Shown here: positions 1 to 64,000 of the stretch, piece after piece | Position numbering within the stretch: position 1 is the stretch's first letter | Layout of the letters: every line of letters starts with the position of its first letter | Assembly: GCA_028820635.1 (NCBI GenBank) | Contig: JAPPIG010000108.1 | Location: 113,733 to 177,732 of the forward strand | Source: Candidatus Poribacteria bacterium | Lineage (GTDB): Bacteria > Poribacteria > WGA-4E > WGA-3G | DNA: 64,000 nt | Reading direction: 5' to 3' | Translations under genes and position numbers: made by a program | The notes under the pieces: model-generated | Databases searched by the model: none | What the model saw: the letters and a program-made list of their open reading frames with translations, nothing else | What the model was told of the DNA's origin: nothing

Positions 1-838
1 TTGCACCTGCCGTTACAACGAACTTGTCGCGTGCTTTGTCGTAATCACCGAGTAGATATTGTCCACCGCTCATGTGACTGAAAAATAGGAGCATGTGTCG
101 ATCACCGATGGGCCAGAAATAGGGGCATGCGCCGTCATCACCGACTAATGTGTATTGATCATTTTCAACAAAGGGATGTAGGTAGACCCAGTTTGCCAAG
201 TCTGCTGAACGGAGCAGGAAGTTGGCGCGAACCGGTTTACCACCGGGACCGTGCGGTAGCGTTCCACCCGATAGTGAATAATACATGTCATCTTTCTTCC
301 AGATACACGGATCGAAAACACGGTAGATAGGTGTTGTGCCATCTGCATGTCTTGAGGGAATCACTGCTTTGCCAGACACCTTTTCCCAATTCAGAAGGAG
401 CGGGTCGCTTGACACTGCTACCATGTTACCGACAACCGTCCCGTGATACATCGCAATCACGCGGTCTTCTTCCACGAAGGTTGAACCGGAGAAACAGCAG
501 CGTTCAGGGTTCGGATAAATCGCGTAGGGCAAATCGCGCCAATGGATGAGGTCATCACTAACGGCGTGTCCCCAATGCTGACGTGTATCTTCTGGTGGAT
601 ATGCCTGATAGAAAAGATGCCACCGTCCTTGCCAGAAGCAGAGACCATTTGGATCATTGAGCATCGCTTCTGGGTTGATGTAATGGTAGATGGGACGGTG
701 TGGGTCGCCTTCATAAGTTTTGCGATAATCGTTTAACCGCTGCATCAACGGATTAGTTTTTAACTGTTCTTCCTGTTCTTCCAACGTTTCCGCGAAGGTA
801 TAATGCGGTACTTTAGAGGTAAAATCTTCGTTTGCCAT
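1..838 (-). CDS. Glycoside hydrolase, GH32-like five-bladed beta-propeller family (clan GH-J), N-terminal about 279 aa. The 3' end runs off the window start.
   Basis: I translated the minus strand manually from the ATG at 838..836, which is preceded by a GGAGG-type Shine-Dalgarno site (plus strand 841-850 cttctcctct). The frame stays open to position 1. The protein contains YINPEAMLNDPNGLCFWQGRWHLFYQ, the WMNDPNG-type signature of GH32. The RDP-like and EC-like motifs are divergent (FDP and ACP). The gene is missing from the ORF track because it has no stop inside the window. Confidence 0.5.
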   Translation of the reverse strand, partial: MANEDFTSKVPHYTFAETLEEQEEQLKTNPLMQRLNDYRKTYEGDPHRPIYHYINPEAMLNDPNGLCFWQGRWHLFYQAYPPEDTRQHWGHAVSDDLIHWRDLPYAIYPNPERCCFSGSTFVEEDRVIAMYHGTVVGNMVAVSSDPLLLNWEKVSGKAVIPSRHADGTTPIYRVFDPCIWKKDDMYYSLSGGTLPHGPGGKPVRANFLLRSADLANWVYLHPFVENDQYTLVGDDGACPYFWPIGDRHMLLFFSHMSGGQYLLGDYDKARDKFVVTAGA

Positions 839-1287
839 AGCTTCTCCTCTGCGTAATGTCTGTGAGATATATAGTGCTTAACATAACATGGTATGCGTTG
901 CTTGTCCAGAAAATTGTTGCTTATACGGAAGGATTCAGGTTAAACAGAGAGGGTGTTTTCGGTGAGAAAAGTAGAGGAATTGGTTTTCTGATATGAGAAG
1001 ATGGGGTTTGGTTGTGAAGGAATGATTAAATCAAAATTTGGAATTGGCTTTCAAGATATGGTCTCTGCTGAATAAAATTTAACGATTTCTTCTCACAGTA
1101 TGTCAATTGGGACTTATTGGATAAGTTTATTCTTCGAATTCCAGCGAATAAAGAGTTGAGCAGATATGAACTATTTTTTCGTTTTCTATAGTTATAGTGA
1201 CATTTAGAATTATTGATACATTTTTGTTTTTGTTAGAATGTGTTTCCCATAGCATATTCACCAGATTTACGAAGCGCATTTTAGATT

Positions 1288-2080
1288 TTGTTAAAACTGG
1301 CGGGAAAATCTGAAACTTTCCGCCTGTTTACCGTTGCACGCTCAACTATTGATAGGTGGTTAGCAGCTGAGAACCCGTTTGCAATTAGAAAAACGGTACC
1401 TAAAAATATGAGAGTGATTGATGAGAAGGCACTCAGAAAACATGTTGCTGATTTCCCCGACTTGACCCAAAAAGAGCGTGCTGCCCATTTCAAAGTTTCA
1501 GAGTTTTGCATCGGTTATGGATTACGTAAACTCGGTATCACGCGAAAAAAGACACTCGGATATAAGCAACGCTGTGATGAAAAACGAGCAACCTATCGGC
1601 AAGAACTCACAGTGAAAGAAGCAGAAGACAAGTCTACTGTTTATTTGGATGAATGTGGTTTTTGTGCCGAAAGTTTCAGAACTTATGCGTATGCCCAAAA
1701 GGGGAACCGACCTTTGGCTTAATATCAAGCCAGAGAAACCGGAAAACCACAATGGTAGCTGCGCGTATAGATGATACTTTTACAGCATTCTCCTTGTTTG
1801 AGGGAAGCTGCAATGCAGAACGCTTCAACGCCTGGCTTAGAGATGAACTTTGTCCAAAACTCTCTTCAAAACATTTAGTCATAATGGACAACGCACGGAT
1901 ACATAAGACAGAACTTACGCGTCAACTCATAGAAACTTGTGGGCGGAGTTATTGTTTCTGCCTCCTTATTCACCTAACTATAATCCAATCGAACACTACT
2001 TTGCAAACATCAAACGCCTCCGTGATTATAAGGCTGATATACCACTAAATGAAGTTATAAAAATGTATCAAAATTTCTAA
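1288..2080 (+). mobile_element. IS630-family transposase, disrupted across at least two frames (ORFs 1288..1722 and 1653..2048); probable degraded IS copy.
   Basis: ORF1 carries an HTH N-terminus and YLDECGF, the first Asp of the DDE triad. ORF2 carries IMDNARIHK, the second Asp. The expected LPPYSPDYNPIEHYFANIKRL block is present only out of frame, downstream of 1950. Terminal inverted repeats were not confidently located. Confidence 0.7.
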
Positions 2081-2128
2081 AGTTTACTATAAATCTGGTA
2101 TTACTACAGTTTTTTATTACGATTTGTG

Positions 2129-2920
2129 CTATTCTGGTTCGGGGGTGGTTAGATCACCGCTCAAAATTGAGGGACACCAGAATTTCTCAATATACTGAAC
2201 GACTAACTGCGTTCCTTCTTCATGGCTCACATAGGGAGGCTTGAAAGGATTATACATTGCATCAGTTAAATCGCGAACTAATACAACGTTAAACCCCCAT
2301 CGTACCATCTGCTTAATAGCAAAGGAACGACCCAGCACACACATATTGGTATGCACACCCATAATAATAATGTTCTGAATTCCTTTGTGAGCGAGCAGGT
2401 TGTACACCTCTTGCCCGTTATCACTGATGGCATCAGCGTCATCAATTTCAATTGCTGGATGTTGACGGTACCATGCGCCATACATGTTTGTTTCACCTGT
2501 GTCTGAACCGCCATCGGATGCATCTACAGGCTGAGGTGGATCTGGCATTTCACGTTCCTGTGGAGGTTCTGCCTTCGGAATTTCAAGTATAGAAGTGCGT
2601 GCAGGATGGTCCTTATAAAAATCCATTGTATCAGAAGGCGCGTGGATTATCTGAACACCGCGTTGCCTTGCACGTTGTAGCACAATGTTCATTCTCGGTG
2701 CCATAATGTTGACGCGTTCGGTTGCCCCCCATGACCAGTGTTTATTCCACATATCAACGACAATGATAGCGGTTTCGTTTGGCTGCCAGTTGGTTTCCTC
2801 TTCAATAATTCGCCATCCATTTCTACCAGCAGTGCGCGCTTCCTGCCTTCGGATTGAAAGCGAAAGCGTTTCTTCGGAAGGTGTTGCAGAAAAAGCAGAA
2901 CGTGCTATATTAAATATCAT
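2129..2920 (-). CDS. Isochorismatase-family (cysteine hydrolase) protein
   Basis: The IIVVDMWNKHW block resembles the isochorismatase N-terminal Asp region, and GVHTNMCVLG matches the catalytic Cys motif. Length is 263 aa, and it is an intact ORF. Confidence 0.7.
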   Translation of the reverse strand: MIFNIARSAFSATPSEETLSLSIRRQEARTAGRNGWRIIEEETNWQPNETAIIVVDMWNKHWSWGATERVNIMAPRMNIVLQRARQRGVQIIHAPSDTMDFYKDHPARTSILEIPKAEPPQEREMPDPPQPVDASDGGSDTGETNMYGAWYRQHPAIEIDDADAISDNGQEVYNLLAHKGIQNIIIMGVHTNMCVLGRSFAIKQMVRWGFNVVLVRDLTDAMYNPFKPPYVSHEEGTQLVVQYIEKFWCPSILSGDLTTPEPE

Positions 2921-2947
2921 AATTAATACCTCCTATTGTTTAGTGGT

Positions 2948-3370
2948 TTACTCGCTAAGTTTTAGACATGTTTCCATCACAGAACCGTAGGGTCCTAACT
3001 TATATAGAGGTTGCTCTTGCGGTTGTTTTTTCCAATGGTAAGGGTGCTTATGTGCGTTCCACCAACACACCGCACTCTCAAGCGCATCTGTCAGTTCCTC
3101 TTGCGTCTCAAACCTTCGTCCTTTCAGTGCCAAAGACTTCAACTGTTTCCACCAAGGTTCTATCAAGTTCAACCAACACGCATATTTCGGGATAAACTGC
3201 ACCCAAATCTCCGGCCACGCCAATAACGCCGTCTTCACATCACGACTATGGTGAGTAGAAAGATTGTCTTCAATCAGAAGCCACTTCTCTGATGGAAACT
3301 TCTCTATGACTTTCTCAATAATATTTTTTCTCTGGTTTGGCCGCTTTCTATTAACTTGATGAGGACTGCC
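2948..3370 (-). pseudogene. C-terminal fragment of a second, different IS630/Tc1-mariner transposase
   Basis: The 96-aa ORF 2948..3238 ends with the typical IS630 C-terminus ([17 protein letters not shown]...). Extending the frame upstream gives ...[10 protein letters not shown], the DDE-region motif. The N-terminal half and HTH are missing. The sequence is not identical to the 1288 element. Confidence 0.6.
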
Positions 3371-3382
3371 CGGAATACCTCT

Positions 3383-3980
3383 TCAAACCAATCTTGTGAG
3401 TACTATTGCGATGAGAGTTAAAACAGGCAGTGCAGCTAATCCACCTGCCATTCCAAGCGGTCCAAGAACAGCCAATGATGATGTCATAGCAGCTGCACCA
3501 TACCAAGGTGAAGCTGCCATTAACATAATCAATACAAGACCGGAAACGCCCAATGCTGCAATTATTTCTATCACCTTGTCAATAGCAAGATTAACCCTGA
3601 CCTTAGAGACATTTCGCGCTTTTTACCCTGTTTGTTTCCAAGATTCCATATTTATATCAGAAAACATACCATGCATGGTGTTTCTCAAATCCGACCACCA
3701 CTCACCTATAGAACCGAAGACATCACGCATATCTGGCATCTGCTCTTTGATTATCTTTGTTATAGCCTCTTTCAGATTTTGGATTGTCTCCCAATTTCTC
3801 TTTTCCTACCGTGATGATAGTACGAACAGTCCTTTTTAACTCCCTAATAACTTGTTTCGGGTCCGGCATCCGATCTTTGTCAATGGAAGGAAACGTCTTT
3901 ATCAACTCCCGAAATGCGTTTTTTAGTTCTTGTCCTAATTCACCGCAGTGCGAACCAAGTTTTTCAAAACCTGCCGCCAC
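3383..3980 (-). pseudogene. Fragmented gene of unknown function (85-aa and 63-aa pieces in different frames); possibly a small membrane/stress protein disrupted by frameshifts
   Basis: ORFs 3723..3980 and 3383..3574 are adjacent on the same strand but in different frames. The distal piece is a glycine-zipper-like TM segment. No intact ORF spans the region, which lies next to IS630 remnants. Confidence 0.25.
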
Positions 3981-4085
3981 CTCATAGTATTTCTCCTTTG
4001 AATTAAAAATGGTTAAGGAGTTTACCTAAAATTATTCCATTGTAACTCTTATCGTCCCGGTACAGAAAAGAATAAGAATTGCTAT

Positions 4086-4877
4086 CTATTTAGTTGTAAG
4101 TGGTGTTTTGAGATGTCCCCAAACGGTAGCAAGTTTACCTACGGGATCAACGGCAAGATTTATCGGTTCGTCGCCTTCATAGACGAGTAAATCGTCTACG
4201 TAACCGGGGGCAGCAATAGAATACACATGGAAAACAACCCATTTGGCGACAGGATTTACGGCAGCATTCCGAAAAGGCAGCCCTTTCTTGCCTCTTGCTT
4301 TCAGTGCCTCGTTTCTGTCGTTACCTGCATAAAATTCAAATTCACTTTTGCTGACATCTGCGATGAGGCGAACGTATTTCCATTCATCCGTATCAAAGTC
4401 GTCAATAAGTTGCCATGCAGCACCATCGAAAAGGCGAGCAGTTTTGGCATCCCAATTGAGGTAAACTCCACCATTGTTTTGGGCAATATTATCAGCGGTT
4501 ACAACTTTGAAATTGAATGATCTGCCACCGCCTCCTATATATACCCAAAATTCAACTGATATGATGGGATTGTCAGTTTCTATAGCAATTCCAGTCCTAT
4601 CATCATTGGCACCCCCTAAAATAGCGAGAGCTTTCTTATCAGTTTTGGCTTTATCATTTGTCACCTCAAAACCATCCCCTCTCACTTCCCAATCTTTTGG
4701 TGGTTTTCCAAGCGTTTCTTTTTCAAATCCGGTTTGCACAAATACTTTTTGTGCTATAGCGGTTTGTCCTAAAGTGAGACTCAAGGTAAGCACGATAGCA
4801 AACATGAATCCCATCAAAAGCTTAGCAGTTCCTATTTCTACTGAATTGAGTCTAATGCGGAATCGGTTTCGATCCAT
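4086..4877 (-). CDS. Secreted protein of unknown function, paralog 1 of a tandem pair. Signal peptide present; a jelly-roll/LamG-like fold is suspected but unverified.
   Basis: 263 aa with an N-terminal hydrophobic signal (…TAIAQK). It is strongly similar along its whole length to the product of 5121..5906. Shared blocks include AQKV(F/L)VQTGFE, DWEVRG, ILGGANDDR, ISVEFWVYI, NIAQN-GGVYLNW and VVFHVYS. Confidence 0.65.
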   Translation of the reverse strand: MDRNRFRIRLNSVEIGTAKLLMGFMFAIVLTLSLTLGQTAIAQKVFVQTGFEKETLGKPPKDWEVRGDGFEVTNDKAKTDKKALAILGGANDDRTGIAIETDNPIISVEFWVYIGGGGRSFNFKVVTADNIAQNNGGVYLNWDAKTARLFDGAAWQLIDDFDTDEWKYVRLIADVSKSEFEFYAGNDRNEALKARGKKGLPFRNAAVNPVAKWVVFHVYSIAAPGYVDDLLVYEGDEPINLAVDPVGKLATVWGHLKTPLTTK

Positions 4878-4953
4878 TATTTTCTCCTTGATAACGTGTA
4901 CATGTAACTGCTATAGTAGTCTATCCAGTCTAAAATTGTAGGTATTAGCAATA

Positions 4954-5058
4954 GTCGGGAATCCAAATCAACGGTATGAATGCCATTTAGGCATTCCCCG
5001 GAGTTCCCTGCTACAAAGAGCAAACGGTCTTGGTAGGAGCGATCTCCGAATCGCGACC
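4954..5058. repeat. Interspersed inverted-repeat element (family IR-1: GTCGGGAATCGGAGTTCCCTCCTAC … GTAGGAGCGATCTCCGAATCGCGAC). This copy carries a nested hairpin insert.
   Basis: Related copies occur at 7321..7390 and 12063..12118. This copy has an internal aaatcaacggtatgaatgccatttaggcattcc insert that resembles the 36314 palindrome and part of the 32.3 kb REP cluster. Confidence 0.6.
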
Positions 5059-5120
5059 TATACCTATAAATTTTTCGTAGACAAAGCAATAGGTTACTAT
5101 CCGCAAAGGAAATCACTCTA

Positions 5121-5906
5121 TCAAAACGAGGAGTGTTTCTTGACATGCCCCCAGAATGTTGCCAGTTTTCCTTTTGGATCCACAGGCGTGAGGTTTGCTG
5201 GTTCTCTACCTTCGTAGATAAGTAAGTCATCTACGAAGCCTTGTGCGACTGTAGAGTAAACGTGAAAAACGACCCACTGCGCGACGGGATTTGTCGCAGC
5301 TTTCCGAAATGCGAGGTCCGTTTTGGGTTCAGCTGTCAGTGCGCCATCCCTGTCATTTCCCACGTAATAGTCAAATACACTATTCTCAACATTGGCAACA
5401 ATTCGGACGTATTTCCAAGTTTCAAACGGGAAGTCATCCACTGGGACCCAAGCGGAACCATTGTAAAGACGGGTCGCATTTTCATTCCAATTCAGATAGA
5501 CTCCACCATCGTTTTGTGCAATGTTGTCATCAGAAACAACTTTGAGATTGAAGGAACGACCAGCTCCCTTAATATATACCCAAAATTCAACAGAGATGAC
5601 AGGATTTTCAGTTTCTATGGCAACTCCAACTCTATCGTCATTCGCGCCACCTAAGATGCCAAGCGATTTATCACCGGTTTTGACAGTGTCGTCTGTTACT
5701 TGCATCTGATTACCTCGGACCTCCCAATCTGTTGGTGGTTCACCTAAAGTGAATTCCTCAAATCCGGTTTGCACTAAAACCTTTTGTGCAATTGCGGTTT
5801 GGACTGAAAAGAAGGTAAAGGTAAGTGCCACAACTAATATAAACGGTTGAATAAGATGTGTAATTCTCATTGATTGTGACTTGATGTCGTATAGGTTTTG
5901 GTTCAT
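5121..5906 (-). CDS. Secreted protein of unknown function, paralog 2 of the tandem pair
   Basis: 261 aa with signal peptide, roughly 55-60% identical to the 4086..4877 product. Confidence 0.65.
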   Translation of the reverse strand: MNQNLYDIKSQSMRITHLIQPFILVVALTFTFFSVQTAIAQKVLVQTGFEEFTLGEPPTDWEVRGNQMQVTDDTVKTGDKSLGILGGANDDRVGVAIETENPVISVEFWVYIKGAGRSFNLKVVSDDNIAQNDGGVYLNWNENATRLYNGSAWVPVDDFPFETWKYVRIVANVENSVFDYYVGNDRDGALTAEPKTDLAFRKAATNPVAQWVVFHVYSTVAQGFVDDLLIYEGREPANLTPVDPKGKLATFWGHVKKHSSF

Positions 5907-6120
5907 TATATTCTCCTTTATTGCGAGTTATGAAGGTTACTACCTTCTAATGTTTGATTGGATAAATTGAGCCGTAAAATTTTAAGTAAATTTTATAATT
6001 TACAATATACTTCTGAACAGGCAAGGTTAGGAACCTCGCCTACCGAGAAACGAAAGTGTCAAATTATTTGATGATCCACCATAATAATTGAAATCTAAAA
6101 TACAGTTGTATTGTTGATTA

Positions 6121-6903
6121 TTATGGCATCCAGATATTCCATTCACCTTTTTTCTGCCATGCGCGGCAATCATAGCACAGACACATATAACGGATAGCGA
6201 AGCGCGGGGAAGAATCAACATTTAATGTGTTGGCATGTGGTAACAGATGATGGAACAGAAGCACATCACCTTGTTTCGCAACAACTTCCATCGGTTCGCC
6301 TAAATCTATCTGTGGTAACAGTTGCAGCATAGACCGAACATGGCTTGAAGAATGCGGATTCTTTTTGCGGAACTCCCGAATCCTTTGTGGTCCTTCGGGC
6401 CATATCATCGTCGCTCCTTGATGGGAATTGGCATCGGTGAGATAGGTTAAACTTGATGCTCGAAAAGTGCCTGGGTCTAAACTTAAATCCCTTGAGTACC
6501 CATCAAGGTGAGGTGAAGGCGTATTCCACTCAGCAGAAATAGGAAATTGATTCATTGCCCAGATACTATCTGGATGTTGGCTTTTACAGTGTGGAATTGT
6601 CGGATATCTTTCGGCAAGTTGATTAAGGACGGTAAGATAATCTGGCGTGCAACACGCCAACACATCTGGATGCGTTAATCCGAAAAGTTCAATGCGCTTC
6701 TCATTCCACATCTTCTGTATGTAAAAGCCGGTGAGAAATGGGCGTTGGAAGTGTTCCCATGTGTCAGGATCGTCCGAGTCCATACCCATTGAATGCCACA
6801 TTGCTTGTTCCGCTTGGACGATAGTGTCTTTTGGGATCAAACCGGAAAGCAACAGATATCCTTCTTCTTCAAATTGATTTAGCTGCGCTGTTGAAAGCAT
6901 CAA
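6121..6903 (-). CDS. Phytanoyl-CoA dioxygenase (PhyH)-family Fe(II)/2OG oxygenase-like protein
   Basis: The N-terminus (LSTAQLNQFEEEGYLLL) is typical of the PhyH family. Length is 260 aa. Confidence 0.6.
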   Translation of the reverse strand: MMLSTAQLNQFEEEGYLLLSGLIPKDTIVQAEQAMWHSMGMDSDDPDTWEHFQRPFLTGFYIQKMWNEKRIELFGLTHPDVLACCTPDYLTVLNQLAERYPTIPHCKSQHPDSIWAMNQFPISAEWNTPSPHLDGYSRDLSLDPGTFRASSLTYLTDANSHQGATMIWPEGPQRIREFRKKNPHSSSHVRSMLQLLPQIDLGEPMEVVAKQGDVLLFHHLLPHANTLNVDSSPRFAIRYMCLCYDCRAWQKKGEWNIWMP

Positions 6904-6955
6904 ATGTCCCTTATTGTTTCAATACCAACAAAACATGAATGTAATAGTTAGAAGA

Positions 6956-7252
6956 CTAATGCGTTTTCACATATATCCACATCAAAAATATTCCCCAGAA
7001 AACAGCCAAGATCAAAAATGAGATGTTTGCAATAACCTTCGGTGGGTCGATATCAGACTTCTTCGCATTCACGAACATTTGTGAAAAGGCACTCCAGAAT
7101 ACTACGATTGCCCCCAATCCTAAAAGCCACAAAGAATGACTTTCTGCCATACTCGCAATTTGCAGAATCACTCCCACGCAAATTAGTATTGAACCTGCCA
7201 ACATTACTATGTCTACGATTTTTTTATTATCGCTCAGGAGGTTGAATTTCAT
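6956..7252 (-). CDS. Small membrane protein (98 aa, 3 predicted TM segments)
   Basis: Hydrophobic ORF with an ATG start. No recognisable family. Confidence 0.4.
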   Translation of the reverse strand: MKFNLLSDNKKIVDIVMLAGSILICVGVILQIASMAESHSLWLLGLGAIVVFWSAFSQMFVNAKKSDIDPPKVIANISFLILAVFWGIFLMWIYVKTH

Positions 7253-7320
7253 AGTAAACTCCCAATTTTGCTAATCTACCAGAACCATTCAATTCTCCAA
7301 TAATCGCATAGACTACATCT

Positions 7321-7390
7321 GTTTCTTCTTGTAGAAGCGATCTTCAAATCACGACAAAACACAATGATAGTCGGGAATCGGAGTTCCCTC
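7321..7390. repeat. IR-1 family interspersed element copy
   Basis: Contains gtagaagcgatcttcaaatcacgac … gtcgggaatcggagttccctcctac. Confidence 0.55.
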
Positions 7391-7415
7391 CTACAATACA
7401 ATTAAAAGGCTCTGG

Positions 7416-8243
7416 CTAATCTACTGAAAGTATTGACACATCAGAAGTGGGTTTAGGGAATTTCATGTCTAACCCCTCAAGCGTTTTAACAATGCGTTCT
7501 GTGATAACAAGATTCCGATACCATTTTTTATTTGCAGGTATAATATGCCACGGTGCCCAATCGGTACTACATTTTTGAAGGACTGCTTCATAAGCCTGCA
7601 TGTAATCATCCCAATAGGCGCGTTCGCGAATGTCTGCTTCGGTGATTTTCCAATGCTTTGATGGATCGCTGATTCGAGATTCAAGACGTTCTTTTTGTTC
7701 GTCTTTAGAAATGTGTAGGAAAAATTTCAGGACAACCGTACCGTTTTCAACAAGCATTTTTTCAAAATCGTTAATTTGCTGGTAACGTTGTTTCCAAACC
7801 GATTTCGGCACAAGATCATGTACGCGAACAACAAGTACATCCTCATAATGCGAACGGTTGAAAATCCCGATTTTTCCTTTCTGCGGAACGGCTCTGTGCG
7901 CGCGCCATAAAAAATCGCGAGAAATCTCATCTGCTGAAGGAACTTTAAAGCTAACGACATCACAACCCTGCACATTGATACCAGCCATCACCTTTCGGAT
8001 AGTGCCATCCTTGCCGCATGTATCCATGCCTTGCAGGATAATCAGAAGTGCATGTTGATTCTCTGCGTAAAGCAACTCCTGAAGTTTGAGCATCTGTTTA
8101 TTGAGTTTCTTTAAAGGCTTTTTCGTTTCACCTTTTTTTCGGTAAGCCCCTGTATATTCTGGGGTGTGTTCAAGGTCACAACCCTTTCCAACCCCGTTCA
8201 GACTAATGTTATCTCCGGGCTTAACAATAAAAGGTCGTTCCAT
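7416..8243 (-). CDS. ppk2: Polyphosphate kinase 2 (PPK2, single-domain class)
   Basis: Walker A motif GMDTCGKDG, plus the PPK2 blocks FNRSHYEDVLVVRVH and WYRNLVI. Length is 275 aa. Confidence 0.85.
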   Translation of the reverse strand: MERPFIVKPGDNISLNGVGKGCDLEHTPEYTGAYRKKGETKKPLKKLNKQMLKLQELLYAENQHALLIILQGMDTCGKDGTIRKVMAGINVQGCDVVSFKVPSADEISRDFLWRAHRAVPQKGKIGIFNRSHYEDVLVVRVHDLVPKSVWKQRYQQINDFEKMLVENGTVVLKFFLHISKDEQKERLESRISDPSKHWKITEADIRERAYWDDYMQAYEAVLQKCSTDWAPWHIIPANKKWYRNLVITERIVKTLEGLDMKFPKPTSDVSILSVD

Positions 8244-8348
8244 AGTCCTCCTCCATTATATCAATAACTCTGTCTGCCAAAATTATGTAGGGACAACCGG
8301 ATTCTCTCCGCATTGTCCCTACATAATGGTTTACGTGTCAGAATTTAC

Positions 8349-11300
8349 CTACTTCGCTAAAGACTCGTAGTAATTATCAACAAGTCTACGATATTCAGGT
8401 GGAACATCCTCTTTCGCAACCTGTGCCAACTGTTTCATCTCTTGAAGCATATTGAGTCGTTCCTCTATAGCAGATTCCAGTTTCTGCAGGTCACGGATAA
8501 CGAGTTCATATTTCGGGAAGGGACGATTCCGATTTCCCGGAGGGGTCTGCATAGCATCAAGCATACCAAGCCACAACTCTTTAATCTCCTGATAGGATTC
8601 AGCACCGCCGCGAGCCAAGTCATTTTCATTTTCGCCTTGCCCTTGTTGTCCCTCTTGTCCAGGCTGTTGTCCTTCTTGCCCTTCCTGTCCGGGTTGTTGG
8701 CCTTGCTGGGCATTCTGCATAGCTTGCTGTGCTTGCTGCATCCGTTCCAGAAGCTGCTGCTGCTGTTCAGTGAGTTGCTGCTGCCGTTGTTGCTGTTCCT
8801 CTGTCTGCTCCTGTCCCTCCATCCCTTGAAGTTCACGATCCATATCTTGCATCTGTTCTTCAAAGTTTTGAAGTTGATCCAGGGCAGCTTCAAGTTGTTC
8901 CTCTTCAGTTTGCGCCATATTGGCTCTCGCCTGTTGAAGATCGGCTTGTGCTTCCTCTAATGTTTCAATCACCTCTTGCTGATTTAGGTCTGCGGACTGT
9001 AAGCTGCGCCATTGCAATGCGCGCTGTGCTGTTGCCATATCTTCCGCAGTCTGTTCTTCGTTGAGTCTTCTTGAAGCATCGCCAACATTTTGGGCAGCCT
9101 CAGGATTATCTTGATTGAGTTGCTGCTGAAGGTCACCCAAATCATTTTGAAGTGACTCTAAATCCTGTTGTAGCTGACGCTGCTGATTTGCGAGTTCAGA
9201 GGCTTGACGATAATCTTCAGGACGCATACCAGATTGCTGAGACTTATTCCTCAGTTCTTGTGTCTGCTGTTGCACACCAGATTGCTCCGCAGTCAACTGT
9301 TGGAGTTGTTGAGATGCTCTCTCTAACGCGTTGTCAGTGAATTCAGCGTCGGCTCTTTCAAGTTGATCGATGGCTTGTTCAAGCTTTTCTTCCGCTTTTC
9401 CACCCTTAGCGGCACTCATTTGGGGTTGTTGTTGTTGCATCCCTTGCGAAGCCTGTTGCATCTGTTCGCTTGCCTGTTGCATGGCTTGTCCCGCTTGACC
9501 TAAACGTTGTTCTTGTGTGCCTTGCGCATTACCTTGCATCTGGCTGAGTTGTTCTGACATCTGCTGTGCTTGCTGTGACAATTGTCCTTGCTGCTGACTG
9601 TTCTGTTGCATGTCACTTGGAGACGGTTGATTTTCTTTGCTCATTTGCTGGCTTTGTTCATTCAAATTCTGCTGTTGTGCCAACATTTCGCGTGCTTGTT
9701 CTAACATCTGCTGCGTCTGTTCCTGCAGCTCGCGCTCAAGTTCTTCTTGATCTTGTTCAAGCTCGCTTTGCAACTCCTCCATTTCCAATTCAAAATTTTC
9801 AGCAAGAGACGGATCCTCACTTTGCCTCGCTTGATTAAGTATTTTGGGTATTTCAAGATTAACTTTGATGAGCAGTTCAAGAGCTGCCTGTTCTGGTGGG
9901 ATGGCTACCAGTGGTTGAATAGCATCGAGATTACCTTTTGCTTCGCCCATCTTATCAATCGCCTCTTCAAGGTTCATCATAATTTCTGGGTCAACCTGCA
10001 TTTCCTGCATATCAAAGCTAAGCTCATCTGCCACACGTTGCGTTTTATCTTTCACTTCACCTTGCTTCTCACCGGTTTTCTTAACAGCAGAGTTATATTC
10101 TTCTGTAAGCGTTGAAGGTTGTGCGTTGGTGTGCTTCCATGTTTCTCGAATAACCTGCTTCTGAGAAGCGATTAACGTAAGGAATGGATTCGGTGTACCT
10201 ATTTCACATTCTCCCCCTTCTTCAAGTCTGCGATTGAAAGGGTTCACTTCTATGAAATAAATCTCGCTGCTTGCTTTACCGGGTCCTGTAAGGGTGTTAT
10301 TGTCAGTGGCATGTGCATAGTAAGAGATGACTTCACCCGGTTCAACATCAAATTCTTCCAAATAGAAGGTATAGGCACCAGTTTTAAGGTGTTTGCTATA
10401 TTGCCCATCAGTTTTTTCCGCAACAGGTTCACTGGTAGATTCCAAGGCAAGTTCCTTCAATTCGCCAGAACCGATGCGATACATTAAGTTAAACTGTTCA
10501 ATCCCGTAGTCATCTGTAGCCCCAGCAACGATTTTGACCTCTTCCAGTTTTGTTGCACTCACATCGCGACCGGGTTCTTTGATAACCACTACAGGGGCAT
10601 TATCTGGCATTGCTTTGATAGTATACTCAATCGGCACCTCATTATTGAACCCATCAATACAGAAAAGTTCAACAGTATATTGTCCATCTTCAGCAACTTC
10701 TAAGGTTTTCGTGAGTATATTACCGTCAGCAATGACCATTTCTGAGGATTTTAAAGCAACCGCTTCATTCGCACCCTCTTCTTCAACTACGGTTTCAGAT
10801 TCTGAATTTTGGTGCGTAAACGTTGCATTCTGGATAGCCTTATTCGCAGTGAGTCTGACTTCTGCGGTTGTGCCGACAACTGCTTGAATGTCTCCACTTC
10901 CTTGCTGCACAACCGGTTTGAGATTTGTATACTCAGGATAAGTATAAGAGACGGAAATTTCTTCCAATCGCGGCATTTCAAAAACTTCTACTGTGTAGCG
11001 TTCAGATGTCGTTTCATTTGCCACAACATAGTATTCCATATCCGCGTTAACATTGAAAATCTCATAAGCAAATCCGCGTTTATCCTCCGGATTCTGCACC
11101 ATATTAATTTCTTGCTTGCTACCCTCGTTTTCTGCAGTAGGCGGCGTATTCTTGTCATAATAAGCTAAGACAACCTTTTCTGCATCCTTGCCAGTGACGG
11201 TAACCTCAATAGGTAAACTTTTCCCACTTAGAATACGAGCATCACCAGGTGTAACATTCACCTTAGTCGTCAAAATGGGATCAGTTTTTTCCCACGGCGC

Positions 11301-11849
11301 AAATATCCGCATTAGGCTGGTATGTGTTTCGGTAGGAAATAGAAGCGTAAGCAACCCACACGCTGCAATAACTAAAGTTGCTATACCGACAAATTTTCGC
11401 GTCCGACTATGATCAATCGTTGCTTTGAAATCAATACCTTTTATCCGTTGCGTCGTATCTTCAAGTAATCGCTGAAGCATGTGTGCTTCAACTGGGTCAT
11501 CTGATTCACGGTCACCGAATTGCACGGCACTCACAAGTCTATCCTCAAGATTAGGATGGCTTTCTTCAACATTGAGCGCAACATCTCGGAGGGTTAGTGA
11601 GGATCTCATCGGTTGAATAAGATATTTGATAAGTAGATATAGCGTCGCACCGATGATACCCACAAGCAGGGCAATACGAACAGCACTTGGCATCGGCATC
11701 AACCAATCAACGATTGATTCTCCAACCAGAATCGCTAAGAAACCTATCAGTACAATAGCAGCCCCTGTCCAGAAGAGGCTACGTTTCCACACACGCCGTG
11801 CATCTAAAATCCTTGTTTGTAATTCTGCATAATTTTCTCTGGTACTCAT
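8349..11849 (-). CDS. Large (1166 aa) membrane-anchored protein with a roughly 500-aa Q/E-rich coiled-coil, low-complexity C-terminal region. Possibly DUF4175-like; that family guess is unverified.
   Basis: Two N-terminal TM helices at about residues 25-75, and a third near 155-175. The central region is beta-rich and Ig-like. The C-terminal half is dominated by Q, E, L and A with heptad-like periodicity. It ends in a conserved-looking tail, PPEYRRLVDNYYESLAK. A single uninterrupted ORF immediately upstream of ppk2. Confidence 0.8.
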   Translation of the reverse strand: MSTRENYAELQTRILDARRVWKRSLFWTGAAIVLIGFLAILVGESIVDWLMPMPSAVRIALLVGIIGATLYLLIKYLIQPMRSSLTLRDVALNVEESHPNLEDRLVSAVQFGDRESDDPVEAHMLQRLLEDTTQRIKGIDFKATIDHSRTRKFVGIATLVIAACGLLTLLFPTETHTSLMRIFAPWEKTDPILTTKVNVTPGDARILSGKSLPIEVTVTGKDAEKVVLAYYDKNTPPTAENEGSKQEINMVQNPEDKRGFAYEIFNVNADMEYYVVANETTSERYTVEVFEMPRLEEISVSYTYPEYTNLKPVVQQGSGDIQAVVGTTAEVRLTANKAIQNATFTHQNSESETVVEEEGANEAVALKSSEMVIADGNILTKTLEVAEDGQYTVELFCIDGFNNEVPIEYTIKAMPDNAPVVVIKEPGRDVSATKLEEVKIVAGATDDYGIEQFNLMYRIGSGELKELALESTSEPVAEKTDGQYSKHLKTGAYTFYLEEFDVEPGEVISYYAHATDNNTLTGPGKASSEIYFIEVNPFNRRLEEGGECEIGTPNPFLTLIASQKQVIRETWKHTNAQPSTLTEEYNSAVKKTGEKQGEVKDKTQRVADELSFDMQEMQVDPEIMMNLEEAIDKMGEAKGNLDAIQPLVAIPPEQAALELLIKVNLEIPKILNQARQSEDPSLAENFELEMEELQSELEQDQEELERELQEQTQQMLEQAREMLAQQQNLNEQSQQMSKENQPSPSDMQQNSQQQGQLSQQAQQMSEQLSQMQGNAQGTQEQRLGQAGQAMQQASEQMQQASQGMQQQQPQMSAAKGGKAEEKLEQAIDQLERADAEFTDNALERASQQLQQLTAEQSGVQQQTQELRNKSQQSGMRPEDYRQASELANQQRQLQQDLESLQNDLGDLQQQLNQDNPEAAQNVGDASRRLNEEQTAEDMATAQRALQWRSLQSADLNQQEVIETLEEAQADLQQARANMAQTEEEQLEAALDQLQNFEEQMQDMDRELQGMEGQEQTEEQQQRQQQLTEQQQQLLERMQQAQQAMQNAQQGQQPGQEGQEGQQPGQEGQQGQGENENDLARGGAESYQEIKELWLGMLDAMQTPPGNRNRPFPKYELVIRDLQKLESAIEERLNMLQEMKQLAQVAKEDVPPEYRRLVDNYYESLAK

Positions 11850-12062
11850 TAATTTTCTCCTTCACCCATCTGCCGAAAAGGCAGGCTGGGTCAACTTCCA
11901 GATGTCCACCTATATTTGACGACAGTTCTTGGTGTAAGTTTTTAAAGGACTATGTTAATCTCGCAAAATTGTTTTTAACTGAAAACTATTCCCGTGATAT
12001 TGAATACATTTAGAGCGTATCTCATAAATAGGATTTGTTGGTTCGTTATCAGTTGATTCTCT

Positions 12063-12118
12063 TTGTAGGAGGGAACTCCGATTCCCGACAAGTCGCGATT
12101 CAGAGATCGCTCCTACAG
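12063..12118. repeat. IR-1 family interspersed element copy (opposite orientation)
   Basis: Contains ttgtaggagggaactccgattcccgac aa gtcgcgattcagagatcgctcctacagg. Confidence 0.55.
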
Positions 12119-12457
12119 GATTTTGAAATCGGGGTTACAAACCCCTCCAACTATTTATGAGATAGGTTGTAGTAAAAGTTAGATTAAAAACAGAATATCA
12201 GTGCCAATTTAAATAAAAAGATGATTAGTGCTGTAAAATACGCCTTAACTTGACATATCCCTATGAATTAGACACAATTGTCCCGAAAAAGTTTGAAAAA
12301 ATGCAGTCCTGATGCACATTTCACGAAAAATCTATGTTTTTAAATAATATAACAGAATTCTATATAGAATAGCAAGGAATTTTTGATTAAAAAACCAAGC
12401 AGGCAAATTTTGCAGTTTTATCCTGATTTCTATGGCTTTGATGTCGATCTACGCAAA

Positions 12458-13657
12458 CTACTCTCGACTCTGATAACAAGCTTTGCCTTTACCCCGAATA
12501 ATACCGGATTGATGCCAAGTTTCGACTGTGCGACAAATAATATCGTTTTCACCGAGGTGATGTTGTAGTTGGGACTTTGTAAACCAATCGTAGTTATCAT
12601 TTGCCAGGGCATCGGTATCCAGTTCTTTGTCAGAAAAACCGTAGATGCGGCAGACACCATTTGTATCTTCAATATCCTCAATATAGGACATCCATGGCAC
12701 CTCTAACCCAAGCTGCGTTTGGGTGAGTTCTTGTAGCGATCCGATTCGTGAACCGACATCCCAACCGACCAATTTCTCTTCTTCCCATCCTTCGCCGCCT
12801 GGCAGTTCCCAAGTGTCGGTTTCAGCATCGCGATGTAGCAAAAATCTGGCTTCCTGACCTGCAGAACACTCAATGAGCAGACGTGTTGTCGTAATCGGTT
12901 TGTCAAAACAGATGGGAATGAGATGCTTGCCATCGTCGCTCAATGCGTCCAACGCGGCGGGACTGTAAGGATAATATCCTGCTGCGGGTGGTGCGTTTAC
13001 AGCACAGTATTTGTTGAAGATACCGCACCGATCTTCAGTCGTAGTGCCTGCAGGTGCTTTGTGCCATACATGTTCATTGACTATGAGTAAGTCACCTGCC
13101 TTGAGTTCAGGATCAATAAACGGAGGCAATTCTTCAGGATCAGGTTTTGTGATATCTAAAATATGTGCGTTAGGGTCAATAACTTGTGTCAATTTATGTG
13201 ATTTTGGAGATACAAGAAATGGACCGTATTCTGAATCAAAATCTGTGAGCGAAATGATGGCAAATACCCAGTTCATTGATGAACCGACAGGTCGCCACCG
13301 TTTATAGTCGCAATGTGCACCGGCACCCTTATCTCCCGGTGTTCGTAGATATGCAACATAAGCGGTGAGATACGCTGATTGACCAAACACTGATTCCACT
13401 GCTCCAATAATCGTGGGATGTTCTGCAATCGCGGCGAGTCCTGGATTAGCGAGTCGATTACCGCTAACTATATATTTTGCTGGCTGAGGATATATCAATG
13501 AGGACGGATAGGCTTCACGTTGTACCTGTTGGACGACAGTACGCCGAAGATCATCTGCTTCCTTTGTAGATAAGGCATTACGAATAATCAGATATCCATC
13601 TTCATGGTAGTCTGCGATCTGTTGTTCAGTAAGAGATGGAGTTGCATTTGTAGCCAT
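12458..13657 (-). CDS. PhyH-family dioxygenase-like protein with a C-terminal extension (399 aa)
   Basis: The N-terminus (LTEQQIADYHEDGYLIIRNAL) is PhyH-like. The size is longer than typical, so the true start or the C-terminal domain is uncertain. Confidence 0.6.
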   Translation of the reverse strand: MATNATPSLTEQQIADYHEDGYLIIRNALSTKEADDLRRTVVQQVQREAYPSSLIYPQPAKYIVSGNRLANPGLAAIAEHPTIIGAVESVFGQSAYLTAYVAYLRTPGDKGAGAHCDYKRWRPVGSSMNWVFAIISLTDFDSEYGPFLVSPKSHKLTQVIDPNAHILDITKPDPEELPPFIDPELKAGDLLIVNEHVWHKAPAGTTTEDRCGIFNKYCAVNAPPAAGYYPYSPAALDALSDDGKHLIPICFDKPITTTRLLIECSAGQEARFLLHRDAETDTWELPGGEGWEEEKLVGWDVGSRIGSLQELTQTQLGLEVPWMSYIEDIEDTNGVCRIYGFSDKELDTDALANDNYDWFTKSQLQHHLGENDIICRTVETWHQSGIIRGKGKACYQSRE

Positions 13658-13775
13658 AACAGAAACTCCTGGAAAGTTAGTAGCACTATCTATTGTACTT
13701 TCATTGTGGACGGCACGCGGAGCGTGCCTACTACTTTTAAGTTGATATTTGCTCTATTTTATGTATACGCCTCAA

Positions 13776-15827
13776 TTATTTTACCTTAATAACAACAAGT
13801 GTCACATCATCCGCCTGCGGTTCTCCGTCTGCCCACGAAGTGCTTTCTCTAAAGATATGTTTGATAATTGTCTTTGGAGATTTATCCGCAATTTCTGCAA
13901 ATAACTCTTTTGTCTTTGGATAGTCTAACATCTCGTTTTCAGGATTCAACATTTCCGGTAAACCATCACTCATAAGCAGGAGCGTATCGCCAGATTTAAG
14001 TTCAAACGTTGCTTCTTGTCGCTCAGATCCAATAACGCCGCCTAAAGGCATTCCTTCAAGAAGTATCTCCTCTACCATGTTTTCGTCTGAACGATAGATA
14101 AGCGTTGGCGGCATTCCGGCGGATGCAAGCGTTAGTGTATTGTCATTGAACGTAGCAAGGGTCATCGCCATATATAGCCGTTTTAGGTTCATGCTCTTAA
14201 TACCTTGCGAAATCCGTTCAAGCGTTTCCAAGTTACCTGCTTCTGGTGTAGATGTTTTGAAAAGACTTTTGACAGCGGAAACAACAAGTCCTGCGTTCAT
14301 ACCGTGTCCTGTAGCATCTCCAATTGCGATGGTGAGTTGACCGTCGTCAGTGAGATTGAAATCATAATAGTCGCCACCAACCTCTGTTGCTGGACGCATC
14401 TCAAAATCCACATCAAGATTCGGAAGTTCAGGTGGACCTTGTGGCAGCATTGACATCTGGAGTTCACGCGCTTCTTCCAACTCCTCTGTTTTACGGGTGT
14501 TTTCAACTTCCAAAAGTTGTCGCTCAAGTTCCTCTGTTTCAAGTTTTCGTCTGGTTCGGGAGAAGTTGCGAGCAAGATAAATCGACATTGAAAATAGTGG
14601 TGCAAGAAATAAAATGATTATTCCCAATTCCCAGTTAATTTTGAATCCTGTTCGCGCCGCAATAAAACCGAATATGAATGGCAGGATTATAGGGGCGAGT
14701 GAGCCAAGCCCAAATATCCACGCGCCATCTTTTTTCTTAAAGATTGCAACAATAATGATTCTGACAATCTCTAAGAACGCCAAAATCGTAAATAGAAATA
14801 AGAGAAGACCCCCTAATCCTCCGCTGATATTAGACACATAGGAACCCGTAATATTAAACGTGTATTTATCAATATCAATTAGATTTACACAAAGGGTAAC
14901 AACCCATCCTGTAAGAAAGAACCAAGAGAGTTTGGGCAACTTTGGATAAAAGAGGGTATAGAGGAATAACTTTCCCGACACAAATATTAGGACATATACG
15001 CAGATAAGTAGCCGAATTAAAAACAGAATTTGTGTGTTGCTTGTCGTCCACAGCGTAAATTGGAACGTGAGAAAAATAAATGCTCCGATGCTCCCTGTTG
15101 ATATCGCGAAATAGAGGTTTTCCTTTGCGCGGGGATAAAAGAAAAACAGCAATAGATGCTGCAGCATGAGGAAAACAGTAATCGCTGTCCATACCATCTG
15201 TAAAGTGGTGCCGTGGCGAATAATGTCAACGCGCGATTTAATGCTTTGCTCCAGTGGGGCAACTACAAACCAAAACCCAAACGGAGATGAGAAGTTGGAA
15301 TACCGAACTGCAATCACATGGTCGGTTTGACCTGAAAACGAGATGACCTGCGGGTTACGCTCCCAATAAGGTTCCTCTTCCTCTTTCCGCGTTCCCACTT
15401 TACCAAAGGCATAAATCAACTCTCCGTCAAGATAGATTTCAGAAGCCCCTGCCTGATACATCACCTGGAGCGCCAGCGGCACATTCCAGAGCTGCCTATC
15501 AGGAACGGACACGTGTAGTCTGAACCAACCGATGCCCTCCCACTCGCTTTCGAATCCTCCATTTTGAAGCACGAGTGTATTAAGTGTGCCGCCGGATTCC
15601 CACTCGGTATCATCAAAAGTTGGATTTGCCCATTCTGGATTATCGCCCGGATGATACTTCCAAGGATAAAGTCCAGTTCCAGAATCTACTACGACTCCAG
15701 AATTCAGTAAGTCTGATGTCAGCACAAGTTTGTCAGGAACAGTTTCACTGTCTTGTGCTGGCACTTCGGAGATGGATACACTTATCATTAAAATGAGATA
15801 GGATATTAGAATTATCTTATGTTTCAT
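13776..15827 (-). CDS. 7TM-DISM receptor (7TMR-DISMED2 extracellular domain plus 7 TM helices) with a PP2C/SpoIIE-type Ser/Thr phosphatase output domain
   Basis: After the signal peptide come a roughly 200-aa extracellular domain, 7 TM helices, a coiled-coil linker, and a C-terminal PP2C domain with GDATGHG and the DG metal-binding motifs. Length is 683 aa. Confidence 0.8.
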   Translation of the reverse strand: MKHKIILISYLILMISVSISEVPAQDSETVPDKLVLTSDLLNSGVVVDSGTGLYPWKYHPGDNPEWANPTFDDTEWESGGTLNTLVLQNGGFESEWEGIGWFRLHVSVPDRQLWNVPLALQVMYQAGASEIYLDGELIYAFGKVGTRKEEEEPYWERNPQVISFSGQTDHVIAVRYSNFSSPFGFWFVVAPLEQSIKSRVDIIRHGTTLQMVWTAITVFLMLQHLLLFFFYPRAKENLYFAISTGSIGAFIFLTFQFTLWTTSNTQILFLIRLLICVYVLIFVSGKLFLYTLFYPKLPKLSWFFLTGWVVTLCVNLIDIDKYTFNITGSYVSNISGGLGGLLLFLFTILAFLEIVRIIIVAIFKKKDGAWIFGLGSLAPIILPFIFGFIAARTGFKINWELGIIILFLAPLFSMSIYLARNFSRTRRKLETEELERQLLEVENTRKTEELEEARELQMSMLPQGPPELPNLDVDFEMRPATEVGGDYYDFNLTDDGQLTIAIGDATGHGMNAGLVVSAVKSLFKTSTPEAGNLETLERISQGIKSMNLKRLYMAMTLATFNDNTLTLASAGMPPTLIYRSDENMVEEILLEGMPLGGVIGSERQEATFELKSGDTLLLMSDGLPEMLNPENEMLDYPKTKELFAEIADKSPKTIIKHIFRESTSWADGEPQADDVTLVVIKVK

Positions 15828-15956
15828 AAGGGATACTTCCGTAAACTATAAAAATATAACAAATTTCTTATGAAAATAGCAAGGATATTTTAGGGTAGGA
15901 GATGAAGTGATAATTTGATTGTTTTCTGACGAGGCATGTGATATTATCTGTCTATT

Positions 15957-16511
15957 ATGGAAAGAACACCAGACATTATTCCGATTTACACCATAGGCTA
16001 CGGAAGCCGTTCCATAGCGGAATTTATTGAAGTGCTACAGCAATATGAAATTGCGTATCTCATAGATGTCCGCTCAATTCCGCATTCGGGTTATAAACCA
16101 GAATTTTCTAAAAACCCGCTTGCTAATGAAATGGAAAAGCACGGTATTCGCTATGTGTATATGGGAGACCTGCTCGGTGGGAAGCCTGATGATGAATCGT
16201 GCTACGTGAACGGGATAGTTGATTACGAAAAAGTTAAGGAGACAGAATTCTATCAGCGCGGTATTGAACGTCTTCGGACTGCCTTCTCTCAACAGCAGCG
16301 CGTTGCGCTTATGTGCAGCGAGGGAAAACCTGAACATTGCCACCGAACTAAACTGATTAGTACTACCCTTACTAATCAGGATTTACCTGTCGTTCATATT
16401 GATGAAAACAGTGAGCATAAGACGCAGGAAGAGATTATTGAGCGTATTACGGGTGGGCAGATGAATCTGTTTGGGGAGGAGATGTTTCACTCGCGGAAGA
16501 AACATACTTGA
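15957..16511 (+). CDS. DUF488-family protein
   Basis: The N-terminus (IYTIGYGSRSIAEFIEVLQQYEIAYLIDVRSIPHSGYKPEFSK) matches the DUF488 pattern. Length is 184 aa. Confidence 0.65.
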   Translation: MERTPDIIPIYTIGYGSRSIAEFIEVLQQYEIAYLIDVRSIPHSGYKPEFSKNPLANEMEKHGIRYVYMGDLLGGKPDDESCYVNGIVDYEKVKETEFYQRGIERLRTAFSQQQRVALMCSEGKPEHCHRTKLISTTLTNQDLPVVHIDENSEHKTQEEIIERITGGQMNLFGEEMFHSRKKHT

Positions 16512-16537
16512 GTGACAGATAGAAGATCATTTGCAAA

Positions 16538-17281
16538 CTAATCATTATGTTCTGTGTTTGTGTTCATAAACTCAGAAAATAATTGTTTAGCGTATGCTTC
16601 ACCATTGTGTTTGAGAATTGGTTTTCGAAATAGAAACACAATCAAATTAAGAAAAAACAAAAATCCTAAGATAAGAATAAGGACTTTATTGTCTTCAACA
16701 GAGTGCCATCCTATGAAGATACCAATGATACAAACAGGCATTGCAACCAATGTGCCACCAATCAAATTCCTAAACAACCCAAACCAGACATTATGTTTCA
16801 AAACTAAGTATCCATTCTTAACATCCAATCTTACAAAGCCTGCTGCTTCGTGAAGACGTTTTTTGGCATCACTTGGATCTGCTATTTCTTCCTCTTTATT
16901 CAAAAGATCAAACCCAAACCGTTCTGAGACAAACTTTCGGTACTTTTCTTTATAACTGTCTGATAATGAGTTGTCAGCAAATGTCATTAAATACGTAGTC
17001 GGAAATCCATTTGCCTTATCACCAGTAAAATACTGTCTTTGAAAAAACTTAGATATCTCACGTATGATTAAACTATAAATATACAGCAAGACAAATGAAA
17101 GAGTTAATCCCTCTATTCCAATTATCTTAATACTTAGTATGAAGGACACTAACCCCTCAAGTTGTACGTTACCTGAAAGAAAGTACCAAAGCACAAAAAA
17201 CGGTAATGCAGTAAAAAGTGCTGGAAAGAATCGTGCAAAGATTACATAGGTATTACAGTGTTTTTTTATAAATTCTTGCAT
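16538..17281 (-). CDS. Membrane protein of unknown function (4 predicted TM segments: two N-terminal, two C-terminal)
   Basis: 247 aa. It ends 22 bp downstream of the MBL gene on the same strand, so the two are probably co-transcribed. Confidence 0.55.
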   Translation of the reverse strand: MQEFIKKHCNTYVIFARFFPALFTALPFFVLWYFLSGNVQLEGLVSFILSIKIIGIEGLTLSFVLLYIYSLIIREISKFFQRQYFTGDKANGFPTTYLMTFADNSLSDSYKEKYRKFVSERFGFDLLNKEEEIADPSDAKKRLHEAAGFVRLDVKNGYLVLKHNVWFGLFRNLIGGTLVAMPVCIIGIFIGWHSVEDNKVLILILGFLFFLNLIVFLFRKPILKHNGEAYAKQLFSEFMNTNTEHND

Positions 17282-17303
17282 TTGTTCAGATCAGATTTAC
17301 GGT

Positions 17304-18311
17304 TTAATCCTTCAAATCCCAACCAGTGATTTCTTTAAGAAACCAAGCATCATATTCGTCTGAATAAGACGTATCTGAATTATTTTCTTTTGTGTATGCT
17401 CTTGCAAAACTTTCGTTGGTAACATATAGGGATAAATTATTCCCACTACAGTCAACCACCATACAGTTCGCTTGGTTATTAGTGATTTTCTCAAGTTTTC
17501 GGTTGTTCCACGCGGCATATGCTAAATTATCTGAAGGTGCAATCCCAAAAAATGTCATCTTAGGATTTACTGTATCAAGAAATTGGAAGTTCATGTCAGA
17601 GTGTCTACCATGATGAGGAGCTATGAGCAAATCTACATCCTTTACGTAATCTTCCCAGTTTTCCAAAATGTGCTCCCAAGTTTTGTCATGAGAATCACCA
17701 CTCAGAAGTATCCTACCACCTTGCCCAGAGTACAGAATAACGTAGGATGCATCGTTGTAATCATCCTTGTCTTTTGCTTGTTCGATTAAACCTGAAGTTG
17801 GAGATAGAATATAGAGGGCATCTCCAGGAATTTGTCCATTAGTATCTTGTGCCCAATACTTTCCTTTATCACCTGAGTATAATACCAGTCGTTTGGGATC
17901 AGTTTGTGAATTGCTGTCGCGAATATTCTTATAGAAATTCCAGTCTTCTTCATTGTACTTCGAGTCTTCTTCAAAATCCAATTCCTTCTCGTTATCTGTA
18001 TCCCAAAAGTTAATCGGATTAAAGTGCTCAAAAAAATCTTTGATACCATCCATGTGATCCATGTCTGGATGCGTTAGTATAAAACGGAAGACACGACTAC
18101 TAGTAAACTTGTTTAGATATTCAATAGGATTTACTGGATGTTTATTCTGTTGAAAGTTACCTAAGACTCTTGATTTTTCTGTAAAAGTCTGTGTTATCTT
18201 TTCGGCATTACATACATCAATTACCGATACGTGTCCTGAACCATGTTCAATTATTGAACAATCTCCATTTTTTACGTTTAAGAAGTGAAAAGTGTGTGTA
18301 GGCATAGGCAC
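17304..18311 (-). CDS. MBL-fold metallo-hydrolase, ComEC-C-terminal-like
   Basis: The motif THPDMDHMDG is a H-x-D-x-D-H variant of the MBL HxHxDH signature, as seen in the ComEC nuclease domain. A later APHHGRHSD motif is also ComEC-like. Length is 335 aa. Confidence 0.6.
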   Translation of the reverse strand: MPMPTHTFHFLNVKNGDCSIIEHGSGHVSVIDVCNAEKITQTFTEKSRVLGNFQQNKHPVNPIEYLNKFTSSRVFRFILTHPDMDHMDGIKDFFEHFNPINFWDTDNEKELDFEEDSKYNEEDWNFYKNIRDSNSQTDPKRLVLYSGDKGKYWAQDTNGQIPGDALYILSPTSGLIEQAKDKDDYNDASYVILYSGQGGRILLSGDSHDKTWEHILENWEDYVKDVDLLIAPHHGRHSDMNFQFLDTVNPKMTFFGIAPSDNLAYAAWNNRKLEKITNNQANCMVVDCSGNNLSLYVTNESFARAYTKENNSDTSYSDEYDAWFLKEITGWDLKD

Positions 18312-18356
18312 CTCTTTTTAAGTTGTTTAATTTGTTACGGTGAAATCTATTTTAAA

Positions 18357-18505
18357 TAAGACTTACACAAAACATCCGCCATGAATTGACCAAAGCGAAG
18401 GTATATAATACCTTTCATAATTCATGACACAGTATTATGTCGAAAAGGGTGCATAAAATGAAAAAATAGAGAAATATTATCTTCAATGTATATTGTGTAA
18501 GTCTT
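18357..18505. repeat. MITE-like unit bounded by 14-16 bp terminal inverted repeats (aataagacttacacaa … ttgtgtaagtcttaat)
   Basis: A perfect 14-bp inverted repeat sits about 120 bp apart in the MBL-hsdS intergenic region. An internal ggtatataatacc palindrome is also present. Confidence 0.4.
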
Positions 18506-18551
18506 AATAAATTATAACACAATCCAACAAACACTTCAAAATAATCGGCAC

Positions 18552-19926
18552 TTATGCCTCCGTCAACAGAATCTGCTCAACCCTCTCCTTCGCCTGCTCC
18601 ACAATAAAATCCGCTTCTTGCTTAAGTTCTGCAACGCGTGCTAAACGGTTATCAACTTCTGCTACAATCCTATTTTGAACGTCAAGCGGCGGTAAAGGAA
18701 TCTCAAGTGACTGAAATTCTTTTGAATTGATATTAGGTTGTGCAGCGGTCCTTTGAATTAACTGTAGCCATAATTTGTAAACTTTTGTGAAACTATAATA
18801 CAACACAAATGAAGGATTTACTTTTTCGGGATCAAACTTGAATCGAATCATGTAGCCTGCAAAAATAGCCTTACCTAATTCGCTTTTATAGATAAACGCG
18901 CGTCCCACCGATCCACTTCTTGCAAAGAGAACATCATCATCTTCAAGTAGGTATTTAGATTGTATTGTTTCTGCAGTTTTCCAATCATCAAGAAGATTCC
19001 CGTAATCATCTATATCAGTAATCCGAATGTACCGAATGTCTGTTTCAGGGTTTCCATCAATTGCACGCTCGTTTGCGCCATACTGCGGTTTCTTAATCAG
19101 AAGTTTCCCCAATGGAGTCAGAGAATATAGAGTTTTAAGGTTTCTAATGTAGGAAATATTTCTCATGTATAAAGGGTCAACACGCCCTTCAATTTCTCCT
19201 GCATAAACAACAAAGTACTTCTTTTCTTCAACCTCTGGCATCTTAATTCCCAATTCTGTCAGCACATAACAATCAATTGAAGCCAAAGATCCTCTGCTTC
19301 TTGTTCTTTTTGCTTTTTCTGTGCATAAGCAGAACGCATAAAATTGCTGATATGGTTTTGGATGCTGGGCCGAGGGATTGGAATAAGAATCCGCATCAAT
19401 TGATCTGTTGTTATAGCGGGGTAATTTCCGCCACTACTTCGCTGAAGCATTTGATTTAAACAAAATTGACTTCGGAGAACAGAATAAAGATACGTACGAT
19501 TTAGTGTACGGTCTTTGATTTCTCTGAGGACCGCAAATCCTGTTGAAGCAATGCAGCCATCTAAATCATTATCAATCAGCGCAATAGAACCGTGATGAGG
19601 CCTCGTTAGACTGATAATAATGTCATCTTTGTGAACTATATGTTGGGCGCGACTCGGAGCCTCCTTAGTCAAAGTATCAGAATAAGATGCTTCTCCTGTC
19701 TCTCGACTTACGCTACTGATTTCAATGTATCTAAACTTATCTTCTTGGTGTTCCTCTGGATCCCATCTTTGGTGACACAGTTTAGCGATATTTCCTAATA
19801 TTTCATGATTGCTTCGGTGTAAGGCAGAAACTAACTTTTCAAAACGTGGGTGATAGAAGTGTGGATCAAGTCTGTCGCTTATCTCGCCCCGATAGGTGAG
19901 AAAAATCTGATTTTCTCTATCAGGGC
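18552..19926 (-). pseudogene. hsdS: Type I restriction-modification specificity subunit HsdS, frameshifted or split. ORFs 19259..19672 and 18552..19286 lie in different frames, and about 250 bp of the upstream TRD1 are not in frame.
   Basis: ORF1 ends in the central conserved region (IPIPRPSIQ…LWLQL). ORF2 carries TRD2 plus the C-terminal conserved helix (LPPLDVQNRIVAEVDNRL). The two overlap by 27 nt with a 1-nt frame offset, and ORF2 can only start at TTG. The N-terminal part of TRD1 is absent from ORF1. Confidence 0.6.
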
Positions 19927-22194
19927 TTACCCGAAAAAATCTGGGTTCTCAGTAAATTTTCGGTATTCCTTACAGATGGCGTTAAGGTCGTTAATCGGGT
20001 CTTTACGTCCTGTTGCGTCATAACCGATACGTTCAGCGATTGCCATAAAGATTGGATGATTGGCATTTTTCCGAACCCATTCTCGGATGTCCTCTGTGTT
20101 CTTATCAGTCCATTCCTCTTTAACAGCGTCAATCTTTTCCTTGTATGCTGCTTTTATTTTACTTTCCCACTCTGGATCGGCGGCATTTCTGAATGCTGCG
20201 CGGTATTCTTTCTCTAACGTGTTCAGATCGCTTGTTTGTGCCTTAAGTTCTGCACGTGCGGTTTGCGGGTCGAACAATTCAAATTCTGTGGTAGGCGTAG
20301 ACTCAATTTCTGGGAAGAAAAAAGCACTGAGGTCTTGGACCTTTTTGGTTGGTACTTTCTCAAGTTTCTGATTTAAGGCATCAATATTGTCCAAAATTGA
20401 GATGAATTGCTGTCTATAGTTTTCTGTTACGTCAACCTGTGCTGGAGAACCTTTTGCAATAATAGTTTGTCGTTCATTTTCAAGTTCCTCAATCTTGGGT
20501 GTATAGATTGTTTTATTTTTACTCTCGATTTGATCAATTGCATCTTGATAGCGTTCAAATTCCTGTTCCGAAAACTTTTGGAGGAATAGGATAGACGTTT
20601 TCACACCCGCACCATAATGTGAGAAAGCAATTTGTGGGAGCGAAACAACAGCGAGGATTTTAAAGTGGCGTTCAATGTAATCACGAACATATTGCAGTGA
20701 GGAGTTGGTCAAAATTCCATCTGGTAGGATAATCGCGAGTTTGCCTGTTTTCCACTTGAGAAAATCAAAACAACGTTCAAGAAACAGAATTTCTGTTTTT
20801 TGAGATGTGCCATTTTTACCAAGTTCATAATCTCTAAGATACGGAAGTTCTGACTGTTTGATAACTGCACCGAAAGGTGGATTAGTAAGGATTATATCAA
20901 ACTGATCCTTTTCAAATTCGCTATGCTGGTTGTAGAGGATATCAAAACCGACAAGCGCGTCATTACTGATAACGTTGCTATGCCCATCGTCATGGATAAT
21001 CATATTCATCTTAGCAACGCGGGCAATTGAGTCGTTAACTTCTATTCCGAAGAGACGTTTTTCAGCAAAGTCGTGCCAGTAGAGAAAATGATCACGACTT
21101 TCAGTTTCTTCATCGTAGAACTCGGATGCCTGTTTTCGGATGTAATCCATGGCGTGCAACAGAAAACCACCTGAACCGCAAGCGGGATCGAGGATTCGTT
21201 CTTCATGATCAGGTTTAACCATATCCACCATAAACTCAACCACATTGCGTGGTGTGAAAAACTGCCCGATTTCGCCTTTAAAAAAGTTTCCTAAAAACCG
21301 CTCAAATGCAACGCCTTTCACATCCAAATCGGTTTGGCTGAGACTAATTCCTTGCAAATGATTGACAACAGAAAACAAGAGATTATCATCGATTTCAATA
21401 TTCTCTGTAAATACCTCAGGGTCTAATGTTTTTGCCTCTTGATAGAGGCTGCTAATTCGGTTCGCAACGGATTCCGGTTTTTCATGTGTTTTAATTTGAA
21501 AATCGTAGGGTTTACCTTTTCGTCTCGACTTTTTCTCATCTCTAATTTTTATAAAAAGAATTTTGGCGAGTTCATCAAACGCTTGTGTAGGTGCAAATTT
21601 CCCACCTTGCCAAAGCGTATCGTGGCATTTCTCAAGGACACGGATGAGTTCGCCTCTTTCAATGACAGACAGTTCTGATTGTGGGACACCCTTTAGATAT
21701 CGCCACTCTTGAACTTTGCCATATCTGACTGGTGGATCGGCAATGATGTTTTGTGAACGTTCGCCCGGTTCATGGTTTTTGACATCAAAAGGTCTACGCG
21801 TATTTCCCGCAACGACAACGGCAAAATATCCACCCAAAGAGTTGCAGTTGCCAAAAACCTGTTCAATTGCCTGATTGAATTCTGCGTCAGAAATACCATC
21901 TTTTTTGCATTCAACCACAATAAAAGGGTCTTTCTTATCATCGTCTCGGAAAACGACAATATCGGCAAGATCAGAAGGGGTTCGACGTGGAACAGTTACC
22001 TCTAAATCAATTCGGTTTGGAGGGTATTGATAATGCTCAATTAACTCAACGTAAAATTTTGCGCGGACCTTTTCTTCAGGGTCAGTAAATCTATAATTTT
22101 TGTCGGGGGCTACGTAATGGATTCTTTTTCCATCATTAAGGAATTTGATGTATCCTTTTTGTTCTCCGATTTGGAGAAAGTCAGTTTGGTTCAT
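19927..22194 (-). CDS. hsdM: Type I R-M system DNA methyltransferase subunit HsdM (N6-adenine MTase), 755 aa with N- and C-terminal extensions
   Basis: Has the NPPFG catalytic motif (IILTNPPFGAV) and an AdoMet motif (LDPACGSGGFL). It is followed directly by hsdS. Confidence 0.85.
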   Translation of the reverse strand: MNQTDFLQIGEQKGYIKFLNDGKRIHYVAPDKNYRFTDPEEKVRAKFYVELIEHYQYPPNRIDLEVTVPRRTPSDLADIVVFRDDDKKDPFIVVECKKDGISDAEFNQAIEQVFGNCNSLGGYFAVVVAGNTRRPFDVKNHEPGERSQNIIADPPVRYGKVQEWRYLKGVPQSELSVIERGELIRVLEKCHDTLWQGGKFAPTQAFDELAKILFIKIRDEKKSRRKGKPYDFQIKTHEKPESVANRISSLYQEAKTLDPEVFTENIEIDDNLLFSVVNHLQGISLSQTDLDVKGVAFERFLGNFFKGEIGQFFTPRNVVEFMVDMVKPDHEERILDPACGSGGFLLHAMDYIRKQASEFYDEETESRDHFLYWHDFAEKRLFGIEVNDSIARVAKMNMIIHDDGHSNVISNDALVGFDILYNQHSEFEKDQFDIILTNPPFGAVIKQSELPYLRDYELGKNGTSQKTEILFLERCFDFLKWKTGKLAIILPDGILTNSSLQYVRDYIERHFKILAVVSLPQIAFSHYGAGVKTSILFLQKFSEQEFERYQDAIDQIESKNKTIYTPKIEELENERQTIIAKGSPAQVDVTENYRQQFISILDNIDALNQKLEKVPTKKVQDLSAFFFPEIESTPTTEFELFDPQTARAELKAQTSDLNTLEKEYRAAFRNAADPEWESKIKAAYKEKIDAVKEEWTDKNTEDIREWVRKNANHPIFMAIAERIGYDATGRKDPINDLNAICKEYRKFTENPDFFG

Positions 22195-22297
22195 TTCACT
22201 TGTACCTATCTATTGCTTAACAAAATTATCACGATTATAGAGGTTCTGAAAATGTTTGTCAAGTCCGAAATTACCGAGTTGTTATCAACTCGCTGCC

Positions 22298-23965
22298 TCA
22301 CGAAACTAAAGAACCTGAAGGCATCTCCTGCATCACAGGAATAACATAACTCCGAATCGTTAAACCCTCTATCGTTTCCGTTTCTACCTGCGGCTCTGGA
22401 TTCTCGCGATGATCAAAGACAATGTAATATCCCTCCGTTACGCCCTCAGTATTGAGATATACTGAAAGTTGCTTTTTGCCTGCCTGATAACGATTATCAC
22501 CTCTCCAAATTTTTGTTTCTACGATATATTTTCGCTGATTGTGAGTGATAATGATGTCCATTCTACCTCTGCCGGTCTGCACCTCAATATGCATAAAACC
22601 GCCAATGAGTTTAACAAATTGATCGAGATATGCAAGCAAAAGATGTCTGCCAACAGATTCTTGTGGCGTATCGGGGACTTGTAAAATCCTGAACCCTACA
22701 CGTGCGATAAAATCACGGAAGTTATCAAGTAATGACTCCATATCAATATGTCCGGCGGGTGTGAGATAATCAAGAAAACCTTCGCTATTACCTTCGGATA
22801 AGTAATCTTCTTCCAATCCATTCACAACTGCCTTGAATGCTTGTAAAATGCAATACAGATAAATTGGATTAATTATTTCACACATACCGTCATTACTTCT
22901 GGCAATGACACCATAAGTGGCAAGTTCACTGATAACGTCACTACGTAGATTAAAATCAACACCGTCCTCCCGTGCCATAATTCGCATCAGAACACTTTCA
23001 AAGCGTGGGTCTCTGCGGATATTGGTTGTTAGATGTGTAAGGTTAACGTTATCTTCCTCAAGGAGTTGTGCATGTGCTTTTGAGAAGTGTGCAAGCGTAA
23101 TCGGTTCAGTTTTCGGGATATCCAGTTCTTCGGTGAGAATCTGTGCAAATCGGTTGACAAGCACGGGTTGCCCAGCGGTTTGTTTATGAATGGATGTTAT
23201 AACTTCTGATGCGAAGGGTTGCCCGACTTCATCTGTATATTGCCCAAGCAGTTCCTGAACTTGTTCAAGCGTAAAGTTGGGTAGGTGGAACTCATCTTGG
23301 ATATTGAATGGAGAAATTGAGCGGTCATAGTTGAGCTGCGCAATACTCTTAACCCCGACGATACCGACACTATGTGGACATCGCGGCTTGCCCGCAATAT
23401 AGATATGACGAAGTGTATGCAGAAAATCGCTTACTGCGACTTGAGGAATGCCATCAAATTCGTCAATGACAAGAACAAACTGCTGCCCAGCATACTCAGA
23501 GTCTAAAAAACTCGAGAGCCGTTTAAAAAACGATAACATTGAAAGGTGGTTTGTTAATGTCGTGTTCTCCAAAAATTGATGTAAATTCGCAGAAGGGACA
23601 ATACCACGTTTTTGAAAGACTGCTTCTATTTCTTCACGAATCTGTTCGGACAAATGTGCATAAAATGCCGACAAGTCAAGGTTTTTATAGATGTCAAAAT
23701 TTAGTTGAATAGGGAGGCAGTTAAATTTTGGATCAGATTTGACTTGCGTAGCAGAAGCGTTTGGCATAGTGCCGACAGTGAGAGTTTCTAATGCAGCTTG
23801 GAAGAAGGTCGTTTTGCCTGTTTGACGTGGTGCGAAAAGGACAACATATTTGCCTTGTTCGACACGTTTAATGTAGTCGACAATTTCTTCGGTTCGCGAA
23901 ACGACATAATGCTCTTGAGGGTTTACGGGACCTTGTGTGCCAAAACGTCTCATTTTTTTCTCCAT
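22298..23965 (-). CDS. AAA-ATPase-like protein with a C-terminal PD-(D/E)xK nuclease-like domain
   Basis: Walker A motif (APRQTGKTTF) and Walker B motif (FVLVIDEFD). A C-terminal D…E-x-K arrangement (MDIIITH … YIVETK) suggests a PD-(D/E)xK domain. Length is 555 aa. Confidence 0.65.
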   Translation of the reverse strand: MEKKMRRFGTQGPVNPQEHYVVSRTEEIVDYIKRVEQGKYVVLFAPRQTGKTTFFQAALETLTVGTMPNASATQVKSDPKFNCLPIQLNFDIYKNLDLSAFYAHLSEQIREEIEAVFQKRGIVPSANLHQFLENTTLTNHLSMLSFFKRLSSFLDSEYAGQQFVLVIDEFDGIPQVAVSDFLHTLRHIYIAGKPRCPHSVGIVGVKSIAQLNYDRSISPFNIQDEFHLPNFTLEQVQELLGQYTDEVGQPFASEVITSIHKQTAGQPVLVNRFAQILTEELDIPKTEPITLAHFSKAHAQLLEEDNVNLTHLTTNIRRDPRFESVLMRIMAREDGVDFNLRSDVISELATYGVIARSNDGMCEIINPIYLYCILQAFKAVVNGLEEDYLSEGNSEGFLDYLTPAGHIDMESLLDNFRDFIARVGFRILQVPDTPQESVGRHLLLAYLDQFVKLIGGFMHIEVQTGRGRMDIIITHNQRKYIVETKIWRGDNRYQAGKKQLSVYLNTEGVTEGYYIVFDHRENPEPQVETETIEGLTIRSYVIPVMQEMPSGSLVS

Positions 23966-24051
23966 TCCACAAACAACGCATTAATGAATTATTTTATCAG
24001 TTTTGCTTGATGAAATCAAGGGTCGTGTTTTGGCACGGTTTCAAACCGCGT

Positions 24052-24975
24052 CTACAAAGGAATATGGATATTCCCCAAGATATATCCAACAACGTTCGGT
24101 GTTGATTCCCGATCCAGCCATTCAATTCGCTTATCCTTACGAAACCATGTCAGCTGCCGTTTTGCAAATCGTCGTGTGTTCTGCTTTAATTGCTCAATCG
24201 CTTTCAGATATGTACATTTGCCATCAAGATAAGCAATCAACTCTTTATAGCCGAAACTTTGAAGTGCAAAAGTATCACGGGAATATCCCGCCGCTAACAA
24301 CGATTCAACCTCTGCGATCAATCCATTTGCAAGCATTATATCTACGCGTTGTTCAATACGGTGGTAAAGTTGTGCACGTTGCATCGTCAACCCAAAGGCG
24401 ATAAATGGATACCGTGGATTTTCAGGATTCCACTGCTGCTGGTGTTCGGACATGGGAATGCCTGTTAATTCATAGACTTCAAGGGCGCGTATAACGCGAG
24501 TTAAGTTGTTGGGGTGGATACGTTCAGCAGACTCTGAATCACAAGCGCGGAGACGATTGTGAAGGACATCCGCACCTTGCTGTGCTGCCTCTTGTTCCAG
24601 TTTTTTTCTGAGCGAAACATCTGCCCCCGGTCCTTCAAACAAGCCATCAACAATGGAGCGAAAGTAGAGACCCGCACCGCCAACAAGTAAAACTTGTTTA
24701 CCTCTATTTTGTATATCTTTGATCGCTATGTCAGCAAGGGATTGATAGTCGGCAACGGAGAAGGGTTGGGAAATATCTACGCAATCTATGAGATGATGAC
24801 GTGCTGCTTGCTGTTCTTCGGGGGTAGGCTTAGCAGTGCCAATGTCCATCTGCCGATAGATTTGGCGGGAATCAACGGAGACAATTTCAGCATCAAGGTG
24901 TTGTGCAAGTTGAATCGCTACCTCCGTTTTACCGACTGCTGTAGGCCCGAGCAGGCAGAGGAGTTTAGATTTCAT
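24052..24975 (-). CDS. miaA: tRNA dimethylallyltransferase MiaA
   Basis: P-loop LLGPTAVGKTE, plus conserved IVSVDSRQIYR and DIGTAKP blocks. Length is 307 aa. Confidence 0.9.
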   Translation of the reverse strand: MKSKLLCLLGPTAVGKTEVAIQLAQHLDAEIVSVDSRQIYRQMDIGTAKPTPEEQQAARHHLIDCVDISQPFSVADYQSLADIAIKDIQNRGKQVLLVGGAGLYFRSIVDGLFEGPGADVSLRKKLEQEAAQQGADVLHNRLRACDSESAERIHPNNLTRVIRALEVYELTGIPMSEHQQQWNPENPRYPFIAFGLTMQRAQLYHRIEQRVDIMLANGLIAEVESLLAAGYSRDTFALQSFGYKELIAYLDGKCTYLKAIEQLKQNTRRFAKRQLTWFRKDKRIEWLDRESTPNVVGYILGNIHIPL

Positions 24976-24985
24976 CTATCAAATT

Positions 24986-25537
24986 CTATTGCGAAGAAAT
25001 GGAATCAGTCAACTTTGGGAACCACCGTGAAAAGAAATCGATCGCCTCAGCATCCTGGCGATGGGGGGCAAGCTGATATCTACCTATGCAGGATTCTGAA
25101 TAAGATATGGCATAGATACCAATAACATTTACGCCAATCGCGACAACACCAACGGCATTACAACCGATTGCGATCACTCCAACTGCGTTTGTACCGATAG
25201 CAACAATCCCTAAAGCGTTGACACCGAATGCAAACCCGCCGACCACATTAATCCCCATAGCGATTATGCCAACGGAAAAAATGCCTAATGTGAAAATGCC
25301 GAGGGTACGAATGCCTAATGTAATAACACTATAATGAATGTTCTTTCCTTCAAGTGTAGCCCCCATATCCATAAACCAAGAAATGAGTAGTTGTGAAAAC
25401 TCCCAGTTAGTTATAGATATGCAAACAGTAATGAAAGTAATGAATGTTATTATTATTGCATAAACGATACTCAATCTAATCAAATATGGTTTCAACAAAT
25501 TTTTAAAGTTTGTTATATCTTGCGGGGTATCTTTCAT
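24986..25537 (-). CDS. Membrane protein with tandem 8-residue repeats (consensus roughly AIGxNAxG, about 8-9 copies)
   Basis: 183 aa with an N-terminal TM segment. The C-terminal half reads GINVVGGFAFGVNALGIVAIGTNAVGVIAIGCNAVGVVAIGVNVIGIYAI. The underlying DNA shows a 24-bp periodicity. Confidence 0.5.
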   Translation of the reverse strand: MKDTPQDITNFKNLLKPYLIRLSIVYAIIITFITFITVCISITNWEFSQLLISWFMDMGATLEGKNIHYSVITLGIRTLGIFTLGIFSVGIIAMGINVVGGFAFGVNALGIVAIGTNAVGVIAIGCNAVGVVAIGVNVIGIYAISYSESCIGRYQLAPHRQDAEAIDFFSRWFPKLTDSISSQ

Positions 25538-25550
25538 CTAAGTTGTTTCC

Positions 25551-26648
25551 TTATTTTAGCTGGGTGTTGCCAGAATTAACAATCCATCCACCACCAAGAA
25601 CATATTCACCGTCATAAAAGACGGTAGCTTGACCTGGGGTAATTGCACGACGAGGTTCATCAAACTTAACAACTGCTTCTGTATCACTAAAGGGAGTAAT
25701 TGTCGCTGGACCACCTTCATCGCGAGAACGGATTTTGACGTGCGCGCGTATCGGTTCCGTCAACTTTTCAATAGCAATAAGATTGATACGTTCAACATGC
25801 ATAGTATCTTCAAGGAGATCGTCCGGTTCGCCGACAACGACAGTATTATCTTTCGCGTTGATCTGCGTTACATAGAGTGGTTTGCCAACTGCGATGCCAA
25901 GACCGCGCCGTTGCCCGACGGTGTAAAATGGTACGCCTTGATGCTTGCCGAGAACTTTGCCTTCCTTGTCAATAATATCACCGCTTTCAATCTTTTCAGG
26001 AATTCTGTCTTGAAGAAAACGTCTATAATTGGTATCTGCCACGAAGCAAAGTTCTTGGCTTTCAATCTTTTCGGCAGTTCGCAACTGATACTTTCGGGCA
26101 AGGTCGCGCACCTCAGTTTTCGTGTATTCACCGAGGGGCATCAGGGCACATCGCAATTGTTCCTGTGTTAACGCAGCGAGGAAATAGGATTGATCTTTGC
26201 TGACATCAAGTGCTTTTCTTAACAGATAACGTCCTGTTTCAGGATGCTGCTCAATTCGGGCATAGTGTCCAGTTGCAATTGCTTCACATTCCAATGTTTT
26301 TGCGAGGTCAAGCAGCTTTCCAAATTTGAGTTCTCGATTACATACCATGCATGGACTGGGTGTGCGACCAACCAGATATTCTTCCACAAAGTAGTCAATA
26401 ATCTGTTCTTGGAAAATATCCTCATAGTTCACACCGTAGAAAGGGATGCTAAGTTGTGTAGCAACACGCCTTGCATCCTCTATGCCTTCAAGTGAGCAGC
26501 AGTTGGGACGTTCCGGTTCAACCTCTATTGTATCGGGTGCACCAAGACGCATCGTGATGCCAGTGACATCATAACCTGCATCAACCATCATGGCAGCGGT
26601 AACGGAACTATCTACACCACCGCTCATTGCGACGAGAATCTTTTTCAT
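25551..26648 (-). CDS. mnmA: tRNA-specific 2-thiouridylase MnmA
   Basis: PP-loop motif MSGGVDSSV, and a conserved Cys in the CMVCN block. Length is 365 aa. Confidence 0.9.
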   Translation of the reverse strand: MKKILVAMSGGVDSSVTAAMMVDAGYDVTGITMRLGAPDTIEVEPERPNCCSLEGIEDARRVATQLSIPFYGVNYEDIFQEQIIDYFVEEYLVGRTPSPCMVCNRELKFGKLLDLAKTLECEAIATGHYARIEQHPETGRYLLRKALDVSKDQSYFLAALTQEQLRCALMPLGEYTKTEVRDLARKYQLRTAEKIESQELCFVADTNYRRFLQDRIPEKIESGDIIDKEGKVLGKHQGVPFYTVGQRRGLGIAVGKPLYVTQINAKDNTVVVGEPDDLLEDTMHVERINLIAIEKLTEPIRAHVKIRSRDEGGPATITPFSDTEAVVKFDEPRRAITPGQATVFYDGEYVLGGGWIVNSGNTQLK

Positions 26649-26967
26649 GGGACTACCCAGTTAGGTTAGAAATTTGGTGTAAAATACAGTACGCTTAAGC
26701 CAGCGGTGTATCTATCGATTTGCTTATAATTATACCACATAATAGCGGATTTGTCAGGAAAAATTCTTGGACTATTAGAAAGGAATCGGACCATTATAGG
26801 GTTAATCCGGCACAGCAAGCGGTTAGCGGAAAGGAAAAAGAGAGTCGTTTTCAGAATATCATTAGTTAGGCAATACCTTCCAATAAAAAGCCAGCCGAGA
26901 TGGCTGGCTTTGCTCTTTAGACTCTTTAGTGTGCTGGTACTGAAGAAGTAGCTGAAAGTCATTTTCT

Positions 26968-27621
26968 TTAGCGATTGCTCTTTAATTTACCCCATGTCGT
27001 CGTGAGTTTGTCCGTTGCCTCCACAGCAGCCCCTTCGACACCACGCGTTAGGAACACCCAGTACATCGGAGCCAAGTTTGCAGGTGCATCGTTATTACCA
27101 CCGAGAGATATGTCACCTGCGGAAAACTCCTTGTTCAGAAGGACGAAAATATCTGTATCCTCCTCATTGGTTTGGACCAAATAATCAGGCTGCTCTTTCC
27201 ATCCATTACCGTCTGAGGCCCATTTTGGCGGATTTCCCCATCTTTTGTCAGTAGCCAGCCAAACGACTATAGGGACTTTAACTCTAAATGTGATGAAATC
27301 AGCACCTTTAGAACGTTCATCCTCCATTGCTGTCATGATAAACGTTGCGCCTTCGAACTCTTCTGACATATCCTTAACAAAATAATCCCTGTCAATGAGA
27401 TAGACACTACCTAATTCAAGGCCCTCCTCGCCCACAACGTACTTGCCGACAACACTTCTCGATTTGAGATCAATGACTTCTATATCCTCGACAATTATAT
27501 CTTGTGCCAGAACTTCAGGAAAATAAAAAGATGCCAAGATAAAACAAGGCAAAATTAAACACGCAAATCTTTTGATATACATCATACACTTCCCCTTTTT
27601 TCTGTTCATATAGTAAAACAT
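26968..27621 (-). CDS. Secreted protein of unknown function (217 aa, signal peptide)
   Basis: N-terminal hydrophobic segment followed by AQD. No recognisable family. It lies inside a segment bounded by the mnmA 5'-end duplication. Confidence 0.5.
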   Translation of the reverse strand: MFYYMNRKKGKCMMYIKRFACLILPCFILASFYFPEVLAQDIIVEDIEVIDLKSRSVVGKYVVGEEGLELGSVYLIDRDYFVKDMSEEFEGATFIMTAMEDERSKGADFITFRVKVPIVVWLATDKRWGNPPKWASDGNGWKEQPDYLVQTNEEDTDIFVLLNKEFSAGDISLGGNNDAPANLAPMYWVFLTRGVEGAAVEATDKLTTTWGKLKSNR

Positions 27622-27653
27622 ATAATTACTTGAACACTATTGGTGGCGCGCTT

Positions 27654-27708
27654 ACAAAGCGTGCCTACCTGTGAATGTCCAAGGCGCAATGAATTGCGCG
27701 ACTACAAA
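27654..27708. repeat. Adjacent REP-A hairpin (ggcgcgcttacaaagcgtgcc) and REP-B hairpin (gcgcaatgaattgcgcgactacaa)
   Basis: REP-B copies are also at 36172..36198 and 41413..41438. REP-A copies are also at 13706..13730 and three times in 32271..32398. Confidence 0.6.
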
Positions 27709-27775
27709 CGCCGCTAACCTAAATAAAATGTAAAGATATATTTAGATTTCACTATATACCGCTGCAAGCAATGCC

Positions 27776-27830
27776 AGAACTATCTACGCCACCGCTCATT
27801 GCGACGAGAACTTTCTTCATGGGATTACCC
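27776..27830. repeat. Roughly 55-bp duplicated copy of the mnmA 5' end (start codon plus first about 15 codons), forming an imperfect direct repeat with 26604..26659
   Basis: Alignment of ggaactatctacaccaccgctcattgcgacgagaatctttttcatgggactaccc against agaactatctacgccaccgctcattgcgacgagaactttcttcatgggattaccc gives about 50 of 55 identities. The second copy encodes only MKKVLVAMSGGVDSSGIACSGI and then a stop. Confidence 0.75.
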
Positions 27831-27861
27831 GGGAGTTATGACACACGGTCTGTGCCTACTA

Positions 27862-29025
27862 TTATGAGACTTGCCAATGCTCATTACCAGCGTAACGGGC
27901 ATCATACACATCTTGATTGAATTCTAAACCGAGTCCGGGGGTATCAGGTACTGTGAACGTACCATCGTTGAATCCGTAGCCAGAAACATCAATCACATCA
28001 CTGGTGAGGGTTGCGACTTCTCCATAGAGAAAATGCGGGATCGTCTTTGCGAATTGGAGGCTGAGGAAAAAACCGAGCAGAGAACCCCAGTTATGCGGTG
28101 CACATTTGACGTTGCCCGCAGCAGCCATATCGGCAAGCCGCCGCCAACCCGTAACGCCAAGACCTTTCATATCATGTTGGATAACATCAATTACACCTGC
28201 TTCAAAGAACGGATCGTAGAATTCAAGCGGAGCACGGGTGCGGGTCTCGCCATCAGCGATTAAAGTCTTCAATCCCTTTTCTTGGATATAAGCCTTCAGA
28301 TTGCGGTATAACTCAACATCCTCTTCAAACATCTCCTCAATCCAGAACACATCACAGTTGCTTGTCTCATTCAGAAAGGTAATAACTTCATCATAAGTAT
28401 ACGCGTTGTTCGCATCAACAAGGATATTAAAATCTTCCCCAGCAGTGCTACGTGCAAGTTGGACAACTTCTATATCACGCTGTAATCCTGCTTTGCGTTC
28501 CATAAGATGATTCCCGCGTCCCATTTTCATTTTGCACGCTGTAAATCCATCAGCCAAACTCTTTTTGACATCATCCTCAATCCGCTTAAGCCCTTCAGCT
28601 TCCGTTTCGTAAAGGAGATCGTTAAAATATATGGTGCTATCGTAAGCGGGTAATCCATTGCCGTAGGATTCAGTTCCCATGAGTTGATAAGCGGGTTTTT
28701 CAAGGATTTTTCCTATAGTATCCCACAGAGCATTTTCAAATCCGCGGTATGCTTCAACGACTCCATTTTCAGGATTCAACAGTTCAAAAGGATTCTTGTT
28801 TAGAGCAGATTTTGCTTCTTCAGCAGAAGAACCCCAACTGGTAGGTCCCCATCCAAGTGTGCCATCGTTGGTGTAGATACGGGTAATTCCTTCACGCCAC
28901 TTCCCATTTGGGTCTGGCTGTTTTATCTCTTTGGCACCAGAGTTGCAACCGATGGCGGGTTGGTCAATCTCAACTGTAACCTGCTCAATTTTGGTAATTT
29001 TGATGTCCGATGGATAGTTCGGCAT
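27862..29025 (-). CDS. Enolase-superfamily enzyme (mandelate racemase / muconate lactonizing enzyme / acid-sugar dehydratase family)
   Basis: 387 aa. Contains the MR-family KMKMG(R)G region and D/E/D metal-ligand-like blocks (ILVDANNAY, WIEE, LIADGE). Confidence 0.65.
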   Translation of the reverse strand: MPNYPSDIKITKIEQVTVEIDQPAIGCNSGAKEIKQPDPNGKWREGITRIYTNDGTLGWGPTSWGSSAEEAKSALNKNPFELLNPENGVVEAYRGFENALWDTIGKILEKPAYQLMGTESYGNGLPAYDSTIYFNDLLYETEAEGLKRIEDDVKKSLADGFTACKMKMGRGNHLMERKAGLQRDIEVVQLARSTAGEDFNILVDANNAYTYDEVITFLNETSNCDVFWIEEMFEEDVELYRNLKAYIQEKGLKTLIADGETRTRAPLEFYDPFFEAGVIDVIQHDMKGLGVTGWRRLADMAAAGNVKCAPHNWGSLLGFFLSLQFAKTIPHFLYGEVATLTSDVIDVSGYGFNDGTFTVPDTPGLGLEFNQDVYDARYAGNEHWQVS

Positions 29026-29131
29026 GGGTTTTCTCCTTGTTAGCGATGAAAACTCAACTATCAGAGAAGAGAGCGATGATTGTAGTAATTCCTACAAAAG
29101 TTATGATAATCCACGATTATACATTTTCTAC

Positions 29132-30352
29132 TTATTCTTCAGTCTCATCCTTTTCAAGCTCAAGAAGTAGTTCGTTGAGCACACCATTTACCGTGGGGTT
29201 AGTTTCTTTATTTCTATAATAATCGTCGAGTTTATGCGGTAAATTATCATAGGGGTCTGCTGTTTGAATTTGCTTGATCAGTGCTGGTTTTTTAAGCAAT
29301 TGGACAATAAAAACTCTATCTTCGTGATTAGAGATAGAAATCTCGATGTCTATCAACAACTTGATTAAACGTGATGCCAATCCGTCTGCAAGACCAATTT
29401 CAGCATAGTGACTTAGGGTTTCTACAACAGTCCTTTTCGTGTTAATACTGGAATCGTTGGTTAGCATACTAAACAAGTTATCTACTGCGTTTTTATCAGT
29501 ATGTTTTTCTAATGCTTGGACAATAGCTAACCGAACTGTATCATCAGCGTCCTTAAGTGCCTTGATCATTTTGTCAGTAGACGGTTGATTGAGCAATATC
29601 ATTGATCTCGCGGCGGCTTGGCGTGCTAAAACATTATTATCGGTCAAAGCTGCCTCAATGTCTTTTTGGTATGCTTTATTGCCGAGTCGATATAGGGCGG
29701 AAAGAATCTCTATCTTCAACCCAGTATCCAATACTGTGTTTTTAAGAGATTCTAACCTTTCCTGGGCCGAAGGATCTCCGATATCTGCGATAATACGTAT
29801 CAATCTATCCCTGACTGGAATAGAGGTATCTGCGTTATCTACTGCGGTGAAGAGTTCATCAATGCCTTTGCTGCCGATCTGTGTCAGGATATAGTCGAAA
29901 TCTTTATGGGCATCGGAATACTTTTTTTCAATAAAACTCTTCAAAATGAGTGGTATGACAGGGATACCTTTATCAATTAGGATTTGTCTGACATCATTTT
30001 GAAAGAGATGTCTCTCATTAAGGATTTGAAAGATTTCTTCCGTCTCAGATGTGTTCAGTTCAGCAAGACGCCGTGCCCGTTCATTCCGATATTCGGTTTC
30101 CAAATTGTTGCTCTTTAGCCACGTGGCATCCGCAGAAAGTGCGTAACTATACGCAATTAGCAGGAGTGCCCGAGGTTCATCCTTATTTTTTTCTTCTATT
30201 TCGGCAAGTTTGAGATGGCTAACTGCTTCTATTGCGAGACCAGCTAATAATTTTTGTCTGCCCGGTTTAAGTTCAGGAATGATTTTTTCCTGCTTACAGC
30301 CAAACGACACAACCCATGTTAAAACGAGGCATATCGTTAAAAGTTTTTTCAT
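29132..30352 (-). CDS. HEAT/PBS-lyase-type repeat lipoprotein, paralog 1
   Basis: Lipobox (VSFGC). Repeated about 30-aa helical units with D/N-x-x-V-R-x-x-A-x-x-A-L signatures. Length is 406 aa. Confidence 0.65.
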   Translation of the reverse strand: MKKLLTICLVLTWVVSFGCKQEKIIPELKPGRQKLLAGLAIEAVSHLKLAEIEEKNKDEPRALLLIAYSYALSADATWLKSNNLETEYRNERARRLAELNTSETEEIFQILNERHLFQNDVRQILIDKGIPVIPLILKSFIEKKYSDAHKDFDYILTQIGSKGIDELFTAVDNADTSIPVRDRLIRIIADIGDPSAQERLESLKNTVLDTGLKIEILSALYRLGNKAYQKDIEAALTDNNVLARQAAARSMILLNQPSTDKMIKALKDADDTVRLAIVQALEKHTDKNAVDNLFSMLTNDSSINTKRTVVETLSHYAEIGLADGLASRLIKLLIDIEISISNHEDRVFIVQLLKKPALIKQIQTADPYDNLPHKLDDYYRNKETNPTVNGVLNELLLELEKDETEE

Positions 30353-30646
30353 GTTAACTTCGTTTTCCTCCTAACATCAACGTAAATGTCAAATCTGTGT
30401 ATAGTATAAATTCAGATAGATTAACTTTCGTCGAGAATCCGAGAGATTAGTATACAGAAGTATGATAAAACAGATACATTTTTGTGTCAAGAAAATTTTA
30501 ATATAGCGTTGCTTAAATAAAAACGTAGTATTTACAACGACATCAAAGGAGTTGCCTTTATCCAACAAAATTTGAACCTCTCCCATAATTATGAGAGAGG
30601 TCGCATAATTTAAATCCGTATACAGAATTCACATCTACAGAGAAAA

Positions 30647-31852
30647 CTATTTTCTAATATCGTTGAGTAGTTCATTGAGTTCAACTTTTACAAATGCACT
30701 CTCTTCTTCATTTTGGATATAATTGTAAAGTTTAGTTTCAAGTTCATCATCAAATAACGTTGCTGCCTTTAGCTGCTTCACCATCCGTTTTTTGAGAAAT
30801 TGCACTAACATCAAGCGGTCATCTGAATTGTTCACCTCTTTATTGATAAGTAAATACGTCATGCGACTTGCTAACCCTCTTGTAAGACCGCCGCCTGCTT
30901 CAATATAGGTAGCAAGCGTATTTAAGACAGCTTGCTTCGCTTTTGAGCTATGCTCACTTTTGATTATATTTACAAATGGTTCTACAGCATTTTTGGTTTT
31001 GTGTACAGATAAAGCCTTTGCAATGTCAGTAACTACCTGGGAATCATCGTCTTTAAGTGCCGTGATAAGCATGCTTGTGTTGACATTTTTAAGGTTAGCC
31101 ATTGCTTTTGCTGCAGCACGTCGCACCTCTACTTCATTTGCTGTTAGTCCTGCAAGAATTTCAGTTTTATATTTTCTATCACCGAGTTGATAAAGGGTCG
31201 TATAAACTGCCATTTTGAGCGCATCGCTCATGCCGGTTGTATCAATAGATTTTAATCTTTCAGCCGCTTTCTCATCCCCAATTTCGCCGAGCACCTGAAT
31301 TAGTTTCATTTTTATAGCAGGATTCACCTCTGCATCGGCTATGCTATCTAAGATAGGCTCAATCGTCTTAGTTCCCATTTGCTCAAGTGCCGAAATAAGA
31401 TTCTTCTGTATATCTGGATATAAACCTTGGGCAAGATTATCAATTATTAAAATAGCAGCGTCTGTTCCTTTCTGAACCAATGCTTGAAACCCAGCTTGTT
31501 GGATTTCCGAACGTTTGTTGAGAATTTCGATCATTTTGTTGATCTCTGCTTCATTCAAGGCTGCTATTCTTTGAGTTTTCTGTTTTTTATATTCTGATTC
31601 AAAATCCTGTCCCTTTGTCGCATCTGATGCAAGCGCGTGTGAGTATGCTATTACGAGCAGTGCACGCGGCTCTGTTTTATCTTCCTCTTTTTTCTCTGCC
31701 TCTATGAGAAGATTAATAGCTTCAACAGCGTTTCCACTTTCAATAAGTTTATCTCGCCCAACCGACAGATAACTGGGACCTTTCTGTTTCGTATCACAAC
31801 CAAAGCAAATAAATAAGATTAAAATCAGTGGAATAATTGCAAGATTTTTCAT
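30647..31852 (-). CDS. HEAT/PBS-lyase-type repeat lipoprotein, paralog 2
   Basis: Lipobox (CFGC). Same architecture as the neighbouring gene, with shared blocks such as EPRALL(L/V)IAYS(Y/H)AL(S/A)(A/D)AT and VR..AA.(S/A)M. Length is 401 aa. Confidence 0.65.
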   Translation of the reverse strand: MKNLAIIPLILILFICFGCDTKQKGPSYLSVGRDKLIESGNAVEAINLLIEAEKKEEDKTEPRALLVIAYSHALASDATKGQDFESEYKKQKTQRIAALNEAEINKMIEILNKRSEIQQAGFQALVQKGTDAAILIIDNLAQGLYPDIQKNLISALEQMGTKTIEPILDSIADAEVNPAIKMKLIQVLGEIGDEKAAERLKSIDTTGMSDALKMAVYTTLYQLGDRKYKTEILAGLTANEVEVRRAAAKAMANLKNVNTSMLITALKDDDSQVVTDIAKALSVHKTKNAVEPFVNIIKSEHSSKAKQAVLNTLATYIEAGGGLTRGLASRMTYLLINKEVNNSDDRLMLVQFLKKRMVKQLKAATLFDDELETKLYNYIQNEEESAFVKVELNELLNDIRK

Positions 31853-32270
31853 AAAACCTTCTGTGTGCCTCCCATAACAAATTCAAGCCAAATTTCAGAT
31901 AACCAGTTTGAATGTCAAATTAACCGATATATAGATAATCCAAGGTGCTCAAACTTTTGCCTAATGAACACTCAGTACCAAACGATTCACGATAATCACA
32001 AACTTTACAAGTAGTTCATGTTATAAAAAATACCACAAAAAACCAGAAATGTCAAATCAAATACAGGGTTATTCAGTTTCTATATTTTTTTACAAGTGTT
32101 TATTTTTATGAAAAGCAGATATAGTGTGTTTTTTTTACCCCATATCTGCTATACATAAATATTAACAACTGTGATAGAAACTGCCCGAAAAACATAAAAC
32201 TAAATAACCCTGGAGAGTTTCTTGTTGGAAGGCTTTGTAAGCCCGATTTATTACCCAAAGTAGGCGCGTT

Positions 32271-32398
32271 TTTTAAACGCGCCGAACTCAGACATTAGAT
32301 GCTATAAATGGCGCGTTTACAAAACGCGCCTATCATGTGGGGCAAGACTTAGAAAACGCCAAATCAACGCTGAATGCGCGTTTGCAAAACGCGCTTAC
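32271..32398. repeat. Cluster of three REP-A hairpins (GGCGCGTTT-ACAAA-ACGCGCC-TAYC type) in a 640-bp AT-rich intergenic region
   Basis: The three units are ggcgcgttttttaaacgcgcc, ggcgcgtttacaaaacgcgcctatc and tgcgcgtttgcaaaacgcgcttacc. Confidence 0.65.
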
Positions 32399-32495
32399 CA
32401 CAAGAAGGTTTGAGTTAATTTGAAATGACATGTCTTTCAAGATATGGTATCATGAAGAAGTAAATTTAAAATATACAAAAGGAGCGGTCCCGTAA

Positions 32496-33320
32496 ATGGC
32501 GGATCAATCTTCTAAAAGTTGGGCAGAATCGTATATCAATGACGGATATTTATTAGTTCCAGACCTCGTTACACCGCAAGAATGTGAAGAAATCAAATTA
32601 GAAATGCTAAAAATCTTTCGTGGCGATTATGAATGTAAAGCGATTCCGTCAATGCCCGAAAATGCGACAGAAACTGAGATATTGGATCGGATTATGTGTG
32701 TCGGTGAACCACATACATTTAGTCCGCTCGTCCATCGTTATGTTGAACATCCAAAAATCTGTGCGGTGCTCCAAGAGATAGTCGGTGCGCATATCCCGTT
32801 TTGGGATGGCGGTATAAAGTGTATGCAGTCCATGATGTTGGGTAAGGTGCCAGGACATACGGGTAATCCGTGGCATCAAGATGAACACCCGATACCGACG
32901 CGCGACCGATCACTTGTCGGTGCTTGGATTGCCTTGGATGATGCCACTATTGATAATGGATGTCTGTGGGTATTGCCCAACAGCCATCGTTCCGGCGTAA
33001 TTTATGATCGGCACCCGCATAATAAACGCGACGAGTTTGACAGTTGCCACGAGGCGATGGGTTTTGATGATTCTGATGAAATCCCAATTGAGATGACTGC
33101 CGGAAGCGTTCTCTTTTTCAACGGTTACCTTTTACATCGCTCTAAGAAAAACCGGAGCGATAGTTATCGTCGTGTTTTGGTAAGCCATTATTGTTCAACA
33201 GCGTCGTGGATTGGATGGAAGGGACAACGTAATTATCGCGGTGTGATCGTTGTTTCAGGTAATGATCCTTATTCTGACGAAGGTTATGTTACGCCAAATG
33301 CTTGGGCGCGTTGGGAATAA
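32496..33320 (+). CDS. Phytanoyl-CoA dioxygenase (PhyH)-family Fe(II)/2OG oxygenase
   Basis: The N-terminus (SYINDGYLLVPDLV) and an H-x-D … H pattern (WHQDEH … H near LHRSKKN) fit the family. Length is 274 aa. Confidence 0.75.
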   Translation: MADQSSKSWAESYINDGYLLVPDLVTPQECEEIKLEMLKIFRGDYECKAIPSMPENATETEILDRIMCVGEPHTFSPLVHRYVEHPKICAVLQEIVGAHIPFWDGGIKCMQSMMLGKVPGHTGNPWHQDEHPIPTRDRSLVGAWIALDDATIDNGCLWVLPNSHRSGVIYDRHPHNKRDEFDSCHEAMGFDDSDEIPIEMTAGSVLFFNGYLLHRSKKNRSDSYRRVLVSHYCSTASWIGWKGQRNYRGVIVVSGNDPYSDEGYVTPNAWARWE

Positions 33321-34147
33321 CAACCACAAATATTATGAACGAACAATTATCAGTAGAAACCCCAGAACAGATTGACATCAACTATCAGAAAGCAGGTATA
33401 GGATCGCGTTTCTATGCGGCACTGCTTGACACTTTATTACTTGTACTGATAATACTTGTCGGCACTTACGTCAATATCAAATTTGTCACTGAACTTGGAG
33501 ATATACTTGGTAACTGGCTGAGAGCAGTTGGTGGTATTATTGTTTTTGCCTTGTTCTGGGGGTACTATATGGTATTTGAGATTACGACGAACGGTCAATC
33601 CCCTGGGAAACTTGCACTCGGATTACGCGTCATCAAAGAAGGCGGTTACCCGATTAGTTTCGCTGATTCAGCTATCCGTAATTTAGTGCGGGTCGTCGAT
33701 TTTCTGCCGTTCTGCTATGGTGCAGGGTTGTTCGTTATGCTGATAAATAAGAATTGGCAAAGGTTAGGCGACTTAGCTGCAGGCACGCTTGTCGTTAAAA
33801 CATCGCGAAAAAGTCGCGAATATACTGGTATTAATTCAAAGGTTTCTACCCCTGCGGTCAACATCTCACGAGAAGAATCACTCTATACTGACTGGATAAA
33901 ACCGGAATTGGTAACAGAGTCGGAGTTAGGCATGATACGTGAATATCTTTTACGTCGTTCCACACTTTCTACTATCCGTCTTACGGACCTCGCCCGAACC
34001 ATTGGTTACCCTATTGCCGAAAAGATGGGAAGGGGCGGTGATATTCGCTACGATAAATTTTTAGAAGAAGTCTACACGCTGAAGACATCAGAGTCTCCTA
34101 AACCTGTTCAGGAAAAGAGTGATAGCCCATCTGAATCTACAGAGTAG
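33302..34147 (+). CDS. RDD-family membrane protein
   Basis: Shows the RFYAALLDTLLL and VVDFLPF-YG blocks and 3 TM segments. The true start is probably a few codons inside the ORF. Confidence 0.65.
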   Translation: MGALGITTTNIMNEQLSVETPEQIDINYQKAGIGSRFYAALLDTLLLVLIILVGTYVNIKFVTELGDILGNWLRAVGGIIVFALFWGYYMVFEITTNGQSPGKLALGLRVIKEGGYPISFADSAIRNLVRVVDFLPFCYGAGLFVMLINKNWQRLGDLAAGTLVVKTSRKSREYTGINSKVSTPAVNISREESLYTDWIKPELVTESELGMIREYLLRRSTLSTIRLTDLARTIGYPIAEKMGRGGDIRYDKFLEEVYTLKTSESPKPVQEKSDSPSESTE

Positions 34148-34155
34148 AACAGATT

Positions 34156-35115
34156 ATGGAAATTGAATCACCGACAACAATTGAAAACACCTCTCCTATA
34201 CCGCGTTCGATGGGTTTCGGTGAACTTCTTGATGCAACGTTTAGTTTCTACCGTACACATTTCCTGCGATTTCTTGGTATAACATCAATCTATCTTCTCG
34301 CAATGCTCATCGGATTTTCAATCTGCCTTTTGGACGATTCGGTAGGGCGAAATGAAAGGATAGCAATCTGGATCACAATGACAGGTGTTCTTTTTGGTGT
34401 TTCAATTTTCGTTGCAAGCAGCCTCATGTTCGCAACTTCCCAAGCCTATCTTGATGGTGTTATTAGAATAGGTGCAGTGTTAAAACTGGGTATACGGCAA
34501 TTTATTACATGTTTTGTCGGTGCGTTTCTTTTTGGATTGATCGCTATTATCACCACAACTCTCGTAGGACTTTTCTTTAGTGGACCTCTCAGTTTTTTAA
34601 TGCAGATTCCTTTCAATTTCTTCTTAACTTTTGTTTTGTCACTACTATCTTCTGTGATTGTGATTTTTGTAGCAGTCTATTTCATAAGCCATTGGTGTTT
34701 CTTCGCTGCTGCAGTTTTAGTAGAAGGAAAATCTATATGGGACGGTATACGGCGTAGAGGTGAATTAATCAGGCGTAGGTCTTTGCAAATCGCCAGCATA
34801 ATGACAGCAATTTTTCTGCTATATTTAGCTGTCAATTTTATATTCCGATTTGGCTTCGGTTTTCTGTTTATTTTAACGGAACACACCAACTTTGAAGAGT
34901 TAAGAAACGTGCTTCAGCCGGTATGGCTCATGCAGCTCCCTGTTTTTCAAAATGAACTTCGGCTTTCGCACCAACTCATGCATCTAATCTATTTAGGTAT
35001 TGATACCATAACGATGCCGATCTGGGTTATCGGCGCGACACTCCTCTATTTTGATCAACGTATTCGGAGGGAAGGATTTGATATTGAAATGATGGCAGCG
35101 CGCCAAGGTGGGTAG
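34156..35115 (+). CDS. Polytopic membrane protein of unknown function (about 6-7 TM segments)
   Basis: 319-aa hydrophobic ORF starting 9 bp after the RDD gene. Confidence 0.55.
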   Translation: MEIESPTTIENTSPIPRSMGFGELLDATFSFYRTHFLRFLGITSIYLLAMLIGFSICLLDDSVGRNERIAIWITMTGVLFGVSIFVASSLMFATSQAYLDGVIRIGAVLKLGIRQFITCFVGAFLFGLIAIITTTLVGLFFSGPLSFLMQIPFNFFLTFVLSLLSSVIVIFVAVYFISHWCFFAAAVLVEGKSIWDGIRRRGELIRRRSLQIASIMTAIFLLYLAVNFIFRFGFGFLFILTEHTNFEELRNVLQPVWLMQLPVFQNELRLSHQLMHLIYLGIDTITMPIWVIGATLLYFDQRIRREGFDIEMMAARQGG

Positions 35116-35244
35116 AAAATGATAGGTTTTAGTAAAATCTAAATTTACTTTTACAGTTCTTTATAGGTTTGATGCGTTTATAGTAAAATCCAAAATATGT
35201 TCACATTACAATGAATGCTGTCATTGTGAACGTCAGTTATTTCA

Positions 35245-36087
35245 TCAATTAGAGTCTTCCGTTTTCAGATATTTTAACGGACTTTCGACAATATAATCCC
35301 CTGAGTCCTCAAGGAACTGCTGAACCAGAAAGACGTGTCCGCCACCAATAATTAACAATATCCGGTCCTCTTCAGATTCGGTGATACGCGTCAGATTGAC
35401 AAAAATTTTGAGATTACGGGCATACCAACGATGCACAAGCCAGTTCGCCCCGGGGTATTGATCGCTTAATCCAATCCGTGCACCGCGTAGGTATAACTGG
35501 TGGTCGGCGCGCCTGCCTTCAGGTTCGTTGCCGCGTATGTACATATCAATGAGTGATTCGTATTTCACGGGTACAATCCAGACTCTGCCATCTTCTTCCT
35601 CATGGAATTCCACGTCGCCATCAGGATAATAGTCCTCTATGCTTGACAACAAGTGCTCTTGATTGTGTTCCTTTGCGAATTTATCAGCATCGGTCAAATC
35701 CGAGTCAAAATCTTCTGGAAAAAATGGGTTATGCTTTGGCCAATAATCAACACCGTACAACTTCTGATGTTCCATCTGCTTAGCTAATCTAAACCCAATT
35801 TGGTCACCTTCTCCACGTTTGAGTTCGTAGGTGCCTTCCAGATAACCTTGGTAGTTCGCATTAATTTCAGACATAAACCTTTCATCTGCCTCAAGGGCAA
35901 TCTTAGTCGGACGAAACGGTTTAAGTAGTGTCACAAGTTGTTCTATTTCGCTTTGGCGTTTAGGCGCGAGCACATCGTCCATTTTGAAATTGTATGCATC
36001 CGCGCCAGGGTTCGCTAAGTGTCCACTTCCGAGAATCATGATTGTTGGTTTCATAGGGGTATTTTCTCCTTTTGATATTTCAAACAT
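35245..36087 (-). CDS. Hypothetical protein (280 aa); TraB/GumN-like fold is possible but unverified
   Basis: Intact ORF with conserved-looking ILGSGHLANPG and LIIGGGH blocks. Confidence 0.5.
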   Translation of the reverse strand: MFEISKGENTPMKPTIMILGSGHLANPGADAYNFKMDDVLAPKRQSEIEQLVTLLKPFRPTKIALEADERFMSEINANYQGYLEGTYELKRGEGDQIGFRLAKQMEHQKLYGVDYWPKHNPFFPEDFDSDLTDADKFAKEHNQEHLLSSIEDYYPDGDVEFHEEEDGRVWIVPVKYESLIDMYIRGNEPEGRRADHQLYLRGARIGLSDQYPGANWLVHRWYARNLKIFVNLTRITESEEDRILLIIGGGHVFLVQQFLEDSGDYIVESPLKYLKTEDSN

Positions 36088-36313
36088 TATAGCACGCTTG
36101 AAAAACCGATGCTATTGTAAAACTAATACCAATTCTATAAATTATTTTCTCTTTTGAAAAGAAATGTAAGAGGCGCAATGAATTGCGCGACTACAAAGGG
36201 TCTATTTCTTTAAGAGTAGTTATTTTTTAGGAATGGTATAACAGTAGGAAGCCATTCAGTTTTATGTTTATGAGTATAGAGGCTGCTATGTGCCCTGTTT
36301 AGAAACAACGATG

Positions 36314-36362
36314 CACTAAATCAACACCGAATGCGCGTATGGCATTCGGTGTTGATTTAGTG
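36314..36362. terminator. Perfect 21-bp stem / 7-nt loop hairpin (cactaaatcaacaccgaatgc-gcgtatg-gcattcggtgttgatttagtg). Candidate transcriptional terminator or REP downstream of the ECF cluster.
   Basis: The stem-loop was read directly from the sequence. It lies 86 bp past the stop of the lipoprotein gene at 36448 on the minus strand. It is related to the insert inside the IR-1 copy at 4964-5000. Confidence 0.4.
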
Positions 36363-36447
36363 CGATTACCTACATTTGAATTTTGTATTCAACTCACGTT
36401 ACACTTTAGACAAGTATCTTGAGCAAGACAACAGCTTAATTATAGGG

Positions 36448-36978
36448 TTACGACCCATTAGGTTTAGAACTGGAGACAGACTTTGATGTGCCATCGTATC
36501 GGCTAAATCTGCTTCGTACGTTTATTGTTGTGCCTACTTTAACAGGCAGAACTTCGTTATGATTTCCTCTATAGAAATTTCCGTCTCCGTTAAAGCGGAT
36601 AATTAGACGAATTGAATCGGAACTGTCTTCACTTGTGGAACCAACGTGAGTACAAATTAGACCGAGATCGATGGTAGGTTCTTCCACTTCTAACGGAAAT
36701 GTCTTGTTGAAGTTCTGGGTAACAGTATATTCCTCGCTGTAATTGTGAACGATGACTATAGCCCCCAAATTGTCTTTATGTTGACTGTAGTCAGTGGAAA
36801 TATCGAGGTCAAATGATGCGCCTTCGGGGACATGTTTAATCATAACGGTTACGCTTTCAGGTATATCAGTATGAGGGAACCTCATCTCGCGATCCCTTTC
36901 GCTGCAGCTGATAAGAAAAGGCAACGTAAACAGAGAAACAAAAACGGCAAGTTTTAAAGACTGATTCAATTTTTTCAT
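36448..36978 (-). CDS. Lipoprotein of unknown function (176 aa)
   Basis: Signal peptide with lipobox LISC. Confidence 0.55.
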   Translation of the reverse strand: MKKLNQSLKLAVFVSLFTLPFLISCSERDREMRFPHTDIPESVTVMIKHVPEGASFDLDISTDYSQHKDNLGAIVIVHNYSEEYTVTQNFNKTFPLEVEEPTIDLGLICTHVGSTSEDSSDSIRLIIRFNGDGNFYRGNHNEVLPVKVGTTINVRSRFSRYDGTSKSVSSSKPNGS

Positions 36979-37005
36979 TGGACTCTCCTTTCAATTTCAG
37001 TAAGT

Positions 37006-39513
37006 TTAAAACGTGCGGGACCATTTAAAATTGGCTTGATATCCTCGGTCCCTCTCAAGAGCTCTTGCGAAGTTCAACCTGAAGATACCGAATTGGAAAC
37101 CGATGCCAAGGTTAGCCTTTGGATAAATATTCTTTATATCTTCCAAATTATCCCATGCTTGTCCTATATCTACAAAAGGCACAACGAAAATCTTACTTGT
37201 TAAACTATGAACATACTCCAAATTGAAGAGAAACCCATGGTCGCCCGCAAATTCGTAGAGCGAGTATCCGCGTAAAGTTCCGGTGCCACCCAGCACAAAT
37301 TGGCGTTGATAAGGCAACCAATACTGAGTAGCAGCTAACCCGACTTTTAAACGGGTATCAAGCCAGTTTTCTCCAATGGGATGGTAGTTGCGGAGGTGTA
37401 TCACAAAACGCGCGAAATCATAATCTGAACCGATTTCAGAAGCAGAAAACTCACCAAGAAATGTGTTATACCACTCGTTATTGTTTCCTCGGTTTCCCAA
37501 GTCGTATCTAACTTTGGTGTTTTCCCGAGTATCAAAATCGTATTTTATAGAGATACTATGCATTCTGCCATCGTATATTAGAGAATTCGCTCTTGCAAGT
37601 GTGCTTACATCTAAATGATAATTTGAGGTGCCGATTCTTAAGTCAGAATGGCCGTGATTGAAAATGGTTTCATGTTCTTCCAATAGAAGCGATAGTCCCA
37701 GCGTATGCTTCAATGTCGGATTCTGCCATTGCAGTGCCATCACGCCTCCTTGTCTGGTATAGTAGTCATTGAAGTCTGCACCAGTGAATGCTCTCAAGAA
37801 TTGTTCGCTGCCGCTCAATAAGAGGTCTCTGTCCCTGACAGATGTTAGTCTATGAATTTGGGCACTATATGTCAGATTTGATTTCTCACCGAATATGACA
37901 CCGCCACCAAGCCGATAATTGAGAGTTTCTGTTTGAGTAGCAAAACTCATACTACCGAATACAAAAGGCATCGGTCCTAAGTGGGAACGTATTGGGACTG
38001 AGTCACCGTTTACATTTCGTCGAATCGTTTCGCCGGATCTTTCAAAAAAGAGTGGGTCGTAATACCATCTTTTGCCAAGTTCAAATCCGCCACCGAGTCT
38101 TAGTCCATCAACAGGATTTAAACCGCTGGTATTCAAGAGGCGAAAGAAATTCTTGTCAGTGAGAGAAACTTGGTTGCCTTGGGTAAAAACGCCTGCGGGA
38201 TTGTATCTGTCTTTTTCAAATGCGTCTAACATGCCTTGCATAAGTGACGATTTTGATGGTGGTAGAACCTGCATCCAATTGCCGTCGTTACTGTATAGTT
38301 TTTCAACACCAACATTTGACCACCAAGAATGCTCACCTGTGCGTTGTTGTTTTCTGTCAAAGTTAATACCCATCAGAATTGGCTCAGTGGTATCGGGATA
38401 ATCCAGTATCTGCCAAGGAATTTCCATCTCCACAACCCATCCGTCATCAACAATTTTTGATGCGACTTTCCACTGATCTGCCCATTCGGGATTCTTTGGA
38501 CGCGCTGTAGCAAAATGCACATATTTTTTTCCAAGTGGATTTGCCATAAACAAGGTACGATGTTCGGGTTTGCGTGTGTGAAATGGGTCAATGCTGAAGC
38601 AGACTGAATCTTCGTTTACGAAACGAACATGGTCTTTGGTTTGAAGTGCTACGATTTTTTGGGGTTGGGAATCGTAAAGATGCCACGCAACGTAGATTGA
38701 TTTGTCGGTATAAACCAGTTTGACTGTGGTCTGATCTTTGACCGGTTTTTCGGTGCTCACATGCGTAAATTTGTCTGCTTCAGGTGCTATTTTCCAGCTG
38801 TTATCATCAAGTTTTCCGTCAATTTTTGGCGGTTTTTCGATTTTAACCGCAAGCATTTCTTTTTCAACGGTGCCTCTATCTGGGTTTGGTTCTACCTTTA
38901 CCTTCAATTTGTCACCGAGATCAATATCTGTAGTTCCAAAATTGCTCAAATTTCCAAGCAAATCGCTAATCCGTTCTGTAGCGATTTTGCCGACAATGTT
39001 AACAAAGGTAACTTCCTTACGCTTTTCAGGCTTATCGGTAACCGCAATGGCAAAGATTCCGTAAGCTACATCTTCATCATATAGCAGACTTACTTCAACC
39101 ATTTCGTTCGCTTCCTTGATTTTGACGAAAACTTCCCACTCCTCTTTTCTAAGCTTATCCTGATAGTATTCAACAAACTTCGACCCGTCAGTGGTTATAG
39201 AACTATCATAAGTGCGGACATAGATACCATCAAGCATCTGGACCATCTCTTTCACCTCTGGTGACAAACTCATGGATTTGGTGACCAGATTGATAAGTTT
39301 GTCTGTCAAGTTGACTTCAACCTTTGCTTCGGGACTTCTCGGGTGGTCAAAGAGGATACGTCCTTTCTTCTTTGTTTTTTCAGACTGTTCTTTTTCCGCT
39401 AATACCTGATGGATCGGTAAAATCCAGAATGCTAAACAGAACGTTGTGAAGAACAGTGTAAGGTGTCTTTGCAGTTTCATTGTGTTATTCTCCTTTTTTA
39501 TATAATGCTTCAA
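37006..39513 (-). CDS. Outer-membrane beta-barrel protein (835 aa). It has an N-terminal DUF4252-like domain fused to a CBM9-like region and a DUF5916-type barrel.
   Basis: Signal peptide present. Residues about 80-200 align with the adjacent stand-alone 180-aa protein (VEMIEGVFIRSY…VSLLFADNPDVLHGIFIVL…TFVNIFGKI versus VQMLDGIYVRTY…VSLLYDEDVAYGIFAIAV…TFVNIVGKI). A DGKLDDNSWKIAPEADKF block is CBM9-like. The C-terminal half has alternating-hydrophobic beta-strands ending in …FKWSRTF, an aromatic terminus typical of OM barrels. Confidence 0.7.
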   Translation of the reverse strand: MKHYIKKENNTMKLQRHLTLFFTTFCLAFWILPIHQVLAEKEQSEKTKKKGRILFDHPRSPEAKVEVNLTDKLINLVTKSMSLSPEVKEMVQMLDGIYVRTYDSSITTDGSKFVEYYQDKLRKEEWEVFVKIKEANEMVEVSLLYDEDVAYGIFAIAVTDKPEKRKEVTFVNIVGKIATERISDLLGNLSNFGTTDIDLGDKLKVKVEPNPDRGTVEKEMLAVKIEKPPKIDGKLDDNSWKIAPEADKFTHVSTEKPVKDQTTVKLVYTDKSIYVAWHLYDSQPQKIVALQTKDHVRFVNEDSVCFSIDPFHTRKPEHRTLFMANPLGKKYVHFATARPKNPEWADQWKVASKIVDDGWVVEMEIPWQILDYPDTTEPILMGINFDRKQQRTGEHSWWSNVGVEKLYSNDGNWMQVLPPSKSSLMQGMLDAFEKDRYNPAGVFTQGNQVSLTDKNFFRLLNTSGLNPVDGLRLGGGFELGKRWYYDPLFFERSGETIRRNVNGDSVPIRSHLGPMPFVFGSMSFATQTETLNYRLGGGVIFGEKSNLTYSAQIHRLTSVRDRDLLLSGSEQFLRAFTGADFNDYYTRQGGVMALQWQNPTLKHTLGLSLLLEEHETIFNHGHSDLRIGTSNYHLDVSTLARANSLIYDGRMHSISIKYDFDTRENTKVRYDLGNRGNNNEWYNTFLGEFSASEIGSDYDFARFVIHLRNYHPIGENWLDTRLKVGLAATQYWLPYQRQFVLGGTGTLRGYSLYEFAGDHGFLFNLEYVHSLTSKIFVVPFVDIGQAWDNLEDIKNIYPKANLGIGFQFGIFRLNFARALERDRGYQANFKWSRTF

Positions 39514-39562
39514 TTAACAGGAAACTTTGCTTGTGCGTGAAATGTGTTTGCATCTTGGTTTT

Positions 39563-40105
39563 TTATTTTTCCCTACGGAATTTTATGTCAAACTTAAAGT
39601 CTTCCCAAAACTCTGGTTTCGATTCCTTAAGTTTTCCAAAGAGGATTCCGAGTTTCTGAAAATCTATCTTCCCAAAAATGTTCACAAAAGTAGTGTTATT
39701 CTCGTCAATCAAGACGATAAAGATTCCATGTAATACATCGGGGTTATCGGCAAAGAGCAGGCTGACGTGAAGTTGGTCCTTAACCTTGATAAACTTCTCC
39801 CACTTTTCCGTTTTGAGAATGTTCTGGTAATGGCGTGTAATTTCAATTAAGTTCCCGGCTTCTTTACTATAACTGCGGATGAAAACACCCTCTATCATCT
39901 CCACGTACTCCGCATGTTCCGGTAAATTTATCGTAGAATTGAAAAAGCGGTTGAAAAATGTCTTATCTAAGTTGATTTCTAAATTAAGTACTGAAGGGTT
40001 CGGTAAGTTCATCTCTATTTTGCCACGAATTGCGTCGGTTTCTGCTATGCCATTGCTAAAAAAGCAGAAAGCGAGTAGAAGGGTTATCAGGCTAAATCGT
40101 CTCAT
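39563..40105 (-). CDS. DUF4252-like secreted protein
   Basis: 180 aa with a signal peptide. It overlaps the anti-sigma gene by 4 nt (ATGA) and is homologous to the N-terminal domain of 37006..39513. Confidence 0.6.
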   Translation of the reverse strand: MRRFSLITLLLAFCFFSNGIAETDAIRGKIEMNLPNPSVLNLEINLDKTFFNRFFNSTINLPEHAEYVEMIEGVFIRSYSKEAGNLIEITRHYQNILKTEKWEKFIKVKDQLHVSLLFADNPDVLHGIFIVLIDENNTTFVNIFGKIDFQKLGILFGKLKESKPEFWEDFKFDIKFRREK

Positions 40106-40779
40106 TGTGTACTTCCTCCTGGAATTGATGAATTAGGTTTTATAGAAAAATTTGTATGTTTGGTTTTAGGTGGAATTGTCTCTGAATCCGGTTGATCACC
40201 AGTTAGGCGGTTTAGTATACCTAAGCTTTTATCGATTGCTGAAGATATTTTTGATGTTGATTTGAAAACACTGCGTGATGCTTCGTCAATCTTAAGAGAT
40301 GTAAAACTATCGTTTACTGCAAGACCTGTTTTATGGACTGCGTACTCCATCTTACGCATTGCGTAGTTGAAGTCGCTTTTTGCTTGTTCTATTTCAACAT
40401 GCCTTTGATGTTGATGGATACCAAATAATACTATTCCGACAAGACAGGTAAGGGCACTTACACGAAGAATTAGTTGGCGCGAGTTTTCCCAAGCGAATAC
40501 ATTGAAAAAACGATCCATCCAATTATCGTTGTGAGGATGCGTCTGAATATAAGCCGTAACCTCACTTAATATGTCGGGTGGGGACGTTGGTTTTGGCAGA
40601 TCGTCCAACACCACATCAATTGTTTGTGCCAAATTGAATTCGTGCTGACATGTGTTACATGTAGCGAGGTGAGATGTGATAGCAGATTCAATGGCGGTAT
40701 CCAATTCCCCCGCAATGTATTCTTCAATTTGCGCTTGGCAGTCTGTGCAAGTTATTTCGTGTGATAGATTTTGAGGCAT
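40102..40779 (-). CDS. Anti-sigma factor, zinc-finger (zf-HC2-like) single-pass membrane protein
   Basis: Has CTDCQ … HLATCNTCQ zinc-binding motifs and one TM segment (LTCLVGIVLFGI). It lies immediately downstream of the ECF sigma gene. Confidence 0.7.
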   Translation of the reverse strand: MPQNLSHEITCTDCQAQIEEYIAGELDTAIESAITSHLATCNTCQHEFNLAQTIDVVLDDLPKPTSPPDILSEVTAYIQTHPHNDNWMDRFFNVFAWENSRQLILRVSALTCLVGIVLFGIHQHQRHVEIEQAKSDFNYAMRKMEYAVHKTGLAVNDSFTSLKIDEASRSVFKSTSKISSAIDKSLGILNRLTGDQPDSETIPPKTKHTNFSIKPNSSIPGGSTQ

Positions 40780-40782
40780 CGG

Positions 40783-41358
40783 TTATGTCTCCAGTAGGCG
40801 GTTCAATATTTCCCGCAATTTCTTACGAGCACGAAATACGGTTGATTTGATGGTGTTTTCAGATTGTTTTAAGACCTGTGCAATTTCTTTATAACTCATC
40901 TCTTCTAATTCCCGCATAATTACGATTGATCGCATGGATGGCGGTAATTCGTCAATCGCTTGATGCACTAACTGCTTATGTTCTTGCTTAATGGCAGTCT
41001 CCTCTGGGGTTGGATTTGACTGATATGAATGTGTATGCAGTAGCATTTCAAGCGTTTCACCATCTTCTTCGGATAAATGCACCCGAAATTTTCGGCGTTT
41101 TAGTTGATTAAAACAGAGATTCTGTACACATTTCAGCAACCATGAGCGAACGGTTTCCTGCTTTAATTTCCTGTGATGTTGCCATGCCTTGATAAAGGTT
41201 TCTTGTGTCATATCTTTTGCGTCTTCACTGTTTTTGAGTAGATAGAAGGCATGCCGATAAACCTGATCTTGATGTTTGCGGACCAGTTCAAGGAATTCAT
41301 CTTCTGTCATGTGGCAACTCCGCGCGCTCGGGTTAACGCTACTACAAACAAGTTGCAA
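40783..41358 (-). CDS. ECF-family RNA polymerase sigma-70 factor
   Basis: Region 2 (…YRHAFYLLKNSEDAKDMTQETFIKAW) and region 4 (MSYKEIAQVL…SENTIKSTVFRARKKL) are present. The true start is probably the MTEDEF internal Met. Confidence 0.85.
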   Translation of the reverse strand: MQLVCSSVNPSARSCHMTEDEFLELVRKHQDQVYRHAFYLLKNSEDAKDMTQETFIKAWQHHRKLKQETVRSWLLKCVQNLCFNQLKRRKFRVHLSEEDGETLEMLLHTHSYQSNPTPEETAIKQEHKQLVHQAIDELPPSMRSIVIMRELEEMSYKEIAQVLKQSENTIKSTVFRARKKLREILNRLLET

Positions 41359-41538
41359 AAAAGTTGCATCTTTTTTTGTATTTCTTGAATAATTTGTAAA
41401 AATAATGTAAGAAGCGCAATGAATTGCGCGACTACAACGCTACAAGAAAAAACCTTAATGACAATTTTGAAGGTCTAAACCTACATAAACCGACATTAAG
41501 GTTATTGTGAAATATCTTTTACGATTTGAGTTGATTAG

Positions 41539-43008
41539 TTATAGCACAGCATTTTGCGCGGGATTGAGCAGTAGCGATGGCAAAATACCGATGAGCAAAA
41601 CGCCAATTGCAGCAAGGGCTAATCCGATGACTAAGGTTGAGGGGTATGGATTGAATTCCAACTCTTCTTCAGGTTCACGCATATACATTGTTACGACAAC
41701 GCGTAGATAATAGAAAGCTGAAATCGCAGTATTGACAGCACCAACGATGACAAGTGAGACAAGCCAAGTGTTAACTACATCTGGTTGAACAGCGGCTTGA
41801 ACAGCAGATTTGAAGATATAAAATTTTCCGACAAACCCTGCAGTTGGCGGAAAACCCGCAAGGGATAGAAGCATTAGCGTCATAAATATGCCGAGCAGAG
41901 GCTTACGGAAACCGAGTCCTGCGTAATCGGAAATCGTTAAACTTTCTCCATCAGCGGTTCTCGCTAAGATAACCGCACCGAAAGCACCGATATTCATAAC
42001 GCAGTAAACAAGGAGATAGAGCATTGCGCTTGATGTACCATCATCGTTTGCTGCAGCTAAACCTATTAACACATAACCTGCATGTGCAATACTTGAATAG
42101 GCGAGCATCCGTTTGATGTTTGTTTGCGCTATAGCAATAACATTACCAACTGTCATCGTCAACATCGCCAACAACACGATTACACCTGTCCATTCAGACT
42201 GTATATCTGGCAACGCTTCCATAAAAATCCTAATAAATGCTGCAAATCCAGCTGCTTTTGGTCCCGCAGAGATGAAGGCAGCGATTGTGGTAGGTGCGCC
42301 TTCGTAAACATCTGGTGCCCATTGGTGGAACGGAACGATAGCAACCTTAAACCCAAACCCAACGATAAGTAGGAATGTCCCTGCTAAGAGAAGTGGGGAT
42401 TGACTCTCAGTGGTGAGTTTCTCTGCAATCCCTGGAATACTTGTTGTTCCAGCAGCACCGTAAATTAAAGCGATTCCATAGAGGAAAAAGGCACTTGCAA
42501 ACGCACCAAGCAATAGATATTTCATTCCTGCTTCACTTGAAGCAGGGCTTTCACGGAAATAGCCTGCTAACACATACAACGACAACGACATTAGTTCTAA
42601 GCCGAGGAAAATGATAATCAACTCATTGCCAGCAGCCATTAACATCATGCCGAGCGTTGCAAGCAGGATAAGCAGATAGTACGGTCCCTGTTTTTTATCG
42701 CCTTTCCCTAAATAACTAATTGAGATGAGGGCAACCAAAATTGTTGAAACGAGGAAGATAATGTTGAAAAAGAGGGAGTAACTATCTATCCTGAACATGT
42801 CGTTGAACTGGGTTTGATCTGTCCCGGCTTGCAGCAGATTAATAGATGCCCATAAGGCAATCACTGCACCAACAATTGTCATCCATCCCAATGTCTTTTT
42901 TGAAATAGAGTCAATCATGTCAAAGACAAGGACAATAAGCAACGTTGAAACAATGACAAGTTGCGGCATTAACAATGACCAATTAATCTCAGGTATCTCA
43001 ACTGGCAT
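41539..43008 (-). CDS. nuoN: NADH-quinone oxidoreductase subunit N
   Basis: 489-aa polytopic membrane protein of the NuoN/ND2 family. It is the last gene of the nuo cluster. Confidence 0.85.
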   Translation of the reverse strand: MPVEIPEINWSLLMPQLVIVSTLLIVLVFDMIDSISKKTLGWMTIVGAVIALWASINLLQAGTDQTQFNDMFRIDSYSLFFNIIFLVSTILVALISISYLGKGDKKQGPYYLLILLATLGMMLMAAGNELIIIFLGLELMSLSLYVLAGYFRESPASSEAGMKYLLLGAFASAFFLYGIALIYGAAGTTSIPGIAEKLTTESQSPLLLAGTFLLIVGFGFKVAIVPFHQWAPDVYEGAPTTIAAFISAGPKAAGFAAFIRIFMEALPDIQSEWTGVIVLLAMLTMTVGNVIAIAQTNIKRMLAYSSIAHAGYVLIGLAAANDDGTSSAMLYLLVYCVMNIGAFGAVILARTADGESLTISDYAGLGFRKPLLGIFMTLMLLSLAGFPPTAGFVGKFYIFKSAVQAAVQPDVVNTWLVSLVIVGAVNTAISAFYYLRVVVTMYMREPEEELEFNPYPSTLVIGLALAAIGVLLIGILPSLLLNPAQNAVL

Positions 43009-43077
43009 TCAAAACCTCCGTTTTTAAACTCCGAAATAACAATAAATCATGAGCGTCAAACTTCATATATTTTTCTT

Positions 43078-44562
43078 CTAACGTAGGAACACGAATGTAA
43101 CGACCACAAAAAGCGGGAATAAAATAGCAACGGACCATAACATGTATCCAAAGAAACTCGGCATGCGGATACCGCTCTGTTCGGCAATTGATTTAACCAT
43201 AAAATTCGGTGCATTTCCGATATATGTATTTGCACCCATGAAAACTGCCCCGACAGATATTGCAGTTAGCAATCTGACAAACTCAAGGTGATGGGGCTCA
43301 GTCAATTGTCCTGACAAAATTTGTGGAACAACCGCCTCAGTAAGCTCTAATTTTCCAAGTGCGGTGTTGAAAAATGTTAAATAGGTTGGCGCATTATCTA
43401 AGAAACTGGACAAGATCCCAGTTATCCAGAAGTAGTGAGAGGGTTGCTGAATTGCCCCGATTAACCCGCTCAGTGCGCCTTTTGTACCGACACCGAGAAT
43501 TGTCAATGCCGGAATAATCGTCATAAAGATGCCAGCAAATACTTTTGCGACTTCTTCGATTGGTTCCCATGAGAACTCGTTTGATTGGCGTAATTCACCG
43601 CTAAAGGGCGTAAACTTGAGGGATAATAAACCCATCACGACAATCAACACGTCGCGTGCGATATTCTGCCAATATACATGAACACCGAGTACGTTGATAT
43701 CTCCCCACTTGAAAGAGCCACTCATTAAGACTGCCGCAACGATACCAAAGAGGAAAACGAGATTAAAAAGACCTTCAACACGAATCGGTTCGTTGACTCC
43801 ATCATCTGGGACGACACCACCTTCTCGTTTGAACATGAATGTGTCTATTATGAAAAAGAGAACGATTAAAATGACACTAATAAATACCATGTGTGGAAAG
43901 AGTGCGGTTGTTGTCCAGAAGAAAGGCACGCCGTGTAGAAATCCAAGAAAAAGTGGTGGATCGCCAAGAGGGGTTAAGGAACCACCGATATTGCTTACTA
44001 AAAAGATGAAGAAGACAATTAAATGCACCTTACTCTTTCGGTACGCATTTGCTTTAATCAACGGACGGATAAGGAGCATTGATGCGCCTGTTGTTCCTAT
44101 CCATGAGGCAATTACAGTGCCGATTAGCAATAACAGCGTGTTAACCATCGGTGTGCCGCGCAATGTTCCTCTGACGAGTATCCCGCCTGCAACCGTGAAC
44201 AAACCCCATAACAGTATGATGAACGGAATGTAGTCTATTAAGTAGATGTATAAAATATCGTGAAAAGCGTCACCTCTGAAAACGACAAGATATGGGATTG
44301 CGAATAATAACGCCCATGCCAATGACATTTTTCCACCATGGTGGACAAGAAAATGGGAATCTAACAGGAGTGGGAAAAGTGCGATTGAGAGGAGAATTCC
44401 TACAAAGGGAATAATGCTCCAGATAGGTAGTATGGAACCATCTACGCGAAAGTGTCCACCCTCGCCATGTGTCTCATCAGCAGCGAAGGTTTCCATTGAA
44501 ACTACTAAAGTAAGCCCCACGATGATGCATAATATAAGAAAAGAGGCAAGTTTTGACTTCAC
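43078..44562 (-). CDS. Ion-transporter-superfamily permease (ArsB/NhaD/CitMHS-like), embedded between nuoM and nuoN
   Basis: 494 aa with about 12 TM segments. The SLTPLGDPPLFLGF block resembles the ArsB/NhaD family. Its stop codon abuts the nuoM start at 44562. Confidence 0.5.
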   Translation of the reverse strand: MKSKLASFLILCIIVGLTLVVSMETFAADETHGEGGHFRVDGSILPIWSIIPFVGILLSIALFPLLLDSHFLVHHGGKMSLAWALLFAIPYLVVFRGDAFHDILYIYLIDYIPFIILLWGLFTVAGGILVRGTLRGTPMVNTLLLLIGTVIASWIGTTGASMLLIRPLIKANAYRKSKVHLIVFFIFLVSNIGGSLTPLGDPPLFLGFLHGVPFFWTTTALFPHMVFISVILIVLFFIIDTFMFKREGGVVPDDGVNEPIRVEGLFNLVFLFGIVAAVLMSGSFKWGDINVLGVHVYWQNIARDVLIVVMGLLSLKFTPFSGELRQSNEFSWEPIEEVAKVFAGIFMTIIPALTILGVGTKGALSGLIGAIQQPSHYFWITGILSSFLDNAPTYLTFFNTALGKLELTEAVVPQILSGQLTEPHHLEFVRLLTAISVGAVFMGANTYIGNAPNFMVKSIAEQSGIRMPSFFGYMLWSVAILFPLFVVVTFVFLR

Positions 44563-46160
44563 TATTTCGTCTGTGCCTCCTCTTCAATCAGTTGTAGGGT
44601 TGCGGTTTCGACTTTCAGAATAACAGGGTCTTGAGTTTCACCATCAATAATTACTTGTCCAACCTCTGGCGTATTGTCAGATTCATTTACTTTTACTTTT
44701 TCAGTAACCACACCCACTGATGCTTTCATCGGTTTCAGGAATGTATTCGGATGTACACCAATCCATACAATGAAAAGCAGTATCGGCAGTAAGACAACTA
44801 TTTCACGCGGTTTCAGGTCAGGCAAAGATGCGTTTGTGTTGTCTGGTGTACCAAACATGACCCGCTGGAACATCCATAGCATATAAACTGCTGCCAAGAT
44901 TACGCCTGTTGTTGCGAAGACCACGTACCATTTGGAGAATGCCCCGCCAACAAAACTGCCAAGCAATATCATAAATTCACCTACGAATCCGTTGAGTCCC
45001 GGCAGTCCGATGGATGACAGTGTTACAATCAAAAAGATGGTAGCGAAGATAGGCATTTTCTTTGCCAGTCCACCGAAGTCAACGATCATTCGGCTGTGCC
45101 GCCGTTCATAAATCATGCCGACCAAAAGGAACAGTGCGCCAGTGCTTAATCCGTGATTGATCATTTGCAAAACGCTTCCCTGAATACCTAAATGACTTTT
45201 TGAAAAAAGACCTAATACTACGAAACCGAGGTGACTGACACTGGAATATGCGACAAGTTTTTTCAGGTCCGGTTGTACCATTGCTACTAATGCCCCGTAA
45301 ATTATACCGATAATTGCAAGTGGCACTATCCAAGGTGTAGCGTCAGCTGCAGCTTGTGGGAAAAGCGGTAGGCAGAAGCGGACTATCCCGTACGTCCCCA
45401 TTTTAAGCAGCACCCCTGCCAGGATCACACTTCCGACTGTAGGTGCTTCAACGTGTGCATCTGGTAGCCATGTATGGAATGGGAAAAGAGGCACTTTAAT
45501 CGCAAAAGCAATGAAAAATGCAAGGAATAATAGATAGGAATGATCAAATGTGCCTTCTGTTGCTAATAGTGTTACGAGATCAAAGCTGTTACCGTTTTGG
45601 AAGTATAGTGCTAAAATGCCGACTAACATGAGCGCACTGCCTGCCATTGTGTAAAGTACGAACTTGATAGTGGCATAGATTCTACGTTCACCACCCCATA
45701 TTCCGATAAGGAAATACATCGGGATTAACATTGCCTCCCAGAACACAAAGAACAAGAATAGGTCTAAGGCACAGAAAACACCCAGCATTCCAGTTTCCAG
45801 CGCGAGGAGCGACATCATAAAACCGCTCAATCCTTTCTCAACCGAATTCCAAGCGGCGAGAATACATATTGGCGTTAGGAAAGTTGTAAGTAGCACTAAC
45901 CACAACGAAATACCGTCAATGCCGATGTGGTAACTTATACCTAAACCGGCAATCCACGGCAGTTTCTGGTAGAGTTGTGAGTCAGTTTGGAAACCATCAA
46001 TTCCTGCCTCAAATCCGGTGTAAAGCCCTATTGAGACAACGAATGTCAACAAACTGATGACGAGCGCGATGCCTTTAATAGCAGATGCGCCCATATTTCT
46101 GAGCAATGCTATCGCTATCACACCAAGCAGTGGTAAAAAAATAACTATTGAAAGTAGCAA
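44562..46160 (-). CDS. nuoM: NADH-quinone oxidoreductase subunit M
   Basis: 532-aa NuoM/ND4 family antiporter-like subunit (…WLPDAHVEAPT…). Confidence 0.9.
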   Translation of the reverse strand: MLLSIVIFLPLLGVIAIALLRNMGASAIKGIALVISLLTFVVSIGLYTGFEAGIDGFQTDSQLYQKLPWIAGLGISYHIGIDGISLWLVLLTTFLTPICILAAWNSVEKGLSGFMMSLLALETGMLGVFCALDLFLFFVFWEAMLIPMYFLIGIWGGERRIYATIKFVLYTMAGSALMLVGILALYFQNGNSFDLVTLLATEGTFDHSYLLFLAFFIAFAIKVPLFPFHTWLPDAHVEAPTVGSVILAGVLLKMGTYGIVRFCLPLFPQAAADATPWIVPLAIIGIIYGALVAMVQPDLKKLVAYSSVSHLGFVVLGLFSKSHLGIQGSVLQMINHGLSTGALFLLVGMIYERRHSRMIVDFGGLAKKMPIFATIFLIVTLSSIGLPGLNGFVGEFMILLGSFVGGAFSKWYVVFATTGVILAAVYMLWMFQRVMFGTPDNTNASLPDLKPREIVVLLPILLFIVWIGVHPNTFLKPMKASVGVVTEKVKVNESDNTPEVGQVIIDGETQDPVILKVETATLQLIEEEAQTK

Positions 46161-46191
46161 AAAAATCTCCTTTAGAATAACTTAACTTTCA

Positions 46192-46617
46192 TCAACCGGA
46201 ACCAATAATCATCAATAATACCGAGTCCATCCCAGATGACTCGGATGATTCTCTGCGGCGTGCCAATTCGCGACGACGCCTTGAATAAGTGCCACGAGGC
46301 ATTTTGCTCTGCCACCAAAACTTTAGTTTACGATTGAATTTCGATATTTCCTCAGACGACCTACTGCAGTTGTCCAGAACCCATGCCCCTAAACTAATAT
46401 CGTTGTCAATCCGGACAGATGCCTCCTGAAATGAATCCGCTGAAATGCCAAGGAAGGATAATATTCCAGTATCTTGTTCAGAATCAGCACCGTATTTATA
46501 ACTTCCAATTTCTCCTGCATGGGCAGCTCGTGCCTTATCTGTCAGTCTTGCAACACCGCAGATGCCAGCAACTTCTTTGTTTAGCAAATCCCGTGGTCGA
46601 AAAGTATTCTGTTTCAT
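46192..46617 (-). CDS. Small soluble protein, paralog 1 of a tandem pair between nuoL and nuoM. Possibly DUF5069-like; unverified.
   Basis: 141 aa. About 75% identical to the 46754..47200 product; shared text includes FRPRDLLN-E(V/I)AGICGVARLTDKARA-H-GEIGSYKYGADSEQDT-ILSFLGISA. Confidence 0.55.
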   Translation of the reverse strand: MKQNTFRPRDLLNKEVAGICGVARLTDKARAAHAGEIGSYKYGADSEQDTGILSFLGISADSFQEASVRIDNDISLGAWVLDNCSRSSEEISKFNRKLKFWWQSKMPRGTYSRRRRELARRRESSESSGMDSVLLMIIGSG

Positions 46618-46753
46618 CTTTTCCTCTGTTCGTATTTTGTAAAAAGAAATTTTATGGAAACTATTCTACATCACGAAACAATCAATTAGCAAAAATCCCT
46701 TCTAATAGGGTATACTCACTTTGTAGTAACAAAACTGCAAATCTCTATCTTTT

Positions 46754-47200
46754 CTATCTTTTGAAGATTTTCGATAGTAACCACCACTGAGGTGAAACCC
46801 AAAAAGGAATAGATGGTTCTTCAGCATTTAATTCGCGGCGGCGTTTTGAAAATCCATTTTGAGGCATTTTACGCTGCCACTGATGTTTCAACTTCCGATT
46901 GAACTTAGATACTTCCTCAGATGATTTATCACAGTTGTTCAGAATCCATGCACCCAGTTTGAGATCGTTGTTGAGTCTGACTGCTGCATCTTTGAAAACT
47001 TCCGCTGAAATACCGAGGAACGATAGAATCTCTGTATCTTGTTCAGAATCAGCACCGTATTTATAACTTCCAATTTCTCCTACATGGTCAGCCCGCGCTT
47101 TATCTGTCAGTCTTGCAACACCGCAGATGCCAGCAATTTCTTGATTTAGCAAATCCCGTGGTCGAAAATTACTCTGTTTCATTTCTTCCTCCGTTAGCAT
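46754..47200 (-). CDS. Small soluble protein, paralog 2 of the tandem pair
   Basis: 148 aa. See paralog 1. Confidence 0.55.
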   Translation of the reverse strand: MLTEEEMKQSNFRPRDLLNQEIAGICGVARLTDKARADHVGEIGSYKYGADSEQDTEILSFLGISAEVFKDAAVRLNNDLKLGAWILNNCDKSSEEVSKFNRKLKHQWQRKMPQNGFSKRRRELNAEEPSIPFWVSPQWWLLSKIFKR

Positions 47201-47246
47201 TTCCTAAAAAAGATCGTGGGAACTGGTCTACATTATAAGACAATTT

Positions 47247-49154
47247 TTAAGCAAAAAACAGATAGTACGCGAGGAATAACACGATTCCTAGGACCATTGA
47301 CACAATATATACTTGGACAAGACCTGTTTGTAATCTTCGCAAAGTTCCGCCAATCACTCGGATAAGTGCAGCCACGCCATTAACAATTCCGTCAATAATC
47401 CCTGTATCAAACAATTTCCATAACAGAAAATGGGAAGCGTTTTTGATTGGCTGGACGATAAAAGTATTGTATAGCTCATCAATATAGAATTTGTTGGCAA
47501 CGAGTTTCTGTAATGCGTTGGTAGGTTCTGCAGAAGGCACACGATTCTTATAGCGTGTCCACGCAAATGTGATGCCTGCTATCCCAATGACTGATGAAAT
47601 TACCATGAACGGTATCGGACTACCCAATGCTTCGCCATGCCCGCCTTTAAAACCTGCTACTTTTTCAGTAAAGTGATGAAACCAACTATTGTGTCCGCCC
47701 ACCCCTAACAGCAATCCGATTAGGGCAGAGGGAATAGCAAGAATAGCCAACGGAATCCACATCACCGCAGGTGATTCATGCAGATGTGAAGCAACCTCAG
47801 GTTCAACGCGAGATTTCCCATAAAAAGTCACAAAGATTAGACGGAACATGTAGAACGCTGTCAGGAATGCAGTAATCAATCCAATGATGTAGATCGCTTT
47901 TCCGCTTCCCCATGTAACTCCCCACGCGCTATGTAAAATTTCATCCTTACTCCAGAAACCACTTAAGAACGGGGCACCTGCAATTGCCAACGCGCCAACC
48001 AAAAATGTAGCATGGGTTATCGGCAATTTGTTTCGCAATCCTCCCATTTTTCGTATATCTAATTCATTCGCCATTGCGTGCATCACGCTGCCAGCAGTCA
48101 AGAACATCAGCCCTTTAAAGAATGCATGTGTTACCAAATGGAAAATACCGGAAGCATACGCACCGACACCGACACCGACAAACATATACCCCAATTGGCT
48201 TACGGTGGAATAGGCGAGAATTCGTTTAATGTCATTCTGTTTGAGGGCTATTATTGCGGCGAACAAAGCGGTTAGGACACCGATCCAAGCGACAACTACT
48301 CCTGTTTCTGCGATGTTATACAGCACAGCGGAACGTGCAATCATATAGACACCCGCGGTAACCATTGTGGCGGCGTGTATTAATGCACTAACAGGGGTTG
48401 GACCTTCCATTGCATCTGGCAGCCAAACATAAAGAGGGAGCTGTGCGGATTTACCAACTGCTCCAACAAAGAGGAGCAAAGTCGCAAGCATAATTCCGTT
48501 TACACCAAAAACTATCTCATCACTTTTTGCTTCAGCTCCAGAAAATATCGTTGAGAAGTCAAGGGAGTTGAACACAGCAAACAACGTGAACATCCCTAAC
48601 AGAAAACCGAAATCACCGATTCTGTTGACAATAAACGCCTTTTTACCTGCATCCGTAGCGGATTGTTTCTCATACCAGAATCCTATTAGCAGATAGGAGC
48701 AGAGTCCAACACCTTCCCAACCAACAAACATCATCAGATAGTTGTTGCCGAGAACGAGGATAAGCATCGCGAAGACAAATAAATTTAGGTAGGCAAAATA
48801 GCGGGTATAGCCTGCATCTCCGTGCATATATCCGATGGAATATACGTGGATGAGAAATCCAACACCTGTAATTACCAACAACATCACAGTTGTCAAGGCA
48901 TCAACGTGGAAGCCGATGTTGAAAGTGAACGATTCACCTGCAATCCATGAATAAAGCACCTCATTGAACGGTTTCTCACTGCCCTGTACATTTACAAAAG
49001 CGATAATTGAACAGATTAAGGATACGAGTACGGCAAGTGCACCGATTGTCCCACTGAGTTTCTCGTTACCTTTTAACCATTTGCCAAACAATCCGTTAAT
49101 CAGAAACCCAACAAGTGGCGAAATTAATAAGATAATAATTAGACTATTTGACAT
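47247..49154 (-). CDS. nuoL: NADH-quinone oxidoreductase subunit L
   Basis: 635-aa NuoL/ND5 family protein (…WLPDAMEGPTPVSALIHAATMVTAG…). Confidence 0.9.
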   Translation of the reverse strand: MSNSLIIILLISPLVGFLINGLFGKWLKGNEKLSGTIGALAVLVSLICSIIAFVNVQGSEKPFNEVLYSWIAGESFTFNIGFHVDALTTVMLLVITGVGFLIHVYSIGYMHGDAGYTRYFAYLNLFVFAMLILVLGNNYLMMFVGWEGVGLCSYLLIGFWYEKQSATDAGKKAFIVNRIGDFGFLLGMFTLFAVFNSLDFSTIFSGAEAKSDEIVFGVNGIMLATLLLFVGAVGKSAQLPLYVWLPDAMEGPTPVSALIHAATMVTAGVYMIARSAVLYNIAETGVVVAWIGVLTALFAAIIALKQNDIKRILAYSTVSQLGYMFVGVGVGAYASGIFHLVTHAFFKGLMFLTAGSVMHAMANELDIRKMGGLRNKLPITHATFLVGALAIAGAPFLSGFWSKDEILHSAWGVTWGSGKAIYIIGLITAFLTAFYMFRLIFVTFYGKSRVEPEVASHLHESPAVMWIPLAILAIPSALIGLLLGVGGHNSWFHHFTEKVAGFKGGHGEALGSPIPFMVISSVIGIAGITFAWTRYKNRVPSAEPTNALQKLVANKFYIDELYNTFIVQPIKNASHFLLWKLFDTGIIDGIVNGVAALIRVIGGTLRRLQTGLVQVYIVSMVLGIVLFLAYYLFFA

Positions 49155-49157
49155 GTT

Positions 49158-49457
49158 TTATCCTTTCAGCGAATTAACTTCATCCACATTAATTGTTTCG
49201 CGATGCTTGAAAACACTTACAATAATTGCTAATCCGATTGCGACTTCCGCAGCAGCAACAGCCATCACAAAAAAGACGAACAACTGCCCCTCCACTTGAC
49301 CGAGGCTACGACTGATCGCTACAAAGGCGAGATTTGCTGCGTTTAGCATCAATTCAATACACATAAAGATGATAATCGCGTTTCTGCGGATGAGTACACC
49401 GATAACGCCTATTGTAAATAAGAGCGCGCTCAAGATGAGATAATACTCTAATGACAT
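49158..49457 (-). CDS. nuoK: NADH-quinone oxidoreductase subunit K
   Basis: 99-aa NuoK/ND4L family protein with 3 TM segments. Confidence 0.9.
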
Positions 49458-49458
49458 A

Positions 49459-49490
49459 TTAGTTGTCAGTTGTCAGTTGTCAGTTGTCAG
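49459..49490. repeat. Perfect tandem heptanucleotide repeat (AGTTGTC x4) immediately 5' of the nuoK start codon
   Basis: The sequence att-agttgtc-agttgtc-agttgtc-agttgtc-agagg abuts the nuoK ATG at 49457. Confidence 0.8.
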
Positions 49491-49618
49491 AGGATGGATT
49501 GTTAACCGTCCTCCTTCTGTCGTAACACACGAGTTCTGTAGGTGTTAGACAAGTTGAAAACTGATACCAATAACCGATGACTCCTTTGTTGTTGTAGGCA
49601 CTATCGCCTAAATCTGTT

Positions 49619-50167
49619 TTAGTTTTCAGTTTGGTTTTCGCGTTTTACCAAGACAATTACGCCAATCAATGCTGCCAACAAAATAAGCGAGGTAACCTCA
49701 AACGGTAAAAGGTATTTGCTGAACAAAAGTTCACCAATATCATAAGTTTCAATCGGATTATTAGTGAGAGCAGCTGCCTTTTCCTGTGCTGCTTCCGATC
49801 CAACCTCAGTATTATTGAGGGCATTCACCGCAATATAGATGCCTTGAGCAGCCAAGAGGATACCCAAAATTATCGCAACACCTTTCAGTTTCCCTGTGAG
49901 AGCACCTTTCGCAGAGAGTGTGCCAAGGTTCAGCAGCATAATTACAAAGAGGAACAATACCATGATTGCTCCAGCATACACAATAACCTGAACAGCAGCG
50001 ACGAAGTGTGCGCCCAAAATCACAAACAACCCTGCTTGTGCGAAAAACGTTACAATAAGCGAAAGCGCACTATATATCGGGTGCCGAAACGAGATAACAG
50101 CGATTGCACCAATTAGTGACACAGCACCAAAGATAAAAAATAGAATCATTTCTGGATTCATTTGCAC
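49619..50167 (-). CDS. nuoJ: NADH-quinone oxidoreductase subunit J
   Basis: 182-aa NuoJ/ND6 family protein. Confidence 0.85.
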   Translation of the reverse strand: MQMNPEMILFFIFGAVSLIGAIAVISFRHPIYSALSLIVTFFAQAGLFVILGAHFVAAVQVIVYAGAIMVLFLFVIMLLNLGTLSAKGALTGKLKGVAIILGILLAAQGIYIAVNALNNTEVGSEAAQEKAAALTNNPIETYDIGELLFSKYLLPFEVTSLILLAALIGVIVLVKRENQTEN

Positions 50168-50172
50168 GCCTC

Positions 50173-51411
50173 CTATTCTACTGCGTCCAAGCCGCGCAGT
50201 GGTGCTGCGGCGGGAGTGTTTTGCGCTGCAGATTTACTGTTATTGTCCATAGCAAGCATCCCTGCTACGATTGCTACGACAATAAACGCTGCAACTACAT
50301 TGCCAACACCTATCCAAAGACGATTACCTTTCGTTATTATATATAATGTGCCGGTAACAACGATTGACGATAAGGCAACAGGCAACAAGAATTTCCAACC
50401 GAAATTCATGAGTTGGTCATAGCGGAAACGCGGAAGTGTCCAGCGTACCCAGATGAAAACAAACAAGAAAATTCCTGTTTTAACAAAGAAGATAGCAAAC
50501 GAGATAAGTCCAGCAAGTACGGATCCCTCTCCACCTATGTTTTCCAATCCGAAAAAGTGCCAACCGCCTAAGAACAGTGTTACAACCACTGCCGAACCGA
50601 CAATCATGCTCATATATTCTGCCATAAAGAATATAGCGAATTTCATACTGCTGTATTCGGTGTGGTAACCTGCGACAAGTTCCTGCTCTGCTTCAGCAAG
50701 GTCAAATGGCAATCGGTTTGTTTCTGCGAACACTGCTGTTGTAAACGCAAGAAATGCTGGAAAGTGTATCAGGAAATTCCATTCCCACGGGTTTGCACCC
50801 TGTCCCTCTGCAATTTCCCGAAGTTTGAGCGATTCGGAGAGCATCAAAACACCGATAATTGCCAATCCGAGCGTCAATTCGTAACTTATCATCTGCGCGG
50901 ATGAACGCAAACCACCCAAAAGTGAGTATTTGTTGTTTGATGCCCACGCACCTATAACAACACCATACACACCGAGAGACGTTATTGCTAAGATATATAA
51001 AATGCCTATATTGAGGTCAGCGATCTGAAGCGGAATTTCATATCCTGCTATCGTCATAGAACTTCCGAATGGTACGACAGCTACTATAATCATTGCTGGG
51101 ACCAGAAGCATTGCTGGGGCAAGCACGTAAAGTGGCTTATCTACGTGATTTGGGATGAGGTCTTCCTTAAAGAGGAACTTAATCCCATCTGCAATAGGTT
51201 GAAGTAGTCCTTGTGGTCCGACGCGATTCGGTCCGAGTCGATCCTGCATCCATCCGCTCACACGGCGTTCAGACCAAATCATCGCCATCACACCAATAAT
51301 CAGCAGATGTGCAACGATGAGAATTTTGACGATTGAACTGATGATAAAAACGTGAAGAGGTAAACTTTCCATATTTCTCCTTCTTGATGACGCGCAGATT
51401 GAAATTAGCAA
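50173..51411 (-). CDS. nuoH: NADH-quinone oxidoreductase subunit H (with N- and C-terminal extensions)
   Basis: NuoH/ND1 blocks (MQDRLGPNRVGP, LAEAEQELVAGYHTEYS) are present. At 412 aa it is about 70 aa longer than typical. The true start may be the internal MESLP. Confidence 0.85.
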   Translation of the reverse strand: MLISICASSRRRNMESLPLHVFIISSIVKILIVAHLLIIGVMAMIWSERRVSGWMQDRLGPNRVGPQGLLQPIADGIKFLFKEDLIPNHVDKPLYVLAPAMLLVPAMIIVAVVPFGSSMTIAGYEIPLQIADLNIGILYILAITSLGVYGVVIGAWASNNKYSLLGGLRSSAQMISYELTLGLAIIGVLMLSESLKLREIAEGQGANPWEWNFLIHFPAFLAFTTAVFAETNRLPFDLAEAEQELVAGYHTEYSSMKFAIFFMAEYMSMIVGSAVVVTLFLGGWHFFGLENIGGEGSVLAGLISFAIFFVKTGIFLFVFIWVRWTLPRFRYDQLMNFGWKFLLPVALSSIVVTGTLYIITKGNRLWIGVGNVVAAFIVVAIVAGMLAMDNNSKSAAQNTPAAAPLRGLDAVE

Positions 51412-51412
51412 G

Positions 51413-53068
51413 TTAGTCTAACTTAATGCCTGCATCTCCTATGTTTTGATGTGTTGCGTCACCGTAACCCGCTACATTCTCTGCAATTGCTATGGCAATT
51501 TCACCCGCGAAATGGTAATCAATTTCTCCACCGAGTCGCTTCGCAAGCTGCTGCGTAATCTGCCAATCTACTTGTGCTTCACCTGGAGGGTCAATTGTCT
51601 TTCGAATCCGTTGCACCCATCCGGTAGAATTGGTAAACGTGCCATCTTTTTCTGCGAAAGTTGTTCCCGGTAGTACCACATCGGCTAATTCCGTAACCGC
51701 TGATGGTAAAACATCTTGCACGATGAGAAAATCAACCTTTTCTAATGCGTTTCTTTCGGTATCTTCAAGCGCGCGTTCTGGCACACCACTAACGATATAA
51801 ACGACTTTCGCACTTGCGACCTTTTCCCAAAGTGCATCGCCTTCTAAAACGACATTTCCGTTTGCAGAGCCGAGTATTGTTCGCGCACCTGCGGTGTTTG
51901 GATTCTTGTCCGCTTCTATGGTAAATTGTGGGAATTTGTGCTCTTCACCGGGTAGTTGCCCAAAGAGCCCCAATTGTGTTGTCTTTAGCACATCGTGTGC
52001 AAACTGCTGTAAAACATAGTTGTCTTCATTCGTGCCTTGTGCAGAACCGATAACAACAATATCTGCAGCATCAACTTCGGATAAATTTTCGGTAATTAAC
52101 GTCAACGCATCTGCCCACTGCGTTGTTACAAGTTCGCCATCAACCTTCTTAAGGGGTAGTTGGAGACGGTCATCGCTGTTGACATAGTGGTAACCGAGTC
52201 TGCCATCATCACACATCCAGTGTTGGTTAATATCTTCATGGAAGCGAGGTTTGATACGGTACACACCGTCTGCCTTATACTCAACCGTGACATTACATCC
52301 GACGCTACATCCTGAACAGATACTATTCGCCTTTTCCATAAACCACGGACGAGATTTGAACAAAAAATCTTTGCTAATCAACGCACCGACAGGACAAATA
52401 TCAACGACATTTCCAGCGAGTTTATTATCAAGAAGTTGTATGGGAGTTCCTTCATGGCTTCGGGGAATGTCAATCTCATCGTGGGAACCGCGATTTATCA
52501 ACCCAAGTTCACCACTGCCTGAAACCTCATCACAGAATCGGATACACCGCGTGCAAACGATACAACGTGTGGAATAGAGCAAAATATCCGGCCCCAGGTC
52601 TTTTTTCGGAGGCACGTTTTTGACTTCTATATAGCGGCTTTTATCGTGCCCATGCCGGTAGCTGAAGTCTTGCAGGTCGCATTCACCTGCTTGGTCACAG
52701 ACGGGGCAATCAAGAGGATGATGTACGAGCAAGAATTCCAAAATATCTTCTCTTGCCTTTATGACACGGGAACTGTCTGTTCGGACGATAGCGTCATATT
52801 TTTCTTCTAACTTTCTTTCTGGTGGTGCGGATCGGACTGTCAGTGTACAACCCGTAGCTAATTGTCGGGCTGGACCGATTGTACCTGGGGGAGCACCTGG
52901 TATGGGACCGTAAGGTTCAACGAGGCACATCCGGCAATTCGCTGGACGACTCAACCCTGCGTGGTAGCAGTAGTGAGGCACCTCAATGCCGTGTTCCCGT
53001 GCAGCCTCAACTATATTTGTTCCGTCTTCAACCTCTATTTCAAGGTCATTCAGTTTAATAAACGCCAT
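51413..53068 (-). CDS. nuoG: NADH-quinone oxidoreductase subunit G (short 551-aa form)
   Basis: Has the N-terminal 2Fe-2S and 4Fe-4S cysteine clusters (CYHAGLSRPANCRMCLVE, …CPVCDQAGEC…, CIVCTRCIRFC). It lacks the long C-terminal domain of the 900-aa forms. Confidence 0.85.
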   Translation of the reverse strand: MAFIKLNDLEIEVEDGTNIVEAAREHGIEVPHYCYHAGLSRPANCRMCLVEPYGPIPGAPPGTIGPARQLATGCTLTVRSAPPERKLEEKYDAIVRTDSSRVIKAREDILEFLLVHHPLDCPVCDQAGECDLQDFSYRHGHDKSRYIEVKNVPPKKDLGPDILLYSTRCIVCTRCIRFCDEVSGSGELGLINRGSHDEIDIPRSHEGTPIQLLDNKLAGNVVDICPVGALISKDFLFKSRPWFMEKANSICSGCSVGCNVTVEYKADGVYRIKPRFHEDINQHWMCDDGRLGYHYVNSDDRLQLPLKKVDGELVTTQWADALTLITENLSEVDAADIVVIGSAQGTNEDNYVLQQFAHDVLKTTQLGLFGQLPGEEHKFPQFTIEADKNPNTAGARTILGSANGNVVLEGDALWEKVASAKVVYIVSGVPERALEDTERNALEKVDFLIVQDVLPSAVTELADVVLPGTTFAEKDGTFTNSTGWVQRIRKTIDPPGEAQVDWQITQQLAKRLGGEIDYHFAGEIAIAIAENVAGYGDATHQNIGDAGIKLD

Positions 53069-53135
53069 AAATATTACTCCAATGACTTGGCATAGCCCTC
53101 AATATTCTGTCAGTTTCCAACTGGGATAATCAGTT

Positions 53136-54611
53136 CTACAGGTCAGCAAACTCCTTTGGAATAAACCGCTGTTGATACGCGTAATTTTCCTCTGGCGGCA
53201 CTGTCGCTTCAGCAACAGGTAGCGTAACCAATTTACCTTCTCGTATTGCGGCTTCAAATTCAGGTCTGAACTTGCGCATATAACTGACTGCCGGCCACGA
53301 AACAGCAATACCAAAGACGCAGATAGTATTCCATGTCATTGTATCCACATTCGCAATGTTGTTCGCAACGTTTTCCAGCAGATCAAGGTCTTCGTAGATT
53401 TCCTCTGTTTCACCAGTATCACCCCATCTGCCGCTTTCGGTGACACCGAACTTGGGTCGTGTGATAGTGGTTTGTCTGCCTTCTCCATCGGCAATCCGTT
53501 GGACAATATCACGGACCCACGGTGTGCCCCATCGACACGGTGTGCACTGCCCACACGATTCATGCGCGTAGAATTTCATGATATTGAGTAAGCAGTCAAC
53601 GATATTCCGGGTCTCATTCATTACAATGATGCCACCCGAACCTAACATTGATTTTGCAAGTGTGAGCGATGTAAAATCAAGTCGTGTATCTAACTCGTAA
53701 TGCGTCAAAATCGGTGCGGAACTTCCACCAGGGATCACCGCTTTGACCTCTTCACCACGCAAACCGCCTGCTACCTCAATAAGCTCTGTGCTTGTCAAAC
53801 CGAGTTCCAATTCATATACACCCGGTTCGTTGACATCGCCGCTGATACAGTAGAGTTTTGTGCCTGTATTTGGATCCGCTTTTGGTGGGTCAAATCGCGT
53901 ATCACCGTACGTCGGTCCCATCTGTGTGTACCATTCTACACCATTCCCTACGATAAAGGGTAGGTTGCACAAGGTCTCCACATTCTGCACGACGGTGGGT
54001 TTCATAAACACACCTTGAACAGCAGGGAAAGGCGGTTTGTTGCGAGGTTGCCCTCGTTTCCCCTCAAGGGATTCAATCAATCCTGTCTCTTCACCACAAA
54101 TATATGCACCAGCACCCGGATGTGAATAGATGTTAATATTTAGCCCCGTGTCTCGAACATTTTCACCAAGGTAACCCTGTTCGTAAGCCTCCTTAATGGC
54201 GGTATCTAACATCTTTTTTCCAAGTGTGAATTCACCGCGAATGTAAACATAAGTGGTCTCAATTCCCATTGCGTAGCAACAGATTAAGATACCTTCTATC
54301 AACAGATGTGGGTTTTTCTCTAAGACGTAGCGGTTGCTGAAGGTGCCGGGCTCGCTTTCGTCAGCGTTGCAACAAAGATAGCGCGGCTCAATATCCCTTG
54401 GGACAAAACTCCATTTTTCCCCAGTAGAAAAGCCGGCACCGCCTCTGCCTTTCAACCCCGCATCCCACACCATTTGCGCGATTTCTTCAGGTTGATATTC
54501 GGCAATCGCCTTTTCAAAACGGGTGTAACCCTCATATTGTCTAAAGACATCAAAGGTGTTTATATTCGGTACATCCAGATGCTCGTAGAGAATCCGTCTT
54601 TCTTGAACCAT
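53136..54611 (-). CDS. nuoF: NADH-quinone oxidoreductase subunit F
   Basis: 51-kDa subunit blocks (GRGGAGFSTGEKW, CGQCTPCR). Length is 491 aa. Confidence 0.9.
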   Translation of the reverse strand: MVQERRILYEHLDVPNINTFDVFRQYEGYTRFEKAIAEYQPEEIAQMVWDAGLKGRGGAGFSTGEKWSFVPRDIEPRYLCCNADESEPGTFSNRYVLEKNPHLLIEGILICCYAMGIETTYVYIRGEFTLGKKMLDTAIKEAYEQGYLGENVRDTGLNINIYSHPGAGAYICGEETGLIESLEGKRGQPRNKPPFPAVQGVFMKPTVVQNVETLCNLPFIVGNGVEWYTQMGPTYGDTRFDPPKADPNTGTKLYCISGDVNEPGVYELELGLTSTELIEVAGGLRGEEVKAVIPGGSSAPILTHYELDTRLDFTSLTLAKSMLGSGGIIVMNETRNIVDCLLNIMKFYAHESCGQCTPCRWGTPWVRDIVQRIADGEGRQTTITRPKFGVTESGRWGDTGETEEIYEDLDLLENVANNIANVDTMTWNTICVFGIAVSWPAVSYMRKFRPEFEAAIREGKLVTLPVAEATVPPEENYAYQQRFIPKEFADL

Positions 54612-54699
54612 ATTTTTCCTCTACATATTGTCTCTTATAATTTTGTAGGTTGGGTAGAACACAGTGAAACCCAACAAGTTCCGATTTATGACATTTCCT

Positions 54700-55224
54700 C
54701 TAATTGGGAAGTTGCTCTAATATTTCATCAACCTTTTCGGGTGTCAAATTTTTATATAAATCGTCATTCACCATGATAACGGGGGCGACATCACACGATG
54801 CAAGGCACTCAACTTTCATCAAGGTGAACTTGCCATCATCAGTAGTGCCTTTTGCGAGATTTGTTTCTGATGCCACGTCAGTACTCAGTTTTTCTTTCAG
54901 ATGATCCAAAACTACTTTACAGTCGCGCAATGCACACGGCAGCGTATGACAGACGCGAATAACATATTTCCCCACCGGTTCCTCAAAGAACATCGGATAG
55001 AAGGTTACCACGTCTTTTACCTTCATCACAGAAAGTTCCAACAGTTCCGCTACATACTTCATGACTGCAGGCGTAATATAACCTTCCTGCCGTTGTGCCA
55101 GGTGGAGCGTTGGCAGCATCGCTGCTTCTTTGACGGGATACCGACCAATCAGTTCGTCAAATTCTCGTTTGTTTTCTTCGTTAAACTGAAATGGTGTTTC
55201 GATTTGTATTATTTCATCTGACAT
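54700..55224 (-). CDS. nuoE: NADH-quinone oxidoreductase subunit E
   Basis: 24-kDa subunit thioredoxin-like 2Fe-2S protein (…VCHTLPCALRDC…ECLASCDVAPV…). Confidence 0.9.
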   Translation of the reverse strand: MSDEIIQIETPFQFNEENKREFDELIGRYPVKEAAMLPTLHLAQRQEGYITPAVMKYVAELLELSVMKVKDVVTFYPMFFEEPVGKYVIRVCHTLPCALRDCKVVLDHLKEKLSTDVASETNLAKGTTDDGKFTLMKVECLASCDVAPVIMVNDDLYKNLTPEKVDEILEQLPN

Positions 55225-55376
55225 CTATGTTTTCCTTTTCTTGGCTATCAGCCGTCAGCAACAGTGTTAGCATCTACTACGGATAACACCCTTCAATTGC
55301 CTCATAAATGTTTTCAAGCAATTCTTCAAAAGTGTTACTTTGTGTAGCACAAGCGGTGATTTTTAGTTCATGGTAT

Positions 55377-56177
55377 TTAACTGCGTGCTTTCAAACGTGC
55401 AATTTCTTCACGAAGTTGTGCGACTTCTGCTTCAGCGTTTTCTGCGCGTGTGGCTTCTTGCTCTGCGCGTGTTTCTGCATTTTCTCGTGCGATGGTTTCC
55501 TGTTCAGCGTGTGCCTCTGCAATTTCTGTGCGTTCTGCACGTGTCTGAAGCCATTCACCCGCAACAGGATCATAAATCGCTATCTCTCCATCGCGAATAT
55601 GGAAATCCAAATCCAAAACTGAGGCACGAAAACCTCCCCGTTCATCCGCAGAAATAGCGACATACTCACCATCCACTAACGTAAATCCCATCATCGGAGA
55701 TGGTAAATACAACCCCTCTGCATCATATAAGAAGTAATTCTGTATTCCCAATGAAGCATAAACATCCTTCTTCTCACCTAAGTCTTTATCGTAAGTGCTT
55801 TTACTGGAGAACTCCATCACGAAATCGGGTGCTTTTCCTTCCTCCCATGTTTTATACGTCAGACGCAGCTTTGGGTTTATACCAAAACAGACGAGCACAT
55901 CCGGAGATATAGACTTCCGGGGATCCCCTTCGCTGTAATACATCATTAGGTCGCCAGAGATATAGACTTCCGGATTTTGTGCGAAATGTGTCTCAAGTGC
56001 TTGCAGCGTCCATATTAGTAATCTTAAATGATAATCGCTTGCTGCCATCGGCTTTCCATCTTCAGAAGGGTAAAGGTCAACATCGTCAGTAGGGACATAA
56101 GGAATAAAGGTATCTTTTGAATACGGGCGTGCCATTATGTTTCTCCTTTGTTGTCCGATGCGTAAAAACGAAGACAA
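55377..56177 (-). CDS. Uma2-family (DUF820) restriction-endonuclease-fold protein, copy A. The true start is probably the internal MARPY Met at about 56135.
   Basis: Uma2 core (…DVLVCFGI…PDFVMEFSS…) with an A/E/R-rich coiled C-terminal tail. It is about 97% identical at the DNA level over roughly 600 bp to copy B. Confidence 0.7.
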   Translation of the reverse strand: MSSFLRIGQQRRNIMARPYSKDTFIPYVPTDDVDLYPSEDGKPMAASDYHLRLLIWTLQALETHFAQNPEVYISGDLMMYYSEGDPRKSISPDVLVCFGINPKLRLTYKTWEEGKAPDFVMEFSSKSTYDKDLGEKKDVYASLGIQNYFLYDAEGLYLPSPMMGFTLVDGEYVAISADERGGFRASVLDLDFHIRDGEIAIYDPVAGEWLQTRAERTEIAEAHAEQETIARENAETRAEQEATRAENAEAEVAQLREEIARLKARS

Positions 56178-56199
56178 TTAGTTTCATGTAATTTTAGTA

Positions 56200-56859
56200 T
56201 CACTTTTTCTTGAGAACCATTTTCTGATCAGAATAAGTCAGCGTTAACGTATCTCCTGTGACGTTCCATGTATATTCAATTCCGCTGTCGAATATAAAAT
56301 CTGAAGGATTCTGTTCAAATCCACTTTTCGATTCCGCTGCCAAATCCGCTTCTAACTGTTCTACGGTTTTACCTACTATTTGTGCTGCCCATACCTCTTT
56401 TGGTTCAAGCGTTACTTCAACATCCATTTTGATATCTTCTGTAGTGATTTTTAAGGTTTCCTCATCTGCAATATACATTCCTGCTATAGTTTGAGTGAGT
56501 TTCTGGGTCATTGACGAAGCAGGTGGTCCCGGGTATTTCTCTGATACCTCGAACGCTAAATTACCTGTCAAAGAACCATCATCTTCAAAAACCCAATTAT
56601 TTGAAATAAGTGTGGATTCTTGTTCAGCTTCTATATCGTCCGATTGTTCAGGTGCGACATTTTGGGAGAAAAATGTTTCAAACATTTCACCATTAATTGA
56701 GACAATTTCCCAAGAACTTCCAACAAAGTCGAAGTCCACAATAACATCTTCTTTTTTCTTTTCTTCATCTTCACTGCAACCGACCGCGAAAATGGAGAAC
56801 AAACTTATCAAGACTATAGCCGAGGTTGTAAAAAGTAGTTTCATGCTAATTTCAGCCAT
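56200..56859 (-). CDS. Lipoprotein of unknown function (219 aa), flanked by the two Uma2 genes
   Basis: Signal peptide plus lipobox (FAVGCSE), followed by an acidic, serine-rich mature region. Confidence 0.55.
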   Translation of the reverse strand: MAEISMKLLFTTSAIVLISLFSIFAVGCSEDEEKKKEDVIVDFDFVGSSWEIVSINGEMFETFFSQNVAPEQSDDIEAEQESTLISNNWVFEDDGSLTGNLAFEVSEKYPGPPASSMTQKLTQTIAGMYIADEETLKITTEDIKMDVEVTLEPKEVWAAQIVGKTVEQLEADLAAESKSGFEQNPSDFIFDSGIEYTWNVTGDTLTLTYSDQKMVLKKK

Positions 56860-56973
56860 GAGTTAGTATTTTCCCAAACTGAATCCTGTTTTTCTCAGGG
56901 TCTCTCATGTCAAAACACGCGAGACCATCTTCATTCTTCAAAGAATTATACCGCCAAGATGCATAATTGTCTG

Positions 56974-57864
56974 TTACTCCGTACGCAGGCGTTTAATTTC
57001 TGCTAAAGCCTTAGCGAGTTCTGCCTCAGCGTTTTGCCGTGCGTTAGTTTCTTGTTCGGCGTGTGCTTCAGCGTTTTCTGCGCGTGCTTCAGCGTTTTCT
57101 GCGCGTGCTTCAGCAATTTCTGTACGTTCTGCACGCGTCTGAAGCCATTCACCCACAATAGGATCATAAATCGCTATCTCTCCATCACGAATATGGAAAT
57201 CCAAATCCAAAACCGAAGCGCGAAAACCTCCTCGTTCATCCGCAGAAATAGCGACATACTCACCATCCACTAACGTGAACCCCATCATCGGAGATGGTAA
57301 ATACAAACCCTCTGCATCATATAAGAAGTAATTCTGTATTCTCAATGAAGCATAAACATCCTTCTTCTCGCCTAAGTCTTTATCATAAGTGCTTTTACTG
57401 GAGAACTCCATCACGAAATCGGGTGCTTTTCCTTCCTCCCATGTTTTATACGTCAGACGCAGCTTTGGGTTTATACCAAAACAGACGAGCACATCCGGAG
57501 ATATAGACTTCCGGGGATCCCCTTCGCTGTAATACATCATTAGGTCGCCAGAGATATAGACTTCCGGATTTTGTGCGAAATGTGTCTCAAGTGCTTGCAG
57601 CGTCCATATTAGTAATCTTAAATGATAATCGCTTGCTGCCATCGGCTTTCCATCTTCAGAAGGGTAAAGGTCTATATCGTCAGTAGGGGCATAAGGAATA
57701 GAGGTATCTTTTGCATAAGGGCGTGCCATTATGTTTCTCCTTAAAAAGTTTATACTACTTTCGTTCCTATTTCCCAACTTCATCCATAAGTTAGTATTTT
57801 CCCACAAACTGAATTCGGTTTTTCTCAGGGTCTCTGATATCAAAAATCCCATAACCACCATCAT
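56974..57864 (-). CDS. Uma2-family (DUF820) protein, copy B. The annotated long ORF probably starts at the internal MARPY Met, about 57730.
   Basis: Near-identical to copy A across the core. Its C-terminal tail is built from 21-bp DNA repeats (gcgtgcttcagcgttttctgc x about 3) that encode AENAEARAENAEARAENAEA. Confidence 0.7.
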   Translation of the reverse strand: MMVVMGFLISETLRKTEFSLWENTNLWMKLGNRNESSINFLRRNIMARPYAKDTSIPYAPTDDIDLYPSEDGKPMAASDYHLRLLIWTLQALETHFAQNPEVYISGDLMMYYSEGDPRKSISPDVLVCFGINPKLRLTYKTWEEGKAPDFVMEFSSKSTYDKDLGEKKDVYASLRIQNYFLYDAEGLYLPSPMMGFTLVDGEYVAISADERGGFRASVLDLDFHIRDGEIAIYDPIVGEWLQTRAERTEIAEARAENAEARAENAEAHAEQETNARQNAEAELAKALAEIKRLRTE

Positions 57865-58147
57865 TTTCCAAAGGTCTTAAACGTAACCCCTTTGACTTTA
57901 AATGTTGGTGCATTGCATTCACACTTTCAACCTGAAGCATTAACTTTTGCCTACCCTCATTTGGTTTACTTGCACTATGGAGACACAGTTTACACTCGCC
58001 TGTATCAAACCGGTAAAAACGATTTTCTGGAAATGGTTGATCTTCTTCTGGTGTTAATCCGATTACATCTCTATAAAATGCAATGACCTTTTTCATATCT
58101 TTTACAAAAAGCATGACTCCGCCAAGACTAACTTTGATTTCTGACAT
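57791..58147 (-). CDS. VOC-family (glyoxalase/bleomycin-resistance/dioxygenase fold) small protein
   Basis: 118 aa. VMLFVKDMKKVIAFYRDVIGL is a typical VOC beta-alpha-beta-beta-beta N-terminus. It may overlap the Uma2-B ORF only because that ORF is over-extended. Confidence 0.6.
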   Translation of the reverse strand: MSEIKVSLGGVMLFVKDMKKVIAFYRDVIGLTPEEDQPFPENRFYRFDTGECKLCLHSASKPNEGRQKLMLQVESVNAMHQHLKSKGLRLRPLENDGGYGIFDIRDPEKNRIQFVGKY

Positions 58148-58215
58148 ATCTGTACCTCTATCGTATCTATACCATTTAAGGGGCGATCCAATTTCTCTTC
58201 TATGTAAGGTTATTA

Positions 58216-59412
58216 TTACCTATCCAACTCTCCGGCAATTACATTTAAACTTCCCAACACAGCCACCGTATCCGATACCATGCCGCCTTCCAACATGTGC
58301 GGCAGTGCTTGGAAATGGAAGAAACTCGGTGGACGAATTCTAATACGATAGGCAGTCCCGCTTCCATCGCTCACAATATAAAACCCTAATTCTCCATTTG
58401 GCGATTCTGTGGCGCAATAATGGTCACCTTTGGGAGGCTGCACACCGTGTCCATCCATAACAATTTTGAAATGATGGATTAATCCTTCTATATGCCCATA
58501 AGCATCCGATTTGTCTGGCATCATGATTTTGTTGTCTTCTACACTAAATGGACCATCCGGCAGATTATCCAATGCTTGTCCAACGATACCGCAGCTTTGA
58601 ATCATCTCCTCCATTCGGACTAAATATCGGTCATACGCATCACCGTTGGTCCCAACTGGCACATCAAATTTTATTTCATTGTAAGAGGAATAAGGCTCCG
58701 CCTTGCGGATATCGTGTGCGATACCTGTTGCACGTAGACAGGGACCGGTTAACCCATAATTAATCGCATCTTCAGAGGAAATTGTGCCAACCCCTTTTGT
58801 TCTATCCATCCAAATTCGGTTGCGGGTTAACAACGTATGCGTTTCTTTCAACGCTTTTGGGAAATTGGTAATGAAATCACGGGTATCCGTTTCAAATCCA
58901 TCATAAAGATCGCGAAAAACACCACCGACACGGGTGTAACTTGTTGTCAACCGTGCGCCTGTGGTTTTCTCAAAAATACTGTAGAGTTTTTCGCGCTCGC
59001 GGAAACTGTAGAGAAATACTGAAAACGCCCCTAAATCCAATGCTGCAGTACCAAGCCATAGCAGATGGTCAGCCAGTCGAGAAAGTTCTGCCATCAAAAT
59101 TCGGATGTATTGACACCGCTTTGGCACTTCAATACCGAGCAATTGTTCCACTGCAAGCACATACCCAAAATTGTTAGACAATGGCGACAGATAATTCATC
59201 CGGTCAGTAACAACGATGTACTGATTGTAGTCTAAATGTTCACCCAGTTTCTCAAACCCAGTATGTAAGTATCCAGCGTGTGGTGTTGCCTTCAAAATGG
59301 TTTCACCATCAAGTTCCAATACGATACGAAGGGTGCCGTGTGTAGCAGGGTGTTGCGGTCCGAAGTTGAGAACCATCTTCTCGCCTGTTGTGCGTTCCAT
59401 CCCACCTTGCAT
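58216..59412 (-). CDS. nuoD: NADH-quinone oxidoreductase subunit D
   Basis: 49-kDa subunit (…FGPQHPATHGTLR…). Length is 398 aa. Confidence 0.9.
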   Translation of the reverse strand: MQGGMERTTGEKMVLNFGPQHPATHGTLRIVLELDGETILKATPHAGYLHTGFEKLGEHLDYNQYIVVTDRMNYLSPLSNNFGYVLAVEQLLGIEVPKRCQYIRILMAELSRLADHLLWLGTAALDLGAFSVFLYSFREREKLYSIFEKTTGARLTTSYTRVGGVFRDLYDGFETDTRDFITNFPKALKETHTLLTRNRIWMDRTKGVGTISSEDAINYGLTGPCLRATGIAHDIRKAEPYSSYNEIKFDVPVGTNGDAYDRYLVRMEEMIQSCGIVGQALDNLPDGPFSVEDNKIMMPDKSDAYGHIEGLIHHFKIVMDGHGVQPPKGDHYCATESPNGELGFYIVSDGSGTAYRIRIRPPSFFHFQALPHMLEGGMVSDTVAVLGSLNVIAGELDR

Positions 59413-59424
59413 AGATTGCTCCTT

Positions 59425-59547
59425 TTATAAAATTGACTTACGCTTTTCCGTTTTGAGTTGTTGATATTTATTTTGAACAAGTCCTAAAACTTTGCATACA
59501 ACACCTATCCAAACACAAGCGAAAAAAGTTAAAATAATTACACCCAT
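59425..59547 (-). CDS. Candidate small hydrophobic peptide (40 aa, MGVIILTFFACVWIGVVCKVLGLVQNKYQQLKTEKRKSIL) in the nuoC-nuoD spacer
   Basis: I translated this ORF manually. It has a GAGG motif 8 nt upstream of the ATG, is single-TM-like, and falls below the ORF-track length cutoff. Confidence 0.25.
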   Translation of the reverse strand: MGVIILTFFACVWIGVVCKVLGLVQNKYQQLKTEKRKSIL

Positions 59548-59591
59548 AATTCTAACCTCAATATTTTCAATACTATTCGTTGCATTTTAAA

Positions 59592-59729
59592 CTATTGTGG
59601 GGGTGAATTAAAGTGTTTATACAACCACCGCACAAGATCCGCGCAAAAGTAAACAAACGCCCAGAATACATAGACTGTCCCGATAACCAAGAATGACATT
59701 TTGACGGTATTCAAAATCTTTCTTTTCAT
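59592..59729 (-). CDS. Candidate small hydrophobic peptide (45 aa, MKRKILNTVKMSFLVIGTVYVFWAFVYFCADLVRWLYKHFNSPPQ) in the nuoC-nuoD spacer
   Basis: I translated this ORF manually. It has no clear Shine-Dalgarno site and is single-TM-like. Confidence 0.2.
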   Translation of the reverse strand: MKRKILNTVKMSFLVIGTVYVFWAFVYFCADLVRWLYKHFNSPPQ

Positions 59730-59843
59730 TTTTTCGAAATACCAGTTCTAAATGTATCAATGAACCATTCATTAGCGTTTGATTTTAATGTAGTTTCCGT
59801 CTATCCAACCTATAACAAAATGTCTTCTTTTTCAAACTCAAGG

Positions 59844-60422
59844 CTACACGTTCTGCTTTTCAAAATTGAAACTTTCGCGCTCACCACGCCCACGTAGCGG
59901 ATAATCCTTGCGAAGTGGATGTCCCTCAAAATCATCCGGCATTAAAATTCGACGCAGATCAGGGTGTCCTTCAAAGTCTATTCCGAACATATCGTGGGTT
60001 TCCCGCTCCAACCAGTTGGCACCCTTCCATAACTTCGTCACCGAGGGAACCTTCAAATCTTTTTCATGCACTGGCACTTTAACCCGAATACGAGGCGTTT
60101 CCCCTTCAAAGGTGTAAAGGTGATAGACAACCATGAATCGGGCATAGTCATACTGCATCAATTCCGATTCCAAATTGGAATTGTCAACTGCTGTTACGTC
60201 AATAAGAAACGTATATGCAAGTTCTGTCTTTAGATACTCTAACAGCGCGTAAATGTGTTCTTTGCCTACAACAACAGCAACACCGTTACTGGTTTCTGTA
60301 TCTGCTAAGAGGACATCTGCAAACTTTTCTTGTAGTTTTTCAAGTACAAGCGGTTGCGTTTCTTCCGTAATCTCTTTTTCTTCATTCATTATATGCGACC
60401 TCAGAACCTTTGGGGAGCTCAC
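59844..60422 (-). CDS. nuoC: NADH-quinone oxidoreductase subunit C
   Basis: 30-kDa subunit, 192 aa. It is not fused to nuoD. The true start is probably the internal MNEEK Met. Confidence 0.85.
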
Positions 60423-60930
60423 CTTTTTGGATTTGCCGTTGTACTTGCATCACAGCATCAATCAAATCTTCTGGTCGTGGTGGGCATCCGGGAATATAGA
60501 CATCAACAGGAAGGAATTGGTCAACGCCTTGTATTAAGGTATAAGTATCAAAGACACCGCCGCAGGATGCACATGCACCCATTGAGATAACCCACTTCGG
60601 TTCTGGCATCTGGTCATAAATACGTTTTAGTACCGGCATCATTTTAATTGAAATCCGTCCTGAAACGATGAGTAGGTCAGATTGGCGTGGAGAGAAACGA
60701 ATTGCCTCAGAACCGAATCGAGAGAGGTCGAATTTGGAAGCCAAGGTCGCCATCATCTCAATCGCACAGCAGGCGGTACCGAACGGCATCGGCCACAAGG
60801 AATTCTTTCGTCCCCAATTGACAACTTTGTCAATAGTTGTTGTGATGATATTACCATCAGTTTGTTCGGTGCTTGATCCACTTTGTATATGGGTTTTGGC
60901 TAATCCCATGTTAAGCCTCCTTTTTTCCAA
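60382..60930 (-). CDS. nuoB: NADH-quinone oxidoreductase subunit B
   Basis: 20-kDa subunit with conserved 4Fe-4S cluster-ligand blocks ([28 protein letters not shown]). Confidence 0.9.
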
Positions 60931-61265
60931 GCGTAGATGTAGCCGAGAAGGAGAATACCGATAAACACCAGCATCTCAACTAAAATAAATAAACCGTTAT
61001 CTGCAGACATTTTCTTAAAGACCACTGCCCACGGATAGAGAAAGACGACTTCAATATCAAAGATGATAAAGAGCATAGCGATGAGGTCGAACCGGATGGA
61101 GAACCTTTGTCTGGCATCACCGACCGGTTGCACACCAGATTCGTAGACAGATAGTTTAACACGTGTGGGTTTTTTAGGTCCAAGAAGATGGGTCAGGGCG
61201 AGATTAACACCTGCAAAGAGGACTGCAAAGAGTCCTAAAAATACTATTGGAAGATAATCTAACAT
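60900..61265 (-). CDS. nuoA: NADH-quinone oxidoreductase subunit A
   Basis: NuoA/ND3 family protein with 3 TM segments, 121 aa. It is the first gene of the cluster. Confidence 0.85.
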
Positions 61266-61559
61266 TTGCTCTAATCTATTTAAGCCTCCGGCAAACGACA
61301 GATATTAACGTCATCTATTATTACTTTTGTCGGATGGACTTCTGACGTTGCTAATAATTAACTTAGTTTGTGTTCAAATTTGCAAACGAATTTGTTAAAC
61401 GTGCTTATAATTTTACATATTTAGAGAAAAGTGTCAAGTTTTTTTTATAAATATTACGATTTTTTGAAATATAATAAAAAATGAGAAATAAGATTATTTA
61501 TGTAGGTTTGTAAGGTTTTTATAGAAGACATAACATTTGTCGCTATTCAGTGGTATGCT
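61266..61559 (-). promoter_or_regulatory. AT-rich leader or promoter region upstream of nuoA
   Basis: About 290 bp of roughly 75% A+T non-coding sequence precedes the first nuo gene. No specific -35/-10 assignment was attempted. Confidence 0.3.
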
Positions 61560-61946
61560 TCACCATTGCCGATAATAGGTTAAAATAATAACAGGGACAG
61601 CAAGCGTGTCATCAAGATATTGAAAACCACTGCAATCTGGTTCTGTAAAAACCTGTAATAATTCTAAAGAAAATTCCCAGGATTTACGTGTTAACTTCCA
61701 TCTGAATTGATTTTTGGTCTTATCTATCAAAACTGCTCCATCATCTTGTTCCGCAATCTGTGCCGAAAGTTTACACCCGTCTACCGGAGTTATAAATGGC
61801 AAAGTGTGAATATCAAGCGTTTCACCAGAACCCAATATGACATCTTGTATCGCTTTTTGTAATTGTTCTGCCTTCGTTGGAATGATTGGAGACATAATTA
61901 TCAATGGGCTGTAATGACCCACATCTGGTATATATTCAAGTTCCAT
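61560..61946 (-). CDS. Hypothetical protein (128 aa)
   Basis: Intact ORF with no recognisable motifs. Confidence 0.4.
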   Translation of the reverse strand: MELEYIPDVGHYSPLIIMSPIIPTKAEQLQKAIQDVILGSGETLDIHTLPFITPVDGCKLSAQIAEQDDGAVLIDKTKNQFRWKLTRKSWEFSLELLQVFTEPDCSGFQYLDDTLAVPVIILTYYRQW

Positions 61947-62034
61947 AATATCTCCTTTTCAATAATGTTTCTTGCAAAGTTATTAAGAATGGTAGTCCCA
62001 GAAAACCTTGTTGTAGTTAGGAGCAAGTCATATA

Positions 62035-62676
62035 TCAAGGTGATAATCTTTTAATTTCCCAGTTTCCAGTGTCTTTTAAGATATAACGAATCCTATCATG
62101 TAAACGGTTTGGACACCCTTGCCAAAATTCAAACATGTTTGGAATCAGTCTGTAGCCGCCCCAATGAGATGGTCGTGGAATATCTTTATCAGAATAAGTC
62201 AACTTCGCTTTCTCAAAGTTTTCCTCCAGATGTCCTCGCCCAGGAATAACGATGCTTTGCCGTTCTGTTTGGACAGCAAGTTGACTATCAATTGGACGAC
62301 TGGCGAAATATGCATCCGATTCAACCTTTGTCATCTTTTTTACAATGCCATTGCTTCTCACCTGTCGATCATGTTCCCGCCAATAGAAAACAAGTGCTGC
62401 ATGTGGGTTCTCTGCCAATTCTTTTCCTTTTTGACTGTCATAGTCCGTATAGAAACAGAACCCATTTGTGTCAAAACCTCTGAGGACTACCATACGGGCA
62501 GAAGGGATACCGTCTGGCGTTGCGGTTGCAAGTGTCATTGCATCTGGCAGATCAATGCCTGCTTCTGTGGCATCGGTAAACCATTTTTCAAATTGGTCAA
62601 AGGGGTTTTTAGCGATATTGTCTTCGGTCAATCCACCATGTGATTGATATTCTCTGCGGAGTTTATCAGCGTTCAT
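62035..62676 (-). CDS. pdxH: Pyridoxamine 5'-phosphate oxidase PdxH
   Basis: RMVVLRGFDTNGFCFYTDYDSQKGKELAENPHAALVFYW matches the PdxH FMN-binding core. Length is 213 aa. Confidence 0.85.
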   Translation of the reverse strand: MNADKLRREYQSHGGLTEDNIAKNPFDQFEKWFTDATEAGIDLPDAMTLATATPDGIPSARMVVLRGFDTNGFCFYTDYDSQKGKELAENPHAALVFYWREHDRQVRSNGIVKKMTKVESDAYFASRPIDSQLAVQTERQSIVIPGRGHLEENFEKAKLTYSDKDIPRPSHWGGYRLIPNMFEFWQGCPNRLHDRIRYILKDTGNWEIKRLSP

Positions 62677-62677
62677 A

Positions 62678-64000
62678 TTATTTTTTCCAATAATTCGGTG
62701 AAAAGAGAATAAGTACAGTATAGAGTTCTAAGCGGCCGAGTAACATGCAGAAAGTCAGGACAATTTTACCTGCAGTGTGGATATGTGCGTAATTATCAAT
62801 AGGACCTACATCACCGAGTCCGGGTCCGATGTTTCCCATCGTAGCAATTGTGCATCCTGCAGCAGTGATTAAATCCAAGCCCAAGGTCGTCATGATACAG
62901 GTGACGATAGCAAAAATACCAATAAAAAAGAAGAAAAAGCCGAGGACGTGTGTAAGCACTTCGGGGGGCACGACTCTGTCATTGACTCGAACGGGCAGAA
63001 CAGCATGTGGAAAAATTAGCCGCTTGATTTCAGCACCACTTTGTTTGATAAGGAGTAAAAAGCGAAGTTGTTTCATGCCTCCACCCGTTGATCCAGCACA
63101 TCCACCGTAGAACATCAGCGTGACTAAAATGAATTGGGATAGATAGGGCCACATTTCAAAATCAGCAGAGCCATAACCGGTTGTAGTGGTTATAGATAAA
63201 ACTTGGAATGCGGCGTAGCGGATTCCATCCCCCATGGAATCGTAAGGTATCTGTTTATCAACGTTTTCAAATCTCACTGTATTCCAAGAAACAAGAAGAA
63301 TGCTCGCAAGAATCACGACACAGTAGAATCGGAATTCGGTGTCTTTAAAATAACTTTTGACATCACCGCGGAGTGCCCGATAGTGCAAGGCAAAATTTGT
63401 GCCTGCAAGGAACATAAAGACCATTATGACCGTTTCGATATAGACGCTATTGTAGTGAGCAATGCTGGCGTTTTTGGTTGAAAATCCGCCAGTAGCCATT
63501 GTGCCAAAGGTATGGCAGAGCGCATCGAAAAGGGTCATGTCCCCGAGCCAAAGCAGCAGTGTCTCTAATACAGAGAGTAAGATGTAGACTCCCCAGAGCA
63601 ATTTGGCTGTTTGTGCGATACGTGGTGTGAGTCGGTCTGTTTGGGGGCCAGGTGCCTCTGCGCGAAACAGCTGCATTCCACCCACACCAAGCATCGGGAG
63701 AATCGCTACAGCAAGCACAACAATTCCCATGCCGCCAAGCCAATGGCTGAAACTTCGCCAAAACAGCATGGCATGTGAAAGATGTTCAATTTCTGTTAAA
63801 ACTGTGGCACCGGTTGTTGAGAAACCGGACATAGATTCAAAATAGCAGAATGTGAATTCTTCTAAAGGAGTACGACCTTCTGCTGAGAAAACATCAGCAA
63901 AAAGATAAGGAAAAGAACCAAAGAGCGCTACAAAAACCCATCCTAAAGCGACAATTGCGAACCCTTCACGTATACCGAGTTCTGGTTCTGAGGGTCTAAT
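62678..64000 (-). CDS. trkH: TrkH/KtrB-family potassium uptake membrane protein. The 5' end lies beyond the window edge.
   Basis: Repeated GxGxG pore-loop-like motifs (TTTGYG, SGFSTTGATV). The frame remains open upstream of the listed Met to position 64000. Confidence 0.75.
   Translation of the reverse strand: MRPSEPELGIREGFAIVALGWVFVALFGSFPYLFADVFSAEGRTPLEEFTFCYFESMSGFSTTGATVLTEIEHLSHAMLFWRSFSHWLGGMGIVVLAVAILPMLGVGGMQLFRAEAPGPQTDRLTPRIAQTAKLLWGVYILLSVLETLLLWLGDMTLFDALCHTFGTMATGGFSTKNASIAHYNSVYIETVIMVFMFLAGTNFALHYRALRGDVKSYFKDTEFRFYCVVILASILLVSWNTVRFENVDKQIPYDSMGDGIRYAAFQVLSITTTTGYGSADFEMWPYLSQFILVTLMFYGGCAGSTGGGMKQLRFLLLIKQSGAEIKRLIFPHAVLPVRVNDRVVPPEVLTHVLGFFFFFIGIFAIVTCIMTTLGLDLITAAGCTIATMGNIGPGLGDVGPIDNYAHIHTAGKIVLTFCMLLGRLELYTVLILFSPNYWKK

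Follow-up and report, generated by a model that had tools for sequence, protein, structure and literature searches.

Described barrel, anti-sigma and DUF4252 systems

Proteins of the DUF4252 family usually occur as small partners of ECF sigma / anti-sigma pairs, as in the P. gingivalis operons PG0214-0216 and PG0985-0987, each of which is co-regulated (PMC10101095, PMC11018363); an earlier note on the DNA treated here, made from the letters alone, had named the same partnership. An outer-membrane barrel enters the ECF circuitry in the Dma proteins, in which the anti-sigma and an 8-stranded outer-membrane barrel form one polypeptide, with the barrel at its end (PMC10927553). Omp85 proteins include members with non-canonical N-termini, among them PlpD (type Vd), WD40-Omp85 and the "noNterm" Omp85 (Heinz & Lithgow 2014, PMC4104836; Hanson et al. 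2024, PMC11116518), and the N-terminal domain of PlpD has been placed experimentally in the periplasm (PMC11116518).

The locus described here encodes a DUF4252 domain that is fused, together with a CBM9-like domain, to an Omp85 barrel. The fusion is a new combination of known kinds of domain and may offer a concrete hint at the role of DUF4252 proteins.

Gene order and regulatory proteins

The window, the whole 64,000-nucleotide stretch that was analysed, comes from Candidatus Poribacteria, a lineage of sponge symbionts. Its minus strand carries, in order, genes for an ECF sigma, a zinc-finger anti-sigma, a DUF4252 protein, the fusion protein, a lipoprotein and a DUF5694 protein. The earlier note had drawn the cluster correctly as sigma / anti-sigma / DUF4252 / DUF4252-CBM9-like-barrel fusion / lipoprotein, and all five of its open reading frames lie on that strand at the positions it gave. 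No terminator-like site was found on the coding strand within the operon, which appears to be transcribed from a single conserved promoter-like element.

The sigma (175 aa; 40783..41310, minus strand) is an ECF sigma of group IV with only the sigma-2 and sigma-4 regions (Sigma70_r2 and r4_2 in Pfam), and scores 107.4 bits against TIGR02937 (cut-off 42.9). Its start is the ATG at 41310, in front of which lie a GGAG Shine-Dalgarno sequence and a conserved 5' leader; the mechanical ORF reaches further, to a TTG at 41358. The closest named family is sigma_PG0214/GFO_1088 (NCBIfam NF058625), on which the score of 128.5 bits falls marginally under the cut-off of 130.

The single-pass anti-sigma (225 aa; 40102..40779, minus strand) belongs to class I of the ZAS (zf-HC2) type. 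It matches zf-HC2 in Pfam (26.3 bits, cut-off 22.2) as well as NCBIfam anti-sigma models, its translation reads HLATCNTC at the zinc motif H37-x3-C41-x2-C44 (HxxxCxxC), and a hydrophobic stretch provides one transmembrane helix at ~103-121, followed by a periplasmic part of ~100 aa. Across 65 orthologues, periplasmic residues 122-190 are conserved equally to the cytoplasmic domain. Identity with the Dma type was rejected on the length of 225 aa, the short periplasmic tail and the lack of a match to any barrel profile.

The stand-alone DUF4252 protein, here called type a (180 aa, secreted; 39563..40105, minus strand), scores 34.7 bits against PF14060 (cut-off 23.9), and its AF2 model has an alpha/beta fold (pLDDT 69, pTM 0.69). 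The start of its gene is preceded by AGGAGG and overlaps the anti-sigma stop in an ATGA, and the gene is translationally coupled to that of the anti-sigma. Overlaps of 3-4 nt had been claimed for the whole sigma / anti-sigma / DUF4252 unit; this one stands, but the sigma and anti-sigma genes are separated by a 3-nt gap (TAA ccg ATG).

The DUF4252-Omp85 fusion protein

The mechanical ORF of the fusion gene starts at a TTG at 39513 and has 835 aa, the length that the earlier note had used. Translation most probably begins at the ATG at 39480: M12 does not vary among 64 homologues, and AAGGAG lies upstream. With this start the protein has 824 aa (37006..39480, minus strand). In ORF numbering, the protein begins with a Sec signal peptide, MKLQRHLTLFFTTFCLAFWILPIHQVLA (residues 12-39; 39397..39480, minus strand), which is followed by EKE; cleavage is predicted after VLA39, and A39 is nearly invariant.

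Next comes a DUF4252 domain, type b, at residues ~48-192 (38938..39372, minus strand), with a PF14060 match over residues 66-185 (36.3 bits, cut-off 23.9). Its homology to the neighbouring type a protein, noted earlier by eye, is upheld by BLASTP, which gives 32% identity over 148 aa with an E of 1e-19, a similarity far beyond chance. Across 46 DUF4252a and DUF4252b sequences the positions G, W, G-F and N-G do not vary, and the two copies are real paralogues. A chance similarity of the N-terminus, a mis-assembled fusion or a two-gene run-through has a negligible probability and nothing in its favour: both DUF4252 copies exceed the Pfam gathering cut-off, the ORF is uninterrupted in ~40 independent MAGs and complete chromosomes, and the protein clusters, the BLASTP result and the recurrence across genomes together refute an artefact.

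The CBM9-like / DOMON-like domain occupies residues ~225-398 (38320..38841, minus strand). As had been suspected, it belongs to the CBM9 group, having a beta-sandwich fold and a CBM9_1 (PF06452) match over residues 231-394 that stands above the cut-off (30.8 bits against 23.4).

The C-terminal region, residues ~456-835 (37009..38148, minus strand), is an Omp85-superfamily beta-barrel of ~16 strands. It matches PF01103 over residues 612-820 (35.8 bits, cut-off 24), as do 40/40 family members. Omp85 proteins such as BamA and FhaC are marked by an L6 motif, (V/I/L)RG(Y/F), and by (F/G)xDxG on the facing strand. In the fusion protein L6 reads TLRGY (T746 L747 R748 G749 Y750), invariant in sets of 64 and 40 homologues, and within the FxDxG motif (780-784) the same sets show no variation at F780 and D782 and hardly any at G784. 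The earlier prediction of a barrel with an aromatic C-terminus is confirmed, the sequence ending in KWSRTF with a C-terminal F, and the 16-stranded barrel has the C-terminal position and fold of Omp85. DUF5916 (PF19313), which had been suggested for this region, gave no match at E<=1 and was rejected in favour of the Omp85 superfamily. The AF2 model of the full-length fusion is of moderate quality (mean pLDDT 62, pTM 0.43).

Between CBM9 and barrel lies a highly conserved, low-confidence linker (residues 399-455; 38149..38319, minus strand) with the motifs WWSN, DGxW and PPxK, several residues of which are invariant. It sits where Omp85 proteins normally have POTRA. The profiles POTRA, POTRA_1 and POTRA_2 have no match at E<=1 in the window's fusion protein, POTRA profiles match 0/40 family members at E<=0.1, and the AF2 model of residues 399-455 (pLDDT < 50) contains no beta-alpha-alpha-beta-beta unit.

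Distribution and variants of the operon

A search for the fusion architecture in other genomes, as the earlier note had proposed, found it conserved in ~40 species-level Candidatus Poribacteria genomes. At 50% identity the family falls into a single cluster out of 1.84 billion representatives, and the same three Pfam domains are found together in >100 90%-identity clusters. Genome loci came from Poribacteria MAGs in 73 of 74 cases, and the envelope module of ECF sigma and ZAS anti-sigma is specific to Candidatus Poribacteria.

An operon survey covered 65 modules (64 loci and the window), and all 65 have the order sigma, anti-sigma, optional DUF4252a and a DUF4252b protein. Where DUF4252a is missing, the DUF4252b gene directly follows the anti-sigma gene and in most cases overlaps its stop. 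What is joined to DUF4252b varies: CBM9-Omp85 in 39 modules, DUF5694 in 14 and CBM9 only in 8, with DUF4252b unfused in 2; fusions to CBM9 plus Laminin_G_3 exist as well (P0107). The soluble DUF4252b-CBM9 and DUF4252b-DUF5694 variants have a Sec signal peptide only. Several sister variants of the barrel protein (P0152, P0162, P0202 and, weakly, P0134) have POTRA matches, and this POTRA-like segment lies between DUF4252 and the barrel. In a divergent operon, whose sigma is 52% identical, a DUF4252-Omp85 gene comes after three DUF4252 genes, and other DUF4252-Omp85 paralogues of Poribacteria adjoin PA14 proteins, not ZAS anti-sigmas.

The lipoprotein gene follows the barrel gene after 27 nt (36448..36978, minus strand). 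Its 176-aa product, which the earlier note had called a lipoprotein, has the lipobox LISC, and there was no match to it in Pfam, NCBIfam or the PDB; homologues follow the barrel gene in ~20 related loci, often with the identical 27-nt spacing. A DUF5694 gene (280 aa; 35245..36087, minus strand; PF18950, 157.9 bits) lies 360 nt downstream of the lipoprotein gene and is probably an associated gene; DUF5694 genes are found downstream of these operons in many loci.

These variants bear on whether the barrel serves type V-like self-export, by classical type Vd or two-partner logic, in which it would move its own DUF4252-CBM9 passenger to the cell surface and the CBM9-like domain would there bind glycans of the sponge host or the environment. 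Type Vd proteins likewise have a functional N-terminus followed by an Omp85 barrel, the sister variants run DUF4252, POTRA-like segment, barrel, and CBM9 is a carbohydrate-binding fold. In addition, the C-terminal domain of one DUF4252a variant resembles, below threshold, a T9SS sorting domain, and such a tail would speak for export to the surface in the lineage concerned. Self-export is nevertheless improbable: in the type Vd prototype PlpD the N-terminal domain stays periplasmic (PMC11116518), the window's fusion family has no detectable POTRA, the soluble forms carry Sec signal peptides only, and both genetic partners, namely DUF4252a and the tail of the anti-sigma, reside in the periplasm. 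With no patatin or POTRA match, the fusion protein is not a type Vd autotransporter of the PlpD plan (patatin, one POTRA, Omp85 barrel).

Promoter-like element and proposed role

The promoter-like element, TGCAACTTTTTTGCAACTTGTTTGTAGTA (41340..41368, minus strand), has the form TGCAAC-N16-TGTAGT and lies ~30 nt 5' of the sigma start. It occurs once in the 64-kb window, where chance predicts 0, and almost every related locus has it in front of the orthologous sigma gene. Counted over 80 sequences (79 loci and the window), the motif has 80 occurrences in 68 of the sequences, all on the operon strand, and a sigma gene lies downstream of 68 of the 80 occurrences. Motifs without an adjoining sigma precede CBM9-DUF5916 genes (L054, L059, L061, L064 and L068) or LamG+DUF4252b-CBM9 and WD40 genes (L046 and L047). 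CBM9-DUF5916 paralogues of Poribacteria are often encoded near these operons or have the same promoter motif, and since it precedes such genes where no sigma adjoins them, CBM9-bearing envelope proteins are outputs of this sigma family. Paralogous sigma-DUF5694 operons have the motif as well.

This pattern is what would be expected if the operon were purely regulon output, a possibility that is nearly as likely as the reading preferred below. The DUF4252 proteins, fusion barrel, lipoprotein and DUF5694 protein would then be effectors of envelope stress or remodelling that exert no control on sigma, the barrel holding both a periplasmic CBM9-like domain, which would bind glycans or a cofactor, and a chaperone-like DUF4252 domain at the outer membrane, where they would work in repair, assembly or trafficking. 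The DUF4252-Omp85 paralogues outside ZAS operons agree with it, as do the fold matches of DUF4252, only weak, to DcrB and Eag-type chaperone-like proteins, and all Omp85 proteins studied so far act in assembly or translocation according to PMC11116518. A pure output accounts less well for the ATGA coupling to the anti-sigma gene, for type b filling the slot when type a is missing, and for the triad of sigma, anti-sigma and DUF4252 being found again in another phylum, which is what usually marks a signalling accessory; nor are the C-terminal modules of DUF4252b (barrel, lectin-like, DUF5694) functionally related, which an adaptor explains more easily.

The reading that we tentatively prefer, at somewhat less than even probability, is that a periplasmic DUF4252 arm, tethered to the outer membrane, serves the ECF / anti-sigma module. 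The DUF4252b-CBM9 arm would hang in the periplasm, because Omp85 N-termini take this topology by default, as the PlpD N-terminal domain does (PMC11116518), because soluble DUF4252b variants have only a Sec signal peptide, and because the sister variants place a POTRA-like segment between DUF4252 and barrel. As an outer-membrane-proximal accessory of the signalling module, the arm may pair with free DUF4252a or touch the anti-sigma at its conserved periplasmic helices. Release of sigma could then be tuned by the condition of the outer membrane or by a ligand on the CBM9-like domain, and sigma would re-express the operon and other envelope genes with CBM9-like domains. DUF4252b would be the constant adaptor, with barrel, CBM9, Laminin_G and DUF5694 as interchangeable partner modules. 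A signalling link is suggested by the conservation of anti-sigma residues 122-190 and by the co-regulated triads of P. gingivalis. Against this reading, outputs of a stress response would just as readily lie in an autoregulated operon, and the motif before sigma-less CBM9-DUF5916 genes, the DUF4252-Omp85 paralogues beside PA14 proteins, the T9SS-like tail of one DUF4252a and the moderate quality of the full-length AF2 model, above all in the linker, also weigh on that side.

The earlier note had proposed a "transenvelope signalling or cargo device". The conserved operon slot, the swappable DUF4252b C-termini and the conserved periplasmic segment of the anti-sigma make the data compatible with such a device, and a plain regulon output fits almost equally. 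Broader, and more doubtful, is the idea of DUF4252 as a general periplasmic adaptor through which varied sensor or partner modules (Omp85 barrel, CBM9/DOMON, Laminin_G, DUF5694) are plugged into ZAS-type ECF anti-sigmas. If true, it would constitute a third, previously undescribed wiring of barrel to ECF sigma, beside TonB-dependent transducers and Dma proteins, and would explain what DUF4252 proteins do in Bacteroidota, those of the stress-induced P. gingivalis operons among them.

Comparison with known systems

The operon resembles PG0214-PG0218 and PG0985-PG0987 of P. gingivalis in its order of ECF sigma, anti-sigma and DUF4252 protein(s), and in a sigma that scores just below the cut-off of the sigma_PG0214/GFO_1088 model. 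It differs in that its anti-sigma is of the zf-HC2 ZAS type and one DUF4252 is fused to a barrel or to other modules. With the non-canonical Omp85 proteins the fusion shares a C-terminal barrel of ~16 strands, the (V/L)RGY of L6, FxDxG and a non-POTRA N-terminal domain, which is likely periplasmic, as shown for PlpD. Unlike these, its N-terminus consists of DUF4252 and a CBM9/DOMON-like domain and its gene lies inside an ECF operon; PlpD, moreover, has a POTRA. Neither DUF4252 nor CBM9/DOMON is a term in the main text of the 10-subfamily Omp85 survey. The CBM9-like domain is ~60% identical to those of Poribacteria CBM9_1-DUF5916 paralogues, which lack DUF4252 and have DUF5916 (P0110-P0120 and L005:10370-12382) where the fusion has Omp85.

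RseA-RseB of the sigma-E system offers an analogy, a small secreted protein encoded directly after the anti-sigma and plausibly binding its periplasmic domain, although no sequence or fold relationship of RseB to DUF4252 was found. In Dma, as here, an outer-membrane barrel is tied to an ECF / anti-sigma module as a proposed outer-membrane sensor; the 16-stranded Omp85 barrel is carried here on an accessory DUF4252 rather than on the anti-sigma. None of the five proteins has a Pfam match to TonB-dependent receptor, STN or FecR. If the favoured reading is right, the locus would still be analogous to FecA-FecR-FecI, in which a barrel with a periplasmic N-terminus serves an anti-sigma and an ECF sigma, the differences being that the barrel is of the Omp85 type and that the putative transmitter is DUF4252.

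Organization of the operon

Six co-oriented genes occupy 35245-41368 on the minus strand, in the order sigma factor, anti-sigma factor, DUF4252a (a stand-alone DUF4252 protein), a large fusion protein, lipoprotein and DUF5694 protein. The sigma factor is of the ECF type, with Sigma70_r2 and r4_2 regions recognized by Pfam and NCBIfam (TIGR02937, 107 bits). Its closest named relative in NCBIfam is the Bacteroidota GFO_1088/PG0214 family, at 128.5 bits, under the cut-off of 130; the most likely start is the ATG at 41310. The anti-sigma factor (225 aa) is of the zf-HC2 type and comprises an HLATCNTC motif, a single hydrophobic helix and some 100 periplasmic residues. DUF4252a is a secreted protein of 180 aa that scores 34.7 bits against the Pfam DUF4252 profile (cut-off 23.9).

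The earlier note had these three genes overlapping by 3-4 nt. That is the case for the anti-sigma and DUF4252a genes, which are joined by an ATGA overlap with the ribosome-binding site AGGAGG; between sigma and anti-sigma the DNA reads TAA ccg ATG, a gap of 3 nt between stop and start. The large protein had been taken as an 835-aa fusion, and a fusion it is, of another length: the gene most likely starts at ATG 39480, corresponding to M12 of the mechanical ORF, to give an 824-aa product with a Sec signal peptide, the cleavage context falling between ...HQVLA and EKE. M12 does not vary among 64 homologues, and AAGGAG stands in front of the ATG.

Directly after the barrel gene lies that of the 176-aa lipoprotein (36448-36978, minus strand), which has no family match in Pfam or NCBIfam. 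In about 20 loci it stands 3' of the barrel gene, frequently with an identical 27-nt spacing, and it is duplicated in locus L001; the lipoprotein may be a partner of the barrel. The gene for the 280-aa DUF5694 protein (35245-36087, minus strand; PF18950, 157.9 bits) lies just 3' of the operon. Scans of the operon for sigma-70-type promoters and terminators gave nothing above chance, and there is no terminator-like site on the coding strand from 41358 to 36448.

Elsewhere in the window, a CitMHS_2 transporter gene (43078-44562, minus strand; 585 bits) lies between two genes for complex-I antiporter-like subunits and shares a common stop/start position with its upstream neighbor, an unusual gene to find inserted in a nuo operon. 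The two antiporter-like ORFs (44562-46160 and 41539-43008) have about 25% mutual identity and are read as nuoM and nuoN from position alone. Also on the minus strand are a fused restriction-modification protein of the HSDR_N/N6_Mtase/Eco57I type (755 aa, 19927-22194), a SpoIIE-type phosphatase (683 aa, 13776-15827) and a DUF4175 protein (1166 aa, 8349-11849).

An Omp85 barrel fused to DUF4252 and CBM9-like domains

DUF4252a and the N-terminus of the fusion are homologous, as had been noticed in the raw translation: BLASTP aligns them over 148 residues at 32% identity with an E value of 1e-19, so chance is no explanation and the central observation of two DUF4252 copies holds. An artefact is excluded. 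In the large ORF Pfam places DUF4252 at residues 66-185, CBM9_1 at 231-394 and Omp85 (PF01103) at 612-820, so named in the numbering of the mechanical ORF; the two DUF4252 copies are paralogous, and the N-terminal one is here called DUF4252b.

An AlphaFold2 model of the fusion, built from 64 homologues, has a mean pLDDT of 62 and a pTM of 0.43, with the separate domains at 70-89. It resolves an alpha/beta DUF4252 domain (residues 65-192), a CBM9-like beta-sandwich (225-398), a poorly resolved segment (399-455) and a barrel of about 16 strands that reaches the C-terminal ...KWSRTF, in agreement with the predicted barrel with an aromatic C-terminus. In the CBM9-like domain, H312 and H314 are invariant. 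The barrel carries the Omp85 hallmarks, the L6 loop TLRGY (746-750) and FxDxG (780-784), whose residues are invariant across the fusion family, G784 nearly so. No POTRA domain is detected in the fusion at E<=1, in 40 members at E<=0.1 or in the model; the segment in its place, 399-455, is strongly conserved (WWSN, DGxW, PPxK). In tests of Omp85 membership the protein behaved as an Omp85 protein in every respect but the POTRA domain, and it is an Omp85 barrel without detectable POTRA.

The barrel had earlier been suggested to be DUF5916. That identity is rejected: DUF5916 occurs in paralogues, which have just the CBM9-like domain in common with the fusion, at about 60% identity. Against the PDB the fusion gives a marginal BamA-like match (9ccg, E 0.006) and its CBM9 part an insignificant one (1i82, E 0.29), while DUF4252a, the lipoprotein and DUF5694 have no sequence relatives there. 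The DUF4252 fold has a weak, non-significant likeness to Mog1/PsbP-like folds, of a type seen in extracytoplasmic binding domains, and no informative solved structural relative of DUF4252 was found.

A conserved operon slot with exchangeable partners

Neighborhoods of related loci were annotated by script. Sigma is followed by anti-sigma in 64/64 related ECF modules, and the 180-aa DUF4252a orthologue comes next in about 50, usually by ATGA overlap. A protein with a DUF4252b N-terminus is then present in every module, and its C-terminal partner varies: CBM9-Omp85 in 39 modules (window included), CBM9 only in 8, DUF5694 in 14, and none in the 2 where DUF4252b is unfused. In some proteins DUF4252b is also fused to CBM9 plus Laminin_G_3. 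DUF4252a is missing from 14 modules, where the DUF4252b gene directly follows the anti-sigma gene and mostly overlaps its stop codon. In a more divergent operon, whose sigma is 52% identical, a DUF4252-Omp85 gene comes after three DUF4252 genes. The slot in the operon is conserved, and the C-terminal partners of DUF4252b are swapped as modules.

Such operons are commonly followed by CBM9-DUF5916 genes and by DUF5694 genes, the latter one at a time or up to six in an array; the DUF5694 gene at 35245-36087 in the window is an example. The DUF4252b-DUF5694 fusions (L055:6661-8049, L053 and L056-L071) are followed by tandem DUF5694 arrays, again of up to six. The N-terminal GSGH and C-terminal GGGH motifs of DUF5694 hint at a possible resemblance to TraB/TIKI-type proteins.

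Several loci have further peculiarities. L005, L006, L012, L018 and L020 contain 0.6-2.7 kb extra between the DUF4252a and fusion genes, which are usually about 50-90 nt apart. P0334 (289 aa; L020:4555-5424) is a DUF4252a variant with an added beta-sandwich (about 100 aa) at the C-terminus that stays below threshold for Por_Secre_tail (23.4 bits, cut-off 27) and FlgD_ig (22.1 bits, cut-off 27); this tail resembles a T9SS sorting signal and, if real, would mean that this lineage exports the protein to the surface. In a second Poribacteria cluster (L078:3963-11892 and L076:3036-8146), PA14 proteins alternate with DUF4252-like-Omp85 proteins of 764-832 aa and a DUF4159 protein trails. ECF sigma domains with long C-terminal extensions, often few genes away from DUF4252 operons, occur at L010:11338-13047 (about 570 aa), L078:269-3418 (1049 aa, with faint BNR/sortilin-like and DUF6242_C matches) and several other loci.

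Distribution

In a word-indexed search, over 100 clusters at the 90%-identity level combined these three Pfam domains, with identities of 97-55%; the only names they carry are "DUF4252 domain-containing protein" or "hypothetical protein", and every named one is from Candidatus Poribacteria. With one genome per species scanned, 74 loci were found, 73 of them from Poribacteria MAGs or complete chromosomes. Exhaustive HMM searching of the 1.84 billion representatives at 50% identity returned one with the full architecture, P0016 (1512 bits), followed by fragments and then by DUF4252-Omp85, CBM9-POTRA-Omp85 (1100-1200 aa) and CBM9-DUF5916 groups, whose named members are all from Poribacteria. The DUF4252-Omp85 proteins without CBM9 include P0124, P0125, P0132, P0134 and P0135; in some of these proteins a POTRA-like segment (IHEVRIQGN...) separates the two domains. 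A DUF4252a/b alignment profile search, aimed at Bacteroidota DUF4252 and other architectures, gave 84 close or unnamed relatives, the 3 with a source name all from Poribacteria, and nothing on other phyla. The literature search found no paper on the fusion family or its relatives, and none combining Poribacteria with Omp85. The family is already in databases, yet unstudied, and is limited to one candidate phylum.

A shared promoter-like element

The promoter-like element TGCAACTTTTTTGCAACTTGTTTGTAGTA lies 5' of the sigma gene at 41340-41368 on the minus strand. It consists of TGCAAC, a 16-nt spacer and TGTAGT (also written TGCAAC-N13-RTTTGTAGT) and is conserved nearly base for base among orthologues just 60-70% identical in protein. 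The layout is bipartite, and its -35 element has the "AAC" that is typical of ECF promoters. The window has 1 copy, against 0 expected by chance; there is no further copy that might mark a second internal promoter before the barrel or DUF5694 gene.

All fetched loci together have 80 copies, every one on the operon strand, including a pair each at L046:2351-2379 and 7449-7477 and at L064:4897-4924 and 5644-5671, and tandem duplications in L025, L028 and L070. Sigma genes follow 68/80 copies, those of paralogous sigma-DUF5694 operons included; the remaining copies precede LamG+DUF4252b-CBM9, WD40 and CBM9-DUF5916 genes. From this pattern in the DNA we infer a probably autoregulated operon and a small envelope regulon, and the spread of copies suggests that the ECF regulon is shared or cross-regulated.

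Possible role of the N-terminal arm

The DUF4252b-CBM9 arm of the fusion is probably periplasmic, because this is the default Omp85 topology, because the soluble DUF4252b-CBM9 and DUF4252b-DUF5694 variants carry a Sec signal peptide and nothing more for export, and because sister proteins bear POTRA. PMC11116518 reports that the PlpD N-terminal domain is periplasmic by experiment, which fits this placement. Export of the arm to the surface, in the manner of type V systems, is a minor alternative and appears improbable.

From the periplasm, DUF4252b could act as an adaptor between the ECF module on one side and, on the other, the CBM9-like domain and the outer-membrane barrel, either by pairing with DUF4252a or by touching the periplasmic helices of the anti-sigma. 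Residues 122-190 of the latter are conserved as strongly as its cytoplasmic sigma-binding domain, and the final 30 are variable; this conservation suggests a constrained periplasmic interface. A periplasmic arm with DUF4252b as adaptor is the reading we tentatively put first. The main competing explanation is that all downstream genes are simply outputs of an envelope response. The element stands before sigma-less CBM9-DUF5916 genes, so proteins of such kind belong to the regulon, and DUF4252-Omp85 paralogues adjoin PA14 proteins rather than ZAS (zf-HC2) anti-sigma factors (L076, L078), so the fusion is not tied to ZAS operons. We rate this output explanation only slightly below the adaptor reading.

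The main value of these proteins is as a clue to DUF4252 function. In the fusions DUF4252 is joined time and again to CBM9-like modules, DUF5694 or Omp85 barrels, a natural "Rosetta stone" that points to a probable periplasmic placement and suggests testable partners. The Omp85 superfamily gains a POTRA-less subfamily bearing CBM9/DOMON and DUF4252, which supports a view put forward recently, of an Omp85 scaffold reused beyond protein assembly. Were the adaptor reading true, it would represent a new solution for outer-membrane-to-cytoplasm communication; since the organisms are uncultivated, any practical impact hinges on moving the system into a tractable model.

Comparison with known systems

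The literature on DUF4252 is sparse, and the portions covered mention the family just as a gene annotation. DUF4252 proteins are frequent partners of Bacteroidota ECF sigma/anti-sigma pairs, and stress-responsive operons of P. gingivalis, a periodontal pathogen, contain them. The uncharacterized Bacteroidota operons PG0214-0218 and PG0985-0987 correspond to the Poribacteria sigma/anti-sigma/DUF4252 unit. The barrel groups with the non-canonical Omp85 subfamilies (PlpD, WD40-Omp85 and noNterm; PMC4104836), but the N-terminal modules of the fusion are absent among these. By membership, the operon and fusion are not a TonB-dependent transducer, a Dma, a type Vd or a DUF5916 protein. If DUF4252b does serve as an adaptor, the arrangement would be analogous in design to FecA-FecR-FecI signaling and to the Dma proteins of Bacteroides (PMC10927553), built in each case from unrelated components.

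Follow-up and report, generated by a model that had tools for sequence, protein, structure and literature searches.

The closest described parallel to the locus analysed here is found in R. marinus. The 2005 paper by Melo et al. (BBA 1709:95, as cited in PMC8063116) names in its title an antiporter and a pterin-4a-carbinolamine dehydratase as a pair among the complex I genes of that organism. A 2022 review (PMC9408914) describes this exchanger as giving E. coli resistance to Na+ but not to Li+ at pH 6.5-7.5 (Melo et al. 2006, BBRC 348:1011) and as lacking residues taken to bind Li+ in NhaD; the exchanger prompted a new family, NhaE (TC 2.A.111), to be proposed in the IT superfamily. An NhaE homologue was also characterised in N. 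meningitidis, and only for the NhaE proteins of these two species has Na+/H+ antiport or complementation of Na+ sensitivity been reported (PMC9408914). For the R. marinus complex I itself, it was proposed that H+ is moved out and Na+ is moved in (PMC3464577; PMC5662883).

The window, i.e., the whole stretch of 64,000 nucleotides of Poribacteria DNA that we analysed, holds an arrangement of the same kind. As far as the published outline of the R. marinus genes goes, a gene for an ArsB/NhaD-like single-polypeptide antiporter stands among the genes of the membrane arm in both organisms, and both organisms belong to the FCB group or are often placed near it. In the Melo study of R. marinus, the antiporter gene was reportedly found to be co-transcribed within the nqo10-14 operon. 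The Poribacteria locus differs from that of R. marinus in the position of the permease gene, between nuoM and nuoN, and in the dehydratase gene, which a tblastn search with the dehydratase proteins of Balneola and of a Chitinophagales MAG (locus L044) did not find in the window. The gene pair named in the title is matched in Balneola and in the Chitinophagales MAG, which have a CitMHS_2 gene and a dehydratase gene in the nuoL-N cluster.

With a precedent in R. marinus from 2005, the Poribacteria arrangement adds another case to an oddity already on record and is no new system. The original prediction had called the presence of such a permease among complex I genes atypical. This is true in comparison with operons of the E. 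coli type, but the arrangement had already been published for R. marinus and it recurs in several phyla. What is new here is the position between nuoM and nuoN as well as a phylogenetic spread wider than the one found in the searchable literature, in which we found no description of this arrangement in Poribacteria.

Several other transport systems could be compared with the permease. The NhaD antiporters (TC 2.A.62) of Vibrio and Halomonas belong to the same IT superfamily, have an INDY-like predicted fold and are of similar size; their role in Na+ extrusion resembles the role predicted for the Poribacteria permease. They differ in family assignment, with NhaD/ArsB models on one side and CitMHS_2 on the other; an NCBIfam search of the permease at E<=0.01 matched no family, the curated NhaD/ArsB models included. 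The arsenite permease ArsB (PDB 10tp) is 11% identical to the permease, no ars genes are located nearby, and no solved structure was matched when the PDB was searched by sequence, either with the permease alone or with a profile. The subunits NuoL, NuoM and NuoN, encoded next to the permease, and the Mrp antiporter likewise move cations and protons, but they are Proton_antipo_M proteins (PF00361) with a fold unrelated to that of CitMHS_2. We considered the permease as an extra NuoM/MrpD-like subunit and ruled this out by the unrelated family and fold.

The permease gene in the nuo operon of Poribacteria

The permease gene occupies positions 43078-44562 on the minus strand. Its open reading frame and Pfam match define a 494-aa CitMHS_2 protein (PF16980) of the IT superfamily, a probable NhaE-type Na+/H+ antiporter. 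Directly 5' of it is nuoM (44562-46160, minus strand; TIGR01972, E=3e-186 over residues 3-488 of 532), and directly 3' of it is nuoN (41539-43008, minus strand; TIGR01770, E=3e-134), the final gene of the operon. Because the whole group is encoded on the minus strand, position 44562 is the first base of the permease GTG codon.

On the minus strand the junction reads 5'-aaaTAGTGaag-3'. Within the TAGTG (44560-44564), the nuoM stop TAG (44564-44562) and the permease start GTG (44562-44560) overlap by the single base 44562. A Shine-Dalgarno-like GAGGAGG (44576-44582, minus strand) is situated 13 nt 5' of the GTG, inside the 3' end of nuoM; this putative ribosome-binding site of the permease falls in the acidic C-terminal extension of NuoM, about 44 aa long. 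As read from the sequence, the nuoM-permease junction has the geometry of translational coupling. On the other side, the permease is separated from the nuoN ATG by a spacer of 69 nt that carries GGAGG at 43015-43019 and in which no terminator-like sites were seen. Promoter and terminator scans around the permease gene were uninformative, because shuffled sequence gave just as many sites.

Most of what the original prediction had said on the gene itself agrees with these results. The open reading frame is exactly the predicted one in position and length, and the TIGR01972 and TIGR01770 matches of its neighbours confirm that it lies between nuoM and nuoN. On the other hand, the prediction that the permease stop coincides with the nuoM start at 44562 had the direction reversed, since on the minus strand it is the nuoM stop that overlaps the permease start. 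The predicted embedding in the operon with an overlap of stop and start was upheld, and both the junction and the GAGGAGG 13 nt upstream are kept in Poribacteria.

The 3' part of the operon is transcribed in the order nuoL, DUF5069, DUF5069, nuoM, permease, nuoN. By the Pfam and NCBIfam assignments, the rest of the operon (47247-61265, minus strand) consists of nuoA, B, C and D, an unknown ORF between two Uma2 genes, and nuoE, F, G, H, J, K and L; nuoI was not found by these assignments in the nuo operon of the window. A PADLOC scan of the permease and the DUF5069 proteins gave no matches. After the nuo operon comes a cluster of ECF sigma, anti-sigma and DUF4252 genes. Because nuo operons of Poribacteria tolerate unrelated insertions (Uma2, DUF5069 and restriction-modification genes), residence in the operon alone is weak evidence for function.

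We compared the window with seven other Poribacteria loci (L001, L004, L007 and L084-L087), in which the proteins are 83-89% identical to the query. The order nuoM, permease, nuoN with a junction of 0 or -1 nt was observed in all seven, as it was in the window. The permease start codon was GTG in six loci and ATG in L007. A GAGGAGG sequence, or AAGGAGG in two loci, was present within nuoM about 13 nt upstream in 6 of the 7. The gap between nuoL and nuoM in the same loci was variable, with zero to two DUF5069 genes along with N6_Mtase-like, MethyltransfD12, EcoRI-like or RE_R_Pab1 genes. Since the junction is constant while the content of this gap varies, the permease gene can be regarded as a fixed cistron. 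The original prediction had proposed a check of gene order in relatives and had named absence of the gene from this position as evidence against itself; the order was kept in every close relative examined, so that no such absence was seen.

Family, predicted fold and conserved residues

The match of the permease to PF16980 reached 585 bits (the cut-off is 25.7) with E=1e-175 and spanned profile positions 4-448 of 448; a weak match to CitMHS (34 bits) was also found. The best database relatives, 84-100% identical, come from Candidatus Poribacteria assemblies. An exhaustive search among 50%-identity cluster representatives detected 4026 relatives at E<=0.001, of which 913 reached E<=1e-30, and family members across phyla are 46-69% identical. 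With two peptide patterns in use, one of them YIGNAPNF, 599 relatives were retrieved.

The dN/dS values for the permease against four Poribacteria orthologues were 0.04-0.06, compared to 0.06-0.10 for nuoL, nuoM and nuoN in the same genome pairs; dS was near saturation, therefore both ranges are to be taken qualitatively. The permease is under purifying selection, with a constraint as strong as that on nuoL, nuoM and nuoN or stronger. Such values, together with the thousands of homologues, argue against a chance open reading frame.

The homologues carry the name 'sodium:proton antiporter' at NCBI and 'Na+/H+ antiporter NhaD/arsenite permease-like protein' at JGI, and some are labelled 'UIT6 family (TC 9.B.53)'. 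These source names are automated annotations. Seeded with a Neisseriales protein, a homologue search gave CitMHS_2 proteins of several Neisseria species, named 'sodium:proton antiporter'; N. meningitidis was not among the best 120. With the Balneola protein as the seed, all matches came from Balneolaceae. The phyla Rhodothermota and Balneolota are neighbours in the Bacteroidota/Chlorobiota group. CitMHS_2 proteins are probably equivalent to NhaE, with indirect support from the CitMHS_2 and dehydratase gene pair in the Balneola nuo cluster. The Pfam label of CitMHS_2, 'putative citrate transport', is probably misleading.

In the AlphaFold model of the permease (pLDDT 78, pTM 0.78), a helix resembling a signal peptide stands at the N-terminus, and the rest of the chain forms about 11 membrane helices along with two re-entrant helical hairpins. 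The N-terminal segment (residues 1-27; 44482-44562, minus strand), as seen in the translation, reads MKSKLASFLILCIIVGLTLVVSMETFA and is followed, after a putative cleavage site, by ADE; homologues from Poribacteria and Craterilacuibacter have a matching hydrophobic N-terminus ending in AxA.

To locate the conserved motifs, we mapped an alignment of 50 sequences onto the secondary structure of the model. Three motifs are invariant. The motif NxGGxLTPxGDPPLFLGF (residues 191-208; 43939-43992, minus strand), which includes D201, is at the tip of hairpin 1; SxxLDNAPTY (residues 385-394; 43381-43410, minus strand), which includes D389, is at a helix break; and YIGNAPNF (residues 447-454; 43201-43224, minus strand) is at the tip of hairpin 2. 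The conserved residues in the same alignment are D201, D240, E337, D389, R166, R175 and H180. Judging from the model, we favour the view that D201, D240, E337 and D389 would suit the binding of a cation more than that of an anion.

Foldseek matched the model to VcINDY (E=9e-6), and the closest solved folds were ArsB, INDY/DASS, Pho90 and the DiT1 dicarboxylate transporter. The inverted-repeat fold of the ArsB/DASS type, with re-entrant hairpins bearing the motifs, is present in the model. Given the hairpins with their invariant motifs and the VcINDY match, the permease is therefore assigned to the elevator-type carriers of the IT superfamily. The fold leaves the substrate unfixed, because the solved proteins most similar to it in fold transport arsenite, dicarboxylates or phosphate. 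The earlier guess of an ArsB/NhaD/CitMHS-like family proved correct, given the full-length PF16980 match, the weak CitMHS match and the IT-superfamily fold. The earlier count of 12 transmembrane helices is approximate: the model gives about 11 membrane helices plus the two hairpins.

Linkage to complex I genes beyond Poribacteria

A profile-guided scan with one genome per GTDB species produced 80 loci. We scored nuo linkage by tblastn with the Nuo proteins of the window in flanks of up to 8 kb. Genes of the nuo membrane arm were found near the permease homologue in 16 of the 80 species-level loci, spread over at least four separate clades of a neighbour-joining tree made without bootstrap. In the same unbootstrapped tree, Poribacteria cluster with L008, L014 and L009. 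For a random gene the chance of such proximity is about 1% by a back-of-envelope estimate, not a statistical test, in which the nuo cluster is taken as roughly 15 kb with two flanks of 8 kb and the genome as about 4 Mb. Most family members have no nuo genes nearby; for example, none were present within the retrieved flanks of the members from Proteobacteria, Desulfobacterota and Moorella.

The linkage to the nuoJ-N genes is recurrent, and its geometry varies. In L008 (uncultured bacterium) and in L014 (Neomarinimicrobiota), the permease gene stands between nuoM and nuoN and overlaps nuoM by 4 nt; in L014, a Usp gene precedes nuoN. The permease gene comes first, directly 5' of nuoJ-K-L-M-N, in L030 (KSB1), L037 and L015. 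It is divergent from nuoL in Balneola (L064), where it lies between nuoK and nuoL, and in the Chitinophagales MAG (L044). In both of these loci the CitMHS_2 gene adjoins nuoL, and a Pterin_4a gene is placed between nuoM and nuoN (E=4e-30 and 2e-27, respectively). In five Marinimicrobia loci (L043, L060, L071, L072 and L076) and in two loci of uncultured bacteria (L009 and L046) the permease gene is 2-7 kb 3' of nuoN.

Genes other than nuo also recur beside the permease homologues. ApbE adjoins the homologue in 11 loci and NqrM in seven; both are maturation factors of Na+-NQR. In Marinimicrobia, the homologue adjoins the Na+-NQR maturation genes as well. Usp genes are found directly 3' of it in several loci, and homologues in Desulfobacterales adjoin genes for response regulators and for histidine kinases with PAS domains. 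None of the annotated loci showed ars, cit or dct genes beside the permease homologue. We found no extra domain in the nuo-adjacent members compared to the unlinked ones. A search for a convergent signature of the nuo-adjacent members gave only three weakly discriminating positions, which we judged not meaningful given shared ancestry.

Proposed function and alternative readings

The reading that we hold, with confidence slightly better than even, is that the permease is a separate Na+/H+ antiporter of the R. marinus NhaE kind, expressed together with the complex I membrane arm. The original prediction had named Na+/H+ transport as a possible role, and this is the best reading; the annotations, the acidic residues kept invariant at the tips of the hairpins, the Na+-NQR maturation neighbours and the R. 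marinus precedent all point to it. A protein separate from complex I is favoured because the nuo-adjacent members have no added domain or signature, because position and strand vary, and because many members are not linked to nuo genes. The data show the family, the fold, purifying selection, the fixed position and the recurrent linkage to nuoJ-N genes, whereas we infer that Na+ and H+ are the substrates, which way they move and that the protein acts apart from complex I.

In such a scheme, complex I would pump protons outward, and the co-expressed permease, acting as a separate elevator-type protein like its ArsB/INDY relatives, would exchange inflowing H+ for extruded Na+. The respiratory proton-motive force would in part become a sodium gradient, and the exchange could serve the control of cytoplasmic Na+ and pH in a marine organism. 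The embedding of the gene in the operon would match the supply of antiporter to that of the complex I membrane arm.

An alternative that we consider rather unlikely is transport of another substrate, such as a di- or tricarboxylate, phosphate, sulfate or arsenite, with the nuo location being due to respiratory co-regulation or to historical accident. The name given to the family in Pfam suggests citrate, the closest solved folds (ArsB, INDY/DASS, Pho90 and DiT1) include carriers of such substrates, and sensor kinases with response regulators, as seen next to the Desulfobacterales homologues, are typical of substrate-sensing transport. DASS-family anion carriers, however, have uncharged SNT-type motifs, and in the permease the invariant D201, D389 and E337 stand in place of such motifs at hairpin tips and helix breaks. 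The neighbours of the homologues also speak against another substrate: ApbE, NqrM and Usp genes occur there, while ars, cit and dct genes were not observed to adjoin them in the annotated loci. Moreover, the operon-encoded protein of R. marinus, a homologue by context, gave Na+ resistance. The idea that the gene is a neutral passenger insertion with no functional tie to complex I starts from other insertions in the same operon: a pair of Uma2 genes with an unknown ORF separates nuoD from nuoE, and a pair of DUF5069 genes separates nuoL from nuoM; in the relatives, the nuoL-nuoM gap has restriction-modification-like genes. Such an origin is unlikely, and we give it very little credence: the permease is at the same junction in 8 of 8 Poribacteria loci, with its start context kept and dN/dS of about 0.05, and linkage in 16 of 80 loci from at least four clades compares with a rough random expectation of about 1%.

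The remaining alternatives bring the permease into contact with complex I. If it were an accessory module in physical attachment to complex I, or a part of a membrane-arm supercomplex, it would tie Na+/H+ exchange to enzyme turnover. Several observations are consistent with this view: the coupling geometry to nuoM, the place of the gene between those of two antiporter-like subunits, and the nuoJ-N linkage that recurs in several phyla at several positions. The R. marinus complex I has been proposed to carry out Na+/H+ antiport as it turns over (PMC3464577; PMC5662883), and an attached module could explain the Na+ influx with H+ efflux postulated there. We nevertheless find attachment quite improbable. 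The nuo-adjacent members have neither an extra domain nor a convergent signature, and most of the family has no nuo genes nearby. The position varies, with the gene on the opposite strand in Balneola and L044 and 2-7 kb away in Marinimicrobia; such variability of position and strand makes co-regulation a better fit than an obligate subunit. The solved relatives are, by the titles of their structures, self-contained dimers (a parallel dimer for ArsB, a dimer for Pho90). More speculative still is a version in which, in Poribacteria and other lineages in or near the FCB group, an NhaE-like antiporter docks at or near the NuoM/NuoN end and recycles Na+ against the pumped protons, and we regard this docking as very doubtful. 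If it were true, a separate co-encoded protein would explain both the Na+/H+ exchange in R. marinus and the long dispute on Na+ and complex I.

An observation made in a single organism, R. marinus, becomes a pattern in which an NhaE-like antiporter gene accompanies the membrane-arm genes of complex I and which includes Poribacteria, Marinimicrobia, KSB1 and relatives of the Bacteroidota. The permeases of these lineages are candidates for the way in which marine bacteria that use complex I may turn proton-motive force into a sodium gradient. They also offer a route to asking whether the disputed Na+ effects of complex I may stem from a co-encoded antiporter.

Gene neighborhoods of the CitMHS_2 permease, a probable antiporter

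The 3' end of nuoM (window 44562-44700) encodes an acidic and hydrophilic C-terminal extension of about 44 aa that runs past the TIGR01972 model (residues 3-488 of 532 aligned), and the ribosome-binding site of the permease gene, GAGGAGG, is encoded within the codons of this extension. In other nuo-linked loci the NuoM ORFs, at 511-539 aa, also exceeded the 486-position model, regardless of the gene arrangement.

The slot between nuoM and nuoN that the probable antiporter gene fills in Poribacteria holds a pterin-4a-carbinolamine dehydratase gene in Balneola (locus L064, 3772-4053 on the minus strand; Pterin_4a, E=4e-30) and in a Chitinophagales MAG (locus L044, 3564-3836 on the minus strand; Pterin_4a, E=2e-27).

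In seven loci (L014, L009, L018, L083, L019, L025 and L031), the first gene downstream of CitMHS_2 encodes a universal stress protein (Usp), with coordinates 9403-9876 in L014, 4958-5401 in L009 and 9451-10335 in L018; in L014, a Neomarinimicrobiota locus, the order is permease, Usp gene, nuoN. Genes for ApbE and a divergent NqrM-like protein lie ahead of the CitMHS_2 gene in Marinimicrobia; ApbE and NqrM are maturation factors of Na+-NQR. In L060 (4350-7297) the two genes come immediately after nuoN; L043, L046, L067, L069, L071, L072, L076 and L079 are further loci with neighbors of this kind. Near CitMHS_2, ApbE was present in 11 loci and NqrM in seven.

Missing and inserted genes in the nuo operon

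The nuoI gene is absent from the nuo operon and from the whole 64-kb window; neither a tblastn search for NuoI nor a search for a CxxCxxCxxxCP ferredoxin motif fitting a NuoI gene found a match in the window. In the region lacking nuoI (window 49457-51411), nuoH (50173-51411, 412 aa) is directly followed by nuoJ (49619-50167), and the nuoH product has a C-terminal extension of about 60 aa past the Pfam match. The related Poribacteria loci L001 and L085 likewise have nuoH followed by nuoJ without nuoI, while L008 (an uncultured bacterium) and L014, unlike the window, keep nuoI in place.

Three extra genes split the operon between nuoD and nuoE (window 55377-57864). A 219-aa ORF, which had no family match, is flanked there by two genes of putative endonucleases of the Uma2 family (PF05685); the Uma2 proteins of the window gave weak matches to the PADLOC candidate defense family PDC-S03. 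A tandem pair of DUF5069 (PF16798) genes, with neither PADLOC nor NCBIfam matches, lies between nuoL and nuoM (window 46192-47200). This gap is a variable hotspot in the related Poribacteria (L001, L004, L007 and L084-L087), where it holds from zero to two DUF5069 genes along with N6_Mtase-like, MethyltransfD12, EcoRI-like and RE_R_Pab1 genes.

Other regions of the window

At window position ~8637, a plus strand frame gives a Cys/Pro-rich low-complexity translation (…CPCCPSCPGCCPSCPSCPGC…) opposite a 1166-aa ORF (8349-11849, minus strand); repetitive coding sequence on the minus strand is the probable source of this translation. Downstream of nuoN, a cluster of genes for an ECF sigma factor, a zf-HC2 anti-sigma factor, DUF4252 and a large DUF4252/CBM9/Omp85 protein (window 37006-41358) is conserved in synteny across several Poribacteria genomes (L001, L086 and L087).

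Follow-up and report, generated by a model that had tools for sequence, protein, structure and literature searches.

Why do two small, related genes lie between nuoL and nuoM in a bacterial complex I operon, and do their products belong to the complex? Complex I in bacteria is usually treated as a fixed core of 14 subunits, and the few known clade-specific subunits came, to our knowledge, from structures of cultivated species. The DNA studied here comes from a different setting, as Poribacteria are an uncultivated phylum of sponge symbionts. The window, by which we mean the whole 64-kb stretch of DNA that was analyzed, is from Candidatus Poribacteria, and its homologues and identical contigs are likewise assigned to Candidatus Poribacteria. 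The two genes, referred to as copy A (upstream) and copy B (downstream), are described below together with their operon, their protein family, their distribution across the phylum, and their history.

Layout of the operon

The nuo operon lies on the minus strand, with nuoA-D at 58216-61265 and nuoE, F, G, H, J, and K at 49158-55224, followed by the genes listed in Table 1. Both small ORFs are found between nuoL and nuoM on the operon strand, as an earlier note on this DNA had described. The gaps between nuoL and copy A, between the two copies, and between copy B and nuoM measure 64, 136, and 31 nt, respectively. A scan of the nuoL-nuoM gaps found no terminator-like site, the one weak 5-bp match lying inside copy B, and Rfam gave no match in 46000-47400. 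Ribosome-binding sites precede the ATG of copy B (GAGGA) and the TTG start of nuoM (AGGAG). The ribosome-binding sites, the short gaps, and the absence of terminator-like sites from these gaps suggest that both genes would be co-transcribed with nuoL, nuoM, the CitMHS_2 transporter gene, and nuoN. A sigma-70-like TTGCTA-18-TAGAAT lies within the spacer between the copies, at 46692-46663. It is a consensus match only, in a region where the total of promoter-like sites is not above the shuffled expectation, and might serve copy B, nuoM, the transporter gene, and nuoN as an internal promoter.

Two ATG codons could serve as the start of copy A. The upstream one, at 47200, opens a 148-aa ORF, and the second, at 47182, is the seventh codon of the same ORF. 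The second is the most likely start because GGAGGA stands 7 nt before it and because identical contigs are called with a product of 142 aa; copy A is identical to one such protein (P0001, 142 aa). Of the lengths previously given for the pair, the 141 aa of copy B therefore stand, and the 148 aa of copy A should probably be read as 142 aa.

Table 1. Coordinates of the two DUF5069 genes, their parts, and their neighbors in the window
Feature	Position	Strand	Remarks
nuoL	47247-49154	-	Upstream neighbor of copy A; Proton_antipo_N and Proton_antipo_M domains
Copy A, DUF5069 type A	46754-47182	-	142 aa including start; stop 46754-46756; PF16798 57.8 bits; clade A
Copy A codons 1-50	47033-47182	-	High DNA identity to copy B 46468-46617
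Copy A residues 113-142	46757-46846	-	KRRR stretch, short polar linker, Trp-rich tail IPFWVSPQWWLLSKIFKR
A-B spacer	46618-46753	-	136 nt; conserved in several relatives; G+C drops to 0.36
Copy B, DUF5069 type B	46192-46617	-	141 aa; PF16798 60.5 bits; clade B
Copy B codons 1-50	46468-46617	-	Probable recipient of A-to-B gene conversion
Copy B residues 112-141	46195-46284	-	RRRR..RRR stretch, Ser/Glu-rich linker, short hydrophobic end DSVLLMIIGSG
nuoM	44562-46160	-	Downstream neighbor, 31 nt past copy B stop; Proton_antipo_M domain
CitMHS_2 transporter gene	43078-44562	-	Between nuoM and nuoN; PF16980, E = 1e-175
nuoN	41539-43008	-	Operon end; Proton_antipo_M domain

The transporter gene between nuoM and nuoN encodes a product of 494 aa, labeled in the sources as a sodium:proton antiporter or as NhaD/arsenite-permease-like. 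Its GTG start overlaps the nuoM stop, and the gene is translationally coupled to nuoM and not to DUF5069. The best 120 matches among its homologues are all from Poribacteria; in the nuo loci of this phylum the product is present at 81-100% identity wherever the contig extends that far, and no solved relative of it was found.

Other features of the operon concern its remaining junctions. The gene nuoI is missing, nuoH being followed directly by nuoJ (49458-51411), and no ORF with two 4Fe-4S motifs occurs in the 64-kb window or within ~10 kb around the DUF5069 gene at 60 loci of Poribacteria; the phylum must encode nuoI at another locus. Two genes for Uma2-type putative endonucleases (55377-56177 and 56974-57864, minus strand), both with PADLOC PDC-S03 candidate-defence hits, flank a 219-aa gene without an assigned family (56200-56859, minus strand). 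This trio (55377-57864) splits the operon between nuoD and nuoE and is a variable insertion, since the nuoD-nuoE junction spans only ~0.5-1 kb in most relatives. Immediately downstream of nuoN, at 37006-41358 on the minus strand, are genes for an ECF sigma factor, for an anti-sigma factor of the zf-HC2 type, and for two proteins with DUF4252, one of which has the architecture DUF4252-CBM9-Omp85; the ECF sigma/zf-HC2/DUF4252 cluster also follows nuoN in three close relatives (L001, L002, and L006).

Family and fold

Both proteins are members of the DUF5069 family (PF16798). The matches (E = 2e-16 for copy B and 2e-15 for copy A) score 60.5 and 57.8 bits against a gathering cut-off of 27 bits, which bears out the family guessed at in the earlier note. 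DUF5069 is the only Pfam match for either copy, and neither is matched in NCBIfam, PADLOC, or PHROGs. The two align without gaps over 118 residues, of which 89 are identical (75%; BLASTP E = 2e-70), a similarity far beyond chance and equal to the ~75% first reported. The only solved relative of either copy is 3OMD (E = 2e-7), the crystal structure of an uncharacterized protein of Leptospirillum rubarum with two chains in the entry. As comparison of the fold with solved structures also returned 3OMD only, it provides no functional analogue. The window copies share the helical fold of 3OMD, and an AF2 model has a pLDDT of about 75-93 at residues 11-100 and is poor past residue 105.

Conserved residues within this fold fall into two sets. 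P8, R9, G18, R24, D27, K28, A31, and D49 are invariant across 16 diverse DUF5069 members, both window copies included, and Y40 and W79 are nearly invariant across diverse members. C20 and C84, on the other hand, are conserved only within the nuo-linked branch of Poribacteria, in 61 and 60 of 69 sequences, respectively. The conserved Cys residues remarked on at first are thus a feature of this branch and not of the wider family, and the acidic blocks emphasized alongside them are not borne out as conserved at the family level. A Cys/His metal site formed by C20, H33, and C84 was considered and rejected: the two Cys do not co-vary, only one of them is present in 17 of the 69 sequences, and both are absent from the wider DUF5069 family. 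No cofactor or ligand motif was found in the DUF5069 copies, and a catalytic role for the pair is unlikely.

A remodeled C-terminus

The part of the protein that sets the nuo-linked branch apart is its C-terminus. The canonical C-terminal helix, APxRTDIxTWxDLLDLDDE, is absent, and the PF16798 match stops at position 120-123 of 133. Throughout the branch the last ~10-13 of the 133 profile positions, corresponding to the RTDIxTWxDLLDLDDE end, are missing, and the ~25 residues before them align weakly. Past about residue 112 of the window copies, a KRRR stretch and a tail replace the canonical helix (Table 1). Of the 69 branch sequences, 68 have a KRRR-type stretch, which is followed by about ten polar residues and then by a final 12-20 residues that are 30% aromatic, compared with 9% in the core. 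In 78% of the 69 sequences the most favorable Wimley-White interfacial 12-mer (median -5.6 kcal/mol) is located at the C-terminus. The best 12-mer of copy A, starting at residue 125, reaches -6.4 kcal/mol, and the aromatic content of this copy is 25% in the tail and 8% in the core. The tails differ widely in sequence and are modeled by AF2 with low confidence.

Binding to the cytoplasmic face of an anionic membrane is typically signaled by a polybasic stretch with an aromatic tail behind it. On the chemistry of these residues, the KRRR stretch and the aromatic or hydrophobic tail should anchor the proteins at the membrane interface, and the earlier description of the pair as soluble proteins is accordingly too simple. 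The window copies, with a maximum 19-residue hydropathy of 1.18 and 0.84, are not considered to have a true transmembrane anchor, and hydropathy stays under the transmembrane threshold in 68 of the 69 nuo-linked sequences.

Two kinds of variant affect this region. In L066 (4175-5053) and in P0002, the tandem DUF5069 genes form a single fused ORF, and the joint is a 23-residue transmembrane-like segment, FMMTGHLFLIGLMLWVGWMLWKF, with KRRR and KRKK at its two sides; the hydropathy of the L066 variant is borderline for a transmembrane segment. In three other genomes a TGG-to-TAG change places an in-frame stop in the nuo-linked DUF5069 gene (10001-10432), at codon 101 in L019 and L021 and at codon 133 in L011. 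The TAG at Trp codon 101 occurs in different sub-clades, and the downstream frame is fully intact in all three genomes. These stops could be assembly errors, fresh nonsense mutations, or sites of read-through that would give tail-less and tailed forms of the protein.

Position across Poribacteria

The distribution of the locus was examined by scanning one genome per species, with the window Nuo proteins located by tblastn. All 80 of the matches listed in the contig scan are from Poribacteria, so that the scan is silent on other phyla. Among the matches listed are 60 nuo-type DUF5069 loci, two of them cut by contig ends, and all 58 informative Poribacteria species genomes keep the order nuoL, DUF5069, nuoM on one strand. 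CitMHS_2 and then nuoN follow nuoM wherever the contig extends that far. The number of DUF5069 copies is two in nine of the 60 loci and one in the rest. The lowest identity to the window is ~80% for NuoL, ~75-80% for NuoM, ~81% for the transporter, and 57% for DUF5069, which therefore evolves faster than the core subunits. As the position is kept while Nuo identity falls to ~80%, the linkage to nuo is ancient and phylum-wide. These orthologues at the nuoL-nuoM junction favor the general idea, raised at the outset, of a lineage-specific accessory or assembly factor, and the remark that the pair has no counterpart in canonical complex I operons is also supported.

The locus is not free of exceptions. 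One genome (L089) has a pseudogenized DUF5069 copy beside intact nuoM, CitMHS_2, and nuoN, which, together with the three in-frame TAG codons, indicates that the DUF5069 protein may be dispensable. In ~12 Poribacteria genomes an inserted gene for an Eco57I-like N6 DNA methylase, in the orientation of the operon, separates nuoL from DUF5069 (L011 at 7588-9979, L013, L015, L026, L035, L036, L042, L050, L061, L065, L014, and L020), sometimes accompanied by a YhgA-like (PF04754) transposase, and two relatives have insertions between DUF5069 and nuoM. Since the operon tolerates unrelated inserts such as the Uma2, methylase, and transposase genes, position alone is weak evidence of function. The case rests on a position fixed across the phylum combined with a membrane tail specific to the branch.

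The family outside the operon

DUF5069 is a small family: clustering at 50% identity gives 157 clusters of it in a set of 1.84 billion representatives. The canonical sample comprises 83 loci from three Nitrospirota genomes and 80 metagenome contigs, 595 kb in total (L090-L092 and L093-L172). None of the 83 loci is linked to nuo and none to CitMHS_2; in a single locus an Mrp-type cluster occurs 3 kb away on the opposite strand. A DUF3386 (PF11866) gene lies immediately upstream of the canonical DUF5069 gene on the same strand in 66 of the 83 loci, with a median gap of 43 nt (for example, L092 6278-7480), and ClpS is found ~1.4 kb upstream in 31. DUF3386 is itself uncharacterized, with no solved relative found, and the literature searched made no mention of DUF5069, DUF3386, PF16798, or PF11866. 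The DUF3386 partner is absent from the nuo loci of the window and of other Poribacteria, where the upstream neighbor is nuoL or the inserted methylase gene.

The contrast between 0 of 83 canonical loci and 58 of 58 Poribacteria genomes makes the nuo link a property of the remodeled Poribacteria branch only, and for the DUF5069 family as a whole no tie to complex I is demonstrated. The question put by the earlier note, whether homologues are nuo-linked elsewhere, has a divided answer: canonical members are not, and within Poribacteria the linkage is ancient and universal. Linkage of this presumably membrane-tethered branch to nuo appears to be undescribed.

Two- and three-domain DUF5069 fusions are common in the family. 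Poribacteria also encode a 428-aa protein with three DUF5069 repeats at a separate, variable locus (L074 9554-10840; L069-L088). A link between this paralogue and carbonic anhydrase was considered and rejected, as an alpha-CA gene is nearby in only seven of 20 loci and lies within the variable region. A further single-domain DUF5069 paralogue with a Trp-rich tail is located near a cation-efflux gene at another non-nuo locus (L071 9956-10411).

History of the pair

A tree built on residues 51-118 separates the nuo-linked proteins into three groups, clades A, B, and C. The tails of clade A are basic and Trp-rich (e.g. PPFPWWISPGWWMFWKIFKR), and those of clade B consist of a Ser/Glu-rich linker and a short hydrophobic end (e.g. 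DSVLLMIIGSG), a type conserved across the clade. Clade C is large and single-copy, with tails such as ENRRRSWLQRDKWWWHNFFRT. The upstream copy of the window belongs to clade A and the downstream copy to clade B, and closely related genomes retain A only, B only, or both. Because A and B are two old clades that different lineages keep singly or together, the pair is not recent; judged from this phylogeny, it is an old duplication followed by differential loss and not a recent dosage duplication.

Divergence between the two window copies is uneven along the gene. Over codons 51-118, dS is saturated and dN is 0.22, whereas codons 1-50 are identical at 139 of 150 nt (93%) with a dS of 0.16. The 5' third is the more alike in all A-B comparisons. 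The N-terminus of copy B in the window is A-like (MKQ..PRD), unlike the MEQ..PRN of orthologous B copies, and its 5' end is equally close to A and to its own orthologue in the nearest genome. This A-like 5' end points to a probable A-to-B gene conversion of the first ~150 nt in the lineage of the window. The dN/dS ratio is about 0.2 in A-B, A-A, and B-B comparisons and 0.16 for the tail of copy A against L012; by these ratios both copies are under purifying selection. A recent tandem duplication or selection for dosage is not supported, given the two old clades, their differing tails, and the saturated dS over codons 51-118.

A proposed accessory component of complex I and the alternatives

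The reading that we favor, with a probability of roughly 0.45, is that the pair forms an accessory component, specific to the phylum and tethered to the membrane, of the distal complex I/transporter module. That every sampled genome of Poribacteria has DUF5069 at the nuoL-nuoM junction points to a phylum-specific add-on to complex I. In the mechanism proposed, each copy would contribute an all-helical cytoplasmic domain of ~100 residues, and the polybasic stretch and the aromatic or hydrophobic C-terminal tail would hold this domain at the inner face of the membrane. The two- and three-domain fusions and the two chains in the 3OMD entry suggest that DUF5069 domains associate with each other, which makes an A-B heterodimer likely in two-copy genomes, the window included, with homodimers expected where a single type is kept. 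The dimer would dock on the distal membrane arm formed by NuoL and NuoM, and possibly, in addition or instead, on the co-encoded NhaD-like transporter, and its role would be stabilizing, related to assembly, or regulatory.

The presence of the transporter gene in the same operon allows a different partner to be considered. DUF5069 could be a partner or regulator of CitMHS_2 and not of complex I, the two genes being a module interleaved with nuoM. The two genes co-occur in Poribacteria loci wherever the contig extends that far, and foreign inserts are usually upstream of DUF5069, leaving DUF5069, nuoM, CitMHS_2, and nuoN contiguous; a tether at the membrane surface would also suit a cytoplasmic regulator of a transporter. 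We consider this account doubtful, given that DUF5069 and CitMHS_2 are never adjacent, nuoM always lying between them, that the transporter gene is translationally coupled to nuoM rather than to DUF5069, that L089 retains an intact transporter with a dead DUF5069 gene, and that a CitMHS_2 gene occurs in none of the 83 canonical DUF5069 loci.

The second alternative, which we hold to be unlikely to about the same degree, is that the pair consists of unrelated passengers, that is, of a cytoplasmic protein fixed early at a permissive intergenic site and using the transcription of the operon. The clearly unrelated genes hosted by the operon in Poribacteria (Uma2, restriction-modification methylase, and YhgA transposase), the different context of the canonical relatives with their DUF3386 and ClpS neighbors, and the further DUF5069 proteins of the same genomes, namely the three-domain protein and in L071 also the single-domain paralogue, all at non-nuo loci, speak for it. 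Unlike the variable insertions, however, DUF5069 occupies one fixed junction in all 58 informative genomes. It is also the nuo-linked branch alone that has swapped the canonical C-terminus for a tail predicted to bind the membrane, which fits recruitment to a membrane complex.

A more elaborate scheme, which we regard as improbable, would make the DUF5069 dimer a cytoplasmic adaptor coupling CitMHS_2 to NuoL/NuoM, so that the whole would be a hybrid complex I with an integral, regulated ion transporter. Such an adaptor might, in addition, alternate between a soluble and a tethered state by means of the TAG that recurs at Trp codon 101. Finally, a recent insertion of a mobile, defence, or toxin-antitoxin type, or a very recent dosage duplication, might be suspected from two small tandem genes with a G+C dip around their spacer in an operon that attracts defence-type inserts, but it is very improbable and largely refuted by the single phylum-wide site, the saturated dS over codons 51-118, the separate old clades A and B, the lack of PADLOC or PHROG matches, and the lack of repeats or an integrase flanking the pair, in contrast to the Uma2 genes of the same operon, which have PDC-S03 hits and vary among relatives.

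The consequences depend on which of these accounts holds. The nuoL-N module of Poribacteria carries two extra genes, one for a small uncharacterized protein apparently remodeled for the membrane and one for an NhaD-like transporter. If both products belong to the complex, they constitute a natural experiment in extending or regulating the distal antiporter-like subunits, bear on the long debate over Na+/H+ exchange by complex I, and provide a first functional context for DUF5069, with the DUF3386-DUF5069 gene pair as a second lead on its function. If they are passengers only, the result is an annotation note and nothing more.

Comparison with known systems

Within DUF5069, the window copies share the profile match, the 3OMD fold, and the invariant polar residues of the family, and they depart from it in lacking the C-terminal helix and the DUF3386 partner gene, which makes them atypical. 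Location in a nuo operon is found only in their branch.

Soluble proteins on the distal subunits of a related complex are known from cyanobacteria. In NDH-1MS (ndhF3-ndhD3-cupA-cupS), CupA and CupS sit on the cytoplasmic face of NuoL/NuoM-like distal subunits and add an extra function, CupA having a zinc site for CO2 hydration. The DUF5069 copies have no sequence or fold similarity to CupA/CupS, so that the analogy is architectural only, and, unlike CupA/ChpY, they have no family-wide Cys/His or conserved metal ligands.

The transporter gene invites comparison with Rhodothermus marinus, the nqo operons of which reportedly carry a gene for an nhaD-type Na+/H+ antiporter and a pcd gene. We know of no report of DUF5069 in these operons, and the phylum differs. 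The likeness, which is drawn by description, is that non-canonical genes, including one for an IT-superfamily antiporter-like transporter, are located among the genes for antiporter-like subunits. The complex I of R. marinus has been proposed to couple Na+/H+ antiport (PMC5662883). The DUF5069 copies show no homology to these R. marinus genes or to CupA/CupS, MSMEG_2064, or Nqo16.

Supernumerary subunits form the remaining group. In mycobacteria, the gene for Rv3143 adjoins the nuo operon. DUF5069 is encoded with the nuo genes on the same strand in 58 of 58 informative genomes, the exceptions to an intact gene being the L089 pseudogene and the three TAG copies. Lineage-specific subunits of bacterial complex I are known in mycobacteria (MSMEG_2064) and in Thermus (Nqo16) (PMC10068793). 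Similar to MSMEG_2064/Rv3143 and Nqo15/Nqo16, the DUF5069 proteins are small, non-core, clade-restricted, and, through the position of their genes, tied to complex I (PMC10068793). By analogy, the nearest known functional kind would be a clade-specific supernumerary subunit of bacterial complex I.

What the first reader, a model, noticed from the sequence alone, without database searches (positions are those of the whole stretch)
49619..51411. nuoI is missing from an otherwise complete nuoA-N cluster
nuoH (50173..51411) and nuoJ (49619..50167) are separated by only 5 bp. No ORF in the window encodes the two-[4Fe-4S] ferredoxin-like subunit NuoI, which would carry two CxxCxxCxxxCP motifs. All other 13 subunits are present. 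NuoI is indispensable for electron transfer (clusters N6a and N6b), so it must be encoded elsewhere. The alternative is that the complex uses a different partner. Combined with the three foreign insertions, the operon has been heavily remodelled.
Basis: seen in the sequence. Interest (0 to 1): 0.5.

Follow-up and report, generated by a model that had tools for sequence, protein, structure and literature searches.

The report
Poribacterial complex I operon lacks nuoI
The respiratory complex I gene cluster of this sponge-associated Poribacteria genome has no gene for the iron-sulfur subunit NuoI, an old arrangement shared by the whole phylum and seen in other bacteria, and the subunit is most likely encoded elsewhere in the genome.

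Summary
The minus-strand cluster nuoABCD-EFGH-JKLMN (41539-61265) contains 13 of 14 subunits. nuoH and nuoJ are 11 nt apart (5 nt by longest ORF). Neither a six-frame motif scan nor a NuoI HMM finds a 2x[4Fe-4S] ORF in the window or in about 17 kb of adjoining contig.

It is not a mis-assembly or a recent remodelling. Four independent assemblies and 48 of 48 Poribacteria species genomes, including complete long-read chromosomes, share the same H-J junction, with the TAG stop overlapping the nuoJ ribosome-binding site. Most of the supposed foreign insertions are also conserved across the phylum.

The closest non-poribacterial operons keep nuoI between H and J. nuoI-less operons also occur in Acidobacteria, and stand-alone nuoI genes are common in metagenomes.

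Published COG tables show that Poribacteria carry two nuo gene sets and 1-2 NuoI-family (COG1143) genes. NuoI is therefore most probably supplied from another locus. I could not retrieve that gene, so this step is inferred.

Verdict: an ordinary gene-order variant and a new member of a known kind. Interest is low.

The parts
50173..51372 (-). nuoH (399 aa; the longest ORF extends to the TTG at 51411)
   Evidence: PF00146, E=1e-123. The ATG start matches the public gene calls.
50162..50172 (-). 11-nt nuoH-nuoJ spacer. The TAG stop (50173-50175) overlaps the GGAGG ribosome-binding site of nuoJ. This is the position where nuoI sits in canonical operons.
   Evidence: Sequence read. The same junction occurs in 52 Poribacteria loci, with a median gap of 11 nt (range -4 to 26).
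49619..50161 (-). nuoJ (180 aa)
   Evidence: PF00499, E=3e-39. An exact protein match is found in four independent assemblies.
50173..50331 (-). Coding region for the Poribacteria-specific C-terminal extension of NuoH (about residues 348-399, with one extra hydrophobic helix)
   Evidence: All outgroup NuoH proteins end at about residue 341-349 in window numbering. Hydropathy of residues 353-375 is 2.3, and there is no similarity to NuoI.
60900..61265 (-). nuoA
   Evidence: PF00507
60382..60909 (-). nuoB. The cluster N2 cysteines are present (CCxxE, GACxxCGG, GCPP).
   Evidence: PF01058; sequence
59844..60389 (-). nuoC
   Evidence: PF00329
58216..59412 (-). nuoD
   Evidence: PF00346
57791..58147 (-). 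Glyoxalase/VOC-family gene between nuoD and nuoE, conserved in the operon across the phylum
   Evidence: PF00903; present in 40 of 40 Poribacteria loci
55377..57729 (-). Variable block: Uma2, a 219-aa hypothetical protein, Uma2
   Evidence: PF05685 twice; present in only 9 of 40 loci
54700..55224 (-). nuoE
   Evidence: PF01257
53136..54611 (-). nuoF (FMN and N3 cluster; N3 cysteines 353, 356, 359, 431)
   Evidence: PF01512 and PF10589; cysteines
51413..53068 (-). nuoG (551 aa; cysteines for N1b, N5, N4 and N7 present)
   Evidence: PF10588, PF22117 and PF00384; cysteines
49158..49457 (-). nuoK
   Evidence: PF00420
47247..49154 (-). nuoL
   Evidence: PF00361 and PF00662
46192..47200 (-). Two tandem DUF5069 genes between nuoL and nuoM
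   Evidence: PF16798 twice; at least one copy in 29 of 42 loci
44562..46160 (-). nuoM
   Evidence: PF00361
43078..44562 (-). CitMHS_2 transporter-like gene between nuoM and nuoN. Its start overlaps the nuoM stop.
   Evidence: PF16980, E=1e-175; present in 39 of 39 Poribacteria loci and in the sister operon L137
41539..43008 (-). nuoN
   Evidence: PF00361

Best explanation
This is the 14-subunit-type NADH:quinone oxidoreductase (complex I) operon of a Candidatus Poribacteria genome. nuoI was removed from its canonical slot between nuoH and nuoJ in the ancestor of the phylum. The junction was then resealed into a tight, probably translationally coupled nuoH-nuoJ pair.

The enzyme still needs the NuoI ferredoxin subunit. 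Its clusters N6a and N6b bridge N5/N4 in NuoG to N2 in NuoB, and all of those ligands are intact here. NuoI is most likely made from a gene elsewhere in the chromosome and assembles in trans. That gene could be a stand-alone nuoI or the nuoI of the second, EFG-less nuo gene set that Poribacteria carry.

Shown: nuoI is absent here and across the phylum. The rest of the electron path is intact. Close relatives have nuoI in place. nuoI-less operons and orphan nuoI genes exist in other lineages. Poribacteria genomes contain COG1143-family genes.

Inferred: one of those COG1143 genes is the NuoI used by this complex.
For: Thirteen subunits are identified and no NuoI is found in the window or its flanks.

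The source is a Poribacteria contig. The same junction occurs in two ENA assemblies and two Logan assemblies.

All 48 Poribacteria species-representative loci, many from complete 4-6.7 Mb chromosomes, have H followed directly by J and no NuoI within +/-10 kb. The junction sequence TAGGAGG-N7-ATG is conserved.

Subunit identities across the phylum are 79-98%, so the operon is under strong constraint.

The Fe-S ligands of NuoB (N2), NuoF (N3) and NuoG (N1b, N4, N5, N7) are intact, and no Cys-rich substitute ORF is present.

The closest non-poribacterial operons are L137, L162, L170 and L172 (NuoB 70-72%, NuoD 58-62%, NuoH 59-62%). They keep nuoI between H and J, and L137 shares the CitMHS_2 gene.

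There is precedent for the arrangement. All 27 acidobacterial loci (26 Pyrinomonadaceae/Chloracidobacterium-type and one Terriglobia) lack nuoI at H-J. Hausmann 2018 Table S2b lists nuoI on other scaffolds than the nuoACDHJKLMN operons (PMC6018796). Orphan nuoI loci occur in Ca. Eisenbacteria-type contigs. At least 14 of 80 JGI NuoI loci have no nuo neighbour.

The COG table of Slaby 2017 (PMC5649159) covers Poribacteria bin70, bin44 and SAG WGA-3G. It gives NuoA/B/D/H/J/L/M = 2 (bin44: NuoA and NuoB = 1), NuoE and NuoG = 1, and COG1143 (NuoI family) = 2/2/1.
Against: I did not retrieve a poribacterial NuoI sequence or locus. Three large protein searches each showed only the best 120 hits, and none was poribacterial. 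These searches never sampled the sister-type NuoI family, so they are uninformative.

The KO table of Robbins 2021 gives K00338 (nuoI) = 0 for the 91%-complete Poribacteria MAG APA_bin_38, while nuoH and nuoJ = 2. That negative is unreliable. Chloroflexi bin87 (APA_bin_43) also scores K00338 = 0 yet has COG1143 = 2.

COG1143 also includes PsaC/HycF-like ferredoxins. The COG counts are therefore consistent with a NuoI gene but do not prove one.
Confidence: 0.8

Rival explanations
1. Assembly or binning artefact: nuoI was deleted from the contig by mis-assembly.
For: None found.
Against: The junction is identical in four independent assemblies from different samples and runs. It is also present in 48 of 48 species genomes, including complete long-read chromosomes.
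Confidence: 0.01
2. Poribacteria have no canonical NuoI at all. This complex either uses a divergent or unrelated Fe-S connector encoded elsewhere, or shares one NuoI with the second nuo complex in an unusual way. The phylum-specific C-terminal helix of NuoH may help to dock it.
For: K00338 = 0 in a 91%-complete Poribacteria MAG that has two copies of most nuo genes. No poribacterial NuoI was seen in any search. The NuoH extension is unique to the phylum.
Against: The K00338 call is demonstrably unreliable, as shown by bin87. COG1143 genes are present in three Poribacteria genomes. Established structural knowledge of complex I (T. thermophilus and E. coli structures) is that every homologue with an N-module uses the NuoI/TYKY subunit to bridge NuoG and NuoB. 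My searches could not have seen a sister-type NuoI.
Confidence: 0.08
3. The operon is decaying or non-functional, and nuoI loss is the first step of pseudogenisation.
For: An essential subunit gene is missing, and unrelated genes lie inside the cluster.
Against: All 13 genes are intact, with their cofactor ligands. They are 79-98% identical across 48 species with the same order. The inserted genes are themselves conserved.
Confidence: 0.02
4. A protein encoded inside the operon (glyoxalase, DUF5069, the 219-aa hypothetical protein or CitMHS_2) replaces NuoI.
For: These genes are conserved within the operon.
Against: They contain 1-2 cysteines each and no Fe-S motif. The sister operon L137 has both CitMHS_2 and nuoI.
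Confidence: 0.01

Closest known systems
Canonical 14-gene nuoA-N / nqo1-14 operon (E. coli, Thermus thermophilus). The closest sequence relatives found here are the metagenomic operons L137, L162, L170 and L172.
   Same: The subunit set A-H and J-N, the gene order and the cofactor motifs are the same. L137 even shares the CitMHS_2 gene between nuoM and nuoN.
   Different: nuoI lies between nuoH and nuoJ in those operons. Here H and J are 11 nt apart. NuoH carries an extra C-terminal helix, and VOC and DUF5069 genes sit inside the cluster.
Acidobacterial nuo operons without nuoI: nuoACDHJKLMN(+EFG) in peatland Acidobacteria (Hausmann et al. 2018, PMC6018796), and Pyrinomonadaceae/Chloracidobacterium loci L057-L083
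   Same: nuoH is followed directly by nuoJ in a whole lineage. In the Hausmann table nuoI is listed on other scaffolds.
   Different: The lineage is separate in NuoH, NuoD and NuoL neighbour-joining trees, so the loss from the operon was probably independent. Terriglobia also lack nuoB in the operon, whereas Poribacteria keep it.
Stand-alone (orphan) nuoI genes, for example the dcd-nuoI-hsp20-dnaK locus of Ca. Eisenbacteria-type contigs (P0236, P0212) and at least 14 JGI soil loci
   Same: They show that a typical NuoI can be encoded away from any nuo gene and be conserved there.
   Different: These are high-GC soil organisms. The corresponding poribacterial locus was not found.
Cyanobacterial/plastid NDH-1, whose ndh genes are scattered over several loci (established knowledge)
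   Same: It is a complex I homologue assembled from subunits encoded at different loci.
   Different: In that system ndhI stays with ndhA/G/E and the N-module is absent. Here only nuoI is displaced and NuoEFG are present.

Membership tests
Respiratory complex I, 14-subunit bacterial type (NuoA-N) | Genes for the membrane-arm and Q-module subunits A, B, C, D, H, J, K, L, M, N | tested here: met
   Pfam hits above the gathering score for all ten
Respiratory complex I, 14-subunit bacterial type (NuoA-N) | N-module NuoE, NuoF and NuoG with FMN and Fe-S motifs | tested here: met
   PF01257, PF01512/PF10589 and PF10588/PF22117; cysteine ligands present
Respiratory complex I, 14-subunit bacterial type (NuoA-N) | Cluster N2 ligands in NuoB | tested here: met
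   [13 protein letters not shown] and GCPP are present
Respiratory complex I, 14-subunit bacterial type (NuoA-N) | NuoI (2x[4Fe-4S]) encoded in the cluster between nuoH and nuoJ | tested here: not met
   No motif or HMM hit in the window, its flanks or 48 related loci
Respiratory complex I, 14-subunit bacterial type (NuoA-N) | NuoI encoded somewhere in the genome | tested here: inconclusive
   COG1143 = 2/2/1 in three Poribacteria genomes, but K00338 = 0 in one MAG.
nuoI-less nuo operon with nuoI in trans (as in Acidobacteria) | nuoH directly followed by nuoJ, conserved in the lineage | tested here: met
   48 of 48 Poribacteria species, with a conserved junction
nuoI-less nuo operon with nuoI in trans (as in Acidobacteria) | An orphan or second-cluster nuoI identified in the same genome | not testable with these tools
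   Only +/-10 kb around fetched genes is readable. About 80 kb of the 194-kb contig was examined without a hit.
NuoI / TYKY ferredoxin family | Two CxxCxxCxxxCP motifs in an ORF of 130-200 aa | tested here: not met
   No ORF in any of the six frames of the window has them

The most novel reading that the evidence does not exclude
Poribacteria may run a full NuoEFG-containing complex I without a dedicated canonical NuoI. The N6a/N6b bridge would then come from a divergent ferredoxin-like protein, or from a single NuoI shared between their two nuo complexes. The phylum-specific extra helix of NuoH and the conserved in-operon VOC, DUF5069 and CitMHS_2 proteins would be lineage-specific accessory subunits.
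Probability: 0.08. Interest if true: 0.7.

Novelty: new member of a known kind. Interest (0 to 1): 0.22.

Why it matters
As it stands, this finding matters mainly for annotation. Pipelines that require all 14 nuo genes to be co-located, or that rely on K00338, will score Poribacteria as lacking complex I or as having an incomplete module. The same applies to some Acidobacteria and Chloroflexi. The enzyme is almost certainly complete.

The finding also shows that nuoI is the subunit gene most often displaced from nuo operons. It was lost from the operon apparently independently in Poribacteria, in two acidobacterial groups and in Eisenbacteria-type lineages.

If Poribacteria truly lacked a canonical NuoI, that would challenge the universal N5-N6a-N6b-N2 electron path. 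The evidence makes this unlikely.

Tried and rejected
1. Hidden or frameshifted nuoI in the window. A six-frame Cys-motif scan and a NuoI HMM on all ORFs of at least 30 aa found nothing.

2. Walking along the source contig. The 8-9 kb beyond each window end contain no NuoI. One boundary protein was not on record.

3. Retrieving the poribacterial NuoI from the 5.8-billion-protein collection. I used a profile of nine NuoI proteins, the Scalindua NuoI and an orphan NuoI as queries. Only the best 120 hits are shown. They were Ignavibacteria-like, Scalindua/Planctomycetota, Gemmatimonadota and Eisenbacteria-type. I used chromosome lengths as fingerprints for Poribacteria genomes, and none matched. 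Context look-ups of six candidates gave anammox-type operons, orphan loci from high-GC organisms and one ordinary operon.

4. JGI metagenome scan with a NuoI alignment. No Poribacteria-like locus emerged by GC or tetranucleotide signature. The scan was still useful for finding orphan genes and sister operons.

6. AlphaFold model of NuoI for an AFDB search with organism names. The second was good (86.5), but the afdb50 library was unavailable.

7. Literature. No paper links Poribacteria with nuoI. Spero 2015 and Degli Esposti 2015 do not discuss nuoI-less operons. The Podell 2019, Siegl 2011 and Kamke 2013 papers are not held.

8. NuoH C-terminal extension as a remnant of nuoI. There is no similarity (best E = 0.26).

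9. Operon-internal substitutes. These were rejected on cysteine content.

Full report
**Observation.** The window is 42% GC. Its minus strand carries a complex I cluster from 61265 down to 41539.

Pfam identifies NuoA, B, C, D, E, F, G, H, J, K, L, M and N, all well above the gathering scores. Three blocks of other genes interrupt the cluster:
- between nuoD and nuoE: glyoxalase/VOC, Uma2, a 219-aa hypothetical protein and a second Uma2;
- between nuoL and nuoM: two DUF5069 genes;
- between nuoM and nuoN: a CitMHS_2 transporter-like gene.

nuoH is at 50173-51372 with its ATG start. The spacer is therefore 11 nt, or 5 nt by the longest-ORF convention, and the stop codon overlaps a GGAGG ribosome-binding site.

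A six-frame scan of the whole window for CxxCxxCxxxC finds only the N4 motif of NuoG. An HMM built from nine NuoI proteins of outgroup operons finds nothing in any ORF of at least 30 aa at E<=10.

**Origin and artefact check.** The exact NuoJ protein is encoded on a 194-kb ENA scaffold, on a 13-kb scaffold from a second sample, and on two Logan assemblies from different runs. All four have the same H-J junction.

Reading 8-9 kb beyond each window end on the 194-kb scaffold shows no NuoI.

A scan of one genome per species with NuoH returned 48 Candidatus Poribacteria loci at 79-95% identity, many from complete 4-6.7 Mb chromosomes. None has a NuoI-like ORF within +/-10 kb. All have nuoH followed by nuoJ. 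The junction motif TAGGAGG-N7-ATG is conserved, with a median gap of 11 nt and a range of -4 to 26 across 52 loci. Mis-assembly is excluded, and the arrangement dates back to the ancestor of the phylum.

**The supposed insertions.** Across the species representatives:
- the VOC gene lies between nuoD and nuoE in 40 of 40 loci;
- CitMHS_2 lies between nuoM and nuoN in 39 of 39;
- DUF5069 lies between nuoL and nuoM in 29 of 42;
- the Uma2 block is present in only 9 of 40.

The operon is therefore not recently remodelled. Apart from Uma2, these genes are stable members of the cluster.

NuoH also carries a C-terminal extension of about 50 residues with one additional strongly hydrophobic helix. 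It is absent from every outgroup NuoH and unrelated to NuoI.

**Does the enzyme still need NuoI?** The N2 cysteines of NuoB are present. So are the N3 cysteines of NuoF and the N1b, N5, N4 and N7 ligands of NuoG. No ORF in the cluster is Cys-rich enough to bind two [4Fe-4S] clusters.

From the solved structures of complex I (established knowledge), electrons pass from N5 in NuoG via N6a and N6b in NuoI to N2 in NuoB. An operon that keeps both ends of this chain under strong constraint, at 79-98% identity across 48 species, implies that a NuoI is supplied.

**Relatives and precedent.** All 27 acidobacterial loci returned by the same scan also lack nuoI between H and J. Of these, 26 are Pyrinomonadaceae/Chloracidobacterium-type and one is Terriglobia. 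Planctomycetota, Gemmatimonadota, Ignavibacteria, Bdellovibrionales and Anaerolineales keep it.

Rough neighbour-joining trees of NuoH, NuoD and NuoL place the nuoI-less groups as separate clades among nuoI-containing ones. This suggests independent displacements.

Hausmann et al. 2018 describe nuoACDHJKLMN operons in peatland Acidobacteria, and their Table S2b lists nuoB and nuoI on other scaffolds.

Context look-ups of NuoI hits revealed two kinds of displaced nuoI. One is a stand-alone nuoI in a conserved dcd-nuoI-hsp20-dnaK neighbourhood, in a family that includes a Ca. Eisenbacteria protein. The other is a scrambled nuoI-zip-nuoB-nuoD-nuoF-nuoG cluster.

A JGI metagenome scan with a NuoI alignment returned 80 loci. 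Forty have nuo neighbours, at least 14 are clear orphans with 1.5-8 kb of non-nuo sequence on both sides, and 26 are too short to judge.

The same scan found the closest non-poribacterial operons: L137, L162, L170 and L172 (GC 0.37-0.49; NuoB 70-72%, NuoD 58-62%, NuoH 59-62%). All of them have nuoI between H and J, and L137 also has CitMHS_2 between M and N. The displacement therefore maps to the Poribacteria stem, after the CitMHS_2 gene was acquired.

**Is nuoI elsewhere in Poribacteria?** I could not retrieve the gene. The three protein-collection searches list only the best 120 hits each and never sampled the sister-type NuoI family.

Two published tables give indirect evidence, and they point in opposite directions.

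The COG table of Slaby et al. 2017 covers Poribacteria bin70, bin44 and the single-cell genome WGA-3G. It gives two copies of NuoA, B, D, H, J, L and M (bin44 has one copy of NuoA and NuoB), one copy of NuoE and NuoG, and COG1143 (NuoI/HycF family) = 2, 2 and 1. Poribacteria therefore have a second, EFG-less nuo gene set and NuoI-family genes outside this operon.

The KO table of Robbins et al. 2021 gives K00338 = 0 for Poribacteria MAG APA_bin_38, which is 91% complete, with nuoH and nuoJ = 2. However, Chloroflexi bin87 (APA_bin_43) is also K00338 = 0 while having COG1143 = 2. The KO negative is therefore unreliable. COG1143 is in turn broader than NuoI. On balance this favours a nuoI encoded elsewhere but does not prove it.

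**Conclusion.** The best-supported explanation (confidence about 0.8) is an ordinary functional complex I whose nuoI gene was displaced from the operon in the poribacterial ancestor. NuoI would be provided in trans, either from a stand-alone gene or from the second nuo cluster.

The rivals fare as follows. The artefact, decay and in-operon substitute explanations are contradicted by the data. A genuinely NuoI-less or non-canonically bridged enzyme remains possible at below 10%.

The arrangement is a new, apparently undiscussed member of a known kind of operon variant. Its main practical consequence is for automated module-completeness calls.

Noticed in passing
window 50173-50331 (- strand): NuoH has a Poribacteria-specific C-terminal extension of about 50 residues. 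It contains one extra hydrophobic helix (residues 353-375) and a conserved ...LDA(V/I)E end. It is absent from all outgroup NuoH proteins and shows no similarity to NuoI.
   Followed up: partly
window 43078-44562 (- strand); also L137: A CitMHS_2 (ion-transporter superfamily) gene sits between nuoM and nuoN, with its start overlapping the nuoM stop. It is conserved in 39 of 39 Poribacteria operons and in the nuoI-containing sister operon L137. It may be a lineage-specific membrane accessory subunit.
   Followed up: partly
window 46192-47200 (- strand): Two tandem DUF5069 genes lie between nuoL and nuoM. At least one copy is present in 29 of 42 Poribacteria operons. No paper in the library mentions DUF5069.
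   Followed up: partly
window 57791-58147 (- strand): A glyoxalase/VOC-family gene lies between nuoD and nuoE and is conserved in 40 of 40 Poribacteria operons.
   Followed up: partly
window 55377-57729 (- strand): Two Uma2-family (putative endonuclease) genes flank a 219-aa protein with a signal-peptide/lipoprotein-like N-terminus. This is the only truly variable block of the operon (9 of 40 species).
   Followed up: partly
window 53136-54611 (NuoF residues about 360-430): NuoF has an insertion of about 30 residues between the third and fourth cysteine of the N3 cluster motif. Pfam splits PF10589 into two stretches.
   Followed up: no
window 59413-59843 and 49458-49618: There are unusually long intergenic gaps inside the operon: 430 bp between nuoC and nuoD, with two tiny called ORFs, and 160 bp between nuoJ and nuoK. 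The nuoC-nuoD gap is only about 55 bp in the close relative L047.
   Followed up: no
published tables (PMC5649159 file 10; PMC8163846 File S1): Poribacteria genomes carry two sets of most nuo genes but only one NuoE and one NuoG, which indicates a second, EFG-less complex I-like cluster. K00338 calls are false-negative for at least one Chloroflexi MAG.
   Followed up: partly
L089, L090, L096: Anammox/Scalindua-related NUO operons carry a GAF/PAS-domain gene between nuoF and nuoG, and their NuoF has an extra Fer4 domain.
   Followed up: no
L093, L095; L094: A conserved orphan nuoI neighbourhood (MoCF_biosynth-dcd-nuoI-hsp20-dnaK) occurs in Ca. Eisenbacteria-type contigs. One 2.1-Mb contig has a scrambled nuoI-zip-nuoB-nuoD-nuoF-nuoG cluster.
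   Followed up: partly
window 37006-41358 (- strand): An ECF sigma-70, a zf-HC2 anti-sigma factor, a DUF4252 protein and an 835-aa DUF4252/CBM9/Omp85-like protein lie directly downstream of nuoN. The sigma/anti-sigma pair is also present in the related strain L002.
   Followed up: no
window 1288-2048, 18552-22194, 8349-11849: Other features in the window are IS630-type transposase fragments, a type I restriction-modification HsdS plus HsdM (with an HSDR_N domain), and a 1166-aa ORF with no Pfam family on record.
   Followed up: no
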